Assembly (NCBI GenBank): GCA_963741945.1
Contig: CAVUKA010000001.1
Coordinates: forward strand, 832,001 to 896,000
Origin: an uncultured Gemmatimonadales bacterium
GTDB lineage: Bacteria; Gemmatimonadota; Gemmatimonadetes; Longimicrobiales; RSA9
Reading direction: 5' to 3'
DNA length: 64,000 nucleotides
Shown: in pieces, positions 1 through 64,000 of the stretch
How the letters are laid out: each line of letters starts with the position of its first letter
How positions within the stretch are numbered: position 1 is the first letter of the stretch
Made by a program: the position numbers and the translations under genes
The notes under the pieces: model-generated
What the model saw: only the letters and a program-made list of their open reading frames with translations
Told to the model about the DNA's origin: nothing
Database searches by the model: none

Positions 1-1
1 G

Positions 2-136
2 CTCGGCTCGCCCGGGCCGCCCATCCTCCAGGGCGTGGTCCGCGACGCCCTGAACGGCTGGCTCGCCCGGCGCGTCGACGACTGGGCCGTGGACGTGGGC
101 AGCGGCGCGTATCTCGTGCGCGTGAAAGGCCGCTGA
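2..136 (+). CDS. 3' end of a CDS entering from the left edge (possibly Smr-like domain C-terminus)
   Basis: Frame 2 reads LGSPGPPILQGVVRDALNGWLARRVDDWAVDVGSGAYLVRVKGR* with GC3-rich codons; family assignment is tentative. Confidence 0.45.
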   Translation, partial: LGSPGPPILQGVVRDALNGWLARRVDDWAVDVGSGAYLVRVKGR

Positions 137-154
137 CGACCGGGGTTGGCCGGG

Positions 155-391
155 CGTCGCCCTCGTCGCCCTCGTCGCCCTCGTCGCCCTCGTCGCCCTC
201 GTCGCCCTCGTCGCCCTCGTCGCCCTCGTCGCCCTCGTCGCCCTCGTCGCCCTCGTCGCCCTCGTCGCCCTCGTCGCCCTCGTCGCCCTCGTCGCCCTCG
301 TCGCCCTCGTCGCCCTCGTCGCCCTCGTCGCCCTCGTCGCCCTCGTCGCCCTCGTCGCCCTCGTCGCCCTCGTCGCCCTCGTCGCCCTCGT
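155..391. repeat. Perfect 9-bp tandem repeat (CGTCGCCCT) x26.3
   Basis: Directly visible; units begin at 155+9n; lies between a stop codon (136) and the next gene. Confidence 0.97.
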
Positions 392-628
392 GCTGGGCGA
401 CTCCGTCTCGAACGGCCATGGCCATGCCCCGGAGTCGACCGCACCGTGACGGGGTGCGCGGGAGATCACCCACACGTCGGGCGCGGGATCACGCATGGTT
501 GAGGAATCGTCATATCCGCCGAGAAGTGCGCATGCGTGGCGGACACGTGGACGGGCGGTGAATCATCCGTGGTATCCACCAAAAAACGCCGCGGCGTCCC
601 GGCGGGCGTGACTCGGGGGAAATAATCG

Positions 629-1681
629 ATGGCCCTCAGCGTTCCGAGGCAGCAGCGCCTCGATGCGGACGGTGTGATCCGCGGGATCGCGTCCCGGCAG
701 CACGGCGTGGTGGCACGCCGGCAGCTGATGGACGCCGGTGTCTCCGGGCACAGGATCGACCAGCGCCTGCGCACGGGGCGGCTGGTCCGTCTTCACACTG
801 GCGTTTACGGCGTTGCGCCGGTCCTGGCCCCCTGGCACACGGAGATGGCCGCTGTCCTTCGCTGCGGCCCCGGAGCAGCGCTGAGCCACCAGACGGCGGG
901 GCAGCTCTGGGATTTCCTCCTGCAGGAGGCTGGATCGCGGGAAGCCGAACCGACGGTCGTCAGCACGACCACAGACGTGCGAATCCGCGCCAATAGGCGA
1001 GGCTCTGGTGCGCGCGCCGGCGCCCCTGCCGCCATGGGCCGGAGTGCTCCGCGGCCGGGCGAGGGGAGCGGAGCCGGGATCCGGATCCACAGGGTCCGTC
1101 GCCTCGAAGTCGATGAAGTCACGAAACGTGAGGGGCTACCGGTGACGACGCCGGCTCGCACGCTCTTCGACCTCGCGTCGTGCCTTACGGCGCACGATCT
1201 CGAGCGGGCCCTCTCCCGCGCGGACCGGCGCGGTCTGCTCGAGCAGCGAGACCTCGAGAAGCTGCTCACCCGGTATCCGAGACGCGCCGGCAACCAGCTC
1301 ATCCGGGCGCTCCTGCGCGGTGCCGAGGAGCTGCGGCTGACGCGGTCCGAGGCGGAAGCGCTCCTTCTCGATCTGGTCCGAGAGGCCAGTCTCCCTCGGC
1401 CCTCGACGAACGTGCGGGTCAATGGCTACGAGGTCGATTTCGCCTGGAGGGCGTACCGGCTGGTGGTGGAGGTGGACGGCTTCGAGTTCCACGGCCGGGC
1501 GCCCGCGTTCGAGAGGGATCGGCAGCGCGACGGGGTGCTCATCGCGGCCGGCTGGCGCGTCATGCGGGTGACGTGGAAGCAGCTCACCCGTCGCCCCGAG
1601 CAGGTGCTGGCGCGCCTGGTGCTGGCGCTCGCCTGCGGGCCCGGGGGTGTGGACGGCGTCATTGGGAAAGGTCCGCGCTGA
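629..1681 (+). CDS. AbiEi-like N-terminal domain + DUF559 (Vsr-like endonuclease) protein
   Basis: N-term RQHGVVARRQL...GRLVRLHTGVY; middle ALSHQTAGQLW and GLPVTTPARTLFDLA; C-term EVDF...LVVEVDGFEFH...FERDRQRD...GWRVMRVTW. Confidence 0.8.
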   Translation: MALSVPRQQRLDADGVIRGIASRQHGVVARRQLMDAGVSGHRIDQRLRTGRLVRLHTGVYGVAPVLAPWHTEMAAVLRCGPGAALSHQTAGQLWDFLLQEAGSREAEPTVVSTTTDVRIRANRRGSGARAGAPAAMGRSAPRPGEGSGAGIRIHRVRRLEVDEVTKREGLPVTTPARTLFDLASCLTAHDLERALSRADRRGLLEQRDLEKLLTRYPRRAGNQLIRALLRGAEELRLTRSEAEALLLDLVREASLPRPSTNVRVNGYEVDFAWRAYRLVVEVDGFEFHGRAPAFERDRQRDGVLIAAGWRVMRVTWKQLTRRPEQVLARLVLALACGPGGVDGVIGKGPR

Positions 1682-1793
1682 CCGCCCCGACCAGAGCCGC
1701 TCAGCGGCCGGTCCGCCTCCCGGCCGCCGACGCATCTGACGCCGGCTCGGCTTCGACATGTGGCTGCCTCTGCGCTGCGTCGGGTCGGCGGGT

Positions 1794-1839
1794 CGCCGGA
1801 CGATCGTCGCGGGGGGGGCACCCCTACGATCGTCCGGCG
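1794..1839. terminator. 14-bp perfect inverted repeat between convergent genes (putative bidirectional terminator)
   Basis: CGCCGGACGATCGT (1794-1807) / ACGATCGTCCGGCG (1826-1839); no clear U-tract. Confidence 0.45.
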
Positions 1840-1889
1840 CGCGCCGCGGGTCAACCGCCGCCGGCCGCCAGCTCCGCCACCCGCCGGGG

Positions 1890-3596
1890 TCAACCGCCTC
1901 CCGCCGCCACCGCCGCCGCCCGCTCCAGCGCGGCGCGGGCGTCCACCACGCCGCCGCTGACGGAGAGCTGTCCAAACGGGAGCCGCTGGCCCGGTGAGCC
2001 GGGGACGGCCACGATCGCCTCCCTGTACGGCCGGGCGGAGTCCAGGATCACCTGGCGGACCTGCGCGGCCGTGAGCTCCGGATAGTACGCCATGATCAGC
2101 GCGGCCACGCCCGTGACCACCGGCGCGGCGAAGCTGGTGCCGTCGCCCGTCTGGTAGTCGTTGCCGGGCGCGGTGGTGGTGATCGCCACGCCGGGCGCGA
2201 ACACGTCGACCTGCTTCTGGCCGTAGTTGCTGAACGGCGCCGCGAGCGCTTCCCCGCCCTGCCAGTCCGAGGCGCCGACCTCGATCCAGTTCGACGCCTC
2301 TCCGCCATTGGCGTAGTCGCGATTCGGATAGTTCCCCGCCACCGCAAGGTCCTGTCCGTCGTTCCCGGCCGCATGGACCAGGAGCACGCCCTTCGACTCC
2401 GCGTACTTCACCGCCGCGTCCACCGCCGACTTCCCGGGCGAATAGCCTTTGCCGAAGCTCATGTTGATGATGTCCGCGCCATTGTCCACGGCGTAGCGTA
2501 TGGCGTTCGCCACGTCCTTGTCCCGCTCGTCGCCATCGGGCACCGTTCGCACCACCATGATACGGGCGCTCGGCGCCACGCCGTCCTGGCCGATGCCGTT
2601 GCCGCGCACTGCCGCGATGATGCCGGCCACGCCCGTGCCGTGGCCCGGGTCGGGGCCGACCACGTCGGCGTTGCCGTACTCACGCTGCGTGAGGTCGGCA
2701 TAGTCGTCGCCCACGATGGGGCGCGGATCGAAATCCGGGTTGAGCGAGCGCTCCAGCGCGGTCTCGAGCCGCGCCTGCTCGTCGGCGATCATGGCGGGCG
2801 TGATCCCGGCGGAGGCCAGCTGCAGGTAGATCATCTGGGCCTGCCGCACGTCCGAGCGCATCGGCACCACGCTCCGGACCGCATCGACGGTCAGGCTGTC
2901 GCGCCCGAGCTGGCTCCGCAGAGTGCCGACAGCCCGATCCACCGCCGCTGCCATCTGCTGCACCTGCATCAGCTGCTGCTCGGTGTCGCTGCGCTGCGCC
3001 GTGAACGCCGAGTCGATGCGGGCACACGGGACGCTCCCGGCCACTACCGCTCCGGCGCCGGAAGGCTGCGCCTGGCACGTGGCGTACAGCCGCGTCACCT
3101 CGTAGGTGTCGTCGTCCACGTCCCGGCCGTCCGCGCCGCCGATGAAGTTCCACCCGCGGACGTCGTCCACGTACCCGTTCCCGTCATCGTCCACGCCGTT
3201 CCCCGCCACTTCGCCCGGGTTCGCCCACAGGTTCGCGTGCAGGTCCACGTGCGCGGTGTCCACACCGGAATCGATGACGCCGACGACCACGGTCCGCTTC
3301 GGCGCCCTGCCGGCCAGCGCCCTATACGCCGCTTCCACGCCCGCCCCGGGCGATGCGGCGTCCGCATCGGCAAGCCACCAGTGGGCGGGAGCGGTCGCCA
3401 ACGCCGGGGCATCCGCGCTCGGCGGCGCCGGGGCGGCGGCCGGGGCTTCCGCGGCGGCCGCCGCCGTCTCCGCCGGTGCTCCGGGCGCGGTGGCCGCACG
3501 GGGTCCGGCCTCCGGCACGGGCGCGGCGGGGGGCGAGGAGGGGGTGCAGCCGGCGAGGGCCACAGCGATCAGGAGAGGCAGTTGGAAGCGCTTCAT
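1890..3596 (-). CDS. S8 subtilisin-family serine peptidase, lipoprotein
   Basis: Lipobox LAGC; catalytic motifs VIDSGVD, HGTGVAG, GTSFAAP. Confidence 0.93.
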   Translation of the reverse strand: MKRFQLPLLIAVALAGCTPSSPPAAPVPEAGPRAATAPGAPAETAAAAAEAPAAAPAPPSADAPALATAPAHWWLADADAASPGAGVEAAYRALAGRAPKRTVVVGVIDSGVDTAHVDLHANLWANPGEVAGNGVDDDGNGYVDDVRGWNFIGGADGRDVDDDTYEVTRLYATCQAQPSGAGAVVAGSVPCARIDSAFTAQRSDTEQQLMQVQQMAAAVDRAVGTLRSQLGRDSLTVDAVRSVVPMRSDVRQAQMIYLQLASAGITPAMIADEQARLETALERSLNPDFDPRPIVGDDYADLTQREYGNADVVGPDPGHGTGVAGIIAAVRGNGIGQDGVAPSARIMVVRTVPDGDERDKDVANAIRYAVDNGADIINMSFGKGYSPGKSAVDAAVKYAESKGVLLVHAAGNDGQDLAVAGNYPNRDYANGGEASNWIEVGASDWQGGEALAAPFSNYGQKQVDVFAPGVAITTTAPGNDYQTGDGTSFAAPVVTGVAALIMAYYPELTAAQVRQVILDSARPYREAIVAVPGSPGQRLPFGQLSVSGGVVDARAALERAAAVAAGGG

Positions 3597-3723
3597 GCGT
3601 CGGATCGTGAAAAAGGACGTGCGGGGCCCCGGTGGCAGCCCGCTCCGGGCCGGATACCCGCGAGCGCACCATTGTTGCCATCGGGTGCCATCGGGCGGCC
3701 TCCGCCGGATCCTGGCCCCCGCC

Positions 3724-5439
3724 TCACTCCTCGGGCGGGATGAATGCGGCCGCGTCGTCGGCCCCCGGCGCGCGGTAGTTCACGCCCAGCGCATCCAGCC
3801 GTTTCAGCTGCGCCCGCAGCCGGGTCGAGAAACCGCGCCAGTCGCGAGACGACGCCGGGGACCATACCACTTCGGAGAGCGCCAGCATCCGGGGCACGGC
3901 CATGTACTCCGCATGGGCGGGCGTGGTGATGTACTCCGTCCAGAGATTCCCCTGCGCGCCCAGCACGTGCCGCGCGGCGTCCGCGCCCAGTGTCGGCGGC
4001 ACCGGCTCGAAGGCGTACACTTTTCGCAGTGGCGTGAATCCGCCGATCGCCAGCGGCTCGGTGACGGGGTCGCCCTGGTAATAATCGAAGTAGAGGTGGC
4101 TGGTGGGCGTCATGATGACGTCGTGACCGGCCAGTGCCGCCTCGATCCCGCCCCGCATGCCCCGCCACGACATGACCGTGGCTTCCGGGGCCAGCCCGCC
4201 CTCCAGGATCTCGTCCCACCCGATGAGCTTGCGCCCGTGCGCGCCCAGGAAGCCCTCGATGCGGCGGATGAACCAGCTCTGCAGCTCCGTCTCGTCCGCC
4301 AGCCCCTCGCGCCGGATCACCGCCTGGGCCGTGTCGCTGCCCTCCCACGCGGTTTTCGGTGCCTCGTCGCCCCCGATGTGGATGTACTCGCCCGGGAACA
4401 GGTCCATGACCTCCAGCAGCACGTTCTCCAGGAAGGTGAACGTGGCTTCCTTCGGGCAGTAGATGTCCTCGAAGACGCCCCATTGCGTGGCTACCGCGTA
4501 CGGCCCGGGCCCGCAGCCCAGCTCCGGGTACGCCGCCAGCGCAGCCAGCGCGTGTCCGGGCATCTCGATCTCGGGGATGATCGTGATGTAGCGCGCCGCC
4601 GCGTACGCGACGATGTCCCGGACCTGCGCCCGCGTGTAGTAGCCGCCGTAGCGCGTTCCGTCTCCCACGAACGGGTCCGCGTCCCGGCCCACCTGCGTCT
4701 CGGCCCGCCACGCCCCCACCCGGGTGAGCCGCGGGTACTTCTCGATCTCGACACGCCACCCCTGGTCGTCGGTGAGATGCCAGTGGAACGTGTTGAACTT
4801 GTAGAGCGCCAGCAGGTCGATGTACCGCTTGATGAATGGCACCGGGAAGAGGTGCCGCGCTACGTCCAGGTGCATGCCGCGGTAGGGAAAGCGCGGGGCG
4901 TCCTCGATCACTCCGGCCGGGATCGTCCACGCCCCGGGGTCCCGCTCCACGACCCGCTCCGCCGACACCGGCAGCAGCTGCCGCAGCGTCTGCGTGCCAT
5001 GGAACAGCCCGGCGGGCGTGGGGGCCGTCAGTGCGACACCGGACGCGCCGACCTCGAGCCGGTACGCCTCCGGCGACGGCCACTCCGCACCCGGCTCCAG
5101 CGTCAGCGAGATGGCATCCGCCGCGTCGCCATCCGCGGCACTGGCGGCGACCACCACCGGGAGCGGAAGACCGGTCGCCGCACGGACCGGCGCGCTGAAC
5201 AGCTCGGCGATCTGCCGCAGCGCTGCGTCCCCGCCGGCCATCAGGACGATGCGCGTGCCCGCGTCCAGCCGGAACACGCCATCCAGGGGAAGCACGCTCC
5301 GGGGCAGCGGCACCACGGGGTAGCGCGCCTGCAGCGGCGCCGGCTCCACGCGCGCAGGCGGCGGGGCGTGGTGGGCGCAGGCCGCAGCCAGGGGGAGGAG
5401 CGCGAGCGGATACAGGCGGCTCCGAAGCGGGCGCTGCAC
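3724..5439 (-). CDS. Beta-N-acetylhexosaminidase (GH20), probable lipoprotein
   Basis: RFPYRGMHLDVARH, FHWHLTDDQGWR, PEIEMPGH, HIGGDEA, GAQGNLWTEY; start placed at GTG 5439 (LAAAC lipobox), uncertain. Confidence 0.92.
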   Translation of the reverse strand: MQRPLRSRLYPLALLPLAAACAHHAPPPARVEPAPLQARYPVVPLPRSVLPLDGVFRLDAGTRIVLMAGGDAALRQIAELFSAPVRAATGLPLPVVVAASAADGDAADAISLTLEPGAEWPSPEAYRLEVGASGVALTAPTPAGLFHGTQTLRQLLPVSAERVVERDPGAWTIPAGVIEDAPRFPYRGMHLDVARHLFPVPFIKRYIDLLALYKFNTFHWHLTDDQGWRVEIEKYPRLTRVGAWRAETQVGRDADPFVGDGTRYGGYYTRAQVRDIVAYAAARYITIIPEIEMPGHALAALAAYPELGCGPGPYAVATQWGVFEDIYCPKEATFTFLENVLLEVMDLFPGEYIHIGGDEAPKTAWEGSDTAQAVIRREGLADETELQSWFIRRIEGFLGAHGRKLIGWDEILEGGLAPEATVMSWRGMRGGIEAALAGHDVIMTPTSHLYFDYYQGDPVTEPLAIGGFTPLRKVYAFEPVPPTLGADAARHVLGAQGNLWTEYITTPAHAEYMAVPRMLALSEVVWSPASSRDWRGFSTRLRAQLKRLDALGVNYRAPGADDAAAFIPPEE

Positions 5440-5441
5440 GG

Positions 5442-6068
5442 CTATCCCTGCTCCACCACCGCGTTCTCCTCGCCCGGCGCGAAGTAGAACGTCTTCTGCT
5501 TCTCTTCCGGGAAACGCACGAACTTCATGATGTTGCGCTGGTCCTTGAACCGATCGAAGAGCAGGGTGTTGCGCACGTGCAGCTCCCCCACTTCCCGCGG
5601 AGCACGATACTCCACGATCACCCACCACACCGGCTCCCGGTCCAGCTCGTCCTCACCGCTCTGTAGCAGTCGCGGCTCCAGCACCACGGCCGGTGCCGCC
5701 GCGCTGGCCCCGGGAACCCGGACCTCCAGGTGCGCCCGCACATAACGGAGCACCATCGCGTCGGCTTCGGGCCCCGCTTCCAGGGTCATGGCATCGGCGT
5801 TCACGAGCGGCCCGAGCGCCTTCTCCAGGTCGTTCTTGAACATGCGGATCCGCCCCGCCACCACGTCGCCCTCGATCGCCATGTCGGCGTAGGCGATGTG
5901 GAGGTCGTGGGCCGCCGCGATGGGCGCCGCGGCCGCTTCGTGGCGGGAACCGTTCACGGGCTCGGCCGGCGCCGGAACGGACCGGCCTGCCGCGGCAAGC
6001 AGCGGAGTCCCGAGCACGAGCACGACCCACGCCCCGAAGCGGCCGCCCCGGTCAGCGCGTCTCCGCAT
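5442..6068 (-). CDS. Secreted protein, DUF6702-like
   Basis: Signal-like N-term, HDLHIAY, RNTLLFDRFKDQRN; context next to M1 peptidase and HupE/UreJ. Confidence 0.6.
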   Translation of the reverse strand: MRRRADRGGRFGAWVVLVLGTPLLAAAGRSVPAPAEPVNGSRHEAAAAPIAAAHDLHIAYADMAIEGDVVAGRIRMFKNDLEKALGPLVNADAMTLEAGPEADAMVLRYVRAHLEVRVPGASAAAPAVVLEPRLLQSGEDELDREPVWWVIVEYRAPREVGELHVRNTLLFDRFKDQRNIMKFVRFPEEKQKTFYFAPGEENAVVEQG

Positions 6069-8178
6069 GCCCCTCCACGCTCTTCGCCACCCACGTGTTG
6101 TTGTCCCGGTCGATGTCCGCGAACGCCTCGTCGGGATCGAGCGTGACGCTCACCAGGTCCTTGTCGCTGAAGAAGCCCCGGGTGAACTCCAGCTCGTTGC
6201 CGCGCCACACGTCCACGGGGAGGTCGAAGCGGTCGCTGGTGCCGTCCGTGTACGTGGCCTCGATCTGGAGCGGCATGACCAGGCCGCCCTTGTTCTCCAC
6301 CGTCACGCGGTAGTAGTGCGCGGACGTGGCATCGTCGCCCAGCAGCTCCTTCGCGTCCTGCGCCGTGACGCTCTTGATGGCCTGGTCGTTCGCGTGCGTG
6401 GTGTAGAACCAGCCGCGCCAGAACCACGCCATGTTCTCCCCCGCGCCCTCGTCCATGGAGCGGAAGAAGTCCGCCGGCTGCGGGTGCTTGAACTCCCACG
6501 CCTTGGCGTAGCCGCTGAACGCCTGGTCGAACGCCTGGTTGCCCAGGATGGTCTCGCGCAGCATGTGCAGCCCCGTGGCCGGCTTCGAGTAGCCGTTGTT
6601 GCCGAAGTCCTTCGCGATGAGGTCGGACTCGGTCATGATCGGCTCCTGGTCCGGGTCCCTCATGTAGGCGACGATCCCCGGCGCCGGGCCGCGCTGGCTC
6701 GGGAACGTGCAGCTCTCGTTCTGCGTCCACTCCTTCCCGCAGTACGTCTTCGCGTAGTCCTGCTCGCCGTAGTACTGGAGGAACGTGTTCAGCCCCTCGT
6801 CCATCCACGTCCACTTCCGCTCGTCGCTCGCCACGATCATCGGGAACCAGTTGTGCCCCACCTCGTGCACGGTCACGCCGATGAGCGCCTGCTCGGTACG
6901 ATCCGAGTACGTGCCATCGGGCTGCGGCCGCGCGCCGCAGAACGCGATCATCGGGTACTCCATCCCGCCCGCGGGCCCGTTGGCGTTCACGGCCTTCGGG
7001 TACGGGAACTCGAACGCCATGCGGCCGTACGTCTTCAGCGTCTGGAGCGTGGCCCGCGTGCTGACCTTGTCCCACAGCGGCATGGCGTCCCGCGGGTACA
7101 GGGAATGGACCCGGATGAGGCGGTCGGCGTCATCCGCGTAGCGGAAGCCGGCCGCGTCCCACACGTACGTCTTCGAGCTGACCCAGGCGAAGTCACGGAC
7201 GTTCTGGGCCCTGAAGTGCCAGGTCAGCATCCCCTTCTGCACGGGCCGGCTGGATGGGTCGTCCACATCGTCGGCAGTGCGGATGAAGACGGGCGTCTCG
7301 CTCGTGTACGCGCGCTCCAGCCGCTGCCGCTGCGTGGCCGTCAGCACGTCTTCCGGGTTCTGAAGCAGCCCGGTGGCGTCGACCATGTGGTTCCACGGCA
7401 CCGTGATCTCGACGTCGTAGTCGCCGAAATTGAGGTAGAACTCGCCGCGACCGAGGAACTGCTCGGTCTGCCAGCCGTTCACATCGTCGTAGACGGACAT
7501 GCGCGGGAACCACTGCGACATCTCGTAGATCCACCCGTCGCTCACCAGCTCCTTCCCGCCCCGGCCCCGGTCCGGGACGGCGTAGCTCCAGTCGATCTCC
7601 AGCTGGACCTGGCCGCCCGGCTCCACCGCCGCGGGGAGGTCGACACGCATGATCGTGTTGTTGATCCGGTGCGGCGCGTCCACCAGCCGGCCGTCGGACC
7701 TCACCACCTGCACCCGCTCGATCCGGTCCCCGCCGTCGAACGGCTCCATCCCCACGAAGCGACGGAACGCCGCGCTCACCTTCTCCGGCAGCGCCCCCTG
7801 CATCTGGTACGTCCGGCTGTGCTCGATCGAGCGCACGTTCTGGTCGAGCTGGAGCCAGAGAAACGGAAGCGCGTCCGGCGAGTTGTTGTGGTACGTGATC
7901 CGCTCCGTGCCGGTGAGGGCCTGACGGACCGTGTCCAGCGTCGCCTTGATGACGTAGTCGGCCTTCTGCTGCCAGTACGCGTGGCCGGGCGCACCCGCGG
8001 CGTTCCGGTACTCGTTCGGGTCCGGCCACTGCTCCACGGGCCGGAACATGGACTGGTTCGTTTTGCTCCCGTCGTCATGGAGCCAGTGCTGGGCGTGGGC
8101 CCGGGCGGGCGACGCCAGGACCAGGGCGACGAGCAGGACGGCGGCGCGGCCGAGGGCGCGCGTCAACAATGAAGGCAT
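6052..8178 (-). CDS. M1 family metallopeptidase, secreted
   Basis: GGMEYP, HEVGHNWF...MDEG zinc-binding motifs; signal peptide from ATG 8178. Confidence 0.92.
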   Translation of the reverse strand: MPSLLTRALGRAAVLLVALVLASPARAHAQHWLHDDGSKTNQSMFRPVEQWPDPNEYRNAAGAPGHAYWQQKADYVIKATLDTVRQALTGTERITYHNNSPDALPFLWLQLDQNVRSIEHSRTYQMQGALPEKVSAAFRRFVGMEPFDGGDRIERVQVVRSDGRLVDAPHRINNTIMRVDLPAAVEPGGQVQLEIDWSYAVPDRGRGGKELVSDGWIYEMSQWFPRMSVYDDVNGWQTEQFLGRGEFYLNFGDYDVEITVPWNHMVDATGLLQNPEDVLTATQRQRLERAYTSETPVFIRTADDVDDPSSRPVQKGMLTWHFRAQNVRDFAWVSSKTYVWDAAGFRYADDADRLIRVHSLYPRDAMPLWDKVSTRATLQTLKTYGRMAFEFPYPKAVNANGPAGGMEYPMIAFCGARPQPDGTYSDRTEQALIGVTVHEVGHNWFPMIVASDERKWTWMDEGLNTFLQYYGEQDYAKTYCGKEWTQNESCTFPSQRGPAPGIVAYMRDPDQEPIMTESDLIAKDFGNNGYSKPATGLHMLRETILGNQAFDQAFSGYAKAWEFKHPQPADFFRSMDEGAGENMAWFWRGWFYTTHANDQAIKSVTAQDAKELLGDDATSAHYYRVTVENKGGLVMPLQIEATYTDGTSDRFDLPVDVWRGNELEFTRGFFSDKDLVSVTLDPDEAFADIDRDNNTWVAKSVEGHAETR

Positions 8179-8323
8179 GGGCTCTGTTTCTTCCGATGAA
8201 AGTGCGATGGGGCTGTGGCCAACGGGTGCGGTATACCTGTGGTACAAGACGGCTTCCGGCAAGGTTTCGTTGCACCGGGCCGGGGGCGCCGGGGCAGGGA
8301 CAGGCGGCCCGGTGCGCGCACGG

Positions 8324-9004
8324 CTATCCCGGCAGCCGTTGCACCACCAGCATGAGCGCCACCGCACCCGCTCCCCCCGAGAGCAGCAGCGTCCAGCCGC
8401 GGCGCGGGAGCCGGAGCGCGCCGGTCGCCAGGCCGGCGGCCGCCATGATCGTCACCACGATGGCAATCTGACCCAGCTCCAGTCCCACGTTGAACGACAG
8501 CAGCGGGAGGGCGATGGACGCCTCCGCGCCCAACGCGGCGCGCAGGAAGTTGGAGAACCCCAGCCCGTGGATGAGGCCGAAGCAGAGGGCGAGGCCGTAC
8601 TTGGCGACGCGGGCGTTGGGCGGCTCCAGCGTGCTGCCGGCGGGGCGGCCGCCGCCTGCGCCGCGGCGCTCGACCGCAACGGCGAAATCGCTCGTCCGCC
8701 TGTGCGGCGGGTGCCGGGCCGTCCAGCCCAGCTCGGCGGCGTTGAGGATTGCCGTCGCCAGGATGGTCAGCGCGATCAGGAGCTCCACCAGCTGGGACGG
8801 GACGCGGACCAGGTCCAGCGTCGCCAGCACCAGCGTCACGGTGTGGCCCACCGTGAACGCGGTGACCAGCACGAGCACCCGCAGCCATTCCCGGGGGGCG
8901 TAGATGGCAGTCAGCGCAACCAGGAAGAGGATGTGGTCGTAGCCCCGGGGGTCGAGGATGTGCTCGAGCCCGAGGCGCAGGTAGACCAGGATCTCCGACA
9001 ACAT
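8324..9004 (-). CDS. HupE/UreJ family membrane protein
   Basis: GLEHILD..GYDHILF, TAFTVGHTVTL, FGLIHGLGF, FNVGLELGQ. Confidence 0.88.
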   Translation of the reverse strand: MLSEILVYLRLGLEHILDPRGYDHILFLVALTAIYAPREWLRVLVLVTAFTVGHTVTLVLATLDLVRVPSQLVELLIALTILATAILNAAELGWTARHPPHRRTSDFAVAVERRGAGGGRPAGSTLEPPNARVAKYGLALCFGLIHGLGFSNFLRAALGAEASIALPLLSFNVGLELGQIAIVVTIMAAAGLATGALRLPRRGWTLLLSGGAGAVALMLVVQRLPG

Positions 9005-9069
9005 GGGCGGCCAAGCTACGGCACGCGGCCCCGACCCGCCACGCCCCGGGTCACGGCGGGCGGTGGGCC

Positions 9070-9528
9070 TCAGCCCCCGGCCACCACCATGCTGTCCTCG
9101 ATGGCGCGCGCCAGCCGACCCGGCTGGTCGGTGCCCAGGAGGAAGGACTTGCCATTCTTCATGCGGACGTGCACAGCGTCCAGGCCGCTGACGTTGTAGA
9201 GCCAGCCCCGCCGCGTCCAGTGGATCCCCCAGCCGCTGAGCAGGGAGGTGCGCGTGGGCTCGACCGCCTCGATCTCCGACACCGGTACCGAACGGCCGAA
9301 CACGCCAGGGCCGAACTGCCAGCCGAGCACGCCCGACTGAACCGTTATGGTCAGCGATCGGAAGACCACGGCGGCGCCGCCCAGCAGCACGACCCCCGGC
9401 AGCGCGGCCCACCGAACGGCTTTGTCGGCATCCTCCATCGGCGCGAGGAAGAGGGCGAGGAGCATGCCTCCGAGGCCGGTCAGGATCGCGGCCACGAGGT
9501 AGTTCCCGGTCTGCGTGTGTCGGTACAT
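9070..9528 (-). CDS. Small membrane protein with bacterial PH-like domain
   Basis: Two N-terminal TM segments; GWGIH...WLYNVSG...GTDQP. Confidence 0.65.
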   Translation of the reverse strand: MYRHTQTGNYLVAAILTGLGGMLLALFLAPMEDADKAVRWAALPGVVLLGGAAVVFRSLTITVQSGVLGWQFGPGVFGRSVPVSEIEAVEPTRTSLLSGWGIHWTRRGWLYNVSGLDAVHVRMKNGKSFLLGTDQPGRLARAIEDSMVVAGG

Positions 9529-9594
9529 GTCGCGAATCTCAGGAGTCCAGGTGCCGTTCCGACAGGCCCGTCGACCGCACGTCCCGCGCCGGCA

Positions 9595-11913
9595 TCAGAA
9601 GCTCACGGCCACAGACGCCACCGCATAGTGCAGCCACGCGAATGTGTATACCTGCTCCACGTCCGCGCCGCCCTCCACCATGCGATACCCCGCGCGGAGG
9701 CTCCACCGGTCCGACAGGTCGTAGCCGACTTTCACTGCCGCGTCCTCGGCGCGCCCGGGGCCGCCCGCGAGCGCGTCGATGTCCACACCCGCCGCCCAGC
9801 GCGGCGCGAAGCGCCAGTCGCCGGCCAGGTGGAGCAGTGGGACGAAGCCGACGTCGGTCTTCCGGCTCGTCGTCTGCCCCTGCTCCAGCGCGATCACGGC
9901 GTCCCGGACTTTCGCGGTGAACCCGACCCACGCCCGCGTCCGCGCGCCCTCGTGGAAGCGATAGCGGTACGTCAGCCGGTAGGAGTTGAACGTGTATCTC
10001 GCCTCCGTCGGCACACCCGCCGCGTAGTCCTCGCCCGCGAACGAGATCGGTGACCCCGGCACCCCCGTGGCCCGGATCGTCAGCGGGGCGACGAGCAGCC
10101 GCAGCCCATGCCGCCCCTCCGGGTTCCAGGTCACGTACAGCCGCCCGGCCGCCCACGGCCCCGCGCCGGCCAGGTCGGAGAGCGAGAAGCGCGTGGCGGT
10201 GCCGTCGTTCGGGATCTCCACGTCGTTGTAGCTCTGCCAGACGGGTCCGCCCTCGGCCTCGACGGCCCACCGGGGCGACGATGGGGCGGGCAGCGACGCG
10301 GGCAGCGTCGACTCCGGCGCCGGCGAGCCGGGTCGCGCGCTGACGAGCGCGCAGCACCCCGCCCGCTCGTCCACCGGCCCGGCCGAGTGCGTCCCGACCG
10401 GCTGCGACGCCGCCATGACGTGCGGCGGGGCGGCGCCGCCGGCGAGCAGCACCGCGAACAGCGCCGCCATTGCGCGGGCGGGCCTCCGGGCATCGTGGGC
10501 GGGCGCCCCCGGGTCCGCCGTTTCCGCTCCCGGGAGCGTTACGCGGAACTCGGTGTGTCCCGGGGTCGAGGTCAGCGCCACGGTGCCGTGATGACTCGCC
10601 GTCACCGTCCGCACGATGTCGAGCCCGAGGCCACGGCCCTCCCCCACCTCCTTCGTGGTGAAGAACGGATCGAATACCCGCTCCTGCCACTCCTCCGGGA
10701 TGCCGGGTCCATCATCGATGACCCGGACCACGACACGCCCGTCCTCCGCTCTCGCGTCGATCGCGATCCAGCCCGACTCCGCCACCGCGTCAATGGCGTT
10801 GTCCACGAGGTGCATCCACACCTGGTTCAGCTCGGACACCGACCCGTCCACCGCCGGCAGGTCCGGCGCCACGGTAAGCTCCAGCGTGGCGCCCTTGAGC
10901 GAAGCTTTCGAGTGCATGAGCGTCACCGTGTCCGCCAGGTGCTCCCCCACCCGGATCGGCTCGACCGCCGGGCCACGGTCCATGTGCGTGTGCTTCTTCA
11001 CGGCCGCCACCAGCGAGTGGATCCGCTCGGCCGCCGACACGATGTCGGCCGTGAGCGCACGCATTTCGCAGTCGGCGGCCAGGTACCGAAGGACCGGGCC
11101 CAGTTGAGTGGAGTCGACGGCCGGCGCCAGCGCTTCGAGGTCTACCACCCTGAAGCCGCGCTCCGCGAGCGGATACGCGAGTCCGGGATCGACGCCCCGC
11201 GCGCCCAGCCAGGCCGCGAGCTGGTCCTCGAGCTCCGCACGCTCCATCGGCGACAACGCCTCCCCTGCCGGCTCCCCCGCCGCCGATTCCCTCGACTGCA
11301 ACGACTCCAGCGCCCGCAGCGACGCTGCTTCCAGCCCGGCTTCGCCCAGCCCGCGAGCGGCCGCGACCAGCTCGCCCCGCATCCCGTTCAGCTCCCTTGC
11401 CGCGCGTGCGGCCGCGGAAGCGGGGTTGTTCAGCTCGTGGGCCAGCCCGGCGGACAGACGACCGAGCGCCGCCATCTTCTCCTGCCGCTTGTCGTCGGAC
11501 TTGAACACCCGCGCCCGGTCCAGCATCTCGTGCACGCACATCGCCGTGAAGTCGTAGCACGCCCGGGTCATGGCCGGGAGGTCCTCGACCCGGATGAACA
11601 CGAACTCCACCGGGCCATCCGCCACCACGTAGCCCCGGGGGTTGGTCATCCTCGAGTACGGCAGGTATCCCGTCACGCGTCCGGGCGTCACCTCCCTCAC
11701 TTCCCGCTCCACCCCGCCCTGGCTCACCCGGATGGAGAAGCGCCCCGAAACCAGCAGGAAGAGGCCCATCAGGACCTCGTCGCTCGCCCCGTGGTATACG
11801 GCTCCGTCCTGGCCGCGGTGGATTTCGCCATGGTCGAGGAGCCACTGGAGCTGCTCGCGCGGGATCCCGGCGAGGGGAGGCAGCGCCACGATCCGGTCGA
11901 TGAGGGGAGGCAT
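9595..11913 (-). CDS. cNMP-binding/histidine kinase continuing in frame into an outer-membrane beta-barrel-like protein (probably two genes; second start ~10470)
   Basis: H-box LAHELNNP, N-box NQVWMHLVDNAIDA, DDGPGI, FFTTKEVGEGRGLGL; then a signal-like MAALFAVLLAGG and an alternating beta-strand region ending in Phe. Confidence 0.75.
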   Translation of the reverse strand: MPPLIDRIVALPPLAGIPREQLQWLLDHGEIHRGQDGAVYHGASDEVLMGLFLLVSGRFSIRVSQGGVEREVREVTPGRVTGYLPYSRMTNPRGYVVADGPVEFVFIRVEDLPAMTRACYDFTAMCVHEMLDRARVFKSDDKRQEKMAALGRLSAGLAHELNNPASAAARAARELNGMRGELVAAARGLGEAGLEAASLRALESLQSRESAAGEPAGEALSPMERAELEDQLAAWLGARGVDPGLAYPLAERGFRVVDLEALAPAVDSTQLGPVLRYLAADCEMRALTADIVSAAERIHSLVAAVKKHTHMDRGPAVEPIRVGEHLADTVTLMHSKASLKGATLELTVAPDLPAVDGSVSELNQVWMHLVDNAIDAVAESGWIAIDARAEDGRVVVRVIDDGPGIPEEWQERVFDPFFTTKEVGEGRGLGLDIVRTVTASHHGTVALTSTPGHTEFRVTLPGAETADPGAPAHDARRPARAMAALFAVLLAGGAAPPHVMAASQPVGTHSAGPVDERAGCCALVSARPGSPAPESTLPASLPAPSSPRWAVEAEGGPVWQSYNDVEIPNDGTATRFSLSDLAGAGPWAAGRLYVTWNPEGRHGLRLLVAPLTIRATGVPGSPISFAGEDYAAGVPTEARYTFNSYRLTYRYRFHEGARTRAWVGFTAKVRDAVIALEQGQTTSRKTDVGFVPLLHLAGDWRFAPRWAAGVDIDALAGGPGRAEDAAVKVGYDLSDRWSLRAGYRMVEGGADVEQVYTFAWLHYAVASVAVSF

Positions 11914-12027
11914 GTCAGGTCCGGGGTTCGCGTGTAGAGGCTGGCGGAGATTGTGGCTCGCCAGGGGGCGGAGTCAACGGTTTCGTACTCCCGGCACCCC
12001 TCGGAAGAGTGGCCCGCCGCCGGCGGA

Positions 12028-12069
12028 GCTCGGCCGACCGCCCGTTCCGCTCGGCCGACCGCCCGTTCC
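12028..12069. repeat. 21-bp direct tandem duplication
   Basis: GCTCGGCCGACCGCCCGTTCC x2 in the intergenic region. Confidence 0.85.
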
Positions 12070-12206
12070 ACACGCGCGACGACCCGGCCCCCGGGAGATC
12101 GGGCCGGGGCACGTCCCGCCCAACGCGCGATACCATCCAGCTCAGGAATGCAACCTGCTGCCCTTGTCGAGCACGAGCCCGACTACGCCACCACACCCCG
12201 GATCCC

Positions 12207-13718
12207 ATGGCCCGTCTCATCCTCGACCACCGCCGGCCGCGCCTTCTCCCCGCCCTTGCCGCCACCCTCTTCCTCGCGGCCTGCGGCGGCGACCACCCCG
12301 ACCAGCCCATCGAGCGGGACCTCGCGGCCATCCAGCAGCGCGACACGCTCGTGGCCCTCGTGACTTTCAATTCCACCGGCTACTTCATCTATCGCGGCGA
12401 GCCCATGGGCTTCGAGTACGACCTCCTCCGCCAGTTCGCCAGGGACAGCGACCTCGAGTTCCGCACTGAGCTCGTCCGCGACCCCGCCAGGCTCTACGAG
12501 CAGTTGAACGCAGGCGACGGCGATGTGGTGGCCGCCCGCGTGGTCCCCACCCCGAGCGACAGCCCCAATGTGGCCTACACCCGCGCCCTCTATACCACCC
12601 GCCCCGCCACCGTCCAACGCTCCGCCCCCGCCGGAAGCGTGAATGCGCCGGAGGCCGTGGACACCATCCTCCAGCCGCGAGACTCGGCCGTGGCCCCGAC
12701 ACGCCCCCTGCGCATCGAGGCCCGTCTCGTCCGCCGCCCTGCTGATCTCGCCGGGCGTGAGGTCACCATCCCCGGCCGCGCCTTCTACGAGGATCGCCTC
12801 GTCGAGCTCGCCGACAGCCTGGACGAGGACATCACTGTCGTCGTCATGGACAGCGCCAGCTACGAGACCCTCTTCCGCCGGCTCGCGCGCGGCGAGATCC
12901 GCCTCACCGTCGCCCCCGAGAACGTGGCCAGGCTCCGCGAGAGCTACTACACCAACCTCCTCGTACAGCCCGTCGTCGGCCCCACCCACCCCGTGGTCTG
13001 GGCCATCCGCCGCAATGCGCCACGACTCCGCCAGGCCCTCGACCGCTGGATCGCCCGGGCCAACGCGGACGGCACCATTGACGAACGATACCGGACTTAC
13101 TTCCGCGACCGGCAGGGGTACGACGAGCGCGTACGGAGCGCGTATCTCACGTCAGAGACCGGACGACTCAGTCAGTTCGACTCCCTCTTCCAGGCGGCCG
13201 CCCCAGGGATCGGCTGGGACTGGCGCCTCCTCGCCGCACAGGCGTTCCAGGAATCCAGGTTCCAGCCCCACGTCCGCTCCTGGGCCGGCGCCATCGGTAT
13301 CCTCCAGCTCATGCCCGCCACTGCCCGCGAGGTCGGTGTCGCCGACCCGACAGACCCACGCCAGAACGTCCAGGGCGCAGTCCGCTACCTCGAGAAGCTC
13401 GATCGGCGATGGAGGAAGGACATCTCCGATCCCGACCAGCGCCTCTCCTTCGTCCTCGCCAGCTACAACGCCGGCGCTGGCCACGTCGACGACGCCCGCC
13501 GCCTCGCGCGGAAGAACGGCGATGATCCCGACCTGTGGGATGATGTCGCCTACTGGCTACTCCAGAAGTCCCGCAAGGAAGTCTACCGCGACCCGGTCGT
13601 CCGGTACGGCTTCTGCCGCGGCATCGAGCCCGTCACGTACGTCTCCCGCATCCGCGAACGCTTCCAGAACTACAAGCAGTTCGTCAATGACCACGCCGCC
13701 ACCACCAGCAGCGAATGA
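12207..13718 (+). CDS. mltF: Membrane-bound lytic murein transglycosylase F-like (SBP + SLT domain)
   Basis: Lipobox LAAC; YFIYRGEPMGFEYDL; SLT motifs QESRF, GAIGILQLMP, LASYNAG. Confidence 0.85.
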   Translation: MARLILDHRRPRLLPALAATLFLAACGGDHPDQPIERDLAAIQQRDTLVALVTFNSTGYFIYRGEPMGFEYDLLRQFARDSDLEFRTELVRDPARLYEQLNAGDGDVVAARVVPTPSDSPNVAYTRALYTTRPATVQRSAPAGSVNAPEAVDTILQPRDSAVAPTRPLRIEARLVRRPADLAGREVTIPGRAFYEDRLVELADSLDEDITVVVMDSASYETLFRRLARGEIRLTVAPENVARLRESYYTNLLVQPVVGPTHPVVWAIRRNAPRLRQALDRWIARANADGTIDERYRTYFRDRQGYDERVRSAYLTSETGRLSQFDSLFQAAAPGIGWDWRLLAAQAFQESRFQPHVRSWAGAIGILQLMPATAREVGVADPTDPRQNVQGAVRYLEKLDRRWRKDISDPDQRLSFVLASYNAGAGHVDDARRLARKNGDDPDLWDDVAYWLLQKSRKEVYRDPVVRYGFCRGIEPVTYVSRIRERFQNYKQFVNDHAATTSSE

Positions 13719-13909
13719 GGCTGGCGCTCCCGGGTCTGGATCGCCGTCACGACGCCGGACTCATGTCAGCACCGCTTCCACCTCCCGCTCCGGATTGAAC
13801 CGCGCCGGGTTTTCCGGAAACCGGTTTACGTGAGTGCCGCGACGGATACGATCGTAGCCCACTGGGACGGATATTCCTGTTGCTCATGACGCCAATCTCG
13901 TCCGGACGG

Positions 13910-14083
13910 CTATGTCTTCAGTCTTGCTGAAACCTCCAGCAGCTCCCGGATCCGCAGCAGCTCCGCGTGCATTCCCTTGACCGAGCTGACCAGCAGCCAC
14001 GCCATCCAGAGCAGGAATCCCCAGAACAGGAGCCCCACTACCAGGGTCAGAGCGAACCAGACGCTTTGAAAACCACCCATCAT
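13910..14083 (-). CDS. Small single-TM hypothetical protein (57 aa)
   Basis: MMGGFQSVWFALTLVVGLLFWGFLLWMAWLLV...; GGAGG upstream; ATGA overlap with the upstream ORF. Confidence 0.6.
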   Translation of the reverse strand: MMGGFQSVWFALTLVVGLLFWGFLLWMAWLLVSSVKGMHAELLRIRELLEVSARLKT

Positions 14084-14247
14084 TCCTCCTGATTCCGGCG
14101 GACAAGGGAGTAGTACGCCCAGTGCTGCACCACAGCCGAGAGGATCAACCCGATGACCACAACGGAATCCCATTCCGTCCGGAACCCCGCGACGATCCAC
14201 AGGATCAGATTGACTTCGATCGCCAAAAACAACCGCCGGTGATTCAC
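14080..14247 (-). CDS. Small two-TM hypothetical protein (55 aa), absent from the ORF track
   Basis: CAGGAGGctccGTG start; MNHRRLFLAIEVNLILWIVAGFRTEWDSVVVIGLILSAVVQHWAYYSLVRRNQEE*; stop overlaps next ATG. Confidence 0.55.
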   Translation of the reverse strand: MNHRRLFLAIEVNLILWIVAGFRTEWDSVVVIGLILSAVVQHWAYYSLVRRNQEE

Positions 14248-14358
14248 GGAGCCTCCTGTGACTGTTCGGATGCCTTCACTTCATGACGTTTCAACGGCTT
14301 GCGACCACGAGCGCCGATCGCCTCAAGCGCTTGGCCGCCGCCAGAAGCGGATTTGAGA

Positions 14359-14458
14359 CGACGTTTCCAGGTTGGCGACCCGCCACGCCGGGACCTTCAG
14401 CGCGAGACCACCTTCGAACCTGCACTTCCGTCACCAGCTCCAACACGGCCGCGGCGGG
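14359..14458. repeat. Degenerate attC-like repeat (left arm and central stem only)
   Basis: cgACGTTTCCAGGTTGGCGACCCGCCACGCC...CGCGGCGGG matches intact copies; TAAC mutated, right arm missing. A shorter remnant lies at 14284-14306. Confidence 0.75.
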
Positions 14459-14762
14459 CCTTTCGACCGCCCCGACTATCACCTTGACTCTGTGGTCGGC
14501 AATGGCAGCTGCCCCATCATCGACGCGAGTGTCTCGGCAACGGCCGCGGGGCTCCTCCTTGCCAGCGGTAGTTCAGCAACCCTGCCCCATTCTGGAGGGT
14601 TCCGAACGGCCAGAACCCACTCTGCATCCCGGGTTCAGCCCCTTTGATACAATGGAGGGGGAAGCCCCTGTTTGTTCTCCGACGTGCGTCGCCTTGTTTC
14701 CCTGATCACTGCCAGCGCTCCCCTCACCCTCTCCGCCAACGAGGGGGCCGCATGCATGGACC

Positions 14763-15362
14763 CTACGTTCCCCCGCAATTCCGCTGGACCTTGACAACCT
14801 CCGCCACCCGCGCCCCCAATTTCCGACCTTTCGCCATGAAGATTGACTCGATCGACGCGGCCACGGCCGTGTCCCCGAACGGGGGCTCGACGGTGACGGC
14901 GGATGCACCGAATGCCTCCGTCCAGGTCGGCCCGCCAACGACGAGCATGTTATAGATCAGCATCGCCCGGAGGATGGCGAGTTGGACGGTCTCTTCGCCC
15001 GCAGAGATTCCTCCCGCCGTGACAAACGCCGCCCCAACCTTGTCCCGCATCTCGCCGTTGAACGGAAGCGATCCCAGAAACTCCACAATCGGGGCAGCGA
15101 TGTTGGCCGCGTGGACGGGGCTGCCGACGATCAGAGCGTCAGCCCATAGCACGTCGACCCGCGAGGCGCTATCAACGGATAACAGCCGTACATCGGCCCC
15201 CGCGATACCGCGGGCTCCGGCTGCGACGGCTTCGGCCATTCGTTCCGTGTGCCCCGTCTCGCTGTGGTAGACGACCAGGATGTGCTGACACGCGGCCGCT
15301 TCCGGCAACGCAGAAAGCAGAATACCCATAACCCATAGCCTGCGTGCTGCCCGCCAAGTCAT
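14763..15362 (-). CDS. Flavodoxin/WrbA-like NAD(P)H oxidoreductase with signal-like N-terminus
   Basis: ILVVYHSETGHTERMAEAVA, DALIVGSPV, KVGAAFVTAGGISAGEE. Confidence 0.85.
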   Translation of the reverse strand: MTWRAARRLWVMGILLSALPEAAACQHILVVYHSETGHTERMAEAVAAGARGIAGADVRLLSVDSASRVDVLWADALIVGSPVHAANIAAPIVEFLGSLPFNGEMRDKVGAAFVTAGGISAGEETVQLAILRAMLIYNMLVVGGPTWTEAFGASAVTVEPPFGDTAVAASIESIFMAKGRKLGARVAEVVKVQRNCGGT

Positions 15363-15584
15363 AGGGTCCTCCCCGGTTTGACGGAATCCCACGTGTGCCT
15401 CCAACCCCGGCACCCTTCTGACGGGGCCGCCCGCGCCTGCGGCGCTCCGAACCTCGACCTCACCCTCCGACGGGAGTGTCCATTTTCAAACCGTTGCTGC
15501 TGTCCAGCTTACAACCGATGGTGACACCGTCGCCTATCCTCGCCAGCACCTCTCCCGCCCACGGAAATATTGTCCGCTCGTTCT

Positions 15585-16082
15585 CTACCCTGCTATTCGC
15601 CACCGGGGCAACCACCGCTTCACACGGGCTCGATAGGCCTCGTATTCGCCGCCAAACGTCCGCTCCAGCGTCGGCTCCTCATAGGCGCGGACGAACACAT
15701 GGGCAACCCCAAGGAACAGCAGCGCATACGCTGCCAGGGCGACCGACCTGTAGACCAGCGCTGCCCCGAAGAGAGCCACTACCGCACCCAGGTACATGGG
15801 ATTGCGCACCCACCGATACGGTCCCGACACCACCAGTTGACGAGGAGAATCAAAGGGCGCAGGCGTCCCCCGCCCTACGAACGTAAACGCCAGCACGCAC
15901 CACACGGCAACCACCGCTCCTGCAATCAAGATCATGATCCCCACTGATTCGGCTATGCCTATGGCATCCGGCGGCGTGATCCCCGCCCAGCTCAGCACTC
16001 GAGCCGGAAGAAAGACCAAGAACAGAGCCACAAACAGCGATCCCCAGGTCAGAGTCCGGATCACGACGAAGATCGCATCCAT
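15585..16082 (-). CDS. Isoprenylcysteine carboxyl/phospholipid methyltransferase family membrane protein
   Basis: GRGTPAPFDSPRQLVVSGPYRWVRNPMY, EEPTLERTFGGEYEAY...RWLPR. Confidence 0.88.
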   Translation of the reverse strand: MDAIFVVIRTLTWGSLFVALFLVFLPARVLSWAGITPPDAIGIAESVGIMILIAGAVVAVWCVLAFTFVGRGTPAPFDSPRQLVVSGPYRWVRNPMYLGAVVALFGAALVYRSVALAAYALLFLGVAHVFVRAYEEPTLERTFGGEYEAYRARVKRWLPRWRIAG

Positions 16083-16185
16083 GCTCTCCCCTCTCTCTTC
16101 TCAGCGCCGATCGAATCCACCGCCTCTCCTCCTCGCCTGGCCCACCACCGCATCAAAGCGACCGCAGGCGCAGGATTATTTCGGC

Positions 16186-16229
16186 TAACATTCCCAGGTT
16201 GGCGACCCGCCGCGCCCAAGCATCCAGCG
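16186..16229. repeat. Truncated attC-like repeat (left arm) abutting IS110 remnant
   Basis: TAACATTCCCAGGTTGGCGACCCGCCGCGCC, followed within a few bases by the transposase ATG. Confidence 0.85.
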
Positions 16230-16236
16230 GCGCACC

Positions 16237-17025
16237 ATGCTGCACACGGGGATCGATCTGCATAAGCGCACCTGCGTTCTGGCCACGGTGGACGCCGACG
16301 GCGAAGTCGTGGCCGAAGCGGAGCTCCGAACCCGTCGGGCGGCCATCGCCCGCTACTTCGCGCAGCTCCCGCCGCACCGAGCCACAGTCGAAGCCACCAG
16401 CAGCTGGTACTGGATCCGGGACCTGCTGGAGGCCCACATGATCTCCGCTGAGCTCCGACCGCTCCGCGACGTGATGCGGACCCGGCTCCGCCTGATCCAG
16501 AAAGAGGTCGGGACTCGAAACAGCATTCACCGGCTCCCCGAGAAGCACAACGTTCGCAGTGTCGCGGACCTGCCGCCCATGGCCCAGCTCCAGGCCGCCT
16601 GCCACCGCGAGCAGAGGGAGCTTCTCCGGGAGCACGTCCGCCGACTCGAGAAGAGCCTCCACCCGCACCTGGTGCCTGACCCCGATGTCCAGCGGCTGCT
16701 TGCGATCCCCGGGATCGGCAAGGTCGGCGCCTGGAGGCAAGGACCGGCACCGGCACTCCAGGGACGGCAACAAATACCTGAAGATCGTCTTCTCGAACGC
16801 CGCGGTCCGCGCGATCCAGTACAACCCCGAGATCCGGAGCTGGTACGAACGGAAGGCGCGGAAAAAGAACCGGGCTGTGGCCGGGCTCTCGTCGCGAAGG
16901 AACTCGCTCGTATCGTCTACCATGTCCTCTCGAAGCGGGAGGACTTCAACCATCGCTTCAAAGGCATCCCGCTCCAGCGGCGGAAAAAGCAGGAGTGGCC
17001 ACGTCGGTCAAGCCCGGGCAGCTAA
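16237..17025 (+). pseudogene. IS110-family transposase, internally deleted and frameshifted
   Basis: GIDLHK, VEATSSWYW, LLAIPGIG; C-terminal part (GNKYLK...AAVRA...WYERK) in another frame, then VAKELARIVYHVL; much shorter than full-length IS110 transposases. Confidence 0.88.
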
Positions 17026-17311
17026 CTGGATCGGCTTTCGCCGAGTACCGCCCCGTTTGATTGGGAAGACCGACGTCGAGCCGCCGGACGTATCTGGGAC
17101 CGCTCCGCAGAGCGACCGCTGAAATGAGCAGCGGTGAGCCCGAAATGGTGTTTGGACGCCACTCCACGTCCGATTCGATACCCACTCCGGCCCGGCCAGA
17201 CCTGCCGTCGCTCGCGGAATCGAGAAGCGTCGCACGATCGAAAAGCGAATCAGAATCTCTGATTCCGCAGAGGATCATCGTGCTCCTTGACGAAGGACTT
17301 GTTAATGGTGT
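17026..17311 (+). ncRNA. IS110/IS1111-type 3' non-coding end, candidate bridge/seek RNA
   Basis: ~285-bp non-coding tract after the transposase, with hairpins (ACCGCT...AGCGGT), an internal AATGGTGT identical to the element end, and a terminal TTGAC. Confidence 0.5.
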
Positions 17312-17363
17312 CAGGCGGTGTCCGCAAATCCAGGCCTTTCGCTCCGCAAACCGCCTCTCGCTC

Positions 17364-17393
17364 TTGAACTGCCGATCCCCTCCTGGGTATCAT
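17364..17393 (+). promoter_or_regulatory. Putative sigma70 promoter of inverted TA cassette
   Basis: TTGAAC-18bp-TATCAT followed by AGGAGG and ATG 17412. Confidence 0.5.
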
Positions 17394-17411
17394 CCGGCCA
17401 AGGAGGATCTC

Positions 17412-17630
17412 ATGACCGAACTACTCAAGAAGGCTTTCGACGAAGCGTCCAAACTCCCCAGCGAGCAGCAGGACGCCATCGCCGCTCTACTCCTGGAGGA
17501 GCTCGAGTCCGATCGAAACTGGGATCGGACCTTTGAAAACTCCCAGGACGACTTGGCGAAGCTCGCGAACGAAGCCCTCGCCGAAGACGCACGAGGTGAG
17601 ACGGAAAACCTCGACCCGTCCAAGCTTTGA
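17412..17630 (+). CDS. Putative type II antitoxin (72 aa)
   Basis: Acidic MTELLKKAFDEASKLPSEQQDAIA...WDRTF...LAKLANEAL; overlaps toxin start. Confidence 0.8.
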   Translation: MTELLKKAFDEASKLPSEQQDAIAALLLEELESDRNWDRTFENSQDDLAKLANEALAEDARGETENLDPSKL

Positions 17631-17896
17631 CCTCCCGCACCACTTCATCTTTTCGGAAGGCCTATTCCTCACTTCCTACCGACGTCCAGGAGCGGGCTCG
17701 CGAGGCCTTCGACCTCTTCTCCGCCAATCCGGCTCATCCGAGCCTGCAGTTCAAGCAGGTTCACGCGACCGAGCCGATCTTCTCAGCCCGCATATCGCTC
17801 CACTACAGAGCCTTGGCCCGCCGCGCCGACGATGACTGGATCTGGTTCTGGATCGGCTCACACGCCGACTATGACCAACTCTTGAAGCGCCTGTAG
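17627..17896 (+). CDS. RelE/ParE-superfamily toxin
   Basis: F..AY..LP..VQ..A...F..NP.HPSL.FK...SARI...YRAL...WFWIGSHADYD pattern. Confidence 0.82.
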   Translation: MTSRTTSSFRKAYSSLPTDVQERAREAFDLFSANPAHPSLQFKQVHATEPIFSARISLHYRALARRADDDWIWFWIGSHADYDQLLKRL

Positions 17897-17915
17897 CTCT
17901 GAAGCGGATGCCGCA

Positions 17916-18062
17916 TAACGTTTCCAGGCTACCGACCCGGCCCACCATGAACTGCAGGGCCGCGGCGAGTTTCGAATCCACACGCGCCCACCGAACGGCG
18001 CAACATTGCGGGCCGGGTACTCCGCAGCGACCGAAGGGAGCGGAGGCGCTAGCCGTCTGTTA
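17916..18062. repeat. attC-like recombination site (147 bp)
   Basis: TAACGTTTCCAGGCTACCGACCCGGCCC...GGGCCGGG...GGCGCTAGCCGTCTGTTA. Confidence 0.88.
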
Positions 18063-18241
18063 TCCGCTGCGCCTCCATCAGCCGCCTCTCCGTCCGCGTG
18101 TTCGCGTGCCCGGCGAAGCAGTTCCGAGTGTCGAAAGAACTGCCGGACCCGAGGTGGCTCGCCTCGGCGGGGCCCGCCTGCTCGAGAACGTGATCAAAAT
18201 CAAATTGATTTCGCTGTCTCCGTCTTGGAGGCGCTTGCGGC
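18063..18241. other. ORF-less cassette (179 bp) with internal hairpins
   Basis: Bounded by two repeats, has its own terminal inverted repeat, no convincing start codon/ORF. Confidence 0.7.
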
Positions 18242-18386
18242 TAACGTCTCCAGGTTGGCGACCCGCCGCGCCGATACCTCTAGCACGCGATCACCTTCGA
18301 AACAGCGGCAGCCTCACCAGCTTCAACACGGTCGCGGCGGGTTCTCCGGAGCGGCCGCAGGCCGCGCAGGCGCCAACCGTTTGTTA
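18242..18386. repeat. attC-like recombination site (145 bp)
   Basis: TAACGTCTCCAGGTTGGCGACCCGCCGCG...CGCGGCGGGTTCTCCGGAGCGGCCGCAGGCCGCGCAGGCGCCAACCGTTTGTTA. Confidence 0.9.
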
Positions 18387-18418
18387 ACCGCCGTGTTCTG
18401 CCCACAGCCTGGCGGACG

Positions 18419-18715
18419 TCACCTCCGGGCCTGCCAACGCTTCGGATCGCGGCGGGAATGGAAAACGGAGAGTACCACGATCTCTTCCGCGCTCACTCTG
18501 AAGAGAATGGCATATGGGAATCGCCGAACAACGGCCCTCCGGACATCCCGATACAGAATGGGAAATCGGAGAGGATTCCGCTGGATCGCTGAGAAAGCCG
18601 CATCGATGACGCGGACGAATTCCGCTCCCAAGCCCAAGGAACGCTCCGAATACCACGCTGCGGCTTCCTCGAGTTCGGCGTCGGCCGCAGGGCGAACAAC
18701 GAAGCGGCGGCTCAC
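18419..18715 (-). CDS. RelE/ParE family toxin
   Basis: PAADAELEEAAAWY....GLGAEF, RRAVVRRFPYAILF, VFHSRRDP. Confidence 0.9.
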   Translation of the reverse strand: MSRRFVVRPAADAELEEAAAWYSERSLGLGAEFVRVIDAAFSAIQRNPLRFPILYRDVRRAVVRRFPYAILFRVSAEEIVVLSVFHSRRDPKRWQARR

Positions 18716-18936
18716 CCGTACTTCTTGTACAACCGCTCCCGGACTTCCTCCCAGGGAATAGCAGAATCCGGGTCCGCTTCATGTTCTGCCAGCCTACGGT
18801 CCAGTTCCGCCTTCTGGGCCTCAGTTAATGGATAGGCGTCCGCGTCCGTAGCGATGCTGTCCCACAGGTCCTCCACCAACTGAATCCGCTCAGCGACCGA
18901 CAGCTTGAGCAGTTCCTCGATTGGTACACTCGACAT
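18712..18936 (-). CDS. Putative addiction module antitoxin (TIGR02574-like)
   Basis: LSVAERIQLVEDLWDSI...LTEAQKAELDRRL...IPWEEV; overlaps toxin start. Confidence 0.9.
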   Translation of the reverse strand: MSSVPIEELLKLSVAERIQLVEDLWDSIATDADAYPLTEAQKAELDRRLAEHEADPDSAIPWEEVRERLYKKYG

Positions 18937-19005
18937 CCGCAAGCTCCTTCCCTGAAGTCCCTTGCTCCTAATCTGCTACAGAAACGCCGAGTGGAACATG
19001 GGGGT

Positions 19006-19150
19006 TAACGTTTCCAGGTTGGCGACCCGCCGCGCCACAGCCTCCAGCGCTCGAACGCCTTCGAAACAACAACAATCTCACCAGCTTCATCACGGCTGCG
19101 GCGGGTTCTCCGGAGCTCGCGCAGCGAGCGGAGGCGCCAACCGTTTGTTA
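19006..19150. repeat. attC-like recombination site (145 bp)
   Basis: TAACGTTTCCAGGTTGGCGACCCGCCGCG...GCGGCGGG...GGCGCCAACCGTTTGTTA. Confidence 0.9.
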
Positions 19151-19700
19151 TCCGAAGCCCCACGGCGATGACCCCTCTTCAAGGCGCCCCGACTAGGCGC
19201 ATGAAAGGACGGAAAGCCGATTGCACCAGACGCCAGTAATACCCAAGGTCATCGGGCGATATCGACCAAGCGATCGTAACGAGTACTCCGATGGCGGTAT
19301 GGACCCAGGTAAACTTGCCTTGGCGCCTGGCTGTTTCTGCAAGGTAGTCTAACCTCCCACTGATGAACTTCTGTTGCTCCTCGCCTAACGAGTAACTTTC
19401 AAACAGTTTGGCCTCAAGTTCTTCAATTGAGTTGCGGATTTCGTCAGCTTCCTCAGCAGAAATCGGAGTGTCCTCAATCTCCTCTCTCGGCGAGAGCGTG
19501 AAGGATTCTTGGTATCTGGCCAGCTCCGTCCAGAGATCGCGGCTTTCCAATTCAAGCTTGAGGCGGTCGGCCCAATTCCAGCACAACTGCTTCTGCCCCT
19601 CCCAAGTTCCATTGTACACTTCTTCGATCCGCTTCTTCTTGTGGGTCCTCTAAACTATGTCGCGGTTTCTCTCTAAACTTTGTCGCGGCAAGGGCGTGAG

Positions 19701-20480
19701 CTAAGCGGCTTCAGAGTCAGGGGCCTCCTCCTGCTTATGGTGGCGGGTGCGGTAGGAGCGGCCGCGGAGCACGAAGTGGGTACCGCGCTCCAGGAGCCGA
19801 TCCAGAATCGCTTCCGCGAGATCGGCATCATGCAGCACCTGACCGAGGGCGGCCAGGGGTTTGTTGGTGGTCACGATCATGGGCCGGTGCTTCAGGTAGC
19901 GATCGTTGACCACCCGGTAGAGTACGTTGGCGGCATCGGCAGCGTAGCTCTGATAACCGAGTTCGTCGATCACCAGCACGTGCGGATGGACGTAGGGCTC
20001 GAGGGCTTCTTCCAGCCGTCCCTCCGCGGCTGCCTTCGAGAGGGCGCCGATCAGCTCGTCTGCGGTGGTGAAGCGGGCGTCGAAGCCGTTCTGGATGGCC
20101 CGATAGGCGATGGCCACGCCCATATGCGTCTTTCCCCGACCGGGCGGCCCCGTGAAGATCGCGGACCGCCCCTCGCTCACGAGCTCCGGCCCCAGCAGCG
20201 TGCCGAGCATCTGAAGGCGGACGCTGGTCTGGAAGGTGAAGTCGAATTCCTCGATGGTGCGGAGGAAGGGAAACTTCGCTTTGCGGACGTATCGGGTGAT
20301 CCGAGTCTGCGCCCGGTGGGCGATCTCCTCGGCGCAGAGTAGCTCGAGAAACGTGCGGTAGCTCATGCCCTCGTCCTCGGCCCGGATCACCAGGTCCGGA
20401 TAGAGGCGTCGGACCGTGGGCAGGTGAAGACGGTGGAGCATCGCATCCAGATCGTCCAGCGGCACGGGAGTGCTGATCAT
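19701..20480 (-). CDS. istB: IS21 helper ATPase IstB
   Basis: AKFPFLRTIEEFDF, Walker A GPPGRGKTH, LVIDELGY, EAILDRLL. Confidence 0.95.
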   Translation of the reverse strand: MISTPVPLDDLDAMLHRLHLPTVRRLYPDLVIRAEDEGMSYRTFLELLCAEEIAHRAQTRITRYVRKAKFPFLRTIEEFDFTFQTSVRLQMLGTLLGPELVSEGRSAIFTGPPGRGKTHMGVAIAYRAIQNGFDARFTTADELIGALSKAAAEGRLEEALEPYVHPHVLVIDELGYQSYAADAANVLYRVVNDRYLKHRPMIVTTNKPLAALGQVLHDADLAEAILDRLLERGTHFVLRGRSYRTRHHKQEEAPDSEAA

Positions 20481-21883
20481 GAGGCCGCCTCCTTCGCCAC
20501 GAGTCCCATCACGTACTCCGCCCCGATCAGGCGCTGAAAGAGCGCTCGCTGGAGCAGCCGGAGGAAACGCTCCTGGCCCACCTCCTCCAGCAGGGCGAAG
20601 AGCCGCTCGACGTCTCCTTTCCAGGTGTAAGGACGAGAGTGGATGAGTTCGGTCAGGTAGCCCTCACCGATGGGCCCCAGCTCCAGGATCCGCTCCCGCA
20701 TGAAGTAGAGGCGCTTCCGGGCGCCGGCCACGGCCGCCAGCTGCTCCGCCCTCTGGCCGGGCAGGTAGCTGGTAGTCCCCACTTTGGGAAAGCGTGGGTG
20801 GGTGGCCTCGAAGCGGGCACCGGTCGTGACGATCCGGACCCGGTCCGGGTACAGGTGCAGCGTGGCCGGAATCCCGCACGCCCCCGCCGGCATAGCGTAG
20901 CGGACTCCCTGGAAATCCACGAGGGCCGTGGGACCCACATGCACGGCGTAGCGCAGCCCGTATTCTGTGGGCGCAATGGCCAGCGGCTTCATGCGGGCCT
21001 GTTCGGTCACGAGCCGGAGCTTTGGGATCTCCTTCGTGGCGCGGGACGGCCGCTCCTCATTCACCCCCAGCAGCCACTCAAGGAGCTGACGGGGGAGGTC
21101 GTGATCGAGATCGGCGAAGCGGCGGGCTCGGAAGAAGCTCCGCTTCACCCAGCCCACAAGATTCTCCACCGAACCCTTCTGCTCGGGACTCCGCACCGCG
21201 CACAGCTCGATGGTGAAGCCGTAGTCGATGGCCACCTGCGCCAGGGTCGAGTTCCAGATCGGCCGGTCGCCGTCCCGGCCCACCACCACGGTCTTCGGAT
21301 TGTCGAAAACTACCCGGAGCGGCACGCCCCCCGAGTGCTCGAAGGCCGCGAGCAGCGCGCGCACCAGCGATTCGATCCGCTCGTCCGGCACGATCACCAC
21401 CCACACCCACCGCGAGTACTTTAGCCGGAAGGCCGCGAAGTGGACCCGCTTCTTCCGCCCGTCCAGCAGCCGGACGTCGGCCTGCCCGAAGTCGAACTGG
21501 GCGAACTCCCCCGCTACCCCCTCGAACCGCACCATCAGCTCCGCCGGCAGCTTCCCCTTCTCCAGCCGAAACACCCGATAGAAGGTGCTCTCGGCGAGCT
21601 GAACTCCTTCGTCACGAAGCAAGCGAAGGTACTCCAGCGGTGGAGCTTCCGGATCCTCCGCGATCAGATCCACCAGCCGCTGCTTCACCGCTGACCTCAC
21701 TGGCGGTCGGCCCACACCACGGCGCCGCCGCTCCGCCACGTCATCCCCGTCCTCTACCAGCGGCTCTTTGGCGATCCGCTGGATCGTCCGCACGGTGACG
21801 CCGAACTGCTCCGCAATCTGCTTCTTCTCTTCCCCCGCCTTCAGCAGAGCATGGACTGCATGTCGATCAATCATCCTGAGCAT
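20477..21883 (-). CDS. istA: IS21 transposase IstA
   Basis: N-terminal HTH, RFE...GEFAQFDFG, GGVP....FDNPKT, KGSVENLVG. Confidence 0.95.
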   Translation of the reverse strand: MLRMIDRHAVHALLKAGEEKKQIAEQFGVTVRTIQRIAKEPLVEDGDDVAERRRRGVGRPPVRSAVKQRLVDLIAEDPEAPPLEYLRLLRDEGVQLAESTFYRVFRLEKGKLPAELMVRFEGVAGEFAQFDFGQADVRLLDGRKKRVHFAAFRLKYSRWVWVVIVPDERIESLVRALLAAFEHSGGVPLRVVFDNPKTVVVGRDGDRPIWNSTLAQVAIDYGFTIELCAVRSPEQKGSVENLVGWVKRSFFRARRFADLDHDLPRQLLEWLLGVNEERPSRATKEIPKLRLVTEQARMKPLAIAPTEYGLRYAVHVGPTALVDFQGVRYAMPAGACGIPATLHLYPDRVRIVTTGARFEATHPRFPKVGTTSYLPGQRAEQLAAVAGARKRLYFMRERILELGPIGEGYLTELIHSRPYTWKGDVERLFALLEEVGQERFLRLLQRALFQRLIGAEYVMGLVAKEAAS

Positions 21884-22254
21884 CCTCCCCGCCCTCCGAT
21901 TCTCAGAGCCCTGAGCCCTCGGAACGGCGGCATTCTACGCTGTGGATGCCCTCAACTGCGACATAGTTTGGAGAGAATCAGCGACAGAATTTCGGGAACT
22001 CACACTTCTCGCCGGGGCAGAATCGAGCCCAATCTTGGCCCCGGAGGTAGTCAAACTGGAAGTAGAAGTCCGGGTCCGTTTTCAGCACCAAGCGGGACAC
22101 CCTCTGTTCTGAACCGTGGAGACTGGCGACCTCCATCCACTCGAGTCGGGCCGGGTCGAGCCCCGCCCCTTCGACTACCTCGAAAATCTCGTTCTTTCGA
22201 CTAGTTAGAAGAACTTGATTCATCGCACTCCAACGCGTGTGCAGGGGTTTCGGA

Positions 22255-22400
22255 TAACGTTTCCAGGTTGGCGACCCGCCGCGCCACAATCTCAAGCGCG
22301 CCACCGCCTCCCAAACTCCGACCTCGTCACTAGCTCCAGTGCGGCCGGCGGCGGGTTCTCCGGAGCGGCCGAAGGCCGCGTAGGCGCCAACCGTTTGTTA
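22255..22400. repeat. attC-like recombination site (146 bp)
   Basis: TAACGTTTCCAGGTTGGCGACCCGCCGCG...GCGGCCGAAGGCCGCGTAGGCGCCAACCGTTTGTTA. Confidence 0.9.
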
Positions 22401-22426
22401 TCTGACGTGCGCGCCCTCGAGGGTGA

Positions 22427-22678
22427 CTATGGCGTGGGCACCGAGGAGACATCTTTGTAGAGCGCGTCTGGAGCGAGATCGATATCACCTGGCCAAGTGA
22501 CGGTACCACTCTCCGGATCGACGCTCACCGAATTGAAGACGCTCTGATCCCGCCAAGCCGCGAACACGCCCTTGCCGACGAGTCCCGAAAGGTCCACCTC
22601 CCCTTCAGTGCCATCGGAGAACCGGATCCAAAGCCGGTAGTTCGGCCGCGTCTTCGCCTGCTCGATTCGATACAGCAT
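22427..22678 (-). CDS. DUF2442 family protein (putative TA component)
   Basis: YRLWIRFSDGTEGEVDL...GVF......F..V.VD...TVTWPGDIDLAPDALY. Confidence 0.85.
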   Translation of the reverse strand: MLYRIEQAKTRPNYRLWIRFSDGTEGEVDLSGLVGKGVFAAWRDQSVFNSVSVDPESGTVTWPGDIDLAPDALYKDVSSVPTP

Positions 22679-22686
22679 TTTCGCCC

Positions 22687-22947
22687 TCAGTTCAGAGGAT
22701 CGATCTTCCCGGGCGCCTCGTGCGCCTGCGCTCGCCTCCACGCCTCCGCCAACTCCCTCTGGTGCAAACTGGCCCATTCCATCACCAGACCCAAGGCTCT
22801 CGGCGGCAAACTCCCTTCCAACACCGACAGATCCTCAATCCTCACCAGAGCTTCCGCTCCGCCGTACCGCGCATGGAAATGCGGCGGCGCGTGGTCGCGG
22901 AAGTACATGTAGATCGAGATGCCGAAGAACTCCGAAACCTTTGGCAA
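22687..22947 (-). CDS. DUF4160 family protein (putative TA component)
   Basis: MPKVSEFFGISIYMYFRDHAPPHFHARY...LVMEWASLHQREL...W. Confidence 0.88.
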   Translation of the reverse strand: MPKVSEFFGISIYMYFRDHAPPHFHARYGGAEALVRIEDLSVLEGSLPPRALGLVMEWASLHQRELAEAWRRAQAHEAPGKIDPLN

Positions 22948-23015
22948 TACACCTCCGCCTCTAACGAGATCTCCGGCATCTTCGAAACTACCGCGAAGCC
23001 GAAGCGCATGTCAGA

Positions 23016-23164
23016 TAACGTTTCCAGGTGAGCGACCCCGCTACCACGACCTCACCTGGCGCCGCCTCCTTCGAAACTTCCCGACATCCTTTGAGCAGCG
23101 CCAGCACCTGTCCGCGGGGTACTCCGAAGCGACCGAAGGGAGCGAAGGCGCTCACCGTTTGTTA
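23016..23164. repeat. attC-like recombination site (149 bp)
   Basis: TAACGTTTCCAGGTGAGCGACCCCGC...GCGGGG...GGCGCTCACCGTTTGTTA (compensatory changes in the outer stem). Confidence 0.9.
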
Positions 23165-23574
23165 TCTGAAGCCCCGTTCCCACCCGTCGGATCAGCTCGG
23201 ACCTGCGGGGGCTCACTGGAAAGTGGCTGGTTCACCAGATCCCAAGCCACGTCAATAAACTCCACTTCGAACCAGCGGTTGAACGTCTTCCAGTCCCGTT
23301 TCTTCGGCCATAGCGCCGGATCTGTATACCAGCTGTCGAGAGCGATCTCGAACATCAGATCGAAGTTGTCCCGGATCCAGGCTTCCGAATCCGGCGTCAT
23401 GTCGAACTGCGGGATCAGGAACGCCTCCACGGCCTTCTCCGCGACTTCCTCACTCACCGGCGGTCCCGGTCCCGGGTCCGCCTCCCGCACCCAGTCGACG
23501 AATGGCTGCTTCGGCCGCAGCACGACGAGGCCACGATTCAGGAACCAGATCTCCCCACCGTCAGTTTCAGCCAT
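23152..23574 (-). CDS. Conserved hypothetical cassette protein; stop codon inside the repeat
   Basis: LNR..VVLRPKQPFVDWV...FEIALDSWYTDPALWP..R...TF..WF.VEF. Confidence 0.8.
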   Translation of the reverse strand: MAETDGGEIWFLNRGLVVLRPKQPFVDWVREADPGPGPPVSEEVAEKAVEAFLIPQFDMTPDSEAWIRDNFDLMFEIALDSWYTDPALWPKKRDWKTFNRWFEVEFIDVAWDLVNQPLSSEPPQVRADPTGGNGASDNKR

Positions 23575-23597
23575 CCGCTTTCCTGAGGGGTTTCAGA

Positions 23598-23741
23598 TAA
23601 CGTTCAATGGTTGGCGACCGCCGCGCCGAACCTCCAGCGCTCTTCGATCTCTGAATCCAAGCAGCCCTTCCAGCATCAGCACACGGGCCGCGGCGGTACT
23701 CCGGAGCGAGCAACGCGAGCGCAGGCGCCAACCTAGTGTTA
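23598..23741. repeat. attC-like recombination site (144 bp)
   Basis: TAACGTTCAATGGTTGGCGACCGCCGCG...CGCGGCGGT...GGCGCCAACCTAGTGTTA. Confidence 0.88.
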
Positions 23742-23780
23742 TACGCAGTGCCCGCGCTGGGCCCTGGCCCGACCGACTCC

Positions 23781-24392
23781 TCAGCGCTTCCGTTTGAGCG
23801 TGCCCCACGCCGATACGAGCATCAGGTCATGACCAGCCTGGGCGAGGCTGAACTCTTCGGGATCGAATCCGTCTCCGAGCCATTCGATCTTCTCCCGCAC
23901 CCACTCTTCGAGCTCACCGATTGGAGTCCCGAGTGCTGCTAGCATTTCGGTATAGGCGTGGGGTCCACCGCAATCCTCTGGAGGGCCCCGACGAGCCCCC
24001 GCGACGACCATGGGCAGCCAGTCGAGGTCCGGATTGCCCTCCGGCTCCTCGATTTCTACAACGTGCCGCCACTCATCTCCCCAGTCGTACACGTACTCCA
24101 GCCGATCACCAGGGCCGAGGCCCAACCGGTCGAGACGCGCCTTGGTCGAATCCAAGCCCTCGGCCTCGTCATCCGGTGCCTCGTAGTGTTCCTCACCGAC
24201 CTGGAAGCTGTAGAGATGGTAGTCGTACCAGTCGAACAACAACTGGATGATTCGATGCAATTCGTGCAGGGTCGTCCGTTTCGGGAGCAGTACACGCCGC
24301 CAGATCCGGGGCTCGATGTCCTCGAGATAGATCTGCACCTGAAAATGGTCGTGGTCTGTCTTCACACGATCCGCCCGACGTGGCTGAATCAA
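23781..24392 (-). CDS. Plasmid pRiA4b ORF-3 family protein (first cassette)
   Basis: PRIWRRV....TL.ELH..IQ..F.W.DYHLYSF, YVYDWGDEWRH, PPEDCGG; GGAGG before TTG start. Confidence 0.9.
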   Translation of the reverse strand: MIQPRRADRVKTDHDHFQVQIYLEDIEPRIWRRVLLPKRTTLHELHRIIQLLFDWYDYHLYSFQVGEEHYEAPDDEAEGLDSTKARLDRLGLGPGDRLEYVYDWGDEWRHVVEIEEPEGNPDLDWLPMVVAGARRGPPEDCGGPHAYTEMLAALGTPIGELEEWVREKIEWLGDGFDPEEFSLAQAGHDLMLVSAWGTLKRKR

Positions 24393-24428
24393 GCTCTTTC
24401 CTCCAGCAGAAGCATGTCAGGCCATTGC

Positions 24429-24448
24429 GTATAACTACTGCGTTATAC
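24429..24448. other. Putative attI-like primary recombination site
   Basis: GTATAAC-TACTGC-GTTATAC exactly where the first cassette's terminal inverted repeat ends. Confidence 0.7.
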
Positions 24449-24455
24449 TGCGTTC

Positions 24456-24471
24456 CCGAACTCGTGTTCGG
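24456..24471. promoter_or_regulatory. CGAAC-N4-GTTCG palindrome (LexA-box-like or recombinase accessory site)
   Basis: CCGAAC-TCGT-GTTCGG adjacent to the attI-like site. Confidence 0.4.
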
Positions 24472-24670
24472 TAGGATGTCGGCGGGCCGGATGTTTGCGC
24501 CGGTCGTTCGGGAAAGGTCCTTATCAGTTGTCGGAGCCACCCACCCCGGCCGCCTGACCCGAATCATCTCTATTTGGGGCCATTCTTGTTCAGAAGCAAT
24601 GACCTTGTACAGGGGCTCCGCACGGCCGTTTGCACGGGGCTGATTCGAGCGGCCGACGGCCGCTTCCCCC

Positions 24671-25750
24671 TCACGCTGCGTCCAGCGGGTTCACGATCCG
24701 GGTCAGGTCGCCGCGGCTGACGTGGGTATAGATCTGGGTGGTGCGGGGGCTCGTGTGGCCGAGGAGCTCCTGGATGTGGCGGAGGTTGACGCCGGCCTCC
24801 AGGAGGTGGGTGGCGAAGCTGTGGCGGAGGGTGTGCACGGTGGCGTGCTTGCGTACGCCGGACCGGGCCAGGGCGCGCTCGAAGATCTTCTGCACGGACC
24901 GCGTGGTCAGATGGCGGCCGGGCCGGCCCCCGGGGAAGATCCAGTCGTCGGCGTGGAGGCGGGCAACGACGGGCTCGAGGGCGGCGGCCGCGGCATCGGC
25001 CAGCAGCGTGTAGCGGTCCTTCCTCCCCTTCCCTGCGCGGACACGGACCAGCCCTCGTCCGGAATCCACGTCGCCGACCCTGAGGCGTACCACCTCGCTG
25101 ACGCGGAGGCCGGCGGAGTACGCCAGTATCAGGGCCAGACGGTGCGTCGGGTTGGCGGGGGCGTCGAGGATGCGGCGCACTTCGTCGCGGGAGAGGACGG
25201 CGGGGAGCTGGCGCTCCCGCTTCGGGCGGCGGATCGGGTCCAGCGCGAGCGGGCGGCCGACGAGCCGCGCCAGGAGCCGGATGGCGCTGATCGCCTGGTG
25301 CTGGTAGGAGGTCGACCGGTCGTCGGCCTCGAGCCGGAGCAGGTGAGCGCGGACGTGCTCCGTCGACAGCTCGGTCGCGGCCTTCGGGAAAGCTTCGAAG
25401 AACCGACGGACGTGGCCGACGTAGTTCGTCCGCGTACGGGGGCCGTAGCCCTGGAGCCGGAGCTCTTCCGAGAGGCGCTGGAGGAGCGCCGCCGCCGGAT
25501 CGGTGCCGTTCGCCCGGCGAAACGGGACGCGGACCAGGTGCATGAGACCGGGGTCGACGCGGAAGCTCGCGTCGGGCGCCCGGAGCAGCGCGTTCAGCGC
25601 CTCCTCGGTGCGCGGCAGCAGCCACGCCGATCGGCCGGGGTCCCAGTGCCGGCCTGGGATCGAGCGGACGTGCCCGACCAGCCCCGCGTCATAGGGGAAC
25701 CGGACTTCGATCCGCGTTTCCGCGTCCATGAGCCAAACAGAGGTCGCCAT
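24671..25750 (-). CDS. Tyrosine recombinase (SAM-like + catalytic domains) with extra N-terminal HARP-like domain; lacks IntI insertion
   Basis: YSAGLRVSE, GKGRKDR, HTLRHSFATHLLE, LLGH, TTQIYTHV; N-term IEVRFPYD...RSIPGRHWDPGRSAWLLP. Confidence 0.93.
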   Translation of the reverse strand: MATSVWLMDAETRIEVRFPYDAGLVGHVRSIPGRHWDPGRSAWLLPRTEEALNALLRAPDASFRVDPGLMHLVRVPFRRANGTDPAAALLQRLSEELRLQGYGPRTRTNYVGHVRRFFEAFPKAATELSTEHVRAHLLRLEADDRSTSYQHQAISAIRLLARLVGRPLALDPIRRPKRERQLPAVLSRDEVRRILDAPANPTHRLALILAYSAGLRVSEVVRLRVGDVDSGRGLVRVRAGKGRKDRYTLLADAAAAALEPVVARLHADDWIFPGGRPGRHLTTRSVQKIFERALARSGVRKHATVHTLRHSFATHLLEAGVNLRHIQELLGHTSPRTTQIYTHVSRGDLTRIVNPLDAA

Positions 25751-25864
25751 GACCGAGTCTGAACCGGCCACCGGGGCATGGGAATGGCCGGATCGGCCAT
25801 TCTGCTCTCGGCGGCCGCGGCTCGGCCCCTCCGTGCGCGGGCTCGGCTTGGTCGCCCGCCGTGC

Positions 25865-27295
25865 CTACATCCCGATCCAGATCCCGACCAGGATGGACAC
25901 GATCCCCAGGGCGACGAGCATGGCCCACATGCGGAGCGCGAAGGCGAGCCAGCGGTCGTAACGGACGCCGGCGGCGGCGATGACGGCCATGAGCGCGCCG
26001 TTGGTGGGGGTGATCATGTCGCACAGCCCGGCGCCGTACTGGTAGGCGAGGATGCCGACATCGCGGGAGAGGCCGAGGAGGTCGGCGAGGGGGGCGAGGA
26101 TCGGCATGGTGAGGACGGCCTGGCCGCTCACGCTGGGGACGGGGACGTGGATGGCGGTGTGGACGCCCACCATGCCGATGGCGGCGAGCGCGGGCGGGAG
26201 CCCCTGGATCGGCTGAAAGAGGCCGTGGACGATGGTGTCGATGACGTGGCCGTCGTCCAGCACGACGAAAATGGCGCGGGCGAAGCCGATGAGGATGGCG
26301 GCGAACGCCATGGCGCGGAATCCGTCGATGAACGCGTCCGCCGTCCCGCCCACGCCGAGCCGGCCCACCAGCCCGGCCACCACACCCAGGAGGAGGAAGA
26401 GCGCGGACATCTCGTTGAAGCCCCAGTCCAGCCGCATGACGCCGATCACGTACACGCCGAACGCCGCCACGGCCAGCGCCAGGATCAGGGCGTGGGCACC
26501 GGTCATCCGGATATCGGGCTGCGGAGCGACGCCGGGCGACGCCAGCTCCGGGGTGACGCCGGGCCGGGCCGGCTGCGGGGCCTGCAGCGGGGCGACGCCG
26601 GGCGGGGTCGGCTGCGGCGCGGTGCGGGTTCGCCGGGCGTAGCGGGCGGTGCCCCAGCTGTAGAGCGCGAGGGCCACCACTACGAAGGCGGTCCGGAACC
26701 CGGCGTGCTCGAGGAGCGGCACGCCGGCGATCTTCTGGGCGATCCCCACCTGGAACGGGTTGATGGGGCTGAACGCCGCGCCCACGGCGGCGGCGCCGAG
26801 GGAGATGGCCACGGCCACCACGGTGTCGAAGCCGAGGCGGTGGGTGAGGAGGAGGAGCACGGGCACCAGCGCGATGAACTCCTCCTGCATGTTCTCCAGC
26901 GCCCCGGCGGTGCCGAAGGCGAAGCACGCGATGGGGATGATGAGCAGCTCGTGGCGTCCCAGGACGCGGACCAGCCGGTCGAAGCCGCCGTGGAGCGCGC
27001 CCGTCCGGTCGATGACGGTGAACGCGCCGCCCACCAGGAAGACCAGGAAGATGACTTCGCCCGCGTCCTCCATCCCGCGCGGCAGGGCGACGATGGTCTC
27101 GAACGGCCCCACGGGGCTGGAGGCCACGCGGTGGTAGCTGCCGCTCACCACCACCTCGCGCCCCGTCGCCGGGTCGGGCTGCCGGTCGTACGCGCCGGCC
27201 GGCAGCACCCACGTGAGGACTGCGGCCAGCACGACGCCCGCGAAGAGCAGGACGAGGGGATTCGGGAATCGTTTCAGGGGGGTGTCTCCGGCCAC
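25865..27295 (-). CDS. YfcC/DcuC-like transporter
   Basis: LTWVLPAGAYDR, FSPINPFQVGIAQKIA, VPSVSGQAVLTMPILAPLAD, ITPTNG. Confidence 0.88.
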   Translation of the reverse strand: MAGDTPLKRFPNPLVLLFAGVVLAAVLTWVLPAGAYDRQPDPATGREVVVSGSYHRVASSPVGPFETIVALPRGMEDAGEVIFLVFLVGGAFTVIDRTGALHGGFDRLVRVLGRHELLIIPIACFAFGTAGALENMQEEFIALVPVLLLLTHRLGFDTVVAVAISLGAAAVGAAFSPINPFQVGIAQKIAGVPLLEHAGFRTAFVVVALALYSWGTARYARRTRTAPQPTPPGVAPLQAPQPARPGVTPELASPGVAPQPDIRMTGAHALILALAVAAFGVYVIGVMRLDWGFNEMSALFLLLGVVAGLVGRLGVGGTADAFIDGFRAMAFAAILIGFARAIFVVLDDGHVIDTIVHGLFQPIQGLPPALAAIGMVGVHTAIHVPVPSVSGQAVLTMPILAPLADLLGLSRDVGILAYQYGAGLCDMITPTNGALMAVIAAAGVRYDRWLAFALRMWAMLVALGIVSILVGIWIGM

Positions 27296-27419
27296 GGGTC
27301 AGGGCGCCCGCCCACCGGATGCACGACGGGGGCCATGTCGGCCCCCGCCCCCACCCGTCCGCGCCACTCGGGCAATCGCCATCGGCAGAACTGCGGAGCG
27401 CCTGCGCCCCGCGACCGCG

Positions 27420-28220
27420 TCAGCCGCGGGTCACGGTCACGCCGCCGTTCGTGGTGATGGCGCGGATGAGCGGTCCGCCGTTGCCCAGCTCGGTGCGGAT
27501 GCGGCGGTGGACCCGCCCCTGCACCGTGACCGGGAAGTCGAGACGCATCGATCCGTTGACGGTGCCCGTCTCCAGCTCGGCGGAGTAGCCATCGGGGACG
27601 GCGATGCGAACGCCGCCGTTCGTGGTGCGGAGGTCGACGCCCTCGCCCTGCCAGGCGTCGCCCGTGAGCTCCACCCGGACGCCGCCGTTCACGGTCTCGC
27701 CGTGGATGCGGCCGCTGCCGCCCACCACGGTGAGGCCGCCGTTCGTGGTGCGGGCATCGACGTCGCCGGCAAGGCGCTCGAGCGCGATGCCGCCGTTCCG
27801 GGCCGCGAGCCGCAGCGCGGTGGCCCGGGGCACCATGAGGTCGTAGCTGACCCACCAGCCGCGGCCGCTCCCGCGCATGGGCGGGCCGTCCGCGCGGATC
27901 ACCTCGCCCGTCATGATCCGGATCTCCCGGGCCAGGTCGCGCGGGTCGTCGCGGCGGTCGCGGGCGCCCACCCGGGCGCGCAGCCGGATCTCGTCGCGGT
28001 CCCACCCCTCGACGCGGATCCCGCCGTTCGGCCCGGCGTCCACCGAGATGGAGGACAGCGCGGGGAGCGTGTACTCGCGGATCTCGCAGTACCGGTCGCG
28101 GTCGTCGTGTCCGGAGTCGCAGGCCACGGCCTCCACCCGGTCGGGCGCGGCCTGGGCATGGACGGCGCCCGGAACCAGGGCGAGGAGGAGGAACGGGTAC
28201 TTCAGCGCGGCTGGCCGCAT
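27420..28220 (-). CDS. DUF4097 beta-strand repeat secreted protein
   Basis: Signal peptide; repeated TTNGG/TVNGG motifs. Confidence 0.82.
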   Translation of the reverse strand: MRPAALKYPFLLLALVPGAVHAQAAPDRVEAVACDSGHDDRDRYCEIREYTLPALSSISVDAGPNGGIRVEGWDRDEIRLRARVGARDRRDDPRDLAREIRIMTGEVIRADGPPMRGSGRGWWVSYDLMVPRATALRLAARNGGIALERLAGDVDARTTNGGLTVVGGSGRIHGETVNGGVRVELTGDAWQGEGVDLRTTNGGVRIAVPDGYSAELETGTVNGSMRLDFPVTVQGRVHRRIRTELGNGGPLIRAITTNGGVTVTRG

Positions 28221-28480
28221 CGCGGACGGTCTCCTGTCGGAAGTGAGCGTTGTCACTTCCATAGACACTACGAATCGCTCAAGGGTTGGATACGGGCGCG
28301 AGGGCCGGGTGGCGCTTCGATCCGGCGACCTGCGAGCGACGCCGGGGCAGCCTCGTCACTGCGCCCGGCGTCCTCATCCGGTCACCAGCCCGGCGTCAGG
28401 CGGCGACCATCGCTGTGCACTGCGCCACCACCCGCCAACACCACCACCCGCCGACCCGACCACCCGCTACCGCGAACCGC

Positions 28481-31048
28481 TCACCCGCACTCGGAGTAGC
28501 CGCAGCTCAGGCACTTCACGCACCCCTCCGCGAACTGGAGGTCGGAGCTGCACTCGGGGCAGGTGCCGAGGAAGGAGTCGCCCGGGTCGTAATAGTCCAG
28601 ATTGGCCTGGAGCTGCGACTGCGTGGCCGCGGGCGGCGCCACCCTGGGCGCGATCACGGGGTTCTTCCGCGCGCCCGCGGTCCCGATCGGGAGCTCCTCC
28701 TGGATCCCCTCCTTCTCCATCATGTGGGCCTGGAGCACCTGCCCGATGGCGTCGGGGACGCTGAGCACCTTGTTCGGCCCGATGCCCACCGCGCGGTCAC
28801 AGGAGATGCCGCGCAGCTGATTGATCACGTCCAGCATCGGGATCCCGCTGCGCAGCGCCAGCGAGATGAGCCGGCCGATGGCCTCGGCGTCGGCCATGGC
28901 CGCGCCGCCGGCCTTGCCCAGCGTCGTGAAGACTTCGAACGGCTTCCCGTCCTCGTCCTCGTTGACCGTGACGTACATGTCGCCCAGCGGGCTCCGCATC
29001 TTGCGCGTGGTGCCCGTGAGCACGTCGGGCCGCTTGCGCTTGTGCAACCGCTTCTGGTGCTTGATCTCCAGCTCCTGCAGCCTCGCCCGCACTGCGTCCA
29101 TCTCCTGGTTCAGCCGGTGGTTCTCCTCGCGCGCGTCCGCCAGCGCCGCCTCGAGGTCGGCGGTCTTCTGCGACTTCGGCCCGCCCGCGCCCGCGGCCGC
29201 CGCTTCCTTCCCCGTCTTCCCCGTGCTCAGCACCTGCATGGGACGGGAGCCGTCCCGGTAGACGGTCACGCCCTTGCACCGCAGCGCGTGCGCCTTGAGG
29301 TAGATCTCCCGCACGTCGTCTTCCGTGGCATCCTGCGGGAAGTTGCACGTCTTGCTGATGGCGCTGTCCGTACGCTCCTGGAAGGCCGCCTGCATCCGGA
29401 TGTGCCAGTCGGGCGTGACGTCGTGCGAAGTGACGAAGAGGCGCTGGACGTCGGCCGGGACATCGTCGAAGTGGATGTGCCCCTCCTCGGCAATGCGCTC
29501 CATGAGCTCGTCGCTGTACCAGCCGTCCGATTTCGCCATGCGGACGAAGTCCCGGTTCACGTCCGGCATGAGCGCGCCCGCCTGGTTGCGCATGAACGCC
29601 ACGGCGAAGAGCGGCTCGATCCCGCCGGAGCAATCGGCGAAGATGGAGATCGTGCCCGTGGGGGCCACTGTGGTGATGTTGGAGTTGCGCAGCTTCCGCA
29701 TCGGCCGAACGCGCTCCCCGTCCACCCTCGCCGCCGTCCTGTCCGGCCCCCAGATGCTCTTCTTCCACGCCGGGAACGTGCCGCGCGTCTCCGCCAGCCT
29801 CTCCGACGCGTTCCTCGCCTCCTCCTCCACGAAGCCCATGACCGTGCGGGCCAGGGCGATGGCCTCGTCGCTGTCGTAGGGAACACCCACGCGGATGAGC
29901 AGGTCGGCCCACCCCATGATGCCGAGGCCGATGCGACGGATCTTCTTCGCCAGCGCGTCGATCTCGGCGAGCGGGTAGTTGTTCGCGTCGATGACGTTGT
30001 CCAGGAAGTGCGTGGCCAGGTGGACGGTGTTGCGGAACGCTTCCCAGTCGATGCGCTCGTCCATGGAGGCATCCGCGGGGGCATCCGTGCGCGCGAACAT
30101 CCCCACGTTCACGCTTCCGAGGTTGCACACGTCGTACGCCAGCAGCGGCTGCTCGCCGCACGGGTTCGTCGCCTCGTAGCTGCCCAGCTCCGGCACCGGG
30201 TTGTACCGGTTCGCCTCGTCGATGAAGAAGACGCCCGGCTCCCCCGTGGCCCACGCCCCGTGGATGATCAGGTCGAAGATCTCGTTCGCGTCCTCCGTCC
30301 CCACCACCTCGCCGCTGCGCGGGCTCTTCAGCTCGTACCGCTCACCCGCCTTCACCGCCTCCATGAAGGCGTCCGTGATGGCCACGCTGATGTTGAAGTT
30401 CGTCACCTGCGTCACGTCGCTCTTGCACGTGATGAACTCCCGGATGTCCGGGTGGTCCACGCGCAGGATCCCCATGTTCGCCCCCCGCCGCGTGCCTCCC
30501 TGCTTCACCACTTCCGTCGAGCCGTCGTACAGCTTCATGAAGCTCACCGGGCCGCTCGCCACCCCCATGGTCGACTTCACCACGTCGTTCTTCGGACGCA
30601 GGCGGCTGAACGCGAACCCCGTCCCGCCCCCGCTCTGGTGCACCAGCGCCATCGCCCGCAGCGTGTCGTAGATCCCGTCCTTGCCGTTCGACAGCGAGTC
30701 CGACACCGGAAGCACGAAGCACGCGCTCAGCTGACCCAGCGGACGACCCGCGTTCATCAGCGTGGGCGAGTTCGGCTCGAACAGACGCGTGGCCATGAGC
30801 CGGTAGAATTCGCGCGCCAGCGCGTCGATCGCGCCATTGCTCGCGCCGTAGGCCCGATCCGCCTCCGCCACCGTGCGCGCCACGCGCCAGAACATCTGCT
30901 CCGGCTCCTCGATCGGCTCACCTTCCTCGTTCTTCTTGAGGTAGCGCTTCGCCATGATGATCCGGGCATTCTCGCTCAGGTCCGCCGACGGCAGGTCCTC
31001 CGGCAGGACATCGGCGGGGTTCGGAGAGTGGGCGGGCTGCTGCGTCAT
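28481..31048 (-). CDS. nrdJ: Vitamin B12-dependent (class II) ribonucleotide reductase
   Basis: PNSPTLMNAG, QLSACFV, TNPCGEQ, CNLGS, APTGT, KGVTVYRDGSR, C-terminal TSCPD-like domain and CPEC...C..CGYSEC. Confidence 0.95.
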   Translation of the reverse strand: MTQQPAHSPNPADVLPEDLPSADLSENARIIMAKRYLKKNEEGEPIEEPEQMFWRVARTVAEADRAYGASNGAIDALAREFYRLMATRLFEPNSPTLMNAGRPLGQLSACFVLPVSDSLSNGKDGIYDTLRAMALVHQSGGGTGFAFSRLRPKNDVVKSTMGVASGPVSFMKLYDGSTEVVKQGGTRRGANMGILRVDHPDIREFITCKSDVTQVTNFNISVAITDAFMEAVKAGERYELKSPRSGEVVGTEDANEIFDLIIHGAWATGEPGVFFIDEANRYNPVPELGSYEATNPCGEQPLLAYDVCNLGSVNVGMFARTDAPADASMDERIDWEAFRNTVHLATHFLDNVIDANNYPLAEIDALAKKIRRIGLGIMGWADLLIRVGVPYDSDEAIALARTVMGFVEEEARNASERLAETRGTFPAWKKSIWGPDRTAARVDGERVRPMRKLRNSNITTVAPTGTISIFADCSGGIEPLFAVAFMRNQAGALMPDVNRDFVRMAKSDGWYSDELMERIAEEGHIHFDDVPADVQRLFVTSHDVTPDWHIRMQAAFQERTDSAISKTCNFPQDATEDDVREIYLKAHALRCKGVTVYRDGSRPMQVLSTGKTGKEAAAAGAGGPKSQKTADLEAALADAREENHRLNQEMDAVRARLQELEIKHQKRLHKRKRPDVLTGTTRKMRSPLGDMYVTVNEDEDGKPFEVFTTLGKAGGAAMADAEAIGRLISLALRSGIPMLDVINQLRGISCDRAVGIGPNKVLSVPDAIGQVLQAHMMEKEGIQEELPIGTAGARKNPVIAPRVAPPAATQSQLQANLDYYDPGDSFLGTCPECSSDLQFAEGCVKCLSCGYSECG

Positions 31049-31171
31049 GATGTCCTCTGTGACATTTGCGTGCGGCTGCGTGGAAAACTCTGTATGTCCA
31101 AGAGAGTGGCCCCGATGCTCGGCCACCGCTTCCAGCAGGAGTAGCGCCGGGGCTCCTCGGCGCCGTGGAAT

Positions 31172-31218
31172 GCCCCACATGTTGTGCGGGGATTCCAGTA
31201 TGCCACCATATGTTGTGG
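31172..31218. promoter_or_regulatory. Tandem NrdR boxes
   Basis: GCCCCACATGTTGTGC (31172-31187) and CCACCATATGTTGTGG (31203-31218), 31 bp apart, upstream of nrdJ. Confidence 0.8.
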
Positions 31219-31225
31219 TTGTCAA
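31197..31225 (-). promoter_or_regulatory. sigma70 promoter of nrdJ
   Basis: TTGACA-17bp-CATACT with TG extension; the spacer is occupied by an NrdR box. Confidence 0.7.
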
Positions 31226-31449
31226 GCGTCCGTTTGTGCACACTCTTATACACCGGAGAGGGCGCTGATTTCCATGGATTTGCGCGGGTTTTCAACAGAT
31301 TCAACACCCGTGGATTCCACCAGGATGTGGAGGAAGGGACGGGAACCCGGCGCCGGCCGGCGACCCGGCCGCGCCGGGCAGATCCGGCAGGCGGCGGGCC
31401 CGGCGCGGGTCACGGGTCCGGCGAGCGATCGAGGACGGGCGACGCAGGG

Positions 31450-31956
31450 CTAGAGGTCGGGTTCGTTCTCCCGGGCTTCCCGCTCGCGCCTCCGTACGAC
31501 CTCATCCTGCTGCTCCCGCTCGCTGGCCTCCATGGGCTTGCGGCCCATCTCCTCGCGGTCCCGGCGCTGGCGCTCCTTCACCTGGTCGCGGTCGCGCGGG
31601 TGGGCCTTCTGTCGACGCTCGACTTCTTCGGGCGACACGGGCTCCTCGATGTCGCGGCGGCGCTCGGCATCGGCGCGCACTTCGCGGGTGTGGGCCTCGT
31701 CCTCCTCTCGATCGCGACCCTCGCCGCCCTCACGATCGTGGGCGCGCCGGGCGCGCTCCAGCTCTTGCTCGCGACCTTTCTGCGACGCCTGGCGGGAGGC
31801 TTCCATGGCCTCATTGGGCGTCTGTGTGGTCTGCTGGTTTGCCGGGAGCCCGTCGGGCGACTCACGGCGGTTGGCTTCCTCCGACTGGCGCCTGGACTTG
31901 TAGTCCGTGGCCCCCGTTTCACTGGGATCGAGCTGGTACTGGTCTGGGCGCTTCAT
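31450..31956 (-). CDS. Highly charged, probably disordered hypothetical protein
   Basis: R/E-rich 168-aa ORF with ATG and purine-rich upstream region. Confidence 0.6.
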   Translation of the reverse strand: MKRPDQYQLDPSETGATDYKSRRQSEEANRRESPDGLPANQQTTQTPNEAMEASRQASQKGREQELERARRAHDREGGEGRDREEDEAHTREVRADAERRRDIEEPVSPEEVERRQKAHPRDRDQVKERQRRDREEMGRKPMEASEREQQDEVVRRREREARENEPDL

Positions 31957-32106
31957 GGAGACCTTTCCGGTTGTCTATGGAAACATAAGTCCTTGACTTG
32001 CAACGGTATAACGTTACACGAATCGTGCCTGCGGCAGGCTCCGGCGAGCCCGCTGGAGAGGCTGGCCTCCGGTGGGAGGCCATAGCAGACGGCCGGGGAT
32101 CGCCGG

Positions 32107-35100
32107 TCAGAAGCTGGGGCCGAGCGCGACGTAGAAGGAGCCGCCTGGCGCGAGGGGACCGAGGGGCTGGGCGTAGCCGGCCCGTACCCGCGCGGGAGAG
32201 CCGTGGAGGAGGCCGAGGTCGAGGGCGATCTCGGCACCGACAGCGGCGAGGGGGGTCCGGTCGGGGGTGGAGCAGAAGTGGGCGGCCGAGCCCGCGGGGC
32301 ACCAGGCGTCGCCGGCATCGGCGAAGAGCGCGCCGGCGATGGACGTGAGGGTGAGCCCCCAGACGGCCGGGGGCGCATCTCGCATGTGGATCGGGAACCG
32401 GTACTCGGCGGAGGCGGTCCAGGCGCGCGTGCCCGTACGGGCGTCGGTGCCCCAGCCGCGCACGGGGAATTCGCCGGTGGAAGTCGAGGCGCTGAGCACG
32501 TCGGCGAGATTGTCGACGGCGCCGTAGCCGCCGATCCCTGCGGGGAGGGCGTGATCCCCGGAACGCAGGAGTCCGGCCACGCGTGCGGCCAGGACGTGGT
32601 GGGCGAAGCCGCCGAGGGGCAGCGCGAGATAGCCGGCGGCGCGACCCCGGAGTTGGTCGTACGCCTTCTCGCCGGAGTCGGTGAGCCACCACCGACCGAC
32701 GGTCCCGGACAGCGACACGCCATCCTCGAGGCTGATGGACATGGGGAAGGCGCGGGCGGTGGAGAGGCCGGGCCCGGCAGCGATGCCGGCGCGCGTGCGG
32801 AGCGCCGGGAGGCTGTCATCGAGCGCGCGCAGGTCCCGGGCCTGGTACTCCTGCGCCACCATGTCGGCAGCGGCGCTGAGCCACGTGCTGCGGCGCCAGT
32901 GGCGTCGCAGGAAGAGCGCTCCCGCGGCCACGCGGTCCTCGCGCAGGAGGACCGCGTCCAGCGGCGACTCGTTCAGGTACAGCGTCCCCGCGGATGACCA
33001 GTCGCGCGAGGCGCTGAGCGTGACGGTGGGCACGCCGAATCCGCGGAAGGTCCACCCGGCGCTGCCGAGCATCCGGCCCGTATCGAAATCTCGGGCGAGC
33101 CACGCCGACCAGACGTGGCGGGCGAGCAGGTCCCATCCCTGGGTCGCCACCCCGAAGAACGCCAGCCCTTTGCCGTACGACGGGCTCAGGGTGGCGAACG
33201 AAGGGACCCAGTAGTACGGACGCACCGTGGGCCAGGGGGAGTACGGGTGCGACGGCGCCGCTTCCGGCGCCGGGGTCGTGGCGGCCGCGCCACCCGGCGA
33301 TGCCCCGGCCTCGCCCGTCTCAACGGCCTGAGCCGGCGACTGGGGCGGCGGGAGCAGCCCGGGTCGGTACCGCTGCGTCGGCGGGGGAGCCGGCTCCCAG
33401 GCGGCAGTGTCCAGGGCGGTGCGCTCGATGTGCCAGCCATCGTGGTGGTAGACGGAAAGGTAGAGGGAGCGGCCATCCGGGGAGACCTCGGGGTCGAACG
33501 CGCCCGTGAGCACGCGCGTGACCCGGCGCACGGGCCCGACCGCGGCGAGGGCGGCGGCATCCCAGCGGACGGCGTAGATGTCGCTGATCCCGGTCCGGTC
33601 GGAGGACCAGAGCAACCAGCGCCCGTCCGGCGTCCAGGCCGGCGACCGGTCGAGGGCATCGTCGGCGGTGATGGGCGCGATGCGGCCGCTGGCGACGTCC
33701 ACCACGACCAGGTCCTCCTGGCCGCGGATGTGCCGCGCGACCGCGATGCTGCGGCCGTCCGGGCTCCATCGTGGCGTGTCGAACGCCTGCCCGGGCGAGG
33801 CATCGGCAAGGACGCGGGTGGCCCCGGTGCCATTGTCGTGCACCACCAGCCGGAGCCCGCCGTCATGGTCCTGGATCGCGGCGATCCGCCGCCCGCCGGG
33901 AGCGACGTCGGGGCTGGCCAGCCGCTCCCCGCTCGTGAGGCGGCGCTGGTCGCCAGCGCTGTCGACGCGCCACAGGTCGCTGTAGATCCGGTACGGGTCG
34001 CGGTAATCCAGCTGCGCCACCACCAGTCCGGCTCCGTCGGGGAGCCAGCTGGCGGGCCCGAGGATGCCACCGAACTGATTGCGGCGCGAGAGCGTGCTGC
34101 GGCGGTCCGTGGCCAGGTCGAGGACCCGCGTGGCGGGGTCGGAGCGAAAATCGTCCGTCGCGTACGCCAGCCGCCCGCCATCGGGAGAGACGCGCGGCGC
34201 CACTGCGTAGGGTCCGCGGCGAACGAGCGTGTCCGTGTGCGTGATCCCTTCGCCCCGGAGGCTGTCCGCCAGTGCGCGGGCGTCGGCCGTGACCTGGTCG
34301 CGCCACGCACCATAGATCTCGTCGAAGGACTCGCCGAGCGCCCTGCTGGCGATCCGGTCGAAGAAGACGAACGTGGGCAGGACCGCCCCCGTCGCCGCCT
34401 GGATCAGCTCGTGATGCGCATCGATCCCGTACCGGTCGGCGATCCACTGCATGAGCTCGCCGCCGTAGATGTAGCTGCGATTCCCCGCCGGCCAGGCCGG
34501 GCTGGGCGCGCTGACATCGTCCAGACGCGGGACCCGGTCCTCCAGCGCGGCCGTGCGCACCACCATGTCGTGGTAGCTGCCGAGGACCCGCCCCGCCCCG
34601 GTGAGGCGGGACTCGTAGAACGTGGCCAGCCCTTCCGTATTCCACCCGGGCGTGCCCAGCTCCGGGAACAGCGGCCACATCACGGGGACGCGGCCGAACA
34701 CGGCGCGAAGCCGGCTTCCCACGGGGCCCGTCCGGTCCAGCTGGAAGATGTGCACCAGCTCGTGGGACACCACCAGCTCCATCCAGTCCCGCGCCCAGTC
34801 GAGCCCGGGCATGCCGATGGCCGGCCGCGCGTACACCACGATCCGGTTCGATGCGTACGGCGTCGCGAACCCGTTCGTGTAGTCCGCGAAGTCCGTGACC
34901 ACCACGTCGATCTTGCTCGCGGGCGGCGCCGTCAGCTCGCGGCCCAGCACCACGTAGGCTCGCTCCGCCACCGCCCCCGCCTCGCGCGCCAGCGGCTCCA
35001 GGCGCGGCTGGAACGTGACGCGGAAGTGCTCGGTGTCGAAAGTGCGCCACGCGCCATCGGGCGGCGGATCCTGAGCCGCGGCGGGGGCGGGGGCGGCGAC

Positions 35101-35184
35101 GAGGGCGACGAGGGCGACGAGGGCGACGAAGGCGGCGAGGGCGACGAGCGCGGAGACCAGCGGGTGGGCGGCGCGGCGGCTCAT
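32107..35184 (-). CDS. Outer-membrane protein: HExxH peptidase-like domain + TolB/PD40 propeller + BamA-like barrel
   Basis: Signal peptide, HELVH...TEGLA, repeated P.WSPDG motifs, SAEYRFP...ALFADAG, terminal Phe. Confidence 0.75.
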   Translation of the reverse strand: MSRRAAHPLVSALVALAAFVALVALVALVAAPAPAAAQDPPPDGAWRTFDTEHFRVTFQPRLEPLAREAGAVAERAYVVLGRELTAPPASKIDVVVTDFADYTNGFATPYASNRIVVYARPAIGMPGLDWARDWMELVVSHELVHIFQLDRTGPVGSRLRAVFGRVPVMWPLFPELGTPGWNTEGLATFYESRLTGAGRVLGSYHDMVVRTAALEDRVPRLDDVSAPSPAWPAGNRSYIYGGELMQWIADRYGIDAHHELIQAATGAVLPTFVFFDRIASRALGESFDEIYGAWRDQVTADARALADSLRGEGITHTDTLVRRGPYAVAPRVSPDGGRLAYATDDFRSDPATRVLDLATDRRSTLSRRNQFGGILGPASWLPDGAGLVVAQLDYRDPYRIYSDLWRVDSAGDQRRLTSGERLASPDVAPGGRRIAAIQDHDGGLRLVVHDNGTGATRVLADASPGQAFDTPRWSPDGRSIAVARHIRGQEDLVVVDVASGRIAPITADDALDRSPAWTPDGRWLLWSSDRTGISDIYAVRWDAAALAAVGPVRRVTRVLTGAFDPEVSPDGRSLYLSVYHHDGWHIERTALDTAAWEPAPPPTQRYRPGLLPPPQSPAQAVETGEAGASPGGAAATTPAPEAAPSHPYSPWPTVRPYYWVPSFATLSPSYGKGLAFFGVATQGWDLLARHVWSAWLARDFDTGRMLGSAGWTFRGFGVPTVTLSASRDWSSAGTLYLNESPLDAVLLREDRVAAGALFLRRHWRRSTWLSAAADMVAQEYQARDLRALDDSLPALRTRAGIAAGPGLSTARAFPMSISLEDGVSLSGTVGRWWLTDSGEKAYDQLRGRAAGYLALPLGGFAHHVLAARVAGLLRSGDHALPAGIGGYGAVDNLADVLSASTSTGEFPVRGWGTDARTGTRAWTASAEYRFPIHMRDAPPAVWGLTLTSIAGALFADAGDAWCPAGSAAHFCSTPDRTPLAAVGAEIALDLGLLHGSPARVRAGYAQPLGPLAPGGSFYVALGPSF

Positions 35185-37244
35185 CGGGGCAGGCTCCGGA
35201 GCCAGTCTACCAGCCCGCGCACGTGGGCTTCGGCGATGCGGCGGCGGACATCCTCCCGCTTCAGCGCGGCCTCCTGGGCGGGGATCATCATGAACATGTT
35301 CTCGGTGAGGATGGCGGGGGCCCAGGTGAAGCGCGGCTGGTGCAGGTCGGCGCGGCCGTAGCCCAGGTCGCGCAGCCCGAGCTCGGCGAGCAGCGCCCGC
35401 TGGACATCACGCGCCAGCAGCGCGGAGCTGGCATGGTTGTAATAGACGCTGGTCCCGTTGTTCTCGAACGGGTTCACCCCTTCCGGGAACGCATTGTTGT
35501 GCACGCTGATCCACACGTCCACGTCCTCGGCGCGGGCGAGCGCCGTGCGCTGAACGAGCGAGAGGGTCGTGTCCGTGGTGCGCGTCATGACCACGCGGGC
35601 GCCGCGCGCCAGGAGCGCGTCCCGGAGTGCCAGCGCAATGCCGAGGTTCGCGTCGGCCTCGGTGAGCCCGGTGGGCCCCATGGTCCGCCGATCGGCGCCG
35701 CCGTGGCCGGCATCCACGCCCACCACGAGGCCGGCCAGCGGGTTGTCCGGGTCGAGTACCGGCGGGCGCTTCAGGCGCAGCACCAGGTCGCCGCCCGGGC
35801 CCCAGAAGGTCTCGTAGCCCCACGGGATGGTGGAGAGCTGGAGGTCGAGGCGGAAAAGCCGATCGGACGGCTGGCGCCATTCGCCGCGGAGGACGTACGG
35901 GTCGATGCGACCGTACTGGAGAAAGTTCACCCGGCTGGTGGCGCCGAAGACGCGCAGGGAGAGAGACCGGTGGCCTTCCGTGACGTCGTAGGGGAGGCGG
36001 CGATCCATGGCCACGTGCACGTCGATCCAGCCGGGCTGCGGGTCCATGCGCACCACGGCCACGCGCGAGGTGGGCGGCGGGGTCCCGGGCGCGAGCAGCG
36101 TCACGGCGCCGGACGGCGTCCAGGCGCTCAGGTCATCCGTGAGCCGGACGCGGTAGATCCCGTTCCGCTCTCCCGTGAGCTCCAGCTCCGTGCCGTTCCG
36201 CCACGTGTACGCGTACGGGCCGCTGCCGGGGCCGGGGCGCGCGACGATGCGTTGGTCCCCGTTGCGTTCCGGCGTGTCGGCGTCCAGCGCCCGGCCCACC
36301 CGCGGACGCGCGGGGTCCTGCAACACCAGGTTGAGCCGGAGCGGGCGGCGCACGGTGTCGCCCCGGACCGCAAGCACGAGCACCGCGGGGCGTGCGTCGG
36401 CGCCGTCGTCCGGTGCGGGCCGGGGGCGCTCCGCCAGCGCGGGCCACGGGACGTCACGATCCGGACTCACCAGGCGACGGGCGGCGAAGAATCCACGGTA
36501 CCACGCCAGCCCCGACGCGGGTTCCGGCGCTGCGGCCGCTTCCGCTCCGGCGCCGGGCCGCACGCCGAACTCGGTCACGGACGCCGCAGCGGATTGCGCC
36601 TCCTCGATGAGCGGCAGCCGGACGCTGTCGGGAAGGAGCAGCCACGCCTGTCCGCCGGCCGTGCCCCTGAACCCCACCTCCACGCGCTCGCCCGTGAGCG
36701 CCACCCAGGCGCCGGACGGGTACGAGGAGCCGTCCAGGATCGCGGTGGCGCCCCCTGCCACCGGGGGCGGCGGCGGCGGGAAGACCGGCACATCGAGCGT
36801 GCGGGTCTCGTCGCCCAGTGTCGCGCGGAGGTGGTAGGTCGAGTCCGCCACGGGTACCGGGACGTAGGCCAGGAACGCGCCATTCGGGGCCACGTCCACG
36901 GGGCGGTCGTCGATCGTGAGCTGCGCGCGGCCGTTCCCCGTGGAGCCGAAGATGAAGCTGCGGCCGCGGGTGGCCAGGTGCGCCGAATCGGGCGGGAACC
37001 GGACCTGGAGGTCGAGCGGACCGTTCACTTCCGGGATCGGCGGCAGCGCGGGCGTGGGGGCGTGCGGCCCGGGCAGGGGCGCGGCCTCCGTCGCGGGGGC
37101 GGGCGTGGGGGCAGTGGCGCAGCCGGCAAGGGCGGCCGTGGGCCCGGCGAGCGTGGCGAGGGTGAGGGCGATGGCGCGTCCCGGCATGCGGCGGGCCCGG
37201 AGACCGGCGGAGTGGGTCGGCATGGTCGTGCTCTTTGCCGTCAT
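35181..37244 (-). CDS. N-acetylmuramoyl-L-alanine amidase (Amidase_3), lipoprotein
   Basis: VDAGHGG, EADANL, VMTRT, ISVHNNA, AILTE; LAGC lipobox. Confidence 0.88.
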   Translation of the reverse strand: MTAKSTTMPTHSAGLRARRMPGRAIALTLATLAGPTAALAGCATAPTPAPATEAAPLPGPHAPTPALPPIPEVNGPLDLQVRFPPDSAHLATRGRSFIFGSTGNGRAQLTIDDRPVDVAPNGAFLAYVPVPVADSTYHLRATLGDETRTLDVPVFPPPPPPVAGGATAILDGSSYPSGAWVALTGERVEVGFRGTAGGQAWLLLPDSVRLPLIEEAQSAAASVTEFGVRPGAGAEAAAAPEPASGLAWYRGFFAARRLVSPDRDVPWPALAERPRPAPDDGADARPAVLVLAVRGDTVRRPLRLNLVLQDPARPRVGRALDADTPERNGDQRIVARPGPGSGPYAYTWRNGTELELTGERNGIYRVRLTDDLSAWTPSGAVTLLAPGTPPPTSRVAVVRMDPQPGWIDVHVAMDRRLPYDVTEGHRSLSLRVFGATSRVNFLQYGRIDPYVLRGEWRQPSDRLFRLDLQLSTIPWGYETFWGPGGDLVLRLKRPPVLDPDNPLAGLVVGVDAGHGGADRRTMGPTGLTEADANLGIALALRDALLARGARVVMTRTTDTTLSLVQRTALARAEDVDVWISVHNNAFPEGVNPFENNGTSVYYNHASSALLARDVQRALLAELGLRDLGYGRADLHQPRFTWAPAILTENMFMMIPAQEAALKREDVRRRIAEAHVRGLVDWLRSLPR

Positions 37245-39115
37245 GTGGCGGGGCGGGGCTGGGGGCCAGGGTGCGTGGGCGGCTCCGGCGTGGGCGGCGC
37301 GATTTGCGGCGATCCCATGCGGCGGAGCCAGATGAAGCCGACGAGCGCGGTGGCGAAGTTGAAGCCGGCGACGGTCCAGCGCAGGAAGACCAGGCCACCA
37401 ATGCCGAACATGAGTCCGAACAGGATCATGAGCCCGGCGATCACGCGAAGGATGTCCCTCCCCAGGTTCTGCGCCGGCTGGATCCCCGTGCGCTCCTGCA
37501 CCACGCGCCAGCCGGGTCCGCCGGGGCGGATGCGGGTGTAGAACCGGTCCAGGATCTCCGGCTTCTCCGGACGGGTGAGGAACATGATGGGGATCCAGAG
37601 GAGGAGCGTGATGCCGGCGGTGACCATGAGACGGATGCCGAAGTCGTCGATGCGGAGGCTGAAGACGGGGTTGTCGATGGACGTGAGCAGCCCCACCACG
37701 AAGCCGCCCACCATGGCCGAGAGCTCGGCCCAGGCATTGATCCGCCACCAGTACCAGCGGAGGATCAGCACCAGGCCGGGACCGGTGCCCACGGCCAGGA
37801 TCAGGCGATAGACGGTCGCCACGGACGTGGAGTAGAATGCCGCCGTGGCTCCCAGTACTGTGACGCCCACACTGGCCACGCGGGCGAACAGCACCAGCTC
37901 CTTCTGCCCCGCCTCCGGCCGGACGAAACGGGCGTAGAGGTCGTTGGTGATGTAGCTGGCGCTCCAGTTGATGAGCGTGGACACCGTGGACATGAACGCC
38001 GCGACCAGCGACGCGACGACCAGCCCCAGCACACCCGTCGGGAGGAAGTCGAGCATGAGCTTCGGGTAGCCGAGCTCGCGGTCGCACCCGGGGTCGCCGA
38101 TCCCGGCCGCGGAAAGAGACGCGCACTGGTCGTGCGTGAGCGGCGGATAGATGACGAGCGCCACGATGGCCACCAGCACCCACGGCCAGGTCCGGACCAC
38201 GTAGTTCATGATGTTGAAGAACCACGACGCCCGCTCGGCTTCGTGCTCGGTCTTCACTGCGCTCAGCCGCTGGATGAACTCGCCGCCACCATCGCTGCGA
38301 CGGAACGCCCACCAGAGCACGGCCACGTAGCTGAAGAAGGTGAGGAAGCTGATCCCGGCCGTTTTCGACCACCCCAGCAGCGTGGCGCCGCCGAAATGGA
38401 CGGGGGTGAAGCTCAGGACGTCGAAGTCCGTCAGGCGCTGGGCCCCCGTCACCACTTCCCGCAGCCCGCCCACGTGCGCCACGGCAACGACGGCCACGAT
38501 GATGGCGCCGAGGAGGCCGAGAAAGAACTGGAAGAAATCCGTGGCGGCCACGCCCCAGAGGCCGGAGACGCCGGCGTAGGCCAGCACGAACACGCTCACG
38601 GCCACCACGCTCCACAGCTTTCCGCTCTCGCCCGGGTCCAGCCCCAGGCTCGGGAAGACCTGGAGCGCGTCCACCACTTTCACCATGGCCAGCATGGCGT
38701 AGCCGATCCCGATGCTCCCGATCACCACCGCGAACAGGAACCCCTTCACGGCTCGGAGCGTCGCCGCGGGGCGCCCGCCGTAGCGGAGCTCCGTCAGCTC
38801 GTTGTCCGTGACGATCTCGGCGCGGCGCCAGAGCCGGGCGAAAATGTAGATGAGGATGACGTGGGCGATGGCGTACCCCCACCATTCCCAGTTCCCCGCC
38901 ACCCCGCGGTTGCCCACCACGCCGGCCACGTAGAGGGGCGTGTCGATGGAGAACGTGGTGGCGGCCATGGATGTGCCGGCGAGCCACCACGGCAGCGAGC
39001 GGCCACCCACGAAGAAGTCCACCATGCTCCCGGACGCCCGGCGAGCCAGGTAGATTCCCAGGACCATGGTCATGAGCAGGTAGGCCCCGACTATGGCGAA
39101 ATCGACAGTCCCCAT
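37241..39115 (-). CDS. Sodium:solute symporter
   Basis: DFFVGGRSLPWWLAGTSMAATTFS, AAFMSTVST..NW; many TM helices. Confidence 0.92.
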   Translation of the reverse strand: MGTVDFAIVGAYLLMTMVLGIYLARRASGSMVDFFVGGRSLPWWLAGTSMAATTFSIDTPLYVAGVVGNRGVAGNWEWWGYAIAHVILIYIFARLWRRAEIVTDNELTELRYGGRPAATLRAVKGFLFAVVIGSIGIGYAMLAMVKVVDALQVFPSLGLDPGESGKLWSVVAVSVFVLAYAGVSGLWGVAATDFFQFFLGLLGAIIVAVVAVAHVGGLREVVTGAQRLTDFDVLSFTPVHFGGATLLGWSKTAGISFLTFFSYVAVLWWAFRRSDGGGEFIQRLSAVKTEHEAERASWFFNIMNYVVRTWPWVLVAIVALVIYPPLTHDQCASLSAAGIGDPGCDRELGYPKLMLDFLPTGVLGLVVASLVAAFMSTVSTLINWSASYITNDLYARFVRPEAGQKELVLFARVASVGVTVLGATAAFYSTSVATVYRLILAVGTGPGLVLILRWYWWRINAWAELSAMVGGFVVGLLTSIDNPVFSLRIDDFGIRLMVTAGITLLLWIPIMFLTRPEKPEILDRFYTRIRPGGPGWRVVQERTGIQPAQNLGRDILRVIAGLMILFGLMFGIGGLVFLRWTVAGFNFATALVGFIWLRRMGSPQIAPPTPEPPTHPGPQPRPAT

Positions 39116-39195
39116 CCATCTCCCTTCCGGCATGCCGGTTGCACCCGCGCCGCCGGCGACTCACCATTCCGGAGCGCACTCATCCAGGAGGTACC

Positions 39196-39870
39196 GTGCT
39201 AGGCGACTTCTTCTATCAGCTGGGCCAGAGCATCGGCGCACTCGAGTCGCAGCTCCGAGGCAAGGGCGGTGCCGCTGATGCTCCGGCCGCCGCAGTGTAC
39301 GACACGGAGGCGGGTCAGGTCCACGACCTCGACCGGGACGCCTTCGAGGACGACACCGGCTCCAGCGCCGAAGCCATGGAGGGCGCACTCGCCGGCGCCG
39401 CCGCCGCGTGGATCGCTGCCCGTGTCCTCCGCCCCCGCGCCGTGTCCTGGCCCCGCGTGGTCTTTGCCGGCGTGGCCGCCACGGCGCTCGCCGACGCCGT
39501 GGGTCGGACGCTCGAGGGCCGCGGCGCATCCGGCGGGAGGCCGTTCGCCCGCGACCCCGAGGAGCTCCTGGCTCGCGTCACGGCCGGCATCGCCGTCGCC
39601 GCCGGGTACGCGTCGCTCCTCTATCCGCGCATCCCGGGGCCCCCGCTCTTCCGGGGCATGGTGTTCGCCGCCCTCGAGCTGGCCGCCGCCCCTCGCGGCG
39701 GGCTGGTGGGGCTGGCCCGCGACACCCCCGGCATCCGGTTCCCGCTACAGGCGCTGGCCACCCCCGTCGATGAGGACGCGGGCACGCTCTCGCGAGTGGC
39801 CTTCGGCTTCGGTCTGGGCCTGTTCTATCGCGACGGGCGCAAAGATGGCGACGAGGACGAGGAGGACTGA
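39196..39870 (+). CDS. Hypothetical membrane protein
   Basis: CAGGAGG RBS before GTG; hydrophobic segments. Confidence 0.6.
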   Translation: MLGDFFYQLGQSIGALESQLRGKGGAADAPAAAVYDTEAGQVHDLDRDAFEDDTGSSAEAMEGALAGAAAAWIAARVLRPRAVSWPRVVFAGVAATALADAVGRTLEGRGASGGRPFARDPEELLARVTAGIAVAAGYASLLYPRIPGPPLFRGMVFAALELAAAPRGGLVGLARDTPGIRFPLQALATPVDEDAGTLSRVAFGFGLGLFYRDGRKDGDEDEED

Positions 39871-41348
39871 GGCCGCGTCAGCCAGTCCGCGGCCGCACGC
39901 TGCATGATCGGCTCTCCGCCCCACGCCAGGAGGATGTTCGCACCCGGCGTCTCCTCCGCCACGCGCGGCGGCCCGAAAAGCGCCACCGTGGCCCCCATGG
40001 GTGACGCGATCGCCGACGACACCGTGTCCACGGCCGCTGCGCTCAGTCCGGGTCGACCCTTGAAGCCGCGGATGTCGGCGAACAGCGCCACCAGCACGGG
40101 CCGCGACCCGGTGGGTCGGTCCACGCCCCGGACATCGATGCCCGCTGCGGTCAGCGCGGCGGCGAGCTCGCCGCGAGGGGCGCTCACGGGGAATGGGCCG
40201 CCCACGTCGTCGTCCACCACCAGTAGCTCCACCGCCGGCGGGCACGACGGCTGACCGCGCACGGGACGGACGGAACGCGCGGCCAGGGTGCGGGCCCACT
40301 CGGCGTCGCCGGCACGACCCCACAGGCGGGTGGGGTCCGTCTCCGAGGTCCGGTCGTCGGTACGCCCCGCCGCCCGCTCCGCCTCGGCGCGGACCCGGGC
40401 GACAGCCTCGCCGATCCGCTCCTCCGGGACCGCGTCGCCCCTCGCCCGGTCCAGCGCTGCCGCCAGCGCTTCCACGTCGCGCGGGTAGAGGAGCACGTCG
40501 CAGCCGGCGTTCAGCGCCCGCACGGCCGCGTCGGCCTCCGCCGCGCGTGCATCGCTGGCCCCGCCCAGTACCCCTTCCATGATCAGCGCGTCCGTCACGA
40601 TCAGGCCGTCGAACCCCATGCGCTCCCGCAGGAGTCCCGTGAGGATCGGCCGCGACAGCGTGGCCGGCGCGCCGCTGGCGTCCAGCGCCGGGTACGACAC
40701 GTGGGCCGTCATCACGGATTCGACGCCGGCCTCGATCGCCGCGCGGAACGGCGCCAGGTCGGCCGCCTCCAGCGTGGCCGCGTCCGCTTCCACCCGCGGC
40801 AGCGCGAGGTGCGAGTCCGCCGTGGTCCGCCCATGCCCCGGGAAATGCTTCGCGCACGCCAGCGCGCCGCCGTCGCGACACCCCTCGATCCACGCCCGGA
40901 CCTGCCGCGACGCGGTCTCCGGATCATCTCCGAACGCACGGCTCCCCACGATCGGGTTCTCCGGCTCCACGTCCAGGTCGGCCACGGGGGCATAGACCCA
41001 GTTCACGCCCATGGCCAGAGCTTCCCGCGCCGTCAGCTCACCCGCCCGGCGCGTCAGGTCCAGGTCCCCGATCCCCGCCAGCGCCGCCGCCGGCGGCAGC
41101 GATGTGGCGCCCGCGAACTGCTGGCCCGCACCGCGCTCCAGGTCGGCCCCGACCAGCAGTGGATGCGAGCTCCGCTCCCGGAGCTCCGCCGTCAGCTCCC
41201 GCACCGCCCCGGCCGTCCCGCCGAAGATGATGAAGCCGCCCACTCCCAGACCCAGTGCCCGGTCCACGGGCTCGTCGTAGTCTCCGAACGACCCGCTCTC
41301 CACATTCCAGCGGATCGCCGGGAACAGTAGCCGCGCCGTGTCTCTCAT
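39825..41348 (-). CDS. nagZ: GH3 beta-N-acetylglucosaminidase (NagZ-like)
   Basis: ADLERG, APVADL, KHFPGHG.T..DSH, VMTAH, VTDALIM. Confidence 0.85.
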   Translation of the reverse strand: MRDTARLLFPAIRWNVESGSFGDYDEPVDRALGLGVGGFIIFGGTAGAVRELTAELRERSSHPLLVGADLERGAGQQFAGATSLPPAAALAGIGDLDLTRRAGELTAREALAMGVNWVYAPVADLDVEPENPIVGSRAFGDDPETASRQVRAWIEGCRDGGALACAKHFPGHGRTTADSHLALPRVEADAATLEAADLAPFRAAIEAGVESVMTAHVSYPALDASGAPATLSRPILTGLLRERMGFDGLIVTDALIMEGVLGGASDARAAEADAAVRALNAGCDVLLYPRDVEALAAALDRARGDAVPEERIGEAVARVRAEAERAAGRTDDRTSETDPTRLWGRAGDAEWARTLAARSVRPVRGQPSCPPAVELLVVDDDVGGPFPVSAPRGELAAALTAAGIDVRGVDRPTGSRPVLVALFADIRGFKGRPGLSAAAVDTVSSAIASPMGATVALFGPPRVAEETPGANILLAWGGEPIMQRAAADWLTRPQSSSSSSPSLRPSR

Positions 41349-41364
41349 CCTCTCCCCTCCCCGT

Positions 41365-42576
41365 TCAGACCCGTCCTGTCCACCCTTGTACGAGGCGCCC
41401 GTGCCCATGGCCTTTCGCGCCGTGCCCGCCTCGGCCGCCCGGCGTCAACGACCCCAGCACCCTCGCGCCCGTCGCCCCGGTCACTTCCGGCACGCTCGCG
41501 GGACGCCCGGCGAGGTGCGCCCACGCCAGCACCGCGAACGCCACGGCCTCCTTCGCTTCCGGCGGGATTCCCAGCGCGACCCCCTCACGGACCGGAAGCG
41601 GATCGAGCTCCCGCCGGAGCATGTCCATGAGCGCGCCGTTTCGGCTGCCGCCGCCCGTGACGATCATCTCCCCATCCGCGCCGGGATCCGCCCAGCGGCG
41701 CACGGCGACCGCGATGCTCCGGGCCGTGAGGGCGGTGAGGGTGGCGACGAGGTCCGCCCACTCCCCCCGCCCCTTCGGCCCGTTGGCGCCCGCCAGCCGC
41801 TCCACGTACGGTCGCCCGAACCGCTCCCGCCCCGTCGACTTGGGCGGCGGCCGCTGGAAGTACGGGTCGGCGAGCAGCTGCTCGAGGAGCGTCGCGTCCA
41901 CTGTTCCGGCGCGGGCCCACTCGCCATCGCGGTCGAACGCTTCCCGGCCGTCCGTCGCCAGCGCCACGGCCGCGTCGATCAGCGCGTTGCCGGGACCCGT
42001 GTCGAACGCCACCAGAGGGCCATCATCGCCCCGGGGCGGCAGCCGCGTCAGGTTGGCCATTCCGCCGACATTCTGCAGGACCCGGGGCCGGTCCCCGGTG
42101 AAGAGGAGGCGGTCCACCCACGGGACCAGCGGCGCGCCCTCTCCGCCGGCAGCCATGTCCCGGCTACGGAAATCGCTCACCACGTCCACGCCCATCCGCT
42201 CCGCGATGGTCGCCGGGCAGCCGAGCTGCAGCGTGGCACCTCGTCGGCCGTCGCGCGGCGGATCGTGCCAGATGGTCTGGCCGTGGGAGCCCACGACGTC
42301 GATCTCGCCGAGGGGGACACCCGCCGCCCGGCAGACTGCGACCACGGCGTCCGCGAACCACTCGCCCAGGCGAGCGTGAAGCCGCGCCAGGGCGGCCGCG
42401 TTTCCGCCCGCCCCCATGGCGGCGTGGATCTCATCCCGGCGCGCGGGCGTGAACGGGTAGGTCTCGAAGGCGATGAGGCGGCAGGAGATGTCGTCGCCGG
42501 CCCCGTCCTCCAGCTCCACCAGCGCCGCATCGATCCCGTCCAGCGACGTCCCGGACATGAGCCCCACCACCTTCAT
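41365..42576 (-). CDS. anmK: Anhydro-N-acetylmuramic acid kinase
   Basis: GLMSGTSLDGID, GSHGQTIWH, DFRSRDMAAGGEGAPLVP, FDTGPGN, PKSTGRE. Confidence 0.95.
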   Translation of the reverse strand: MKVVGLMSGTSLDGIDAALVELEDGAGDDISCRLIAFETYPFTPARRDEIHAAMGAGGNAAALARLHARLGEWFADAVVAVCRAAGVPLGEIDVVGSHGQTIWHDPPRDGRRGATLQLGCPATIAERMGVDVVSDFRSRDMAAGGEGAPLVPWVDRLLFTGDRPRVLQNVGGMANLTRLPPRGDDGPLVAFDTGPGNALIDAAVALATDGREAFDRDGEWARAGTVDATLLEQLLADPYFQRPPPKSTGRERFGRPYVERLAGANGPKGRGEWADLVATLTALTARSIAVAVRRWADPGADGEMIVTGGGSRNGALMDMLRRELDPLPVREGVALGIPPEAKEAVAFAVLAWAHLAGRPASVPEVTGATGARVLGSLTPGGRGGHGAKGHGHGRLVQGWTGRV

Positions 42577-42629
42577 GGCACCTCCCCATCGCGGTTCACC
42601 CCGCGCTTCGCCCCCCCCGGTGGTCGGGC

Positions 42630-43613
42630 TCATGGCCGCGGCGGGCGGCAGCGGTCGCCGGTGACGCGCGTGATCACGCCGCCCACTTCCTCCAGGCGGC
42701 GCTTCGCCTCGCCGACCTCCAGGTCGAGGCAGCCCATGACGATGGCCGTCTTCACGTGGCCATCGGCCGCGTCCAGCAGCCGCTCCGCGGCCGCACGGTC
42801 GAGCTGCAGCGTTTCCATCAGGATCCGCTCGCCCCGGTCCCGGAGCTTCTGGCACGTGACCTGGAGGTCCACCATGAGGTTCCCGTACACCTTGCCCAGC
42901 TTCACCATGGCCGCGGTGCTGATGGTGTTGAGCACCATCTTCGTGGCGGTGCCCGCCTTCATGCGCGTGGAGCCGGTGATGACTTCCGGGCCCACCAGTG
43001 GTGCGATCACCACGTCGTGCGCATCCGTCAGCGCAGCGGTGGGATACGTGCACAGCAGGAATCCCGTGCGCGCCCCCCGCTCCCGGGCCCGCCCCAGTGC
43101 GCCATGCACGAAGAGCGTCGCTCCAGAGCTGGCGATCCCCAGCACGAAATCGCTGGCGCCGACCTCTCGCTCGTCCATGGTTGCCGCGCCCGCCGACTCG
43201 TCGTCCTCCGCGCCTTCCCGCGCGCGGAACACAGCGTCGCGGCCGCCCGCGATGACGCCCTGAACCATGGACGGGTCCGTCCCGTAGGTCGGCGGCATTT
43301 CCGCCGCATCCAGGATCCCGAGCCGTCCGGACGTCCCTGCGCCCACGTAGATCAGGCGACCTCCGGCCCTGAAGCATTCCACCACCAGCTCAATGCACCG
43401 GGCGATCTCACGCCGCTCCTCCGCCACCGCCTGGGCCACCATCCGGTCCTCGGCGTTGATCAGGTCCACGATCTCGAGCGTGGAGAGCGCGTCAATGCGC
43501 GCGCTGCGGGGATTCCGCTGCTCGGTCAGCCGAGCTCCCTGCTCGCTCAGCCGGCCTTCGGCTGCCGCGGCTGGCTCGGTACGGTTGCTGGGTTCCGCGT
43601 CGTTCCGGTACAT
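42630..43613 (-). CDS. murQ: N-acetylmuramic acid 6-phosphate etherase
   Basis: TEQRNPRS, YVGAGTSGRLG.LDAAE.PPT.G, GPEVITGSTRMKAGTA.KMVLN. Confidence 0.95.
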   Translation of the reverse strand: MYRNDAEPSNRTEPAAAAEGRLSEQGARLTEQRNPRSARIDALSTLEIVDLINAEDRMVAQAVAEERREIARCIELVVECFRAGGRLIYVGAGTSGRLGILDAAEMPPTYGTDPSMVQGVIAGGRDAVFRAREGAEDDESAGAATMDEREVGASDFVLGIASSGATLFVHGALGRARERGARTGFLLCTYPTAALTDAHDVVIAPLVGPEVITGSTRMKAGTATKMVLNTISTAAMVKLGKVYGNLMVDLQVTCQKLRDRGERILMETLQLDRAAAERLLDAADGHVKTAIVMGCLDLEVGEAKRRLEEVGGVITRVTGDRCRPPRP

Positions 43614-43649
43614 TCGGCCGGTCTGAAAGGTATCTCTGGCCCCACGCCC

Positions 43650-44846
43650 ATGCGAGACTTCCTCCGCCACGCCCGCAGCATCCACGCCGAACTGACGGCG
43701 CTCCGCCGCGACATCCATCGTCATCCCGAGCTGTCCTTCCGGGAGAACCGGACTGCGCGCGTGGCCGCGGACGCCGTGGCCGCGGCCGGATTCTCGACCC
43801 GGCGAGGCGTGGGCGGCACCGGTGTGGTGGCGGATCTCGGGAGCGGTGGCCCCGTGGTGGCGCTGCGCGCCGACATGGACGCGCTGCCGATCGAGGAGCG
43901 GAACGACGCCGACTACCGCTCGACCCGGCCGGGCATCATGCACGCGTGCGGCCACGACGCCCACACCGCCATGCTCATTGGCGCCGCGCGGCTGCTCGCC
44001 GACGCACGGGAAGCCGGCGAGCTGCCGGCCGGCACGGTCCGCCTCCTCTTCCAGGCGGCCGAGGAGAAGGCCGACAGCAGGAACCGGAGCGGCGCCGCGC
44101 ACCTGGTCGCCGCCGGCGCCATGGACGACGTGAGCGCCGTGTTCGCGCTGCACGTGGCCCCGCACCTCTCTGCGGGGAAGGTGTTCCTGCGCGAGGGCGC
44201 CATCATGGCCGGCAGCGACACGTTCACCGCCCACGTCCTGGGCACCGCCAGCCACGGCGCTCGCCCCGACGAGGGCGTGGACGCCATCGTGCTGGCCGCG
44301 CACGCGGTGCTCGCGGCCCAGAACGGCGTCGCCCGCTCCATCGCGCCGGTGCAGTCCGGCGTCCTGACCATCGGGACGCTTCGCGGCGGGACGGCCGAGA
44401 ACGTCATCGCGGACCGCGTATCCATGGATGGGACCCTCCGGTACTTCGACCCGGAGGTACGACGGCGTCTGCGGACCGCCCTCGAGCGGGCCCTCGCCGT
44501 GGCCGACACCATGGGCGGCGCCCACGAGCTGGAGATCCGCGACGGCTACCCGCCCACCCTCAACGAGCCCACCATGACCGCTCTCGCCCGTGAGGCCGTC
44601 CGTGAGATCCTCGGCCCCGACGCCGTCTGGGAAGCCTCACCCATGATGGGCACCGAGGACTTCGCGATCCTCCTCCGCGAGGCGCCCGGCGCCCTCCTCT
44701 GGCTCGGCGCCGCCCCGCTCGATGGCCCCCGCCAGCTCCACAGCGCCACCATGGACCTCGACGAGGACAGCCTCCCCCTCGGCGCCGCCGTCCTGGCCGG
44801 GTGCGCGGCCGCGGCGCTCGGCGCGCTCGGAACGGCCGGCGAGTAG
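43650..44846 (+). CDS. M20D family amidohydrolase
   Basis: RRDIHRHPELSF.E, LRADMDALP, MHACGHDAH, FQAAEE, EDF. Confidence 0.92.
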   Translation: MRDFLRHARSIHAELTALRRDIHRHPELSFRENRTARVAADAVAAAGFSTRRGVGGTGVVADLGSGGPVVALRADMDALPIEERNDADYRSTRPGIMHACGHDAHTAMLIGAARLLADAREAGELPAGTVRLLFQAAEEKADSRNRSGAAHLVAAGAMDDVSAVFALHVAPHLSAGKVFLREGAIMAGSDTFTAHVLGTASHGARPDEGVDAIVLAAHAVLAAQNGVARSIAPVQSGVLTIGTLRGGTAENVIADRVSMDGTLRYFDPEVRRRLRTALERALAVADTMGGAHELEIRDGYPPTLNEPTMTALAREAVREILGPDAVWEASPMMGTEDFAILLREAPGALLWLGAAPLDGPRQLHSATMDLDEDSLPLGAAVLAGCAAAALGALGTAGE

Positions 44847-44900
44847 CGGCTGGCCCGGGGACGGTTCGAGCCGCGGGGTGCTGCGAATCCCGGCGGCTCT

Positions 44901-45251
44901 CTAACCGGCCATCCGCTCGCAGGCGCTGGCGCAGCGGGTGGCCACCTCGGCCACGCGCTTCATGACCGGGTCGTCGAAGTCACGGCAGTTGTCCACCACC
45001 TCGCGGCAGATGTCCGCGCACAGGCCGCATGTCTTCGGGTGGTTGGGCGAGCCGCGCAGCATGAAGTTGGCAGCCGTCTGACAGGACTCGACGCAGTCCG
45101 AAAGGACGCGGATGAGGTGATTGGTGTTCTCCTGTCCCCCGTGGCGGAGCGCGTGCCCGGAGGCGGTGAGGCAGACCTGGTGGCAGCGCGTGCACGCATC
45201 GATGCACTCGGCCATGTCGGAGGAGAATTCCTTCCCTGCGGTTTCCACCAT
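44901..45251 (-). CDS. Cys-rich four-helix-bundle copper storage protein (Csp3/DUF326-like)
   Basis: Repeated CxxxC/CxxC motifs (CIDACTRCHQVC, DCVESC, CGLCADIC). Confidence 0.85.
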   Translation of the reverse strand: MVETAGKEFSSDMAECIDACTRCHQVCLTASGHALRHGGQENTNHLIRVLSDCVESCQTAANFMLRGSPNHPKTCGLCADICREVVDNCRDFDDPVMKRVAEVATRCASACERMAG

Positions 45252-45323
45252 CGTATGTCTCCCGGTTCGTGGGCTCGGATCGGATCCGTGCCCACGGGCG
45301 CCGCAAGCCCTACACCAGTCCGC

Positions 45324-46232
45324 TCACTCCCCCGCCAGCCACTCGTCGATGAGCATCCGGGAGAGGGCATGGGGAGGCGGGATCGTGATGTCGCCGGCAG
45401 CCAGTGCCGCGCGCAGCTCGGGGCGGGTGAACCAGCGGGCGTCGGAGATCTCGTCGCCGAGCCGCACTTCCCCCGCCTCCACCTCCGTCCGGAAGCCGAC
45501 CATGAGGGCATGGGGGAACGGCCACGGCTGAGAAGCGGCGTAGGTGGTGCGGGCGACGCGGAGCCCCACCTCCTCGGCCACTTCCCGGGCCACCGCCGCC
45601 TCCAGCGTCTCGCCCGGCTCCACGAAGCCCGCCAGTGTGGAGAAGCGCCCCTCCGGCCACGCCGGCTGGTGCAGCAGGAGTGAGCGGTGGCCCGCCCGCG
45701 GGAGGGTGATGATGGCGGGATCGGTGCGCGGGAAGTAGACCTCCCCGCACGCCTCCGACGTGCACACGCGCCGGTGGCCCGCCAGCTCCGAGCGCGTGGG
45801 CGCGCCGCACGAGCCGCAGAAGCGAGCGCGACGGTGCCACGCGTGAACGGCCGCGGCGTACGCGAACAGTGCGACCATCTCCGGCTCCAGCTCCGCCGAA
45901 ACCGTGCGCAGCCCCTCGAACCGCCCACCCGTCGTCTCCTCGAGCACCCGGGCTTCGGCGTCGTCCGCCGCGGCGCGGGCCGCGTAGCGAACGCCATTGC
46001 GCTCGCCGAGGAACACCAGGGCAGGCGGACGGACGTTCCGCGGCCCCGCAGGCGGAGCGGCGGGGATCTCCTCATCCGCGAGGAGCACGGCCTCTCCGTT
46101 CCTGAGGAGGGCGCGCGTCCCGTGGACCGTGAGCACTCGCAGCCCCGTCTCGGCCGTGCGGGTGCCCCGGAGCGCCGTGGCCCGGTCGAATGCCGGGTCG
46201 GAGGCGGGCGCGCCGGCGATGGCGTCGCTCAC
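45324..46232 (-). CDS. nudC: NAD(H) diphosphatase
   Basis: RFCGSCG...C....C...FPRTDPA, Nudix box AGFVEPGETLEAAVAREVAEEVG, SQPWPFP. Confidence 0.93.
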   Translation of the reverse strand: MSDAIAGAPASDPAFDRATALRGTRTAETGLRVLTVHGTRALLRNGEAVLLADEEIPAAPPAGPRNVRPPALVFLGERNGVRYAARAAADDAEARVLEETTGGRFEGLRTVSAELEPEMVALFAYAAAVHAWHRRARFCGSCGAPTRSELAGHRRVCTSEACGEVYFPRTDPAIITLPRAGHRSLLLHQPAWPEGRFSTLAGFVEPGETLEAAVAREVAEEVGLRVARTTYAASQPWPFPHALMVGFRTEVEAGEVRLGDEISDARWFTRPELRAALAAGDITIPPPHALSRMLIDEWLAGE

Positions 46233-46347
46233 GCAGCGCGGCAGCCGCGGCTCGGCCGGTCCGGGGCGGGCCCCGCCCGGCGGCGACCAGGGGTCCGGAC
46301 GCCGGCGTACCCGGGCCTGCGGAGCGGCGGCCTCATCGCCGCGCGCG

Positions 46348-47190
46348 TCACCGACTCACGGTCTTCGTGACGGTGATCGGCTGGTCGACCCGCACCACCA
46401 CGCGGGCGCCGCGCGGCAGCACGGCGTCCACATCGGCCGTGCCCATGGCGATGGCCGTTCCGGCCGCGGCCCCAATGGCCGCCCCCTTCAGCGTGGACGA
46501 CGTGTTCTTCCCGAGCACCTGGCCCAGGATCGCACCGGCGGCCGCGCCCGCCGCCACCTTGCCGGCCGTCTCCGCGGTGCTGGTGCGGTTGCTCCGCTGC
46601 ACGTCGGCGCTCTCCACCGATCCCTGCAGCGGGTAGCTCTCGCCGCCGAACGAGATTGCTTCGAACGCGAGCTTCATCGCCGCCGTCTGCCCCACGCGGT
46701 CCGACGGCGAGACGGCCGTCACGCGCCCGCGGACCGTGGCCCCGGCCGGAATGATCACCATGCCACTGGCATCTACGATGGGCGCACTGAGCGTGGCCGT
46801 GAACGAGTCGCCCGCGTGGGACGTCTTCGTGGACAGCTCGTCATTCATGCTCACGGCGAACGTGGTCCCGACGGGAACGGAGAGCGTGACCGTCCTGGGC
46901 TGCGGCGCCGGCTGCGGCTGCGGCGAGGGGGCCCGGGGCTGCGTGGTCCGGGGACGCTCCGTCGCCGGCTGGCGCTGCGGCTGCGGCCGTGCGGCGGGGG
47001 TCTCGCTGGGCGCCACGGCGGTGTCCTCGAAAGTGGCCGCCGCGCTGTCCCCGCCAAGGGCCACATTGAGGTCGCGATCCAGCTCGTCCTGCTGGAGGGC
47101 CTGCCGGTCGTTGTTGTCCCCGCACGCCAGCGGCCCGGCCAGCAACGGGAGCAGGAATGCCATGGTGGTCAGAATTCGGCCGCGTCGCAT
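46348..47190 (-). CDS. Hypothetical lipoprotein with glycine-zipper C-terminus
   Basis: PLAC lipobox, Pro/Gln linker, VPVGT...GDSF.A...IPAGA.V.G.V, GAAAGAILG. Confidence 0.75.
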   Translation of the reverse strand: MRRGRILTTMAFLLPLLAGPLACGDNNDRQALQQDELDRDLNVALGGDSAAATFEDTAVAPSETPAARPQPQRQPATERPRTTQPRAPSPQPQPAPQPRTVTLSVPVGTTFAVSMNDELSTKTSHAGDSFTATLSAPIVDASGMVIIPAGATVRGRVTAVSPSDRVGQTAAMKLAFEAISFGGESYPLQGSVESADVQRSNRTSTAETAGKVAAGAAAGAILGQVLGKNTSSTLKGAAIGAAAGTAIAMGTADVDAVLPRGARVVVRVDQPITVTKTVSR

Positions 47191-47321
47191 AGTCCACCTT
47201 CCGGTCGTTTTGCCGCTTGAACGGGTGCGAATATCCAGTTACTGTTGGGCAAAGGATATGCCACTGAAAGGCCGCAGGCCAGCCATCGTGCGGGCATGCG
47301 GCCTTGCTTCGACACGGGACC

Positions 47322-49148
47322 GTGCGGCTGCTCAAGCAACTCTATCCGTTCATCCGACCGTACCGGCGCGGGTACGCAGTCGGCCTCCTCCTCGTGGTCG
47401 TGGCCAATGTGTTCGCCATCCTGGCGCCGCGCCTCGTGGGGAAGGCCATCGACATCATCGAGACGGGCTCGCCCTCGATGGACGTCCTTCTCCGCTACGC
47501 CGGGCTGATCGTGGGCGTGGCCGTGGTCGGCGGCGCCGCGCGCTACGGGATGCGCGAGCTGCTGAACGGCTACTCGCGTCGCATCGAGACGGACCTGCGC
47601 GACCGCTTCTTCCGCCATCTCATGCGCCTCGACGCCACTTTCTACGCGCGCTGGCGCACGGGCGACCTGATGAGCCGGGCCACGAACGACATCCTGAGCG
47701 TGCGCATGGCCGTCGGCCCCGCGGTGATGTACAGCGTCAACACCGTGGTGCTGGGCGCGCTGGCGCTGGGCTTCATGCTCTCCGTCAGCCCGGTCCTGAC
47801 GGGCCTGGCCCTCGTGCCCATGGTGGCGCTCCCGCCCGTGACCCTGTACTTCGGCAAGCTGATCCACGGGAAGTACGAGTCGATCCAGGCGCACCTCGGC
47901 ACCCTCACCACGATGGTGCAGGAGAACCTGGCCGGCGCACGCATCGTTCGCGCCTACACGCGGGAGACGGAGCAGGAGCAGGAATTCCGGTCGCTCAACG
48001 AGGAGTACCTGCGCCGCAACATGGACCTGGTGGTCTCCACCGGAGCATTCTATCCCTCGCTCTCCTTCATGGCGGGGCTGGGCATGCTCGTGGTGCTGTA
48101 CGTCGGCGGACGACTGGTCACCGCCGGGACCATCACCATCGGGGACTTCGTCGCGTTCGGGTTCTATCTCACCATGATGATCTGGCCCATGATCGCGCTC
48201 GGCTGGGTCGTGAACCTGTACCAGCGCGGCGCCGCTTCCCTCAACCGCGTCCTTGCCGTGCTCGAGTCCGATCCCGAGATCGCTCCCGTGGCCGGCCTGG
48301 TGGGCGGCGACACGGCAGAAGCGGGCGACGGCGCCCGCAACGTTCGCGGCGCCATCGAGTTCCGTGACGTCCGCTTCCGCTACCCGGGGACCGAGCGGGA
48401 CGTGCTGAGCGGCGTCTCGTTCTCCATCCCGGCGGGCTCCACGGCCGCGCTCGTCGGTCCCACCGGGTCGGGGAAGTCCACCGTGGTGGCCCTCATGGCC
48501 CGGCTGTTCGACCCGACGGAGGGGACGGTCCTGCTGGATGGGCAGCCGCTCCCGGAGCTCCCCATCGAGACGGTGCGCGCGGCCATCGGCCTGGTGCCCC
48601 AGGACGCGTTCCTGTTCAGCGAGACCATCGCCGACAACATCGCCCTCGGCATCGACCGCGAACGGTTCGACGACGTCATGGCCCCCGTGCGCGCGGCCGC
48701 GGCCATCGCCCAGCTGGACGAGGCCATCGCCGGGTTCCCCCACGGCTACGAGACGCGCCTCGGCGAGCGCGGCGTCAACCTCTCCGGCGGACAGCGGCAG
48801 CGCGCCACCCTCGCCCGCGCCCTGGCCCGCGACCCCCGAATCCTCATCCTCGATGACGCCCTGTCCGCCGTGGACACACAGACCGAGCGACGCATCCTCC
48901 GCGGCCTCAAGGACGTCCTCGCCCGGCGCACTTCGCTCATCATCAGTCACCGTGTCACCGCCGTCATGGACGCCGACCTCATCCTCGTCCTGGACAACGG
49001 CCGGATCGCGGAGCGCGGCAGCCACGAAGAGCTGATCCGCGCCGGCGGCGTGTATGCCACGCTGCTCCGCCGCCAGCTCCTGGAAGAGGACCTGGAGGGC
49101 GGCGACGACGAGTCCGAGGCGGGCACGCTTGCCGCGTCTCCGGCATGA
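47322..49148 (+). CDS. ABC exporter, fused permease/ATPase (MdlA/YheI-like)
   Basis: TGDLMSRATND, GPTGSGKST, LSGGQRQR, LILDDALSAVD. Confidence 0.93.
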   Translation: MRLLKQLYPFIRPYRRGYAVGLLLVVVANVFAILAPRLVGKAIDIIETGSPSMDVLLRYAGLIVGVAVVGGAARYGMRELLNGYSRRIETDLRDRFFRHLMRLDATFYARWRTGDLMSRATNDILSVRMAVGPAVMYSVNTVVLGALALGFMLSVSPVLTGLALVPMVALPPVTLYFGKLIHGKYESIQAHLGTLTTMVQENLAGARIVRAYTRETEQEQEFRSLNEEYLRRNMDLVVSTGAFYPSLSFMAGLGMLVVLYVGGRLVTAGTITIGDFVAFGFYLTMMIWPMIALGWVVNLYQRGAASLNRVLAVLESDPEIAPVAGLVGGDTAEAGDGARNVRGAIEFRDVRFRYPGTERDVLSGVSFSIPAGSTAALVGPTGSGKSTVVALMARLFDPTEGTVLLDGQPLPELPIETVRAAIGLVPQDAFLFSETIADNIALGIDRERFDDVMAPVRAAAAIAQLDEAIAGFPHGYETRLGERGVNLSGGQRQRATLARALARDPRILILDDALSAVDTQTERRILRGLKDVLARRTSLIISHRVTAVMDADLILVLDNGRIAERGSHEELIRAGGVYATLLRRQLLEEDLEGGDDESEAGTLAASPA

Positions 49149-49543
49149 AGGATATCTTGCCAGCAATGTCGGATTTCGACCCCACCATCCTGATCGTGGA
49201 GGATGACGACCTCCTCCGCGATGCCTTCAAGCTCCTCCTGGAGGACGCCGGCTACCAGGTGCTGGAGGCCGGCCGCGCGGCGGATGCGCTCCGCCTCGTT
49301 CGGGATCGGCTCCCCGCCGTTGTCGTGCTGGACCTCGGGCTTCCCGATGCTCCCGGCCTCGACGTGGTCCGGGCCATGCGCCAGGACCCGGAGCTCATGA
49401 CCACGCCGGTGATCGCGCTGACCGGGCGGGTGGGCGAGCGAGAGCGCCGGGCGTGCATGGACGCCGGGTGCGATCGTTACATGGCCAAGCCCGTGCCCCC
49501 AGCGGACCTGCTCCGGGAGCTCCCGACGCTATTGCGCCGATGA
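49145..49543 (+). CDS. Single-domain response regulator
   Basis: ILIVEDD, VLDLGLPD, PVIALTG, AGCDRYMAKP. Confidence 0.9.
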   Translation: MKDILPAMSDFDPTILIVEDDDLLRDAFKLLLEDAGYQVLEAGRAADALRLVRDRLPAVVVLDLGLPDAPGLDVVRAMRQDPELMTTPVIALTGRVGERERRACMDAGCDRYMAKPVPPADLLRELPTLLRR

Positions 49544-51336
49544 GCGGCCGGCGGTGGAACGACCCGGAGGCGGGCTGGATGGCGCGCCTCCGTCGCCGCT
49601 TCTACCTCGCATACTACCGCATCAAGTACCTGCCGTTCGCCCGCGAGAGGCGTGAGCGACGAGCACGCGCTCCGCACCCTGAGCGCGGGTTCGTCGCCAT
49701 ACAGATCGACGCGCTGGCGCACGAGGACCTCGAGCGCGCGCTGGCCCAGGGGCACATGCCGTTCATCCGGCGGCTCATCGAGCGCGACGGCTGGGACGTC
49801 CGCCGCTACCCGGCGGGGCTGCCGAGCGCCACGCCCGCGGCTCAGGCGGCCATCTTCCACGGCACCAAGGAAGGGATCCCGGCCTTCCGGTTCTACGAGA
49901 AGTCCGAGCGCCGGGTCATCATCGGCTCCCAGCCGTCGTCCATGCAGCACATACGCGACCGGCTCCCGGACCATGGCGTGCTGGACGGCGGATCGAGCTA
50001 CGTCAACCTGTACGACGGCGGGGCGGACCGGGCGGTCTGGACACTGTCGGATCGCAACCGCCGGACTTTCCTGGCGAACCTGGGCGGGCGACGGGCCCTC
50101 CTCCTGCTCCTGCTGCATCCGGTCCGAACGGTGCGGATGGTGCTCGTGGCCATGGTCGAGTACCTGCGCGAGGAGCGGGACCGGCTGATCAGCCAGTTCC
50201 GCGGACAGGCCACCTGGTACTGGTGGTACCTCCCTTTCCTCCACATCGGCACGAACGTCGTCCTCCGGGAGCTCCAGACTCTGTCGATCATGCTCGACAT
50301 CTACACGGGCGTGCCGGCGATCTACAGCACGTACAACGCATACGACGAGTTCGCCCACCACTTCGGTCCGTCCTCCCCCACCGCGTACAAGAGCCTCCGC
50401 GCGCTGGACCGCCGCATCAAGGAGATCTTCAGGCTCATCAACCGCATCCCCGGCCGGGCCTACGACGTCTACATTCTCAGCGACCACGGCCAGACGCCGG
50501 CCGTGCCCTACCGTGTCCGGTACGGCGAGACGCTGGGCGATACGGTGCTGAGGGCCGTCGAGGAGGGCGTGCTGACCATGGCCGGGACGGGCGAGTACGG
50601 GCCGCCCCGCGAGGCCGTGGAGTTCCTGGTCAGCGAGCTCGAAGGCGTGGCCGCCGGGGCCAGCATGCCCACCCGCTCCGTCAGCCGCAGCATCACGCAC
50701 TGGATCCGGAAGCACTACGGGGTTTTCCCCCTCACCGCCGAAGTGGTCCGCCCCCTCGAGGAGCACCGGCTCGTGCTCACCTACTCCTCCTCCCTCGCCC
50801 ACGTGTACTGGACCGATCCCACACGGGCGCTGACGTTCGATGAGATCCGCGGCGACCCGGACCGCCGCGCTCTCTACTACTTCCTGGTGGCGCACAGCGG
50901 GATCGGCGTGGTGCTCACCCGCATGCTGGACGGCGTCCACGCCGAGAGCGAGGCCGGCCGCGCGCTCGTGACCGCGGGCGGAGAAGTGGAAATCCTGGCG
51001 GGCGACGACCCGCTGGCCACCTACGCGCCATCGGAGCGCGAGCGCCGGGCCATCCTCCACCTGGTGCGGCTCCGCAACGCCGGCGACCTCGTGCTTTTCG
51101 GCGCGTACGACCCCGAGCAGGACCTGCAGGTCTGCTTCGACGATCAGGTGGGTGCGCACGGCGCCCTCGGAGGACGCCAGTTCTGGCCGTTCTTCCTCAG
51201 TGCGCCCGGGCTCGTCCCGTCCACGTACCCGATCCGGGACCCGCTCGACCTGCACCCGATCCTGGCCCGCTATCCGCTCCGGGAGCCCGGGAGCGCGGAC
51301 GTGGACAGGTCCCGGGGCGAGGTGCCGGCCCGCTGA
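49540..51336 (+). CDS. Alkaline phosphatase superfamily / phosphodiesterase
   Basis: IQIDAL, PSATPAAQA, YDEFAHH.GP, ILSDHGQ, GAHGALGG.Q. Confidence 0.82.
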   Translation: MSGRRWNDPEAGWMARLRRRFYLAYYRIKYLPFARERRERRARAPHPERGFVAIQIDALAHEDLERALAQGHMPFIRRLIERDGWDVRRYPAGLPSATPAAQAAIFHGTKEGIPAFRFYEKSERRVIIGSQPSSMQHIRDRLPDHGVLDGGSSYVNLYDGGADRAVWTLSDRNRRTFLANLGGRRALLLLLLHPVRTVRMVLVAMVEYLREERDRLISQFRGQATWYWWYLPFLHIGTNVVLRELQTLSIMLDIYTGVPAIYSTYNAYDEFAHHFGPSSPTAYKSLRALDRRIKEIFRLINRIPGRAYDVYILSDHGQTPAVPYRVRYGETLGDTVLRAVEEGVLTMAGTGEYGPPREAVEFLVSELEGVAAGASMPTRSVSRSITHWIRKHYGVFPLTAEVVRPLEEHRLVLTYSSSLAHVYWTDPTRALTFDEIRGDPDRRALYYFLVAHSGIGVVLTRMLDGVHAESEAGRALVTAGGEVEILAGDDPLATYAPSERERRAILHLVRLRNAGDLVLFGAYDPEQDLQVCFDDQVGAHGALGGRQFWPFFLSAPGLVPSTYPIRDPLDLHPILARYPLREPGSADVDRSRGEVPAR

Positions 51337-51360
51337 GGAGGAGCCGCGGACGGACGCGGC

Positions 51361-52279
51361 TCAGCGCATCCCCCGGTACCCGATCATTCTTGTACACCAG
51401 CTTGGCCACCAGGAAGTCGGGCGCGTGCAGCCCCGGGATCGGGGCCAGCTCGACCACGTCGGCGGCGTGCACCGTCGTCGCTTCGAACACCCGCCGGAGG
51501 AGCTTGAGCACCGGGTACCACGTGAGGCCGCCCGGCTCCGGGGTGCCCGTCGAAGGCACCAGCGCGGGATCGAACGCGTCCACGTCGAAGCTGATGTAGA
51601 CGTCCGGGCCGAGCAGCCCGAGCACGCGGTCCATCCACTCTTCGGAGTCGTGGATCTCGTCGGCGTAGAAGACGTGCAGGTTGTCCCGCTCCTTCACCAG
51701 CTTCGCCTCATCGGCCGTCAGCGCCCGGATCCCGACGGCCACCAGGTCCACGTCCTCGTGCACCCGGTGCATCACCGAGGCGTGGCTGTACGGCGTGCCC
51801 TCGTACTCCGGCCGCAGGTCCGTGTGCGCGTCGAACTGCAGCACGCTCAGGCGGCGACCCTGCGCCGAAAGCCGGTCGGCCCACGCGGAGATCGGCGCGC
51901 TCGAGACGCTGTGCTCACCCCCCAGCAGGATGATGAACCGCTCGTCGCCCGCGTCCAGGAGGCGATCATAGACCTCGCGGAGCTCGCCGATCGCCCCCTC
52001 CGCACCCCCGCCCGTGAGCTGGAGCTGCGGCAGCGTGGCGATCCCCATCTCGTATGGCTCCGCGTCCAGCTCCTGATCGTACAGCTCGATGTAGCGCGAC
52101 GCTTCCAGAATGGCGCCCGGGCCGCCGGCCGTTCCGCCGCCATAGCTGGTCGTGGACTCGTACGGGACCGGGAAGATCACGGCGCGCGCGCGCTCGAAGT
52201 CGCTCGCTCCCTCGTCCAGCCCCAGGAAGTTGTGCGGCAGCTCCCACTCCTGTCCGCGCAGCGATTCCGGCAGTTTCAT
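51361..52279 (-). CDS. speB: Agmatinase, with an apparent 1-nt insertion near the C-terminus
   Basis: GGEHSVS, FDAHTDLR, SFDVDAFDP...PSTGTPEPGG, DVVELAP; removing one base at ~51388 gives KLVYKMIGYRGMR*. Confidence 0.9.
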
Positions 52280-52358
52280 GACGCCCCCACCCCATGGTTC
52301 CGAATGCACGAGGGGCCCCCGACCGGGAGCCCCTGCGTCTCTCTGGTTCGGCACCGCG

Positions 52359-52922
52359 TCAGCCGCAGAAGACCGCGCTCGCCACCGTCGTCACCCAGTG
52401 GCCATCGTCCGGACCCTGGGCGAACGCCGCGAAATTCTGCGTGTGCACGATCTTCCCGCCCAGCATCCACTGCTCCTTGCGCGCATCCCACGCCGCGTCC
52501 GGATCGAAATCCTCGCCCAGCACCGTGGCCAGCATGGATGCCGCCAGATCCTCCGCGTACTCCCCCGCCTGCTCCTTCGTGCGCCCGTTCATGTGCACTT
52601 CCGAGATGTACCCGTAGTGGTCCCGGTCCTTCGGCAGCGCCAGCCCGATGGACGACGCGATCCGGCGGCCCGGCTCGTTCGTGGCCATCTCCGCCAGTAC
52701 GCAGAACAGGACCTGGCCCGGACGCAACAGCCGTATGCCCTCATCCTTCGGCACGATCTCGCACCGCGGCGGGAAGATGCTCGATACGCGCACCAGGTTG
52801 TAGCTCGCGATCCCCGCGTCCCGGAGCGCTTCCTCGAAGCTCGTCAGCTTCTCCTTGGCGTACCCCACACCCGTGGTCATGAACGCCTTGGTGGGCACGA
52901 ATTGCTGCGTCTGAATGGCCAT
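52359..52922 (-). CDS. pdaD: Pyruvoyl-dependent arginine decarboxylase
   Basis: SFEEALRDAGIA.YNLV.VSSIFPP self-cleavage motif; GYISEVH. Confidence 0.9.
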   Translation of the reverse strand: MAIQTQQFVPTKAFMTTGVGYAKEKLTSFEEALRDAGIASYNLVRVSSIFPPRCEIVPKDEGIRLLRPGQVLFCVLAEMATNEPGRRIASSIGLALPKDRDHYGYISEVHMNGRTKEQAGEYAEDLAASMLATVLGEDFDPDAAWDARKEQWMLGGKIVHTQNFAAFAQGPDDGHWVTTVASAVFCG

Positions 52923-53095
52923 TGATTCCTTCTTCTTGGGGGCCCCTGGCTCAATATCGGGAAATCGGTCCGGGGGAAGCTAGTGCGGGGACCCACGCAC
53001 GCAAGCAGGAAGCCAGGAGACTTCCCGCGGCGAGCACCCATGCCCGCCCGGAGAAGGCGCCCCGCGGAAGAGCCGCGGAGCGCCGCCTCCTCTCG

Positions 53096-53575
53096 TCACA
53101 TCGTCTCGATCGGGCAGCTCAATCCCTTCCACTCCAGCTGCTTCCCGGCCGACCGGCACTTCCCGCACAGACCGTAGATCTCCACCCGGTACCGCGACGG
53201 TGTGAACCCCGCTTCCCGAGCCACACGGTCCTGCACCCGCTTCAGCTCCTCCCCCTCGATCTCCGTCACTTCCCCGCACTCCTCGCAGATCAGGTGACCG
53301 TGCACCGGCGTCTGGCCGAACAGGTGCTCGTAGCGCTTGAATCCCTCCCCGAAATCACGCTCCGCCACCAGCCCGCTCTTCACCAGCATCTCCATCGTCC
53401 GGTACACCGTCGCCTTTCCCGTCTTCTCCCCCCGCTCCCGCAGCCGCGCCTCGATCTCCTCCACCGACAGGTGCCCCTCCGTCGAGAACACCACCTCCGC
53501 CACTGCCTCCCGCTGCTGCGTGACTGGTAGCCCCTGCTCTTTCAGGTAGCGTCGGAACAGATGCACATAGCTCAT
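53096..53575 (-). CDS. fur: Fur family transcriptional regulator
   Basis: TQQREAV, HLSVEEI, ATVYRT, HGHLICEECG, YGLCGKC. Confidence 0.92.
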   Translation of the reverse strand: MSYVHLFRRYLKEQGLPVTQQREAVAEVVFSTEGHLSVEEIEARLRERGEKTGKATVYRTMEMLVKSGLVAERDFGEGFKRYEHLFGQTPVHGHLICEECGEVTEIEGEELKRVQDRVAREAGFTPSRYRVEIYGLCGKCRSAGKQLEWKGLSCPIETM

Positions 53576-53589
53576 GGCGGCTCCTTCCC

Positions 53590-53608
53590 GTAATCAATAC
53601 TCATTATC
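53590..53608 (-). promoter_or_regulatory. Putative Fur box (autoregulation)
   Basis: AT-rich GATAATGAGTATTGATTAC immediately upstream of the fur RBS. Confidence 0.5.
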
Positions 53609-53678
53609 GATAGCGGACCCGCCCCCGTTGCGCAATCGCACGGCCGCGCGCCTCCAGCACCCGCCGCACGGCGCGCCC

Positions 53679-54395
53679 TCATGGCTTTCGCCGGCGGTCC
53701 TCCGCCAGCGTCTCTTCGAGGTGATGCTCGGCGAGCTCGTGGAGCATCCGGTTCCAGCGGGTGGTCTCGCCATCGATGCGGACGGTGCGCGGAGAGGACC
53801 CGGGCTGTTCTTTGAGCCGCTCGACCACCTCTTCCACCATCCGCCCGAGGCGCTCTGCGGGTGCGGAGCCGTACTCGTCCAGGCGGATGCGGGGGGCGGG
53901 CCCCTCTTTCGGGGCGGTATAGTGGGCGGCCAGAACGCGGCGTCGTTCGCTTCCAGGCTCCGTGAAGGCGGCGACGACCACGATGGCCGTCTCCCCGGTC
54001 AGGAGGCGACGTGGGGGGAAGAGCCAGACGCGGTCGATGTCCTCGACGCCGATGTCGACTTCAATGGTGGTCAGGAGCCGGAAGAGGGGGGTGTCGGGCA
54101 GGCTGCGATCTGCAGCGTCGCCCTGTCCGGTTCCGCCGCGTTCTCCGCCGGACCCATCGCTCGCTGCCGCATCCCGGGCGGGCCTCCCGGCCCGATCCTC
54201 GGAGGACCGGTCCTGCGCCGGGCCCGCGAAGGGGTCGAGGAGCGGGTCGGGCCGATGGCCGGGATCGGTGCTGTCGGGCGTGTCGCCCTGGGGCGCCTGC
54301 GCGAACCCCTGCTCCGAGAGGATGCGGGCGAGGCGCTCGCCCGGATCGTCGGGCGCGTGTTCCGGCACCGGGGGATCGGACGCCCGCGCGGTCAT
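53679..54395 (-). CDS. Conserved hypothetical protein
   Basis: Translationally coupled to the DHH gene; IDRVWLFPP motif. Confidence 0.65.
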   Translation of the reverse strand: MTARASDPPVPEHAPDDPGERLARILSEQGFAQAPQGDTPDSTDPGHRPDPLLDPFAGPAQDRSSEDRAGRPARDAAASDGSGGERGGTGQGDAADRSLPDTPLFRLLTTIEVDIGVEDIDRVWLFPPRRLLTGETAIVVVAAFTEPGSERRRVLAAHYTAPKEGPAPRIRLDEYGSAPAERLGRMVEEVVERLKEQPGSSPRTVRIDGETTRWNRMLHELAEHHLEETLAEDRRRKP

Positions 54396-55465
54396 CCCGC
54401 CCGACGCGCGATGTCGAACGTTTCGCGAACGGCTTTCCTGGTGGCTTCGAGGACGCGAGGTCGTGTGGCCTCCATCGGCCCGCCCACCAGTGCGCCGGCG
54501 GCCTTGACGTGCCCGCCCCCCCCGAACTCCCGGGCGATGGCGTTCACGTCCACTTCGCCGTTCGAGCGGAAAGAGATCTTCGTGGCGCCATCGAGCGTCT
54601 CCCTGAACATCAGGGCCACTTCGGTCCCCTCGATGTTGCGGGCGTACTCCGCGACCCCGTCGAGGTCGTCGGCGGTGGCGCCCATCCCGTGCGTGACCTC
54701 CCGGGGGATGCTGATCCAGGTGATGGGCAGCTCGTTGTCCGTGTCCAGGTGCTCCAGCGCGATGCGCAGCATGCGGATGCGCTCGAGGGGTACGGTGGCG
54801 TGGAGCCTTCGGTAAACCCGCTCGGGATCGATCCCGCGTCGCACGAGGTCGGCGGCGACGCCATGGGTGCGGGCGGTGGTGTTGGCGAAACGGAAGGAGC
54901 CCGTGTCCGTCTCGATGGCCGCGTAGAGGCCTTCCAGCATCGGCTGACTCCAGTCGCGCGTTCCGGCGGTCACGAACAGGTCGTACACCAGCTCGCCGGT
55001 GGCGCAGGCGGAGGGGTCCCGCACGCCGGGGCCGGGGATGGAATCCTCCCCGGCCGGATGATGATCGATCACGACCACGGCATCTTCGCGCACCCCTTTG
55101 GCCACCCTCCCGATCCGCCCCGCCTCGCCCGTGTCCAGCACCACCAGCAGGTCCGCGTCACGCACGCGCGCGTCGAGAGCGGTACCGGGCGACAGCACCT
55201 CGACGCCATCGGAGAGCATGTACGTGAAGCGCTCGGGGAACGCCGTGGGATTGGCGATGGCGACGTGCTTCCCGCGCGCCAGCAGCCATGCGGCGAGCGC
55301 GGCTTCGGAGCCGGCGCCGTCGCCATCGGCGTTGACGTGCGTCGTGAGGACGAGGTGATTCGCGGCGTCCAGCACCGGGATCAGCTCCAGCAGCGCCGCC
55401 CGTCGACCGGTCGGGATGGCGAGGATCTCTTCGATCGGCGTTTCCGCCGCATTTGGCTCAGTCAC
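54392..55465 (-). CDS. nrnA: DHH/DHHA1 oligoribonuclease/PAP phosphatase (NrnA-like)
   Basis: HVNADGDG.GS, VIDHH, TDTGSFRF, KISFRS, GGGHVKAAG. Confidence 0.88.
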   Translation of the reverse strand: MTEPNAAETPIEEILAIPTGRRAALLELIPVLDAANHLVLTTHVNADGDGAGSEAALAAWLLARGKHVAIANPTAFPERFTYMLSDGVEVLSPGTALDARVRDADLLVVLDTGEAGRIGRVAKGVREDAVVVIDHHPAGEDSIPGPGVRDPSACATGELVYDLFVTAGTRDWSQPMLEGLYAAIETDTGSFRFANTTARTHGVAADLVRRGIDPERVYRRLHATVPLERIRMLRIALEHLDTDNELPITWISIPREVTHGMGATADDLDGVAEYARNIEGTEVALMFRETLDGATKISFRSNGEVDVNAIAREFGGGGHVKAAGALVGGPMEATRPRVLEATRKAVRETFDIARRAG

Positions 55466-55507
55466 GTGGCAACTCTACCGGAAGCCCGGGGTCGCCGGCA
55501 AGGCGGG

Positions 55508-56767
55508 TCAGGGCAGGACCTTGGCCACGGTGGAGGCCAGATGGACCAGGCGGGACGATTCCCGGCCGCTCACTGTTCCCTGCGCGAGCGCCTCGAGGAA
55601 GGAGGGAGCATTGTTGTCGAACGCCGGGACCTCCACGTACGCGCGCCCGATCTCGCGAAGGGTATGCGCGTCCGATCCGCCACCAGTGGGCAGCCCCCGG
55701 GCCCGGGCCCAGTCCCGGGCCCGGTCGTTGAGCGACGGGTCGTGCAGCCGCGCGTTGAACGCTTCCACGATGTCCACCCGGTCCTCGATGAGCGGGAGGA
55801 TCTTTCCGCTTCCGCCCTTGCCGCCCGCGAACGGGTGCGGCACGTAGACCAGGCCACCCTGCTCGTGGATCCGCTCGCACGTCTCCACGGCCCCCGTTCC
55901 CTTCGGAATCCACTCGGAAAGATAGAGCCCCACCACATCCACGCCCTCCGCCGTCTTCACCTCCTCGCCCGGGATCACCCGGTCCGGGTAGCGGGCGCAC
56001 AGGTCGAGCGCGGCTTCGATCTCGTTGTGGTCCGTGATGCAGACCCGCCCGAGACCGGCCTCAACCGCACGCTCCACCACCGCGTCCGGGTGGCTCCGGC
56101 AGTCGAACGAGAGGCGCGTGTGCACGTGCATGTCCACCCGCACCCGTCCCGCGGAGGACGATTCCCGGGCGCCCGCCCTGCGCCGGATCTCGCGCCACGC
56201 CGCCGCCGCGGCTTTCTCGAGCTCCTCCCGCGAGCCGTCGTTCCGGATGAGCACGTCCGCACGGCCCCGCTTCCCGGCCACCGGCATCTGGGACCGCATC
56301 ACCCCGCGGATCTCCTCGGCGGTGAGCCCGCGGTCCCGCGCCAGCCGGTTCGCCCGCACCTCCGCTGGCGCGTCCACCAGAACCACCATGTCGAACGCGT
56401 CCGCGAGATCGAGCTCGAAGAGGAGCGGAATGTCGTGCACCACGATCTCCCACCCCTCCTCCGCGAGCCGCGCCTCCTCGGCCTCGCGCAGCCGCTGCAC
56501 TTCGGGGTGGACGATCGCCTCCAGCCGCCGCCTCGCCGAATCGTCGGCGAACACGCGGCGGCGCAGCGCCGCCCGGTCCAGCTGACCGTCCCGGACGACC
56601 TCGTCGCCGAACGACTCTCGTACCCGCTCCAGTCCGGCGGACCCCGGCTCCACCGCCCGACGGGCCAGCGCGTCCGCGTCGATCACCGCCGCGCCGAGCT
56701 TCGTCCACGCCCGGGCGACGCTGGACTTCCCGCTCGCCACGTTCCCCGTCAGACCGACTCGGAACAC
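55508..56767 (-). CDS. coaE: Dephospho-CoA kinase fused to PHP-domain phosphoesterase
   Basis: GLTGNVASGKS, IDAD, LEAIVHP, DIPLLFE; then DMHVHT..S.D, ITDHN, GEEVKT, PHPF, GGSDAH. Confidence 0.88.
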   Translation of the reverse strand: MFRVGLTGNVASGKSSVARAWTKLGAAVIDADALARRAVEPGSAGLERVRESFGDEVVRDGQLDRAALRRRVFADDSARRRLEAIVHPEVQRLREAEEARLAEEGWEIVVHDIPLLFELDLADAFDMVVLVDAPAEVRANRLARDRGLTAEEIRGVMRSQMPVAGKRGRADVLIRNDGSREELEKAAAAAWREIRRRAGARESSSAGRVRVDMHVHTRLSFDCRSHPDAVVERAVEAGLGRVCITDHNEIEAALDLCARYPDRVIPGEEVKTAEGVDVVGLYLSEWIPKGTGAVETCERIHEQGGLVYVPHPFAGGKGGSGKILPLIEDRVDIVEAFNARLHDPSLNDRARDWARARGLPTGGGSDAHTLREIGRAYVEVPAFDNNAPSFLEALAQGTVSGRESSRLVHLASTVAKVLP

Positions 56768-56770
56768 CGG

Positions 56771-57220
56771 CTACCGCCTGCGCAGGCCGCTGCGGAAGGA
56801 ACGCGACGGCGCGTAGCGCATCGAGTCGCGGATATCGTCCGCGGTCCCGTACGCGGCGTCACGCCCGGCCGAGATCAGATAAAGGCTGTCCCGACGCTGC
56901 TGCACGGTGTACGGCACACCCCAGGGATCCAGCCCGTCCTCGCTCAGCTTCCGGACGACCAGGTAGTTCGCGAAATCACGCGCCTCCGGCGGAGGACGAC
57001 CCCGGTTCCGATCCCCCGTCAGGCGGGACACGAAATGCCCCAGCTGCGTCTTGGCCTGGATCTCACGATACGGATCCAGGATCGGCGACATGGGACCCTC
57101 GAGCTTCGCCCCCAGCCAGAGACGAAAGACATCGAGATGCGGATCCACCCGCTGCCGAAGCGGCGGCACCGTCACGGTGGCAAGGCCGAGGAAGAGGATT
57201 ACCAGAACCAATCGCTTCAT
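56771..57220 (-). CDS. Membrane-anchored protein with GspG-like C-terminal motif
   Basis: N-terminal TM; DPWGVPY...LISAGRDAAYGTADDI. Confidence 0.65.
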   Translation of the reverse strand: MKRLVLVILFLGLATVTVPPLRQRVDPHLDVFRLWLGAKLEGPMSPILDPYREIQAKTQLGHFVSRLTGDRNRGRPPPEARDFANYLVVRKLSEDGLDPWGVPYTVQQRRDSLYLISAGRDAAYGTADDIRDSMRYAPSRSFRSGLRRR

Positions 57221-57492
57221 TTCGCCCGCACCTCCCTTCGCCGCGTGCGGTGCATCCGGTTGGCCCAGCTCACGTACCGCGCGAGCTCCCCGACCGTCGG
57301 AGAGCGACCCTCCTCGCCGTACGCAGTGTGCAGGCGCCAGGACACGTATTCCCGCGGCGGCAGCGGCAGGAATGGGAAACGACGCCACCAGCCCCGGGCG
57401 CGGAACCGCCAGCCGGCGCGCGCCAGACCCACCAACACGCGGGGTCGCCCCAGAGTAAGGCCCAGCAGGCTTGCGAGCGTCTTGGTTTCCAC
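57217..57492 (-). CDS. Small basic hypothetical protein
   Basis: WWRRFPFLPLPPREYVSWRLHTAYG; overlaps next start; start uncertain. Confidence 0.6.
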   Translation of the reverse strand: METKTLASLLGLTLGRPRVLVGLARAGWRFRARGWWRRFPFLPLPPREYVSWRLHTAYGEEGRSPTVGELARYVSWANRMHRTRRREVRAK

Positions 57493-57747
57493 AGTCCGTT
57501 TGTGAGGTGATCCGGGGAGGGAACCCAGGAACGAAGATACTCGAACATACGATTCCGGTCGAGGGAGATGGCAGGCGGCGCCGCCGCCGTCGGGTTCTGT
57601 TCGCGGGAGTTGTGGTTTCGTTCCGGGACGCGCGCATGGTCCGCGGGGACCAACAACTCCCGCCAACAGAGCCAGCTCCAGCCCGGCGGACGGTAGCGGT
57701 CGTCAGGCGAGAATGGTTATCTTTTCCGGTCTGTCCACTCAAACGGG

Positions 57748-59928
57748 ATGAGCATGGCCTCCAGAGAAGCCAAGCCGAAACAGGGGAAGTCCGGCGGAAC
57801 GGGGGCGACGCGGAAGTCGTCCGGAAACGGCCGCCGGAGCGGACTGGATGCGTCGACGCTTCTGGCGCTGTACCGGACGATGGTCGCGGCGCGAAGGACC
57901 GATGACAAGGAGATCGGTCTGAAGCGGCAGAACAAGATCTTCTTCCAGATCTCCGGCGCGGGCCACGAGGCGGCGCAGGTGGCAGTGGCCCACCACCTCC
58001 GTCCGGGCAAGGACTGGTCGTACCTGTATTACCGGGACCGTGCCCTCAGCCAGGCGCTCGGTGTGACGCCGTACGAGCAGCTGCTCCAGGCGGTGGGGGC
58101 GGAGGTGGACCCGGCGAGTGGCGGACGGCAGATGCCGTCGCACTGGGGGCATCGGGAGCTGCGGATCGTCAGCACGTCCTCGCCCACGGGGACGCAGTAC
58201 CTGCAGGCGGCGGGCACGGCGGAAGGCGCATGGCGCGCGGGGCTGCTCGAGGACATGCGTGAGAGGATCGAGTCGTTCGAGGACGACGAGGTGGTCCTCT
58301 GCACGACGGGCGAGGGACAGACGTCGGAGGGTGAGTTCTGGGAGGCGCTGAACACCGCGTCGAACCTGAAGCTCCCCGTCGTCTTCCTTGTCGAGGACAA
58401 CGGCTACGCCATCTCGGTGCCGGTGGAAGTGAACACGGCGGGCGGCAAGATCAGCAAGGTGGTCAGCGGGTTCCCGGACCTGTTCATCGAGGAGTACGAT
58501 GGCACGGACCTCCTGCAGAGCCTGGAAGCGTCTCGCAGGGCGGTGGAGCACTGCCGCAAGCGGAAGGGTCCGGCGCTGCTCCACGCTCACGTGATCCGGC
58601 CGTACTCCCACTCGATGTCCGATGACGAGCGGATGTACAAGACGGCGAAGGAGCGTGAGTCGGAAGCGGCGAGGGACCCGCTGGTCACGTTCCGGGCGTA
58701 CCTGGAGGACGAGGGCATTGCAGCGGCGGAGGCGCTGGACACGCTCGAACAGGAAGTCCGCGACGAGGTGAACGAGGCCGCCGACCGGGCGCTGGAGCAG
58801 CCGCAGCCGGCGCCGGAGACGGCGATGAAGTTCCTCTACTCGGAGGAAGCGGACCCGACGTCGTCCGAGTTCGACACGGAGGATACGCCGGCGTTCGAGG
58901 GGGACGAGACCACCATGGTGGACCTCCTCAATTCATGCCTCCGCGACGAGATGGAGCGGGACCCGCGGATCGTTCTGTTCGGCGAGGACGTGGCCGATGC
59001 CAGCCGGGAGGAAGTGCTCGGCGAGTGCAAGGGCAAGGGCGGCGTCTTCAAGGTGACGTGGGGGCTCCAGCAGAGGTTCGGCGGCACCCGCGTCTTCAAC
59101 TCTCCGCTGGCCGAGGCCAATATCGTGGGCCGCGCCATCGGCATGGCGCTGCGCGGGCTAAAGCCGGTGGTGGAGATCCAGTTCTTCGACTACATCTGGC
59201 CGGCGTTCCAGCAGCTGCGCAACGAGCTGGCCACCATGCGCTACCGCTCTGGTGGCACCTGGGCCGCGCCCGTGGTGGTGCGGGTCACGTACGGCGGATA
59301 CCTCAAGGGTGGCGCCATCTACCACAGTCAGACGGGCGAGACGCTGTTCACCCATACGCCCGGGCTGCGCGTGGTCCTGCCATCGACGGCGCTCGATGCC
59401 GCCGGTCTGCTGCGCACCGCCATCCGCTCCGAGGACCCGGTCATGTTCCTGGAGCACAAGCACCTGTACCGCCAGGTCTACAACAAGAGCCCCTATCCGG
59501 GCCCTGACTTCATGATCCCCTTCGGCAAGGCGAAGGTGGTGCGCGAGGGGACGGACCTGACCGTGGTGACGTGCGGCGCCGTGGTGAAGCGGTCGCTCGA
59601 CGCGGCGAGAATGGCGCAGGACCAGGACGGGATCAGCACGGAGGTCATCGACCTGCGCAGCCTGAACCCGCTGGACATGGAGACCATCGCCGCCAGCGTG
59701 AAGAAGACCAACAAGGTCATCGTCGCCCACGAAGACAGCCTGAGCTGGGGCATCGGGAGCGAGATCAGCGCCCGAATCGCCAGTGACCTGTTCGAATGGC
59801 TGGACGGCCCCGTGAAGCGGGTCGCCAGCCTGGACACGTGGGTGGCGTACGCGCCGCAGCTCGAAGCGGCGATCCTCCCGGATGCGGAGAAGGTGCTGAC
59901 GGCGATCCGGGAGCTGGCGCGGTACTAG
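57748..59928 (+). CDS. 2-oxoacid dehydrogenase E1, fused alpha/beta subunit
   Basis: GHEAAQ, YYRD, TPP motif [12 protein letters not shown]...[32 protein letters not shown]. Confidence 0.93.
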
Positions 59929-59946
59929 CCCCCGAGGCTCCGCCCC

Positions 59947-61056
59947 ATGCCCTCCACGGCCCGCTTCCTCCGGCAGTTCCTCCTGCCGCGTCCAGGCGCG
60001 ATTCTCGAGGAGGAGACCACGTATCGGCGGGGGGATGAGATGCTCCCGGCCACGCTGTACCGGCCGCGTCGGCGCGGCCGGGGCGGGCGGCCTCTTCCAG
60101 GCTGGATGACGCTGCACGGCCTCACCTACCACGGGCGGGCGCACCCCTCACTTCGGCGCTTCGCGCGCAGCCTCGCGGCATCCGGCGCCGTGGTCCTCGT
60201 GCCCGACCTCCCCGAATGGCGGGCGCTCCACGTGGCGCCGCGCAGGACCGTGGATACCATCCGTGCCGCGGTGCTGGAGCTGGACGGGCGCGGCCTCACG
60301 GAGCCCGGCCGCATCGGCGTGATGGGATTTTCGTTCGGCGCAACGCAGGCCCTGATCGCGGCCACGGAGCCTGTGCTTCGGGACAGGATCGCCGGCGTGG
60401 CGGCCTGGGGCGGGTACGCCGACATACGGCGCGTCGCACGCTTCATGTTCCTGGGCGAGCACGAGCTGGACGGCACGCGTCATCACGTGGAGCCCGACCC
60501 GTACGGCCGCTGGATCCTCGCGGGCAACTACCTGCCGCTCCTTCCGGAGCACCGGGACGACGTCGCCCTTCCGGCGGCGCTGCTGGCGCTGGCGCGGGAG
60601 GCCGGCCGGCTGGGGATCATGGCATGGGACCCGCAGCTGGACCAGCGGAAGGCGGCCGCCCGCGCGGGTCTCACGCCGGAAGCCCGGGAGCTGTTCGATC
60701 TGCTCGCCGTACCCGCGGGTGCGACGCTGTCGCCCGACCAGCGGACCCGGGTCGCCACGCTGGTCGACCGGCTGGCCGACGCCGCGCTCGCCGCGGAGCC
60801 GATCCTGGACCCCGGTCCCTGGCTTTCCAGCGTCCCGGTGCCGGTCTTCCTTGCCCACGGCCGCGACGACCGGTTGATCCCGTGGACGGAGATGGTGCGG
60901 CTGCGGCGAGCGCTACCGCCCGATCGCCTGACCGGTGGCGGGATCACGTCGCTCTTCTCCCACTCTTTCGGCCAGCGCCACGCCCCGTCGCTGCGTACAG
61001 CGGTGGAGGCCGTGCGCTTCGTCCGGCTGCTGAACGGGCTGGTGGGGCTGGTCTGA
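59947..61056 (+). CDS. Alpha/beta hydrolase fold protein
   Basis: LHG, GFSFG nucleophile motif, HGRDDRLIP. Confidence 0.75.
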   Translation: MPSTARFLRQFLLPRPGAILEEETTYRRGDEMLPATLYRPRRRGRGGRPLPGWMTLHGLTYHGRAHPSLRRFARSLAASGAVVLVPDLPEWRALHVAPRRTVDTIRAAVLELDGRGLTEPGRIGVMGFSFGATQALIAATEPVLRDRIAGVAAWGGYADIRRVARFMFLGEHELDGTRHHVEPDPYGRWILAGNYLPLLPEHRDDVALPAALLALAREAGRLGIMAWDPQLDQRKAAARAGLTPEARELFDLLAVPAGATLSPDQRTRVATLVDRLADAALAAEPILDPGPWLSSVPVPVFLAHGRDDRLIPWTEMVRLRRALPPDRLTGGGITSLFSHSFGQRHAPSLRTAVEAVRFVRLLNGLVGLV

Positions 61057-61076
61057 GAGGCCGAGGATCGGGAGGG

Positions 61077-62099
61077 TCAGCCCGCGCGCACGCCCCGGAG
61101 CGCTTCCACCGCGTCGGTGATCCGGGCCAGCATCCACTCGGTGGCCTCCGGGTCCCCGGGTGTGTCCGACATGGCGGGCTTCCCGGCGCGATCCAGCGTC
61201 ACGCGTGCCATCGAGCGGTGGCCCCCGCCCCGCCCCTCCTGCTCCGCCAGCGCCCGCGCCAGGTCGCCCGCCCCCAACCCGGCCCCCACGCGTCGGATGT
61301 TCAGAACGATCTCGTCCCCGACGACGCCGGCCGCGGCGGACCAGGAAACGCCCTCGATGGTGAGGCAGAAGTCGGCCAGGTTCGGCAGGACGTGGGCAGC
61401 GCGGGCGTCGAGGCGCCCGACGTAGGCGACGGCGACGTCGCCCTGCTTGCGGAGCCCGGCCAGCGCCTGCCCCGTGGCACGCACGCCGTCCTCGGAGAAC
61501 GCGGGCCGCCCGATCTTTCGGAGCAGCTCCTGGTCCGCCACTCCCTGCAGGAACGCGTACGCTTCCACATCGGCGCCGGTCGTGCCCCGGCGCAACACTT
61601 CCGTGTCGGTCCGGATCCCGTACAGCAGCGCGGTCGCCAGTCGAGGCGTGATCCGGCGCACGTCTCCCACCCGGAGATACTGCGTCACCATGGTGGACAC
61701 TGCTCCCATGTCGGGGCGGATGTCGAGGAAGTCGGCCGTGTAGCCTTCGCGCGCCGGGTGGTGGTCGATGACCGCGAAGCGCGGACGCGTGGCCGAAGCG
61801 CCCGGCTGCGTGTCCGCCGTGATCACCCGCTTGAAGCCGTTCAGCTCCGCGTCCGTCACCCGTACCACGCGGAGGTCCAGCAGCTCCGTCATCCGCTGGT
61901 TCTCGGCGCGGGTCACCTCGCCCAGGCTGATCAGCGGGCTCTCTTCTTCACGCCGGTGCAGGAGCGTGCGCAGCCCCAGCGCGCTCGCCATCCCGTCCGG
62001 ATCCGGATCGTCCTGCACCAGGATCGGCACCACCGCCGCGCCCCGGGCGAACGCCCGCAGCTCGTGGACTTTCCGGGCAACATCATCTTTCGGCTTCAT
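61077..62099 (-). CDS. DHH family phosphoesterase
   Basis: PDPDGMASA, VIDHHP, LYGIRTDT, GGGHRSMA. Confidence 0.88.
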   Translation of the reverse strand: MKPKDDVARKVHELRAFARGAAVVPILVQDDPDPDGMASALGLRTLLHRREEESPLISLGEVTRAENQRMTELLDLRVVRVTDAELNGFKRVITADTQPGASATRPRFAVIDHHPAREGYTADFLDIRPDMGAVSTMVTQYLRVGDVRRITPRLATALLYGIRTDTEVLRRGTTGADVEAYAFLQGVADQELLRKIGRPAFSEDGVRATGQALAGLRKQGDVAVAYVGRLDARAAHVLPNLADFCLTIEGVSWSAAAGVVGDEIVLNIRRVGAGLGAGDLARALAEQEGRGGGHRSMARVTLDRAGKPAMSDTPGDPEATEWMLARITDAVEALRGVRAG

Positions 62100-62290
62100 C
62101 GGCACCACATTCTCCCGGCGGCGGAGTGCGACCGGCTCCTCGCTCCCGGTCCCGAGCCGCCTGCGGCTTCGACGATGCCCGTTCCCGGCACCGCGGGCAA
62201 CCCCCCGCCCCCGGCCTCCCACGGTTTACCCGCTCCCCGTGGTTGGATATGTTTCCGGCAAAGCTCCGGCAAATACCCCCGACCTGCAAC

Positions 62291-63970
62291 GTGAGCATCC
62301 TGTCGAGACTGACCCGCGGGCTGCGCCCCGCGCGCCAGGATGACGCGCCGTCCAGCGGACGGGGCGTCATCCCGCGTGAGGCGTTCGAGCGCATCATCGA
62401 GATCGCCGCCGACGCGATCATCACCGTCGATGAGGGTCAGCGCATCCTCCTCTTCAACAGCGGCGCCGAGGAGATCTTCGGCTACCCGCGCGGCGAGGTC
62501 ATCGGCAAGCCGCTGGCGATCCTCCTCCCCGAGCGTTTTCGCTCGCACCACGCGAACCACATGCGCAGCTTCGCCGCCAGCGCCACGGCCGCCCGCCGGA
62601 TGGGCGAGCGGCGCGAGATCTCGGGGCTGCGCCGCGACGGCACGGAGTTTCCCGCGGAGGCTTCCATCTCCCGCCTGGCCACGCCCGACGCGGTGATCTT
62701 TACCGTGGTGCTCCGCGACATCACGGAGCGCAAGCGGGCGGAGGAGCGTCAGCGCTTCCTGGCGGACGCGAGCGAGGCGCTGGCCCTGTCGCTCGACTAC
62801 AAGGACACGCTCGCGCGTCTCGCCCGCGTGGGGCTCCCGCACCTGGCCGACTGGTGCGTGGTCGACCTCCTGGAAGACGGCGAGCTGGTCCGCGTCGAGG
62901 CCGCGCACGCCGACCCCGATCGGGAAGCGGACGCGCGCATCCTCCTCGCCCACCCGCCGACCCGCGAGCGCCACCACCCCGCCCTCACCGTGCTGGATAC
63001 GGGCGAGCCCGAGATCATCGAAGAGGCCAGCGACGCGTTCCTCCGCGCCGTCGCCCACGACGACGAGCACTATCAGGCCCTCCAATCCCTCGGGCTCCAC
63101 TCGCTCCTCGTGGTCCCCCTCACCGCTCGCGGTCGGATCCTCGGCACGTTCTCGCTCGCTTCCGCCAGGCCCGAACGGCGCTTCGACCCCGATGACGCCC
63201 TGCTCGCCGCCGACCTCGCGCGCCGCGCCGCCATGGCCGTAGACAACGCCCGCCTCTACCGTGAAGCCCGTGACGCCGTAGCCGCTCGCGACGAGGTGCT
63301 CGGCGTGGTGTCCCACGACCTGGGGAACCCCCTCACGGCCATCCGCGTGGCCGCCCGCGTCCTCGATCGCGTCCTGGACGCCCGGGAAATCGACGCGGCC
63401 CACGCACAGGTCGAATCCATCCGCGCCGCCGCAGTCCAGGCCTACCGCCTCATCGGAGACCTGCTCGAAGTCCGGCGCCTCGAGGCGGGCCGCCTTCGCC
63501 TCATCATCAGGCCCGAAAGCGTCCAGCAGCTCATGGATGAGGTGGTGCGGACGCTCGGCCCCGTGGCCGAGGACCAGGGCGTGCACCTCGCGCATGAAGG
63601 TGGCGTCGATGCTGCCCAGACCGTCCGCGTCGACGCCGACCGCATCCAGCAGGTCTTCTCCAACCTCGTCGGGAACGCCCTCAAGTTCACCCCCGCCGGC
63701 GGCACCATCACCATCACCGTCGAAGCCACCGAGGATGAGGCGGTCTTCTCCGTTCAGGACACCGGCCCCGGCATCCCCGCGGCCGACCTCCCCTGCGTCT
63801 TCGACCGCTTCTGGCAGGCTCGGCAGCACGGCAGCCACGGCCTCGGCCTCGGCCTCGCCATCGCCAAAGGACTCGCCGAGGCACACGGCGGCAGGATTTT
63901 CGTCGAAAGCGAGGAGGGGCACGGCTCACGCTTCGCGTTCACCGTGCCCCTCCACCCGGAAGGCGCTTGA
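62291..63970 (+). CDS. PAS/GAF sensor histidine kinase
   Basis: PAS (FNSGAEEIFGY), GAF (DWCVVD), SHDLGNPL, NLVGNALKFT, GLGLGLAI; start uncertain (62249 or 62291). Confidence 0.92.
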   Translation: MSILSRLTRGLRPARQDDAPSSGRGVIPREAFERIIEIAADAIITVDEGQRILLFNSGAEEIFGYPRGEVIGKPLAILLPERFRSHHANHMRSFAASATAARRMGERREISGLRRDGTEFPAEASISRLATPDAVIFTVVLRDITERKRAEERQRFLADASEALALSLDYKDTLARLARVGLPHLADWCVVDLLEDGELVRVEAAHADPDREADARILLAHPPTRERHHPALTVLDTGEPEIIEEASDAFLRAVAHDDEHYQALQSLGLHSLLVVPLTARGRILGTFSLASARPERRFDPDDALLAADLARRAAMAVDNARLYREARDAVAARDEVLGVVSHDLGNPLTAIRVAARVLDRVLDAREIDAAHAQVESIRAAAVQAYRLIGDLLEVRRLEAGRLRLIIRPESVQQLMDEVVRTLGPVAEDQGVHLAHEGGVDAAQTVRVDADRIQQVFSNLVGNALKFTPAGGTITITVEATEDEAVFSVQDTGPGIPAADLPCVFDRFWQARQHGSHGLGLGLAIAKGLAEAHGGRIFVESEEGHGSRFAFTVPLHPEGA

Positions 63971-64000
63971 CGCGGGATCTCCCCCACGATCGCGCCGCCG

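Follow-up and report, generated by a model that had tools for sequence, protein, structure and literature searches.

The integrases of integrons (IntI) are thought to be defined by an insertion in the region of the I2 helix. As the relevant passages of PMC4792948 and PMC7790495 describe it, this helix reads extrahelical bases and blocks the second strand exchange, and deletion of the additional domain abolishes the activity of IntI1 (Messier & Roy 2001, as cited in a passage of PMC7790495). IntI-related sequences without the insertion have already been seen, namely the 'integron-like' simple tyrosine recombinases (Smyshlyaev et al. 2021, PMC8138268), and the passages of that paper that deal with this subgroup link it neither to cassette arrays nor to folded sites.

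We analyzed a window (the whole stretch of DNA, 64,000 nucleotides) from an uncultured Gemmatimonadales bacterium (GCA_963741945.1, contig CAVUKA010000001.1, positions 832,001-896,000, forward strand; genome G000 in our comparisons). Read along the minus strand, the gene of a tyrosine recombinase is followed by a spacer of about 220 bp, an attI-like core, and then eight cassettes with their sites, each cassette ending in a site of about 150 nt. The recombinase, the core and the six intact repeats lie at the coordinates given in an initial annotation, and, as it also held, the recombinase gene is oriented toward the array and most cassette genes share its strand. The array has a G+C content of 58-65%, vs 70-75% in the chromosomal flanks. 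Its features are as follows.

25865..27295, minus strand: YfcC/DcuC-family transporter, chromosomal flank; synteny with the recombinase in the congener G096
24671..25771, minus strand: recombinase, 366 aa; longest ORF, with a probable start at 25750
24450..24670, minus strand: non-coding spacer, recombinase stop to core; 98.7% identity to G096 over 226 bp
24430..24449, minus strand: attI-like core; AACGCAGTA twice, then G|TTATAC
23745..24434, minus strand: cassette 1; PRiA4_ORF3-family gene 23781-24392 (PF07929, E 4e-50)
23595..23744, minus strand: folded site s1 (repeat 23598-23741; 126.5 bits)
23168..23594, minus strand: cassette 2; hypothetical protein of 140 aa without a Pfam family, ORF 23152-23574, whose end extends into site s2
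23013..23167, minus strand: folded site s2 (repeat 23016-23164; 140.1 bits)
22404..23012, minus strand: cassette 3; pair of DUF4160 (22687-22947) and DUF2442 (22427-22777), by domain matches
22252..22403, minus strand: folded site s3 (repeat 22255-22400; 160 bits)
19154..22251, minus strand: cassette 4, enlarged by an IS21-family insertion; 146-aa ORF 19179-19619
about 19639-22015: IS21-family insertion in cassette 4; istA 20477-21883, istB 19701-20480
19003..19153, minus strand: folded site s4 (repeat 19006-19150; 165.6 bits)
18390..19002, minus strand: cassette 5; antitoxin-like Unstab_antitox gene 18712-18942 and a neighboring ORF (18384-18782, or 18419-18715 from a later start) without a Pfam family
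18239..18389, minus strand: folded site s5 (repeat 18242-18386; 162 bits)
18066..18238, minus strand: 173-bp unit flanked by two sites, without an assigned gene; no ORF in it passes the codon-position GC filter
17913..18065, minus strand: folded site s6 (repeat 17916-18062; 137.7 bits)
17312..17912, plus strand: cassette 7; ParE-like toxin gene 17627-17896 (plus strand), with a small ORF upstream
16229..17311, plus strand: IS110-family element remnant; an intact homologue (L012:6795-7658) matches PF01548 and PF02371
16183..16236, minus strand: 3' half-site (L' and R' side), abutting the IS110-family remnant
14485..16182, minus strand: distal unit; PEMT-family methyltransferase 15585-16082 and flavodoxin/FMN-reductase-like gene 14763-15413, with no site detected between the two in the site-model scan
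14356..14484, minus strand: final array site, partial (72.9 bits)
12009..13718, plus strand: MltF-like protein, chromosomal flank (SBP_bac_3 and SLT domains)

Two copies that had been described simply as broken can be specified further: the one at 14359 is the partial final site, and the one at 16186 is the 3' half-site beside the IS110-family remnant, which has replaced most of cassette 7's own site.

Three domains make up the recombinase: a beta-rich one at the N-terminus (about residues 8-80), one for core binding that is SAM-like, and the catalytic domain. By profile and fold, IntI and this recombinase are nearest relatives; its top profile is that of IntI, and its top solved structure is an IntI (2a3v), with 4a8e and 5hxy also close. 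However, it is not a bona fide IntI, because it scores 208 bits, in two stretches, against the IntI profile TIGR02249 (cut-off 265), and because the insertion of about 41 residues is missing. In the alignment with VchIntIA (2a3v), its residues 264-286 face residues 176-240, and the segment spanning the insertion region has 38 residues, vs 78-82 (nearly always 79) in all IntI examined. The initial annotation had already noted the missing insertion and had anticipated that IntI and attC models could overlook such a platform; the IntI model does overlook the integrase, and the attC model may overlook the sites. The XerA profile gives 199.6 bits, and the recombinase stays below all Xer cut-offs (220, 335 and 330 bits). 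Of 8000 proteins scored, 7157 belong to the recombinase's family at E<=1e-20. Across 30 members, none of the catalytic positions (R, K, H, R, H and Y) varies, and the N-terminal domain is conserved among the members examined. In our trees, IntI forms a single clade (support 99) and the recombinase falls outside it, which fits the proposal of a sister class, with the caveat that the root is unreliable, so a sister group is indistinguishable from an ancestral grade. The N-terminal domain was modeled with a pLDDT of 91. Among its fold matches, the N-domain of UvsW ranks first (Z 7.0, with an rmsd of 1.8 A across 60 residues), ahead of the N-domain of XPB (Z 5.6) and the HARP domain of SMARCAL1 (Z 3.9; Foldseek E 0.03); all of these are under the tool's comfort level (Z under 8), and the similarity is moderate.

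We made a covariance model of the sites, R1, from the six intact repeats (TAAC...GTTA, 144-149 nt), which score about 126-165 bits on the minus strand vs less than 10 on the plus strand. Both-sided changes are present in 10 of 30 pairs among the six copies, and both-sided compensatory changes in 25 of the 30 among 73 distinct sites from 10 genomes, in an alignment that was fitted to the covariance model; 0 of 500 shuffles matched either result. When partners were slid as a control, 30-39% of cells were paired, vs 91% for the actual pairing. The sites have an invariant R box (TAAC/GTTA), spacers of 3 and 5 nt that stay unpaired, a covarying L box of 8-9 bp (with a compensatory variant, GGCTA.CG / CG.TAGCC, in s6), one bulge, a side hairpin that is conserved, and another stem that covaries; the stems together make a predicted three-way junction. 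The outer three pairs of the R box form in just 45-66% of sites, as would be expected if the next cassette contributes the bases that follow G|TTA. Folding z-scores for single sequences are modest (-0.03 to -3.25). The initial annotation had ascribed to these sites a geometry different from that of attC; this holds for spacers, size and side hairpin, but the basic plan of attC (an R box, then an unpaired spacer, then an L box) is kept.

The attI-like core lies 222-241 bp beyond the recombinase stop codon, and the probable crossover is between 24435 and 24434. The spacer at 24450-24670, which contains the palindrome CGAAC-N4-GTTCG at 24457-24470, is the most conserved stretch of the locus between congeners: it is 98.7% identical to G096, whereas the recombinase gene reaches 92.0% and the yfcC-like gene 84.4%. 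The pattern xxG|TTA(T/A/C/G) is found at the equivalent position in 7 of 9 other relatives and in a solo array of the host; among the relatives it is not evident in L128 and L133, and L130 is ambiguous. Cassette content was compared with the congener's locus, as had been proposed, and it differs. While the flanks of the two loci are syntenic and 84-92% identical, homology ends within the GTTA of the core, and the arrays have only two cassettes and the IS21 element in common. Cassette 7 has a 99% identical copy at another array position in G096; the identity sets in at GGAAACG|TTATGC in the upstream site and extends up to the cassette's own site. Public runs holding the locus, which are fragmentary metagenome contigs, yielded no trustworthy excision joint.

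The 4.09-Mb host genome has 14 strong R1 matches, confined to two arrays, and two weak ones elsewhere. The second array (array B, C1:350580-358114) carries the same site family and has no adjoining recombinase, which counts against the platform reading; cassette 5 is present there and in G096, about 93% identical. The host also has a separate Xer-like gene and two bona fide intI genes (328 and 361 bits; one intact, one truncated by IS21), which likewise point into their arrays. The initial annotation had considered that a separate IntI might service the sites. Such genes thus exist, yet both lie beside a distinct canonical attC family of 60-127 bp, where R1 gives two chance-level matches only (10-11 bits, E 0.6-1.0). 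Judged from sequence alone, the host's IntI might act in trans on the window's sites, which also counts against the platform reading.

In a sample of 150-151 genomes of the order, with IntI called at E<=1e-40, the insertion-less enzyme occurs in 31/151 genomes, IntI in 39/151 and R1 sites in 24/150; these counts include related genomes and are not independent. Across the order, the sites track the insertion-less enzyme rather than IntI. Of the 24 site-positive genomes, 18 have the enzyme, and 18 lack any IntI match; two of those that lack IntI, G081 and G106, consist of a single contig. Sites and IntI are both present in six genomes and are never adjacent, being on different contigs in four and more than 500 kb apart on one contig in G000 and G096. 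The most IntI-rich family (f3, IntI in 16/50 genomes) has R1 sites in 0/50. A search near homologous recombinases, also suggested earlier, covered 12 relatives with a downstream flank of at least 2.8 kb, and an array lies directly downstream in 11: ten have a co-oriented R1 match, and G069 has a diverged TAAC...GTTA family. For the twelfth, G094, no array was found next to the recombinase gene, which counts against the platform reading. The same is true of the 6/24 site-positive genomes without an enzyme match and of the 13/31 enzyme-positive genomes without an R1 match. The former have 1-2 site matches each, mostly weak or at draft-contig ends, although G115, which is among them, is assembled as a single contig and has just one match, a weak one; at least one of the latter (G069) has diverged sites.

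The best explanation, to which we assign a probability of roughly 0.7, is a sedentary chromosomal gene-cassette platform that is integron-like but relies on a recombinase from another branch of the lineage to which IntI belongs. Direct support comes from the anatomy, the covariation and strand asymmetry of the sites, the missing insertion, the turnover at G|TTA, and the linkage of enzyme and array, which holds also in genomes without IntI. Based on sequence, the insertion-less recombinase is the probable catalyst of cassette recombination, and its substrate is probably the single-stranded site. We propose that a single strand of the site would fold and that the recombinase would cut and exchange at G|TT; exchange between two sites would excise a cassette as a circle, and exchange between the circle and attI would insert it beside the enzyme gene. 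Because IntI1 needs its additional domain, an enzyme without it requires another solution, and this counts against the platform reading. We hypothesize that this is the N-terminal domain, whose modeled fold suggests a role in site recognition: like the branched-DNA-recognition domains of UvsW, XPB and SMARCAL1, it would supply structure-specific recognition and so replace that of the I2 insertion in IntI. Given that the insertion is missing and a DNA-binding-like N-terminal domain is present, integron-style gene capture may do without the feature thought to define integron integrases. A literature search found no description of such a platform.

Part of the evidence would also suit a CALIN, in which ordinary cassettes are acted on in trans by a canonical IntI and the adjacent recombinase is unrelated. 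The host has two genes above the IntI cut-off as well as a solo array with the same sites, TAAC/GTTA cores and the G|TTA crossover are common to these sites and attC, and CALINs alongside integrons are common, according to passages of PMC4889954. However, this explanation is improbable in view of the site-positive genomes that lack IntI, the absence of the sites from the most IntI-rich family, the other site family at the host's intI loci, and the position and orientation of the enzyme, which are kept relative to the array in 11/12 relatives. A different alternative accepts the platform, but has the enzyme act on duplex or cruciform DNA by Xer-like two-strand exchange, and thus denies a folded single strand with replicative resolution. 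The I2 helix is indeed absent, IntI itself retains an ancestral duplex activity (in the account given in passages of PMC4792948), and the enzyme's XerA and IntI scores are close. We nevertheless consider this unlikely, since compensation in 25/30 pairs despite variable arm sequences argues for selection on intramolecular pairing, not on two sequence-specific half-sites. Moreover, the sites are strongly strand-asymmetric, their spacers differ in length, they carry a bulge and a hairpin on one side only, and the N-terminal domain resembles branched-DNA binders.

It might also be proposed that the array is a relic of immobile cassettes, and the enzyme either a degenerate insertion-less IntI or an Xer-type recombinase with another job, e.g., dimer resolution or island integration. 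Such decay could account for the partial last site, the half-site, the three insertion sequences or remnants in or beside cassettes, and the relative whose gene has no adjacent array. This is very unlikely for a family with thousands of members and, among those examined, conserved catalytic residues and N-terminal domain; the enzyme branches outside the IntI clade and does not nest within it, its patchy distribution (31/151 genomes) is unlike that of a housekeeping Xer, and the host has a separate Xer-like gene. A 99% identical cassette at different positions between flanks of 84-92% identity likewise argues against immobility. The least credible idea is that the repeats are REP- or MITE-like elements or terminators between small genes, unlinked to recombination: they are intergenic, G+C-rich and structured, with modest z-scores, but all 14 strong matches in 4.09 Mb fall in two arrays, the recombinase gene and attI-like core always precede the first site, and cassette homology breaks at the sites' G|TTA.

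We return to an integron-like platform, probably active in recombination and sister to integrons, and to its likeness to known systems. The enzyme shares with Xer recombinases (XerC/D and archaeal XerA) a simple two-domain core without the IntI insertion; unlike them, it is patchy, scores below Xer cut-offs, carries an extra N-terminal domain, and accompanies cassette arrays with many sites instead of one dif site. CALINs are attC clusters without an integron integrase (Cury et al. 2016, PMC4889954); both host arrays have no gene of the IntI profile nearby and would formally count as CALINs, provided that the attC model recognizes their sites at all. The solo array resembles CALINs in lacking an adjoining recombinase, whereas the window's array has an attI-like site and a dedicated recombinase whose position is conserved. 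The resemblance to sedentary chromosomal integrons includes a tyrosine recombinase adjoining an insertion site with a GTT crossover; co-oriented cassettes of 1-2 genes, rich in toxin-antitoxin pairs and unknowns; sites that are imperfect palindromes with AAC/GTT cores, in which the central spacer stays unpaired and the L box covaries; a fixed chromosomal position with cassettes that vary between relatives and array G+C below that of the host; and IS110-family and other insertion sequences in or beside sites. In their 'inverted integron-integrase' group (e.g., in Treponema), intI likewise points into the array. However, the window's enzyme lacks the insertion, scores under the IntI cut-off and carries about 80 additional residues as an N-terminal domain. 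Its sites share a uniform length of about 150 nt, 3- and 5-nt spacers and a conserved side hairpin, and form a family separate from the host's canonical attC family.

The locus works like an integron, yet its recombinase lacks the traits that define IntI, the integron integrase. The array, whose G+C content is 58-65% as against 70-75% in its flanks, runs between an MltF-like gene and a transporter gene, with a tyrosine recombinase at its right end. The repeat is present in six full copies, one partial copy and one half copy, at the places that the initial annotation had given:

12009-13718, + strand: MltF-like gene (flank)
14356-14484: partial repeat copy
16183-16236: half repeat copy
17916-18062, 18242-18386, 19006-19150, 22255-22400, 23016-23164 and 23598-23741: six full TAAC...GTTA repeats of 144-149 nt
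Between the repeats: genes for a PRiA4_ORF3 protein, a 140-aa protein of unknown function, a DUF4160/DUF2442 pair, an antitoxin-like protein with a partner ORF, a ParE-like protein, a PEMT-family methyltransferase and a flavodoxin-like protein
24430-24449: attI-like core
24671-25771, - strand: tyrosine recombinase, 366 aa
25865-27295, - strand: YfcC/DcuC-family transporter gene (flank)

One cassette unit is enlarged by an IS21 element (istA/istB), and one unit of 173 bp (18066-18238), with a full site on either side, is an ORF-less cassette that holds no plausible gene. A short imperfect G+C-rich repeat also occurs within the yfcC-like gene (26518-26628). Rfam models at gathering thresholds and a tRNA scan gave no matches in the window.

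The highest-scoring NCBIfam model for the recombinase is the integron integrase TIGR02249, at 208.4 bits in two stretches, below its cut-off of 265; PRK15417 gives 137.6 bits against a cut-off of 435. The archaeal XerA model is second, at 199.6 bits. This too is below the cut-off (220), as are, by a wide margin, the scores for XerC (180 vs. 335) and XerD (169 vs. 330), and the gene is present in only a fifth of the genomes of its order (31 of 151), unlike a near-universal housekeeping Xer. The top match among solved structures is VchIntIA (2a3v), whose residues 176-240 stand opposite query residues 264-286, with about 42 residues absent. The same gap appears in comparison to the IntI of the source genome (G000), to which the enzyme is 38% identical over the catalytic half. 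Given an AlphaFold model of mean pLDDT 85.7, Foldseek also puts 2a3v first (E 3e-14), with archaeal Xer structures next. We surveyed the segment containing the insertion in 142 non-redundant related ORFs, leaving unscored two ORFs that are truncated there. It measures 38 residues in the window's enzyme, 36-49 in ORFs without the insertion (37-42 in nearly all those of the family with the N-terminal domain described below) and 78-82 in every IntI compared (79 in nearly all). The proposal that the enzyme lacks the IntI insertion and is not a bona fide IntI is therefore upheld by both the scores and the segment lengths.

Of 8000 scored candidates, 7157 proteins belong to this family at E<=1e-20. 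They are typically 350-400 aa long, and in their sources go under no more specific names than tyrosine recombinase, XerD or 'tyrosine recombinase/integron integrase'; for several of the close members, the name gives a Longimicrobiales or Gemmatimonadota MAG as the origin. Across a 30-member alignment, the catalytic residues R, K, H, R, H and Y do not vary; the tyrosine is residue 348 of the window's enzyme. One archaeal MAG contig (L013:8502-11071) has two tandem recombinase genes of the N-terminal-domain family and ends right past the second.

Residues ~8-80 of the enzyme form a beta-beta-alpha-beta-beta-alpha-beta-alpha unit in a high-confidence model; folded alone with 25 homologues, this domain reaches a pLDDT of 91.3. 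It has no Pfam match, and the ESM Atlas offers only unnamed clusters for this part of the protein, at 0.83-0.84, below the level of trust. Foldseek matches it best to the HARP domain of SMARCAL1 (E 0.03, probability 0.96) and to the archaeal XPB N-terminal domain. An aligner independent of Foldseek ranks the T4 UvsW N-terminal domain highest (Z 7.0, rmsd 1.8 A over 60 residues), and gives XPB a Z of 5.6 and HARP 3.9, all matches being below Z 8. HARP, UvsW-N and XPB-N are regarded as one kind of domain that recognizes specific structures in forked or branched DNA. Because the scores are moderate, we treat the likeness as a lead; going by the modelled fold, the domain may contribute to site recognition.

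We analyzed the sites using R1, a covariance model built from the six intact repeats. Read on the minus strand, the sites have in common an R box in which TAAC pairs with GTTA, followed inward by unpaired spacers of 3 nt on the 5' side and 5 nt on the 3' side with one base bulged, and then by an 8-9-bp helix with the consensus GGTTGGCG/CGCCAACC. The 5' arm bears a side hairpin, and a second stem, of 8 bp, closes a variable loop. Single-sequence folding gives modest z-scores (-0.03 to -3.25), and the structural argument rests on covariation instead. A MAFFT alignment of the six copies has changes on both sides in 10 of its 30 pairs, a count that none of 500 column shuffles reached. A larger alignment of 74 R1 matches (73 distinct) from ten genomes has compensatory changes in 25 of 30 pairs, and 91% of cells pair, as against 30-39% in slid-partner controls. 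It is important to consider that this alignment leans towards R1, because it was fitted to it, but the MAFFT alignment of the six copies agrees with it. TAAC/GTTA is near-invariant (in 68-72 of the 73 sites), as are the four inner pairs of the R box, and the three outer ones are paired in about half to two thirds of sites, which is expected if the bases past G|TTA are those of the next cassette. R1 scores the window's sites at 126-165 bits on one strand and below 10 on the other. This strand asymmetry and the covariation are indirect support for a single-stranded substrate, the folded bottom strand, which would recombine by a single strand exchange with replicative resolution. The putative catalyst is the adjacent insertion-less enzyme.

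G096 is a congener of the source organism. Its recombinase is 89% identical in protein sequence to that of G000, and the chromosomal context is common to both. Nucleotide identity is 92.0% for the recombinase gene, 84.4% for the yfcC-like gene and 88.2% for the next gene, and the non-coding spacer from the recombinase stop to the attI-like core (226 bp; window 24450-24670) is 98.7% identical. Such conservation of the spacer suggests dense binding sites for regulatory or accessory proteins, or a promoter for the array. Homology then ends inside the GTTA of ...AACGCAGTAG|TTA (24430-24435), and G000 has a 10-bp tandem duplication directly before this G|TTA break. At the equivalent place, seven of the nine other relatives have a comparable xxG|TTA(T/A/C/G) junction, as does array B, a second array of G000; none was pointed out in loci L128 and L133, and L130 is ambiguous. 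As in integrons, therefore, an attI-like site lies beside the recombinase gene, and the first cassette starts at G|TT. The palindrome CGAAC-N4-GTTCG stands 8 bp from the core (24457-24470), and only six exact copies exist in the 4.09-Mb genome, two of them just beyond the attI-like end of array B (C1:358845-358858 and 358974-358987). As for a possible LexA box, and with it SOS control of the recombinase, no exact copy lies upstream of G000 lexA or recA, which have TTCGG direct repeats instead.

Past the core, the G000 and G096 arrays have only two cassettes and IS21 copies in common. A ParE-like cassette, 99% identical, occupies position 7 in G000 and a place close to the beginning of the array in G096. 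Its identity starts at GGAAACG|TTATGC of upstream sites that differ, and stops in G096 exactly at the start of its own site; in G000 that site was replaced by an IS110-family remnant, leaving the half-site at 16183-16236. The breakpoints are those expected of integron-type cassettes, and the locus has the variable cassettes, conserved flanks and site-bounded units of an integron. Invariant cassette content, which had been named as an observation that would count against the proposal, is thus not what the comparison of the two genomes reveals.

Parts of the locus occur in public sequencing data, in four DNA runs of one study, all metagenome contigs; no RNA run is listed. With sides of 21-31 nt, the joints listed (e.g., 18394>22254 and 22277>23695) are untrustworthy as evidence of excision. 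In run X4, summed depths are 23-131 for site segments and near 0 for cassettes, and the former may reflect only conserved boxes common to the sites of other organisms.

By the initial annotation, a separate IntI elsewhere in the genome that serviced these sites would count against the proposal. Part of this holds, in that two G000 genes, near-identical to each other, exceed the IntI cut-off:

Contig 6 (C6:1-20000, locus L011; L002:1495-2445), - strand: intact intI, 316 aa, with an ALxRKxP...WQYLFPA-type insertion
C1:1.40 Mb (C1:1385000-1412694; loci L009 and L010): second intI, with an IS21-family istB gene in place of its N-terminus

Both genes point into their own arrays, an 'inverted' arrangement that is known from at least some integrons described in PMC4889954. 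However, the sites adjoining them are canonical-looking attC sites of 60-127 bp in a sequence family unlike the window's, and R1 has only two chance-level matches there (10-11 bits, E 0.6-1.0). Genome-wide, R1 has 14 strong matches, seven in the window's array and seven in array B (C1:350580-358114; L012:6580-14114). Array B has a degenerate attI-like end (L012 ~14790) with no recombinase adjoining, and an OMP beta-barrel-like protein is encoded by the first gene past that end; two cassettes are common to both arrays, one with 93.5% identity over 922 bp. A CALIN has two or more attC sites and no gene of the IntI profile close by. The window contains no IntI-profile gene and does have a dedicated non-IntI recombinase, and its array might be filed as a CALIN if the attC covariance model called the sites. 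An additional point is that a ...GTATAACGC...TATACTGCGCC... motif lies ~150-200 bp past each intI stop and resembles the window's attI-like core region. Tandem 9-bp repeats also occur near the canonical loci (L010:10466-10734 and L011:10888-11024), of a GGGCGTCGC type (~21 copies) and a CCCGTGGAG type (~11 copies).

The distribution across the order also bears on which recombinase is associated with the sites. With cut-offs of E<=1e-60 for the enzyme, E<=1e-40 for IntI and E<=1e-5 plus strict filters for R1 sites, and among relatives that are not independent, many of them draft genomes and four (G078, G030, G002 and G095) flagged as unpublished, the 31 genomes with the insertion-less enzyme compare to 39 of 151 with IntI (28 of them above cut-off) and 24 of 150 with R1 sites. 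The enzyme is found in 18 of the 24 site-positive genomes; the six that lack it have one or two R1 matches each, mostly weak or at contig ends. IntI has no match in 18 of the 24, including the single-contig genomes G081 and G106. Sites and IntI occur together in six genomes and are never adjacent: four genomes have them on separate contigs, and in G000 and G096 they share a contig at a distance of more than 500 kb. Of the 50 genomes of one family, 16 have IntI and none has R1 sites. An R1 match is absent in 13 of the 31 enzyme-positive genomes, at least one of which (G069) has a diverged TAAC...GTTA family downstream.

We fetched the flanks of 18 homologues, 12 of which have at least 2.8 kb downstream. 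In 10 of these 12, R1 matches start a few hundred bp to ~1.5 kb past the stop, on the same strand as the gene; the eleventh, from G069, has a site family of its own, and the twelfth, from G094, has none adjacent. The contigs of the other six break off no more than ~2 kb from the gene, a usual effect of repeat arrays. In G069, another TAAC...GTTA repeat, of ~150 nt, occurs in at least five copies downstream of the recombinase (L136:1740-7350). R1 is blind to it, and site families therefore diverge between genera. The predicted linkage of homologous recombinases to such repeats is accordingly seen in 11 of the 12 long flanks, ten by R1 and one by its own family.

Further afield, 18 loci of relatives were taken from other collections of genomes, most of them in other phyla and three of them Gemmatimonadota MAG loci; R1 matched none of these. 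Two Flavobacteriaceae loci (L019:12050-21000 and L038:12500-15900) have 3-4 copies of a ~130-nt CAAC...GTTG repeat downstream of a recombinase of the N-terminal-domain family that is 33-34% identical to the window's enzyme. These repeats have the design of the window's sites, i.e., an R box, spacers of 3 nt and 5-6 nt and a covarying L box, together with an internal hairpin. A simple repeat search found no clear array in four other loci with long flanks (L018, L030, L032 and L027).

We built trees from the core of 130 related ORFs with the insertion columns removed, the IQ-TREE run having 82 taxa. IntI forms one clade in both trees (FastTree support 99; IQ-TREE SH-aLRT 99), and the window's enzyme falls outside it, in a neighboring insertion-less group with the N-terminal domain. 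Rooting on the Xer-like genes of G000 was tried and set aside, as FastTree and IQ-TREE gave conflicting root positions. The suggestion of a sister class thus stands as regards position outside a monophyletic IntI; because the root differs between the two trees, we do not claim sister over ancestral status. IntI proteins with both the insertion and the N-terminal domain were found in G148 (C178; L162/L171) and in G078 (C302; L166), the latter is flagged as unpublished, and G148 by itself suffices for the observation. Downstream of the G148 gene are canonical ...GTTAGAG-type sites rather than R1 sites.

A more far-reaching reading, to which we would give a probability of roughly 45%, is that folded-site cassette capture needs no IntI insertion, and that a wider IntI-related family with a UvsW/XPB/HARP-like N-terminal domain instead runs its own arrays in Gemmatimonadota and, by two loci, Bacteroidota. 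Under the same reading, classical IntI would be one derived branch, and the I2 helix would be younger than the cassette/attC machinery.

What defines an integron in the field is the extra domain of IntI, and detection tools demand that domain. IntI, CALIN and the inverted group are defined by Cury et al. 2016 (PMC4889954), and an 'integron-like' subgroup with an insertion 'not fully conserved' figures in Smyshlyaev et al. 2021 (PMC8138268). Neron et al. 2022 (PMC9024848) describe integrons as very rare among Bacteroidetes, and archaeal IntIs have the additional domain (Ghaly et al. 2022, preprint). A search of full texts turned up no paper that connects an insertion-less recombinase with arrays of the attC type; supplementary tables could bear on novelty. 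If attC-like arrays are indeed run by an insertion-less enzyme, integron-type capture extends beyond what current surveys show, even into phyla thought to be almost free of integrons, many 'CALINs' and unrecognized arrays may possess their own recombinase, and current views of how IntI acquired single-strand recombination need to be revised. Mechanistic and synthetic-biology work would also gain another structure-specific recombinase, one of a different build. Since both systems exist side by side in G000 with separate site families, this genome is a natural test bed for specificity.

IS1111-attC elements target attC sites. An IS110-family element at a recombination site in both G000 arrays (window 16183-17311; L012:6787-7679, the latter copy matching PF01548 and PF02371) parallels them; the window's copy has taken the place of most of a site. 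The sites themselves have the AAC...GTT cores, covarying L box and inner stem, and unpaired spacers of integron sites. The claim that their geometry is unlike that of attC is thus correct in part: the R box, unpaired spacer and L box are shared with the textbook attC, and the spacer lengths and side hairpin are the differences.

Follow-up and report, generated by a model that had tools for sequence, protein, structure and literature searches.

Integrons with an inverted integrase, known from the Treponema denticola group, have an integrase gene that points to the cassette array and an attI site downstream of its 3' end, and the integrases of this group are reported to be genuine IntI proteins with an additional domain. 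The IntI-specific insertion is thought to be essential for integrons, and the usual arm length of Xer sites is about 11 bp. Chromosomal integrons with an inverted integrase are mentioned in Cury 2016, an ancestral double-strand activity of IntI is described in Escudero 2016 and 2020, and Bouvier et al. 2009 give 9-11 consecutive nt for the pairing of classical cassette ends. The locus compared with these systems here lies in a 64,000-nt window of a Gemmatimonadota genome, the whole stretch of DNA that was analysed, and has a cassette array next to a tyrosine recombinase gene; that this recombinase differs from canonical integron integrases was missed in the initial annotation of the window.

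Cassette array and attC-like sites

The repeats between the cassettes are attC-like hairpins of about 145 nt (144-149 nt), in which TAAC...GTTA is invariant in the six full sites of the window (Table 1) and the boxes pair in the consensus fold. In this predicted fold, an unpaired spacer (6-7 nt vs 3-4 nt) separates the R box from the L box, and the upper stem follows, with a side hairpin of 28 nt on the 3' half. Of the 40 pairs of the consensus hairpin, 12 have compensatory changes, and such changes are found in the 8-bp L stem. Single bulged bases are absent from the predicted fold, which has the 28-nt side hairpin on that arm instead; this extra branch, on the 3' half of the + strand, is at the location of the extrahelical bases in classical bottom strands. 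The site model was built from the six full sites, and their high scores are a match by construction because these sites trained it. The degenerate distal site has CGAC in place of TAAC, and its GTTA end is absent.

The cassettes are short (median about 600 nt), with ORFs mostly on the - strand, and the cargo of cassette 7 is a ParE-like toxin-antitoxin pair on the + strand. The start of this cassette borders the IS110-like remnant. In its homologue in the genome G001 (L042 2255), the GTTA start is intact. The array-independent part of the attI-like junction contains a short inverted repeat. The layout of arm-TAAC, non-attC sequence, and recombinase 3' end is found in six genomes (G000, G001, G013, G032, G036, and G033). 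The second array of the window's genome has a related motif at its end, with no recombinase beside it.

Table 1. Features of the cassette array and of the adjacent recombinase gene (positions in the window)
Feature	Position	Strand	Remarks
Cassette 1 arms	right 23738..23753, left 24420..24435	+	paired; G11 = 23748, T11' = 24425
Cassette 2 arms	right 23161..23175, left 23587..23601	+	paired
Cassette 3 arms (DhiT/DhiA toxin-antitoxin cassette)	right 22397..22412, left 23004..23019	+	paired
Cassette 4 arms (IS21 insertion inside)	right 19147..19161, left 22244..22258	+	paired
Cassette 5 arms	right 18383..18398, left 18994..19009	+	paired
179-nt ORF-less cassette arms	right 18059..18076, left 18227..18245	+	paired, 1-nt offset
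Cassette 7 arms	right 17310..17325 (degenerate), left 17904..17919	+	paired
attC-like hairpin site TAAC...GTTA	23598..23741	+	120.7 bits (training site)
attC-like hairpin site	23016..23164	+	131.3 bits (training site)
attC-like hairpin site	22255..22400	+	153.4 bits (training site)
attC-like hairpin site	19006..19150	+	162.4 bits (training site)
attC-like hairpin site	18242..18386	+	158.3 bits (training site)
attC-like hairpin site	17916..18062	+	129.5 bits (training site)
attC-like site, 5' part only	16186..16236	+	15.3 bits, E 0.021; broken by IS110-family remnant
IS110-family remnant	about 16237-17309		NF033542 60.9 bits, below its cut-off
Degenerate distal attC-like site	14359..14481	+	64.6 bits, outside the training set
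attI-like junction	24432..24475		left arm of first cassette (TAA/C), then array-independent sequence
Tyrosine recombinase	24671..25771	-	366 aa (longest ORF; 352-aa start on record); 3' end faces the array

Complementarity of the cassette ends

The initial annotation had described six cassettes, each with complementary ends of about 15-16 bp and a G opposite T at position 11. Re-reading of the window sequence confirmed the coordinates and letters of the six arm pairs, as well as the G on the + strand opposite T at position 11 in all six, and complementarity from end to end, starting at GTTA/TAAC, was found in these and in a seventh cassette that had been skipped. With positions numbered from the G of GTTA and each right arm aligned to the reverse-complemented left arm that follows it, position 11 is the sole mismatch in cassettes 2, 3, and 4. 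Cassette 1 is mismatched at positions 11 and 14 and cassette 5 at positions 8 and 11, and cassette 7 matches at 12 of 16 positions (mismatched at 3, 5, 10, and 11). The skipped cassette, of 179 nt, has G/T at position 11, T.T at position 10, and a 1-nt offset.

The pairing is general among 58 non-redundant cassettes of seven genomes from seven genera, which were obtained from 81 consecutive site pairs by removing 17 with one arm without GTTA and six duplicates; the genomes are related to each other, so counts across them are not independent. At positions 12-16, cognate arms are identical at 238 of 290 positions, and the best of 10,000 re-pairings had 160. This corresponds to 4.10/5 within cassettes vs 1.93/5 between them, with none of the 10,000 permutations as high, and a chance origin of the arm pairing is excluded. 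Positions 17-24 are at background (2.33/8 vs 2.18/8), and pairing stops at about position 15-16, ending there in 30 of the 58 cassettes. Tabulation of homologous arrays, suggested in the initial annotation as a check, gave higher pairing within than between cassettes together with a conserved position 11, and the cognate and non-cognate identities in the 58 cassettes agree with its proposal that the arms would be specific to individual excisable units.

At position 11, the 58 cassettes have G.T (53), T.T (three), G.A (one), or G.G (one), and a Watson-Crick pair in none. By letter, G is present in 55 and T on the opposite arm in 56, and most of the five cassettes without G.T look like neighbours that were mis-paired because a site had been missed. 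The letters conserved in the arm (T2, T3, A4, G8-C, G11.T, and T12-A, the last being a position with mostly T-A, in 38 of 58) span about 11 bp. Two independent compensatory double changes were found in homologous cassettes; these changes, and the conservation of G.T amid varying neighbours, point to ongoing selection. The idea that the wobble is a trace of how cassettes are made fits poorly with a G and a T that persist across genera and in distant relatives from metagenomes while the neighbouring positions vary. In the 4.09 Mb of the genome, the signature of GTTA...TAAC with G/A at position 11 has 12 occurrences, all within the two arrays and on one strand only, and shuffled genomes had 4, 1, and 1 occurrences.

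Folding energy and strand polarity

Modelled circle junctions are predicted to gain an average of 7.2 kcal/mol in stability over the array context of the same site (50 of 55 cases), with G.T paired in the minimum-energy fold of 45 of 55. This supports the view that the arms would pair only once the two ends of a cassette are joined. It had been claimed that the circular form would extend the hairpin past a classical 7 bp; the classical limit of 7 was wrong. Uninterrupted runs of 9-12 were found in two classical control arrays, of Motiliproteus and Vibrio, with isolated longer cases such as a run of 14 nt in one Vibrio cassette, and with classical pairing of 9-12 nt the excess here is about 4-6 bp plus the wobble. 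Pairing of the ends past the 7-nt R box was already known, and what is new is the obligate wobble, together with 4-5 additional pairs.

The wobble is strand-asymmetric, as had been suggested, the + strand having G.T and the - strand A.C. It is the + strand, bearing the G.T, that is the "bottom" strand, the one expected to fold, and this polarity is supported by the recombinase-proximal end of the array, which has an arm-TAA/C and attI-like sequence in six genomes. Covariation and polarity together suggest that it is the folded bottom strand that recombines. In public sequence runs, searched as assembled contigs, no clean circle or deletion junction was found. In the predicted whole-site folds, the difference between strands (bottom minus top) is -0.47 kcal/mol, and the bottom strand is more stable in only 30 of 55, which leaves almost no thermodynamic strand bias from the wobble.

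Such a small bias also agrees with a reading in which the G and T at position 11 are by-products of two separate requirements of duplex DNA, a G in the hairpin-side arm and an A/T in the arm at the start of the cassette, and are not read as a pair; such requirements could come from a coding-strand signal resembling ATG or from an unlike contact for each half-site. The individual conservation of the two letters and the prevalence of T-A at the next position are in line with this. However, an ATG is not conserved, because on the coding strand a G follows the AT in no more than 26 of 58, the 4-5 cassette-specific pairs past position 11 make sense only if the arms meet, and the metagenomic loci with a divergent layout have a doublet of T.T and G.T inside at least 22 paired positions, all of which makes a by-product of duplex requirements rather unlikely.

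Adjacent tyrosine recombinase

At its N-terminus (residues about 8-80), the recombinase carries a predicted HARP-like domain, and its other two domains are SAM-like core-binding and catalytic. The protein matches PF13495 and PF00589 (149.5 bits), and R223, K248, H313, R316, H339, and Y348 are conserved without exception in 34 members of the family. With the IntI model TIGR02249, it scores 208.4 bits, below the cut-off of 265, in two stretches that leave profile positions 180-234 unmatched, and its score with the XerA model is nearly equal (199.6 bits). Its alignment has a gap of about 41 residues against both VchIntIA (2A3V) and the same genome's own IntI, and its motif spacing is 66 vs 106-108 in IntI. 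The recombinase is without the IntI-specific insertion (about 35 residues near patch III, the I2 helix) and is not a canonical integron integrase. In a tree from a quick search, with SH-aLRT support only and midpoint rooting, its family forms its own clade (95), grouped with IntI (96) and apart from XerC/D (100), and the nine IntI form a clade that excludes it (100), the relation between the family and IntI being read as a polytomy.

HARP, UvsW, and XPB N-terminal domains recognise forks and junctions. In the predicted model, the N-terminal domain of the recombinase has five strands and two helices, which is the composition of the HARP fold (PMC4666394). Fold comparison of this model gave Z 7.3 with the UvsW N-terminus, 6.0 (rmsd 2.0 A) with the XPB N-terminus, and 4.2 (rmsd 1.9 A, 23% identity) with SMARCAL1 HARP, all of them short of the Z of 8 under which the aligner advises caution. 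The family profile matches the SMARCAL1 HARP chain 4o66 (E 0.007), and Pfam HARP (PF07443) is the top weak match in 5 of 14 members (best E 6e-5), the protein of the window having 16.4 bits, below the gathering cut-off of 25 bits. No report of a HARP fusion to a tyrosine recombinase was found in the literature searched.

Orthologues of the recombinase (50-89% identity) adjoin arrays of the same layout in G001, G013, G032, G036, and G005, and partly in G033, and adjacency of recombinase and array was found in six genomes of six genera. An orthologue is present in 10 of 13 genomes with arrays vs 10 of 48 without, tallies that take in the unpublished genomes G016, G017, and G020. Additionally, eight public metagenome/MAG contigs have 11 cassettes with G/A at position 11 beside insertion-less relatives (31-45% identity), and the strand of this G/A agrees with the layout.

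The arrays could also be ordinary CALINs, clusters of attC sites that have no integrase of their own, served in trans by a canonical IntI, with the neighbouring recombinase unrelated and the arms a lineage-specific long extension of the R box. Two genuine IntI of the window's genome score above the TIGR02249 cut-off (328 and 361 bits), each followed by an attI-like motif resembling that of the window, and the second array without its own recombinase also agrees with service in trans. However, the true IntI loci bear a different type of site, of roughly 70 nt, and none of the five other array-bearing genomes searched (G001, G013, G032, G033, and G036) has an IntI over the cut-off. Furthermore, in six genomes of six genera the insertion-less recombinase adjoins the arrays in one constant arrangement, its 3' end lying next to an attI-like junction, and the association recurs with the distant relatives in the metagenome and MAG contigs, so that service by a canonical IntI is unlikely.

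Proposed mechanism

Here it is proposed that the locus is probably an integron-like system run by the insertion-less recombinase, in which the cassette ends would form a long R stem once excised and folded and the wobble would mark strand and structure. Strand exchange would take place at TAA/C on the + strand (G/TTA on the - strand), by which the sequence outside that point would travel with the cassette. Excision would join the two ends of the cassette and, with folding of the + (bottom) strand, the joined ends would become an outer R stem that starts with 10 Watson-Crick pairs, continues with the obligate G.T (position 11), and closes with another 4-5 pairs. The folded circle junction is the putative substrate, and selection on it could keep the ends complementary per cassette while letting them diverge between cassettes. 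The conserved letters over the arm of about 11 bp would serve for recognition, as in the sites of Xer-type recombinases, and the acting enzyme would be the adjacent tyrosine recombinase. Because it is confined to the folded bottom strand (the duplex has G-C and A-T, and the top strand A.C), the wobble may be a mark of both structure and strand. The abrupt end of the stem would set a duplex/single-strand junction where the HARP-like domain could bind.

The same complementarity would permit the arms to pair inside the array on a single-stranded template, with the ORF looped out and the sites juxtaposed for precise excision, and a 16-bp stem would be stable alone; the cassettes are also short. 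Such pairing would compete with the flanking hairpins, because the letters of GTTA and TAAC are shared, and it is quite improbable as the explanation. It is compatible with the R stem proposed above, the two not being exclusive. A function of the structure in RNA, whose helices typically contain G.U wobbles as normal pairs, is very improbable, since the wobble strand is antisense to most cassette ORFs and mRNA would carry A.C, any linear transcript would hold the arms hundreds of nt from each other, and no Rfam family matches the sites. It is equally improbable that the structure is a fossil of the original cassette-making process (the origin of cassettes is given as unknown in Cury 2016), since the non-Watson-Crick position is kept in 58 of 58 across genera alongside compensatory changes elsewhere.

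Comparison with known systems

Like the classical integrons of IntI1 and VchIntIA, the proposed integron-like system has promoter-less cassettes between imperfect palindromes that end in RYYYAAC and GTTRRRY, sites with an L box and an unpaired spacer, a putative crossover inside the R box, which leaves the outer letters of that box to the next cassette, an attI junction beside the recombinase gene, and end pairing past 7 nt. Unlike in classical integrons, position 11 of the stem is an obligate G.T, and the stem extends to 15-16 bp, or to at least 22 in some of the metagenomic relatives. The sites, 144-149 nt long, have a predicted side hairpin of 28 nt in the place of the single extrahelical bases of classical sites. 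The recombinase also differs from IntI in being without the IntI-specific insertion and in having an extra N-terminal domain.

With the integrons of the Treponema denticola type, the locus shares a recombinase gene directed at the array and an attI-like site past its 3' end; unlike the integrases of that group, its recombinase does not have their additional domain. As in Xer/dif and XerA systems, conservation in the R arm extends over about 11 bp, and the XerA model score is close to that of the IntI model. However, Xer sites are short duplexes with no cassette-specific complementary arms, whereas the covariation observed here indicates intrastrand pairing in a long hairpin. Finally, the predicted five-strand, two-helix fold of the N-terminal domain resembles the HARP domains of SMARCAL1 and T4 UvsW and the XPB N-terminal domain, with a weak but specific sequence similarity; in SMARCAL1, UvsW, and XPB this domain is on SF2 motor proteins, whereas here the HARP-like domain is on a tyrosine recombinase.

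Complementarity of the cassette ends

Each cassette of the array has complementary ends of its own, a right arm starting with GTTA and a left arm ending with TAAC, in which position 11 is counted from the G of GTTA. The initial annotation had described six such arm pairs of about 15-16 bp with a fixed G.T at position 11, and their letters are as stated there, all with G on the + strand opposite T. The sixth of these pairs has degenerated (12/16 matching), because the start of its cassette abuts an insertion sequence (IS) remnant; its homologue in the related genome G001 is intact. A seventh cassette (18059/18245; 179 nt, ORF-less), skipped in that annotation, has the same G/T plus a neighboring T.T.

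The arrays of G000 (the genome of the window, which is C1:832001-896000), G001, G005, G013, G032, G033, and G036 were compared, in which 88 further sites were located, and each right arm was aligned with the left arm following it, taken as reverse complement. After removing 17 pairs without GTTA on one arm and 6 duplicates from the 81 consecutive pairs, 58 cassettes were retained. Position 11 was G.T in 53, T.T in 3, G.A in 1, and G.G in 1, with a Watson-Crick pair in 0/58, and G8 was retained on both arms in 56/58. Positions 12-16 matched at 4.10/5 within cassettes versus 1.93/5 between them, for an observed total of 238/290, with 160 as the best among 10,000 re-pairings; positions 17-24 matched at background level. 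In these 58 cassettes, pairing is better within cassettes than between them and position 11 is conserved, the two points on which the initial claim depended. At position 10, 41 cassettes had a Watson-Crick pair, 8 a wobble, and 9 a mismatch, and position 12 was mostly T-A (38/58). The A of position 11 as part of a conserved ATG was ruled out, with G at position 13 in 26/58 only. Scanning the whole G000 genome for the signature gave 12 pairs, all inside its two arrays (4, 1, and 1 in shuffles). Homologous cassettes showed two independent double changes preserving the pairing; only these two clean compensatory events were used, since most of the 102 'single' changes came from mis-paired neighbors or compound cassettes. 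The covariation of the ends is direct evolutionary evidence of selection on the joined (excised) form of the cassette.

Pairing beyond the R box is ordinary in classical integrons. Bouvier et al. (2009) describe most cassettes as self-pairing past their 7-nt R boxes, over 9-11 consecutive nt, and control arrays beside genuine integron integrases (IntI) in Motiliproteus (L075) and Vibrio atypicus (L070), with motif-anchored site calling, had uninterrupted runs of 9-12 in 11/15 comparisons and runs of 4-5 in the other 4/15, two of these from overlapping site calls. One Vibrio cassette reached a run of 14, and in another the pairing resumed after a mismatch at position 10. The initial proposal of a stem extending beyond the classical 7-bp R box thus stands as to its greater length here, but not as a distinction, since classical cassettes already reach 9-12. 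What is new is the obligate non-Watson-Crick pair at position 11, followed by 4-5 further cassette-specific pairs, for which no description was found in the literature searched.

Hairpin sites and organization of the arrays

A covariance model (R1) trained on the six full hairpin sites of the window found 14 sites in G000, seven each in the window array and a second one (C1:350585-358111), and was matched in 13/61 related genomes, G000 included (with the unpublished G020 among the 13). Arrays of these sites reach about 20 hairpins. In the consensus fold, 12 of the 40 pairs show compensatory changes; its parts are the R box (TAAC/GTTA), a spacer without pairing, an L box of 8 bp, the upper stem, and a 28-nt side hairpin in the 3' half of the + strand. 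By this modeled anatomy, the site appears to be an enlarged integron attC site. In classical attC sites, the extrahelical bases are on the 3' half of the bottom strand, whereas here the side hairpin occupies that place.

About half of the window array consists of toxin-antitoxin cassettes (Table). The IS21-family element of cassette 4 has 20-nt terminal inverted repeats (90% complementary) and splits the ORF region of the cassette. Another hairpin site is interrupted by an apparently frameshifted IS110-family transposase remnant; attC sites are a known target of an IS1111/IS110 subgroup. Very short ORF-less cassettes (171-179 nt, about 250 nt) with intact arms recur within single arrays, as at 18063-18241 in the window, in three copies in L042 (G001), and in many copies in L045/L046 (G032). 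At the end of the second array lies a remnant of the attI-like sequence of the window, with no recombinase gene beside the array.

Table. Location of the cassette arrays, their contents, and the recombinase genes (positions in the window unless a contig is given)
Feature	Location	Strand	Remarks
Degenerate attC-like copy	14359-14481	+	Window array
attC-like copy split by IS110-like remnant	16186-17309	+ (array)	Copy starts at 16186; remnant 60.9 bits, below cut-off
ParE-like toxin pair	17413-17896	+	Cassette content, opposite strand
attC-like site, full (TAAC...GTTA)	17916-18062	+	Used for covariance model
attC-like site, full (TAAC...GTTA)	18242-18386	+	Used for covariance model
TIGR02574 antitoxin and partner	18384-18942	-	Cassette content
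attC-like site, full (TAAC...GTTA)	19006-19150	+	Used for covariance model
IS21-family element	19648-21973		In cassette 4; istA 20477-21883 (-), istB 19701-20480 (-)
attC-like site, full (TAAC...GTTA)	22255-22400	+	Used for covariance model
DhiT/DhiA toxin-antitoxin pair	22427-22947	-	Cassette content
attC-like site, full (TAAC...GTTA)	23016-23164	+	Used for covariance model
attC-like site, full (TAAC...GTTA)	23598-23741	+	Used for covariance model
PRiA4_ORF3-family protein	23781-24392	-	Cassette content
Tyrosine recombinase (PF13495 + PF00589)	24671-25771	-	3' end towards array
Second array (L055)	G000:C1:350585-358701		7 sites, same strand; one 627-nt cassette shared with window array
IntI with IntI-specific domain (L147)	G000:C1:1401596-1402444		
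IntI with IntI-specific domain (L148)	G000:C6:4022-4972		

In six genomes, the array closes, at the end near the recombinase, with the left arm of a cassette and TAA|C, beyond which the sequence is non-repeat. At its distal end there is a hairpin site. Together with the cassette ORFs, which are mostly on the - strand, this layout indicates that cassettes are read on the - strand, away from the attI-like site at about 24432-24475. The crossover would then be at G|TTA on the - strand, with the + strand as the bottom strand, which places the G.T on the strand expected to fold; the top strand would carry A.C.

A recombinase without the IntI-specific insertion

Integron integrases are defined by an extra domain. 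The recombinase of the window scored 208 bits on the integron-integrase model (cut-off 265), matching in two stretches with profile positions 180-234 skipped, and about 41 residues are absent at the IntI-specific domain in comparison with both VchIntIA (2A3V) and the IntI of its own genome in L148, to which it has 38% identity. Members of this family have a spacing of 65-66 from the GKGxKxR hairpin to HxLRH, as against 70-76 for XerC/D-like proteins and 106-108 for the nine IntI compared. A quick maximum-likelihood analysis of 68 proteins (midpoint root, SH-aLRT support) placed the family of the window recombinase in a clade of its own (95), as it did IntI (100). Both clades, together with one long branch and two proteins of candidate phyla, form a group (96) apart from XerC/D (100), within which the branching of IntI and this family is a polytomy. 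At least hundreds of homologues have 42-69% identity to the window protein, and in the 33 that were aligned an N-terminal domain of about 80 residues is always present and the insertion always absent. The array is integron-like, yet the recombinase beside it falls outside IntI by three tests of membership.

Orthologues of this recombinase (50-89% identity) adjoin arrays with the same layout in G001, G013, G032, G036, and G005, and partly in G033. An orthologue is present in 10/13 genomes with arrays versus 10/48 without detected arrays, in a set of genomes that are kin and include the unpublished G016, G017, and G020.

The covariance model had no match in 32 loci of more distant relatives of the recombinase. 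Because this model is specific to the Gemmatimonadota type of site, the loci fetched with the recombinase were scanned without a model for GTTA...TAAC pairs matching at 14/16 or more positions, which gave 26 in total versus 3-12 in shuffles (1.65 Mb); as some of these are chance matches, only pairs with the position-11 signature were counted, the rest being at shuffle level. Cassettes with A/G at position 11 were found beside relatives without the insertion, at 31-45% identity. In L149, three such cassettes follow one another directly downstream of the gene, separated by hairpins of about 120 nt with the same architecture, and L156, L172, L197, and L056 have one each. In the metagenome contigs L158, L159 (two), and L160, the array is upstream of the gene in a divergent layout, with a T.T + G.T doublet at positions 10-11 within at least 22 paired positions. 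In every counted case, the G.T strand is the predicted bottom strand for that layout. In L159 (2843-6018), one site has its L-box halves separated by about 430 nt, as though the hairpin loop held an insert.

The HARP-like N-terminal domain

The full-length model of the recombinase has a mean pLDDT of 88.5, above 90 for the N-terminal 80 residues. As whole-protein Foldseek searches were swamped by the recombinase fold, the N-terminus was folded separately from 14 sequences (pLDDT 80), giving five strands and two helices. A structure search independent of Foldseek found the T4 UvsW N-terminus as the best match (Z 7.3 and 7.1), followed by XPB N-terminal domains (Z 6.0 and 5.9, rmsd 1.9-2.0 Å, 54 residues); the SMARCAL1 HARP domain was also matched (Z 4.2, rmsd 1.9 Å, 23% identity), all below the caution level of the tool. 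The sequence profile of the family matched the SMARCAL1 HARP chain with an E of 0.007, and Pfam HARP was the commonest weak match, in 5/14 members (best E 6e-5, below cut-off). In the Protein Atlas, this domain had scores of at most 0.84, to unnamed clusters only. PMC4666394 describes HARP as a sheet of five strands against two helices, found also at the N-terminus of UvsW, and as a DNA-binding module specific for junctions. A HARP-like identity of the domain is moderately supported. No papers joining 'HARP domain' with 'tyrosine recombinase' were found in the literature searched.

Alternative explanations

The genome of the window contains two coexisting kinds of cassette system. Besides the arrays, it has two genuine IntI genes, one of them truncated by an IS21 istB (L147 2425-3249); downstream of the 3' end of each there is an attI-like motif resembling that of the window, and near these loci there are a few sites of another type, about 70 nt long. 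Long runs of 9-nt tandem repeats, with GGGCGTCGC-like or CCCGTGGAG-like units, are also found near them (L147 10466-10734, L148 10888-11024), probably inside coding sequence. For this genome, the window sites could thus be served in trans by a true IntI, of which it carries two; among the array genomes, no IntI above the cut-off was detected in G001, G013, G032, G033, and G036, G001 having a split one.

The pairing as a fossil of cassette genesis is an improbable reading, against which the double changes that preserve it between homologous cassettes speak. Pairing within the array is another, less likely alternative. Four public runs of one study contain parts of the stretch, as assembled contigs only (shares 0.39 to 0.07), and a clean circle or deletion junction was found in none of them; their joints and loose ends are explained by related arrays of other organisms with similar hairpins. 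A role in RNA is improbable as well, and Rfam has no family matching the hairpin sites. Separate duplex constraints on the two ends would have to account for an agreement at positions 12-16 that follows the cassette.

Proposed mechanism and comparison with integrons

Here it is proposed that the cassette ends correspond to the outer R arm of the recombination site of the cassette. Being outside the crossover, they are inherited with the cassette, and because they must pair when the bottom strand of the excised cassette folds, they show covariation. The letters that are conserved (positions 2-4, 8, 11, and 12) span an arm of about 11 bp, and the remaining 3-4 pairs would close the helix past the wobble, giving it a sharp end. 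As the G.T is confined to the folded bottom strand, it could signal to the enzyme both 'folded' and 'right strand', and either the end of the stem or the three-way branch could plausibly be read by the HARP-like domain. Modeled circle junctions were favored by 7.2 kcal/mol over the corresponding sites in array context, in 50/55. Strand selection by the thermodynamics of the wobble alone was rejected as sufficient: in these models, the bottom strand is just 0.47 kcal/mol more stable than the top and favored in 30/55, so the wobble cannot act through stability alone.

Tentatively, and with somewhat less than even confidence, these systems may represent a widespread unrecognized integron-like class, in which close kin of IntI without the I2 helix region of the IntI-specific insertion recognize folded single-stranded sites by means of a HARP-like domain and a fixed-length R stem with G.T. 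Within this equally tentative class reading, I2 would have been either never present or lost in the family of the window recombinase. The mark GTTA N3 G N2 G / T N2 C N3 TAAC, in combination with cassette-specific pairing, could be used as a search key for such cassettes, including those now filed as integrase-less clusters.

In Cury et al. (2016), cassette arrays beside recombinases without the extra domain were set aside as not integrons, and four intermediate recombinases only, near fewer than three attC sites, were judged not to be IntI. The tree of that study includes 21 recombinases that lack the insertion and lie close to attC sites; the present family may or may not be among them. In IntI, the fold and strand are sensed by the I2 region, which reads extrahelical bases, and the acquisition of the I2 helix is the working model for the opening of single-strand recombination, as presented by Escudero (2020); here, fold and strand would be signaled by the wobble. 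If the class reading is true, hairpin-site cassette recombination would be independent of I2. The conserved synteny of signature arrays with a HARP-fused, insertion-less clade offers a natural test of whether such recombination requires I2. There is the interesting possibility of a sister system to integrons, which, if true, would give the study of their origin a living comparison group.

Follow-up and report, generated by a model that had tools for sequence, protein, structure and literature searches.

A tyrosine recombinase with a HARP-related N-terminal domain and no IntI insertion at a gene-cassette array of a Gemmatimonadota bacterium

An insertion in the integrase, IntI, serves both to define integrons and to find them. 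Messier and Roy are said to have held in 2001 that this insertion is essential. A passage of PMC8138268 likewise holds it to be so. The locus described here, within a 64,000-nucleotide stretch of DNA from an uncultured Gemmatimonadales bacterium (the window), raises the question of what a tyrosine recombinase without the insertion does beside an array of cassettes, and whether an additional N-terminal domain could take the place of the insertion. The features of the locus are collected in Table 1.

The anatomy of the gene confirms an intact tyrosine recombinase that is without the IntI insertion and has an added N-terminal domain. Alternative starts are GTG at 25771, ATG at 25750 (residue 8), which the preliminary description took as the start, and ATG at 25729, and the database copy of the protein, P0002, has 352 residues. 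The catalytic domain matches PF00589 at E 1e-43, and the R-K-H-R-H-Y set is present, with R223, K248, R316, H339 and Y348 invariant and H313 conserved in at least 90% of 44 homologues. The preliminary description quoted the strings KDRYTLL, HTLRHSFATH, LHADDWIFPGGRPGRHLTTRSVQ and RFPYDAGLVGHVRSIPGRHWDPGRSAWLLP, all of which occur in the translation, and claimed that the insertion is absent between the first two. This claim is borne out in several ways. The phmmer alignment to VchIntI4 (PDB 2a3v) falls into two pieces (query 100-264 with chain 9-176, and query 286-364 with chain 240-318), between which the recombinase has 21 residues and IntI4 has 63; about 41 residues of IntI-specific insertion are missing. 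The phmmer alignment to XerA (4a8e) is a single contiguous piece. The IntI profile TIGR02249 is matched at positions 1-179 and 235-314, while 180-234 are unmatched, and its score of 208.4 bits lies below the cut-off of 265. The protein is also below every Xer cut-off (XerA 199.6 vs 220, XerC 180 vs 335, XerD 169 vs 330). The spacing from GKG to HxLRH is 65 residues in the window protein and 64-67 in its family, compared with 71-73 in Xer and 106-109 in canonical IntI (n=12). In the full-length model, residues 256-290 contain no additional helix except H259-269.

Table 1. Features of the recombinase gene and its array (positions in the window)
Feature	Position	Strand	Remark
Tyrosine recombinase gene	24671..25771	(-)	366 aa from GTG 25771; intact ORF
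Recombinase domains	PF13495 residues 96-169; PF00589 residues 192-352		without IntI insertion
N-terminal HARP-like domain	25535..25744	(-)	residues 10-79; order b-b-a-b-b-a-b
attI-like simple site GTATAAC-GCAGTA-GTTATAC	24429..24448	(-)	inverted repeat, 6-bp spacer
Cassette 1 gene, PRiA4_ORF3 family	23781..24392	(-)	E 4.4e-50
attC-type site 1	23595..23744	(-)	CM R1 match G000:C1:855595-855744
attC-type site 2	23013..23167	(-)	site scan and CM
Cassette, DUF4160 and DUF2442 gene pair	22427..22947	(-)	Pfam
attC-type site 3	22252..22403	(-)	site scan and CM
IS21-type element, interrupts array	19701..21883	(-)	istA 20477-21883, istB 19701-20480; by eye from translations
attC-type site 4	19003..19153	(-)	site scan and CM
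Toxin-antitoxin cassette, Unstab_antitox and ParE	18419..18942	(-)	Pfam
attC-type site 5	18239..18389	(-)	borders cassette duplicated in second array
attC-type site 6	17913..18065	(-)	site scan and CM
Cassette with ParE-like toxin gene (17627-17896 +)	17309..17941	(+)	99.1% identical cassette at another position in the G453 array
Half site	16174..16340	(-)	R'-L' side alone recognisable
Last site, degenerate	14347..14507	(-)	distal array end

The existence of the extra N-terminal domain of about 75 residues, noted in the preliminary description, was upheld. The domain is conserved across all 44 aligned homologues, with W50 invariant and G40, W43 and P53 conserved in at least 90%, and it is confidently folded in the AF2 model, with a pLDDT of 89.5 in isolation and above 90 inside the full-length model. 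The linker that joins it to the core (residues 80-91) is modelled with low confidence (pLDDT about 60). Its resemblance to HARP domains, first seen by eye, proved to reflect homology. A profile of 17 N-domains (A3) retrieves the SNF2 helicases P0223, P0247 and P0256 at E values of 5e-24 to 4e-22; in a domain scan of 10 among at least 150 profile matches, P0223 and P0256 bear PF07443 at 45 and 55 bits. Pfam HARP matches at E ≤0.1 occur in 19 of the 44 relatives (best 8.8e-5), and the window protein's own PF07443 score is 13.4 bits, below the cut-off of 25. The predicted structure is also suggestive of a HARP-type fold, though the scores are modest: the best Foldseek match is the HARP domain of SMARCAL1 (4o66; probability 0.97, E 0.022, TM 0.53), and VIA places the UvsW N-terminus (Z 6.9), XPB (Z 5.5) and HARP (4o66, Z 4.3) all below the guide value of Z 8, with CASTOR2 (9kpb, Z 5.7) at rank 3 and UvsW and XPB otherwise on top. 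Taken at the level of sequence profiles, these comparisons support the N-domain as a true HARP relative. Relatives with this domain bind forked DNA and single-strand/double-strand junctions and, according to what Mason et al. reportedly described in 2014, act at forks. To our knowledge, HARP as a fork-binding module has so far been known from helicases. No paper that connects HARP with tyrosine recombinases or integrons came up in a literature search; the classification tables of PMC8138268 may include the subfamily. Depending on the lineage, a protein has one to four HARP-type modules, and the window protein has one. The domain is absent from the 12 insertion-bearing IntI proteins examined and present in 36 of 81 insertion-less rows.

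A phylogeny with IntI and Xer proteins sets the window protein apart from both. IntI (14 rows) is monophyletic (100/100), with the window protein outside it, in a separate group of 17 rows (89/87) within a clade of 39 rows (83/96) that also holds IntI; the Xer-type paralogues encoded in the window genome make up the outgroup. Bacteroidota members with one to three modules are present among the loci and in the tree. A paralogue in the same genome, at C8 (L005), was rejected as a family member; it lacks an N-domain in the reading frame examined and groups with the Xer outgroup. The recombinase probably belongs to a radiation of IntI-related tyrosine recombinases outside the IntI clade, a lineage that would never have acquired the IntI insertion.

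The attI-like site lies about 225 nt 3' of the recombinase stop codon and not 5' of the gene. In comparison with the same-genus genome G453, 65 nt are perfectly conserved and homology stops after GTTA (24435-24432). This places the cassette insertion point, and with it the crossover, directly after this GTTA; a 10-nt duplication lies immediately upstream. The sequence AAC-GCAGTA-GTTA is also found in G167. The array itself spans 10 kb. Its sites, of about 150 nt, are built around TAAC...GTTA cores; their stems co-vary, and the top of the fold is branched. In duplex form, TAAC and GTTA are about 140 nt apart.

Folding was assessed in an alignment (A4) of 36 of the 55 kept sites, from nine arrays, with near-duplicates and all five L118 sites left out. 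TAAC/GTTA occurs in all 36, where the scan had demanded AAC/GTT and not the outer T and A. Pairing reaches 89.7%, compared with 73.3% in shuffles (0/500) and 28-44% when the sites are slid. Helix 3 played no part in picking the sites; it is 90.9% paired, and six of its nine pairs are compensatory. Across the nine arrays the L stem is kept by compensatory changes, as is a second helix. The folding energy of single sites as DNA is no better than that of shuffles (z -0.67, -0.49), a measure that is uninformative at 70% G+C. Most of the 55 sites retained have L boxes that form an 8/8 duplex without a bulge, and it is on the R'-L' arm that additional bases are left unpaired. The extrahelical base or bases on the R''-L'' arm, which part of PMC2727003 gives for attC sites, are absent in most of the 55. 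Three site-scan matches were discarded as false (window:17998-18127, L004:12712-12861 and L004:2297-2460). A strict R/L-box scanner, run on 76 loci, found at least three sites in 3 of 13 canonical-IntI positive controls and in 4 of 30 HARP loci, and 0 on L115 vs 9 by BLAST; it was dropped because it was too insensitive.

The array shows cassette turnover. The flank and the recombinase are 86.6% identical to those of G453 and the far flank is 77.3% identical, and the arrays measure 10 kb here and about 27 kb there. Two cassettes are common to both (99.1% and 93.3%), at other positions, as is the IS21-type element (84% identical copies in G453). The 769-bp unit at 18242-19010, which holds the toxin-antitoxin cassette and ends in TAACG, has a 99.7% identical copy in the genome's second array. 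Of the remaining features of the window, an ORF at 16237-17025 (+) looks IS110-like by eye but has no Pfam match at E ≤0.001, and no such element is claimed. A promoter and terminator consensus scan of 24300-26000 found none; for the promoter Pc there was no sigma-70-type match, although that consensus may be unsuited to the phylum. Rfam at gathering thresholds gave 0 matches, and no tRNA or tmRNA was found. Evidence from four DNA sequencing runs of a single study was set aside, since the contigs were short and the sides of their joints measured 21-49 nt at 90% likeness.

The gene is linked to arrays well beyond this genome. The same order, gene then array in a fixed orientation, is found in 13 further Gemmatimonadota genomes. 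Same-strand repeat arrays of 150-200 nt lie 3' of the gene in G270 (21 sites), G356 (14), G302 (5), G380 (3), G249 (9) and G288 (11), and CM matches give the same layout in G453, G411, G413, G443, G481 and G167. In G239 the gene is present and no array was detected 3' of it. Across the phylum the gene is patchy (20 of 401 genomes). In an order-level sample of 151 genomes, 20 have both recombinase and sites, 11 the recombinase only, 7 sites only and 113 neither, a table that overstates the association because kin are not independent. Of the 11 genomes with the gene and no detected sites, most are in fragments and have the gene where a contig breaks off; the seven without the gene have one or two sites. 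Within this sample, all 17 genomes with at least three sites carry the recombinase, in agreement with the earlier expectation that the presence of the domain goes with arrays. A self-BLAST repeat scan of 80 loci gave few repeats; many contigs end 0.1-2.4 kb 3' of the gene, which limits the reach of the scan outside Gemmatimonadota.

These observations make it likely that the gene at 24671-25771 (-) encodes the recombinase resident at an integron-like platform for gene cassettes. The platform would then be an integron variant not described in the literature found. That this enzyme, and not another, catalyses the recombination of the cassettes can be proposed with good confidence. Its R-K-H-R-H-Y core would cut and exchange strands at the conserved AAC/GTT triplet of two substrates: the simple double-stranded attI-like site (TAAC-N6-GTTA), and the attC-type sites, in which folding as a single strand or cruciform would be needed to join TAAC and GTTA. 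Cassettes would thus enter at attI and be excised or shuffled between sites. Such a folded-substrate mechanism is probable. By analogy with its relatives, the HARP domain may tentatively be assigned a structure-specific recognition of the site in its folded, branched form or of the unpaired spacer within it. The L-box base that bulges in classical attC is absent from most sites of this system.

The platform could instead be an ordinary integron array or CALIN served in trans by a canonical IntI, with the HARP recombinase as a neighbour that has another job, such as resolving or integrating another element. The window genome has two canonical IntI genes, both elsewhere than this array, and its 150-nt site family occurs in this array and one other only, the latter with no recombinase of this family adjoining. 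The R boxes of L108 (GCCTAAC...GTTAGGC) resemble what we take to be textbook attC cores. Canonical IntI is also present in G356, G302 and G364, besides the window genome (G000), and in frameshifted form in G453, and any of these could act in trans. Such service in trans is nevertheless improbable. The gene-then-array order recurs in fixed orientation in the 13 further genomes, and in eight array-bearing genomes (G270, G249, G380, G288, G411, G443, G413 and G431) no canonical IntI passes the TIGR02249 cut-off; two of these, G249 and G443, are single contigs. The one canonical-IntI locus examined, L001 in the window genome, adjoins sites of another type, about 120 nt long and with a G bulging from the L box, and cassettes enter at the conserved site next to the recombinase gene itself. 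It is more improbable still, and barely credible, that the repeats are ordinary double-stranded Xer-type sites or mere structured intergenic repeats, for which folding is irrelevant. Such a view would suit the plain inverted repeat of the attI-like site, the end-to-end alignment of the recombinase core with XerA and the unexceptional folding energy of single sites, but it is contradicted by the distance between TAAC and GTTA in duplex form, by the compensatory changes in the L stem and second helix, and by cassette ends that fall within the TAAC/GTTA box.

A resident recombinase may still use its HARP domain for something else than standing in for the insertion. The domain might tether the enzyme to replication forks or single-strand/double-strand junctions at which the sites are extruded, or it might have a part in regulation or assembly; the insertion might not be needed because no bulged L-box base is there to be read. 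Although this reading is on the unlikely side, much is in keeping with it: the unbulged 8/8 duplexes of most sites, the low-confidence linker, the variable number of modules and the reported action of HARP relatives at forks. So is the enzyme of G364 (L118, 316 aa), which has neither insertion nor N-domain, yet stands at an array of 13 sites that branch in the same way; the substitution of HARP for the insertion is thereby weakened. Against HARP as a strict requirement there is, besides this enzyme, the branching of VCR-type sites, since large classical attC such as VCR are also branched according to a section of PMC2727003; the modest fold scores and the below-cut-off Pfam score of the window protein further count against a role of HARP in site binding. 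On the other side, among the array-linked Gemmatimonadota enzymes examined, 11 have retained the N-domain and one is without it. Direct site recognition by the domain fits the evidence here as this alternative does.

It is conceivable, though the balance tips slightly against it, that a second kind of integron, missed by IntI-based surveys, is widespread and is run by HARP-fused, insertion-less recombinases in Gemmatimonadota, Bacteroidota, Firmicutes, Spirochaetota and an archaeon, and that classical IntI is a derived branch that traded an N-terminal junction-binding module for an internal insertion. If true, proteins would have arrived independently at two ways of recognising recombination sites that fold as single strands. 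A platform whose cassettes really turn over and whose enzyme is without the insertion would imply that counts of gene-capture systems are too low. It would serve as a natural experiment in the recognition of folded DNA sites, and HARP on a recombinase would be a new context for a fork-binding module. The platform also bears on the origin of IntI from Xer-like ancestors, a subject treated by Escudero et al. 2016 (PMC4792948).

Among known systems, IntI (TIGR02249; VchIntIA/IntI4, 2a3v) is the best NCBIfam and PDB sequence match and has the same SAM_4 core-binding and catalytic domains, whereas the window enzyme is without the insertion of about 41 residues, scores below the cut-off, stands outside the IntI clade and has the HARP domain. 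As in IntI systems, the gene stands beside an attI-like site and an array with AAC/GTT cores and toxin-antitoxin cassettes; unlike in these systems, it is co-oriented with the cassettes, and the attI-like site is 3' of it. The sites differ from classical attC in their length of about 150 nt and, in most, in having no bulged L-box base. With XerA, XerC and XerD the enzyme shares core length and architecture, contiguously in the case of XerA 4a8e, but it falls below their cut-offs, is patchy in the phylum and is linked to arrays. Its N-domain is homologous at profile level to the HARP domain (PF07443) of SMARCAL1 and bacterial HARP-SNF2 helicases and, as modelled, structurally similar to the N-domains of T4 UvsW and archaeal XPB; it differs from the helicases in being fused to a recombinase and not to a helicase motor, and from Pfam HARP members in that the window protein alone lies below the PF07443 cut-off. 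Sedentary chromosomal integrons and CALINs have in common with the array the homogeneous sites, small ORFs, toxin-antitoxin cassettes and IS insertions, and the second array without integrase is like a CALIN. The site family here, however, goes with an insertion-less recombinase, and its L box is unbulged in the scan. The window protein is single-module, and its Gemmatimonadota lineage groups with IntI and not with the Bacteroidota clade. In the window genome, canonical IntI and the HARP-fused recombinase coexist.

The recombinase stays below cut-off with all of its best NCBIfam models, among them integron integrase TIGR02249 (208.4 bits, cut-off 265) and XerA NF040815 (199.6 bits, cut-off 220). 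Its catalytic residues R223, K248, R316, H339 and Y348 are invariant in 44 homologues, and H313 is nearly so. All strings quoted in the preliminary description occur in the translated gene, and the absence of the IntI-specific insertion that it reported is confirmed. The alignment with VchIntI4 (PDB 2a3v) is broken into two pieces (residues 100-264 with chain 9-176; 286-364 with 240-318), that with XerA (4a8e) is single and continuous, and TIGR02249 positions 180-234 have no counterpart in the genome profile search. The spacing between the GKG hairpin and HxLRH, compared over 101 related recombinases, separates the 12 rows with the insertion (106-109) from Xer-type proteins (71-73) and from this family (64-67).

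Coordinates of the recombinase, its core domains and the putative cassette entry point
Feature	Position	Strand	Details
Recombinase ORF	window 24671-25771	-	366 codons, GTG start; ATG starts at residues 8 and 15
PF00589 (Pfam)	residues 192-352		E 1e-43
PF13495 (Pfam)	residues 96-169		E 6.6e-12
attI-like site	window 24429-24448	-	3' of recombinase gene; G453 breakpoint and G167 motif

On sequence evidence, which is the strongest available, the N-terminal domain, in which the preliminary description had noted a HARP resemblance by eye, is a HARP homologue, because a profile of such domains retrieves SNF2 helicases carrying PF07443. This profile, A3, aligns 17 N-domains from the window and 15 loci, one of which gives two modules. 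Searched with hmmsearch against 1.84 billion representatives, it yielded 5434 matches at E ≤0.001; among the 10 long ones scanned with Pfam, seven are recombinases with 3-4 N-modules. The other three, at E 5e-24 to 4e-22, are SNF2 helicases, of which two have PF07443 above cut-off (45 and 55 bits). PF07443 itself matches the window protein weakly (residues 22-50, E 0.056, 13.4 bits, cut-off 25) and 19 of 44 aligned homologues at E ≤0.1 (best E 8.8e-5); the N-terminal motif (FPYD..., IPGRRWDP..., W.xP) is kept across all 44. A word-index search with the recombinase scored 8000 candidates and found at least 7823 proteins at E ≤0.001; the 120 matches listed are mostly 350-430 aa long, with query coverage above 90% in most.

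In structure searches a HARP domain is the top Foldseek match, at modest scores. The AlphaFold model from A3 (pLDDT 89.5, pTM 0.74; order beta-beta-alpha-beta-beta-alpha-beta) has no Foldseek match in the PDB at E ≤0.001; the best is 4o66, SMARCAL1 HARP (E 0.022, prob 0.97, TM 0.53, identity 21%), followed by the XPB N-terminal domain. VIA-align, over 48,161 chains, places the N-terminus of T4 UvsW at the top (Z 6.9 and 6.7, rmsd 1.8, 57 aligned). XPB reaches Z 5.5 and 4o66 reaches Z 4.3; every match lies below the guide value of 8, and unrelated folds (CASTOR, eIF1) score Z 4.6-5.7. HARP, the UvsW N-domain and the XPB damage-recognition domain reportedly represent one structure-specific DNA-binding fold. 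Modelled at full length (pLDDT 89.7), the protein has its N-domain at residues 10-79, and residues 80-91 form a low-confidence linker to the core.

The preliminary description had also called for a phylogeny with IntI, and this places the recombinase outside the IntI clade. In a 62-row IQ-TREE analysis (LG+G4, UFBoot/SH-aLRT, rooted on Gemmatimonadota Xer-type proteins), IntI is monophyletic (100/100), and the window protein belongs to a 17-row single-HARP group (89/87) that includes one locus from Firmicutes, one from an archaeon, and an enzyme of genome G364 devoid of the N-domain. Together with a proteobacterial-type group that lacks the insertion, both groups fall in a clade of 39 rows (83/96). 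The multi-HARP enzymes of Bacteroidota make up a clade of their own (97/98). The branching order of the three groups is uncertain because a quick 101-row tree puts IntI directly with the single-HARP group (SH-aLRT 95). The insertion represents one gain and the HARP label three changes on the tree, the sampling of which is biased because its rows were picked by similarity to the query. An Undinarchaeales archaeon MAG contig (L006, 8489-11038) carries two tandem single-HARP, insertion-less recombinase genes and stops right after the second.

Eight copies of a ~150-nt repeat lie 3' of the recombinase gene, where G+C is 0.60-0.66 against ~0.70. On the gene strand, each reads xxxTAAC, a 4-nt spacer, an 8-nt L'' box and a small hairpin, then a second helix closing a variable arm, the L' box, a 7-nt spacer and GTTAxxx. 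The cassettes encode PRiA4_ORF3, a DUF4160/DUF2442 pair, Unstab_antitox/ParE, a ParE-like protein and a PEMT-family protein (Pfam), and an IS21-type element, named by eye, breaks up the array. A segment inserted at window 16229-17311 adjoins a half site at 16187 and cuts short a cassette of which the same-genus genome G453 has an intact version; the segment is also present in a second array, at 91-99% identity. An IS110-like identity, suggested by eye for this segment, found no Pfam match. Within the genome holding the window (G000), the repeat family is confined to the window array and C1:352-358 kb. The second array (L004, C1:346000-362000) has at least six sites of this family, no recombinase of the present family beside it, and one whole cassette (99.7%) and part of another in common with the window array. 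The 769-bp unit at window 18242-19010, the antitoxin/ParE cassette with its site, is 99.7% identical to its second-array copy, and its ends fall within TAACG of the flanking sites.

The same layout recurs in other Gemmatimonadota. The recombinase family (P0001, E ≤1e-60) was found in 20 of 401 sampled genomes of the phylum (f1 3/7, f2 14/70, f7 2/30) and in none from the other nine families. Of 13 fetched flanks, three were unusable and seven have 3-21 co-oriented repeats directly 3' of the gene (G270, G356, G302, G380, G249, G288, G364:C1); G167 has two before its contig ends, and G239 and G364:C89 have none 3' of the gene. Site anatomy is common to all arrays, with differing L-box and helix sequences. 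Across 36 sites from nine arrays, consensus pairing reaches 89.7% of cells against 73.3% in shuffles (0/500 as high), drops to 28-44% on sliding, and shows compensatory changes in 15 of 24 pairs. Helix 3, which played no part in site choice, is 90.9% paired (6/9 pairs compensatory), and RNAalifold independently recovered the L stem and five helix 3 pairs. G249 and G288 also have solitary or small site groups far from the main array (e.g. G249:C1:2438851-2440827, G288:C3:1517131-1518721).

The expected correlation with arrays was observed. Searching one set of 151 genomes from the order with both P0001 and R1, a covariance model of the sites, gave 20 genomes with both, 11 with the recombinase only, seven with sites only and 113 with neither (20/10/6/113 without unpublished G441, recombinase only, and G409, sites only). 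The odds ratio of ~29 overstates the association because kin are not independent. All 17 genomes with at least three site matches carry the gene; the seven sites-only genomes have 1-2 matches apiece, and most recombinase-only genomes are fragmented assemblies in which the gene lies at the end of a contig. Coordinates add same-strand, adjacent cases in G453, G411, G413, G443 and G481.

Canonical IntI was sought in 13 array-bearing genomes. None above the TIGR02249 cut-off was found in eight (G270, G249, G380, G288, G411, G443, G413, G431), G249 and G443 being single contigs; G356, G302 and G364 have one, as does G000, where two genes exceed the cut-off. The G453 copy (C2:1322-2267), with profile positions 1-170 in one frame and 169-315 in another, is probably a frameshifted pseudogene. 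Neither G000 IntI gene, at C1:1401601-1402308 (L001) and C6:4028-4888 (L003), is near the 150-nt family. The two are closely related, one near a contig end, and the array at L001 also appears to lie 3' of its IntI gene. The sites adjoining L001 are ~120 nt long with an extra G in the L box, which by the definition in PMC2727003 is the extrahelical base of classical sites.

Whether HARP stands in for the insertion at branched sites is a separate matter, and we regard this putative role as possible rather than probable. Besides the HARP homology, it is favoured by the distribution of the domain, present in 36 of 81 insertion-less rows and 0 of 12 insertion-bearing ones, the two never occurring together. 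Also in its favour, the IntI insertion is said to read a bulged L-box base, and the present sites are branched and mostly have none. Against substitution, the 316-aa G364:C1 enzyme (L118) lacks both insertion and N-domain, yet the 13 sites of the array that it heads are just as branched; classical VCR sites are likewise described as branched in PMC2727003. Literature searches found no paper on HARP fusion to such recombinases or on such arrays. G364 encodes four paralogues of 289-328 aa (L118, L119, L124, L125) without insertion or N-domain, one heading the 13-site array, and a canonical IntI.

Comparison with G453, whose recombinase is 89% identical, reveals cassette turnover. The upstream gene, recombinase and 3' spacer are 86.6% identical and the far flank 77.3%; the arrays differ in length (10 kb in the window, ~27 kb in G453) and have only two cassettes (99.1% and 93.3%, at other positions) and IS21 in common. 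The junction is perfect over 65 nt and stops directly after the GTTA of ...TAAC-GCAGTA-GTTA, a motif also carried by G167; the attI-like site is placed here because homology stops at this point. A 10-nt tandem duplication (GAACGCAGTA / TAACGCAGTA; window 24436-24455, minus strand) immediately upstream of this GTTA is missing in G453 and G167. Judged from the breakpoint, crossover at the attI-like site falls in the GTT box, as it does in integrons.
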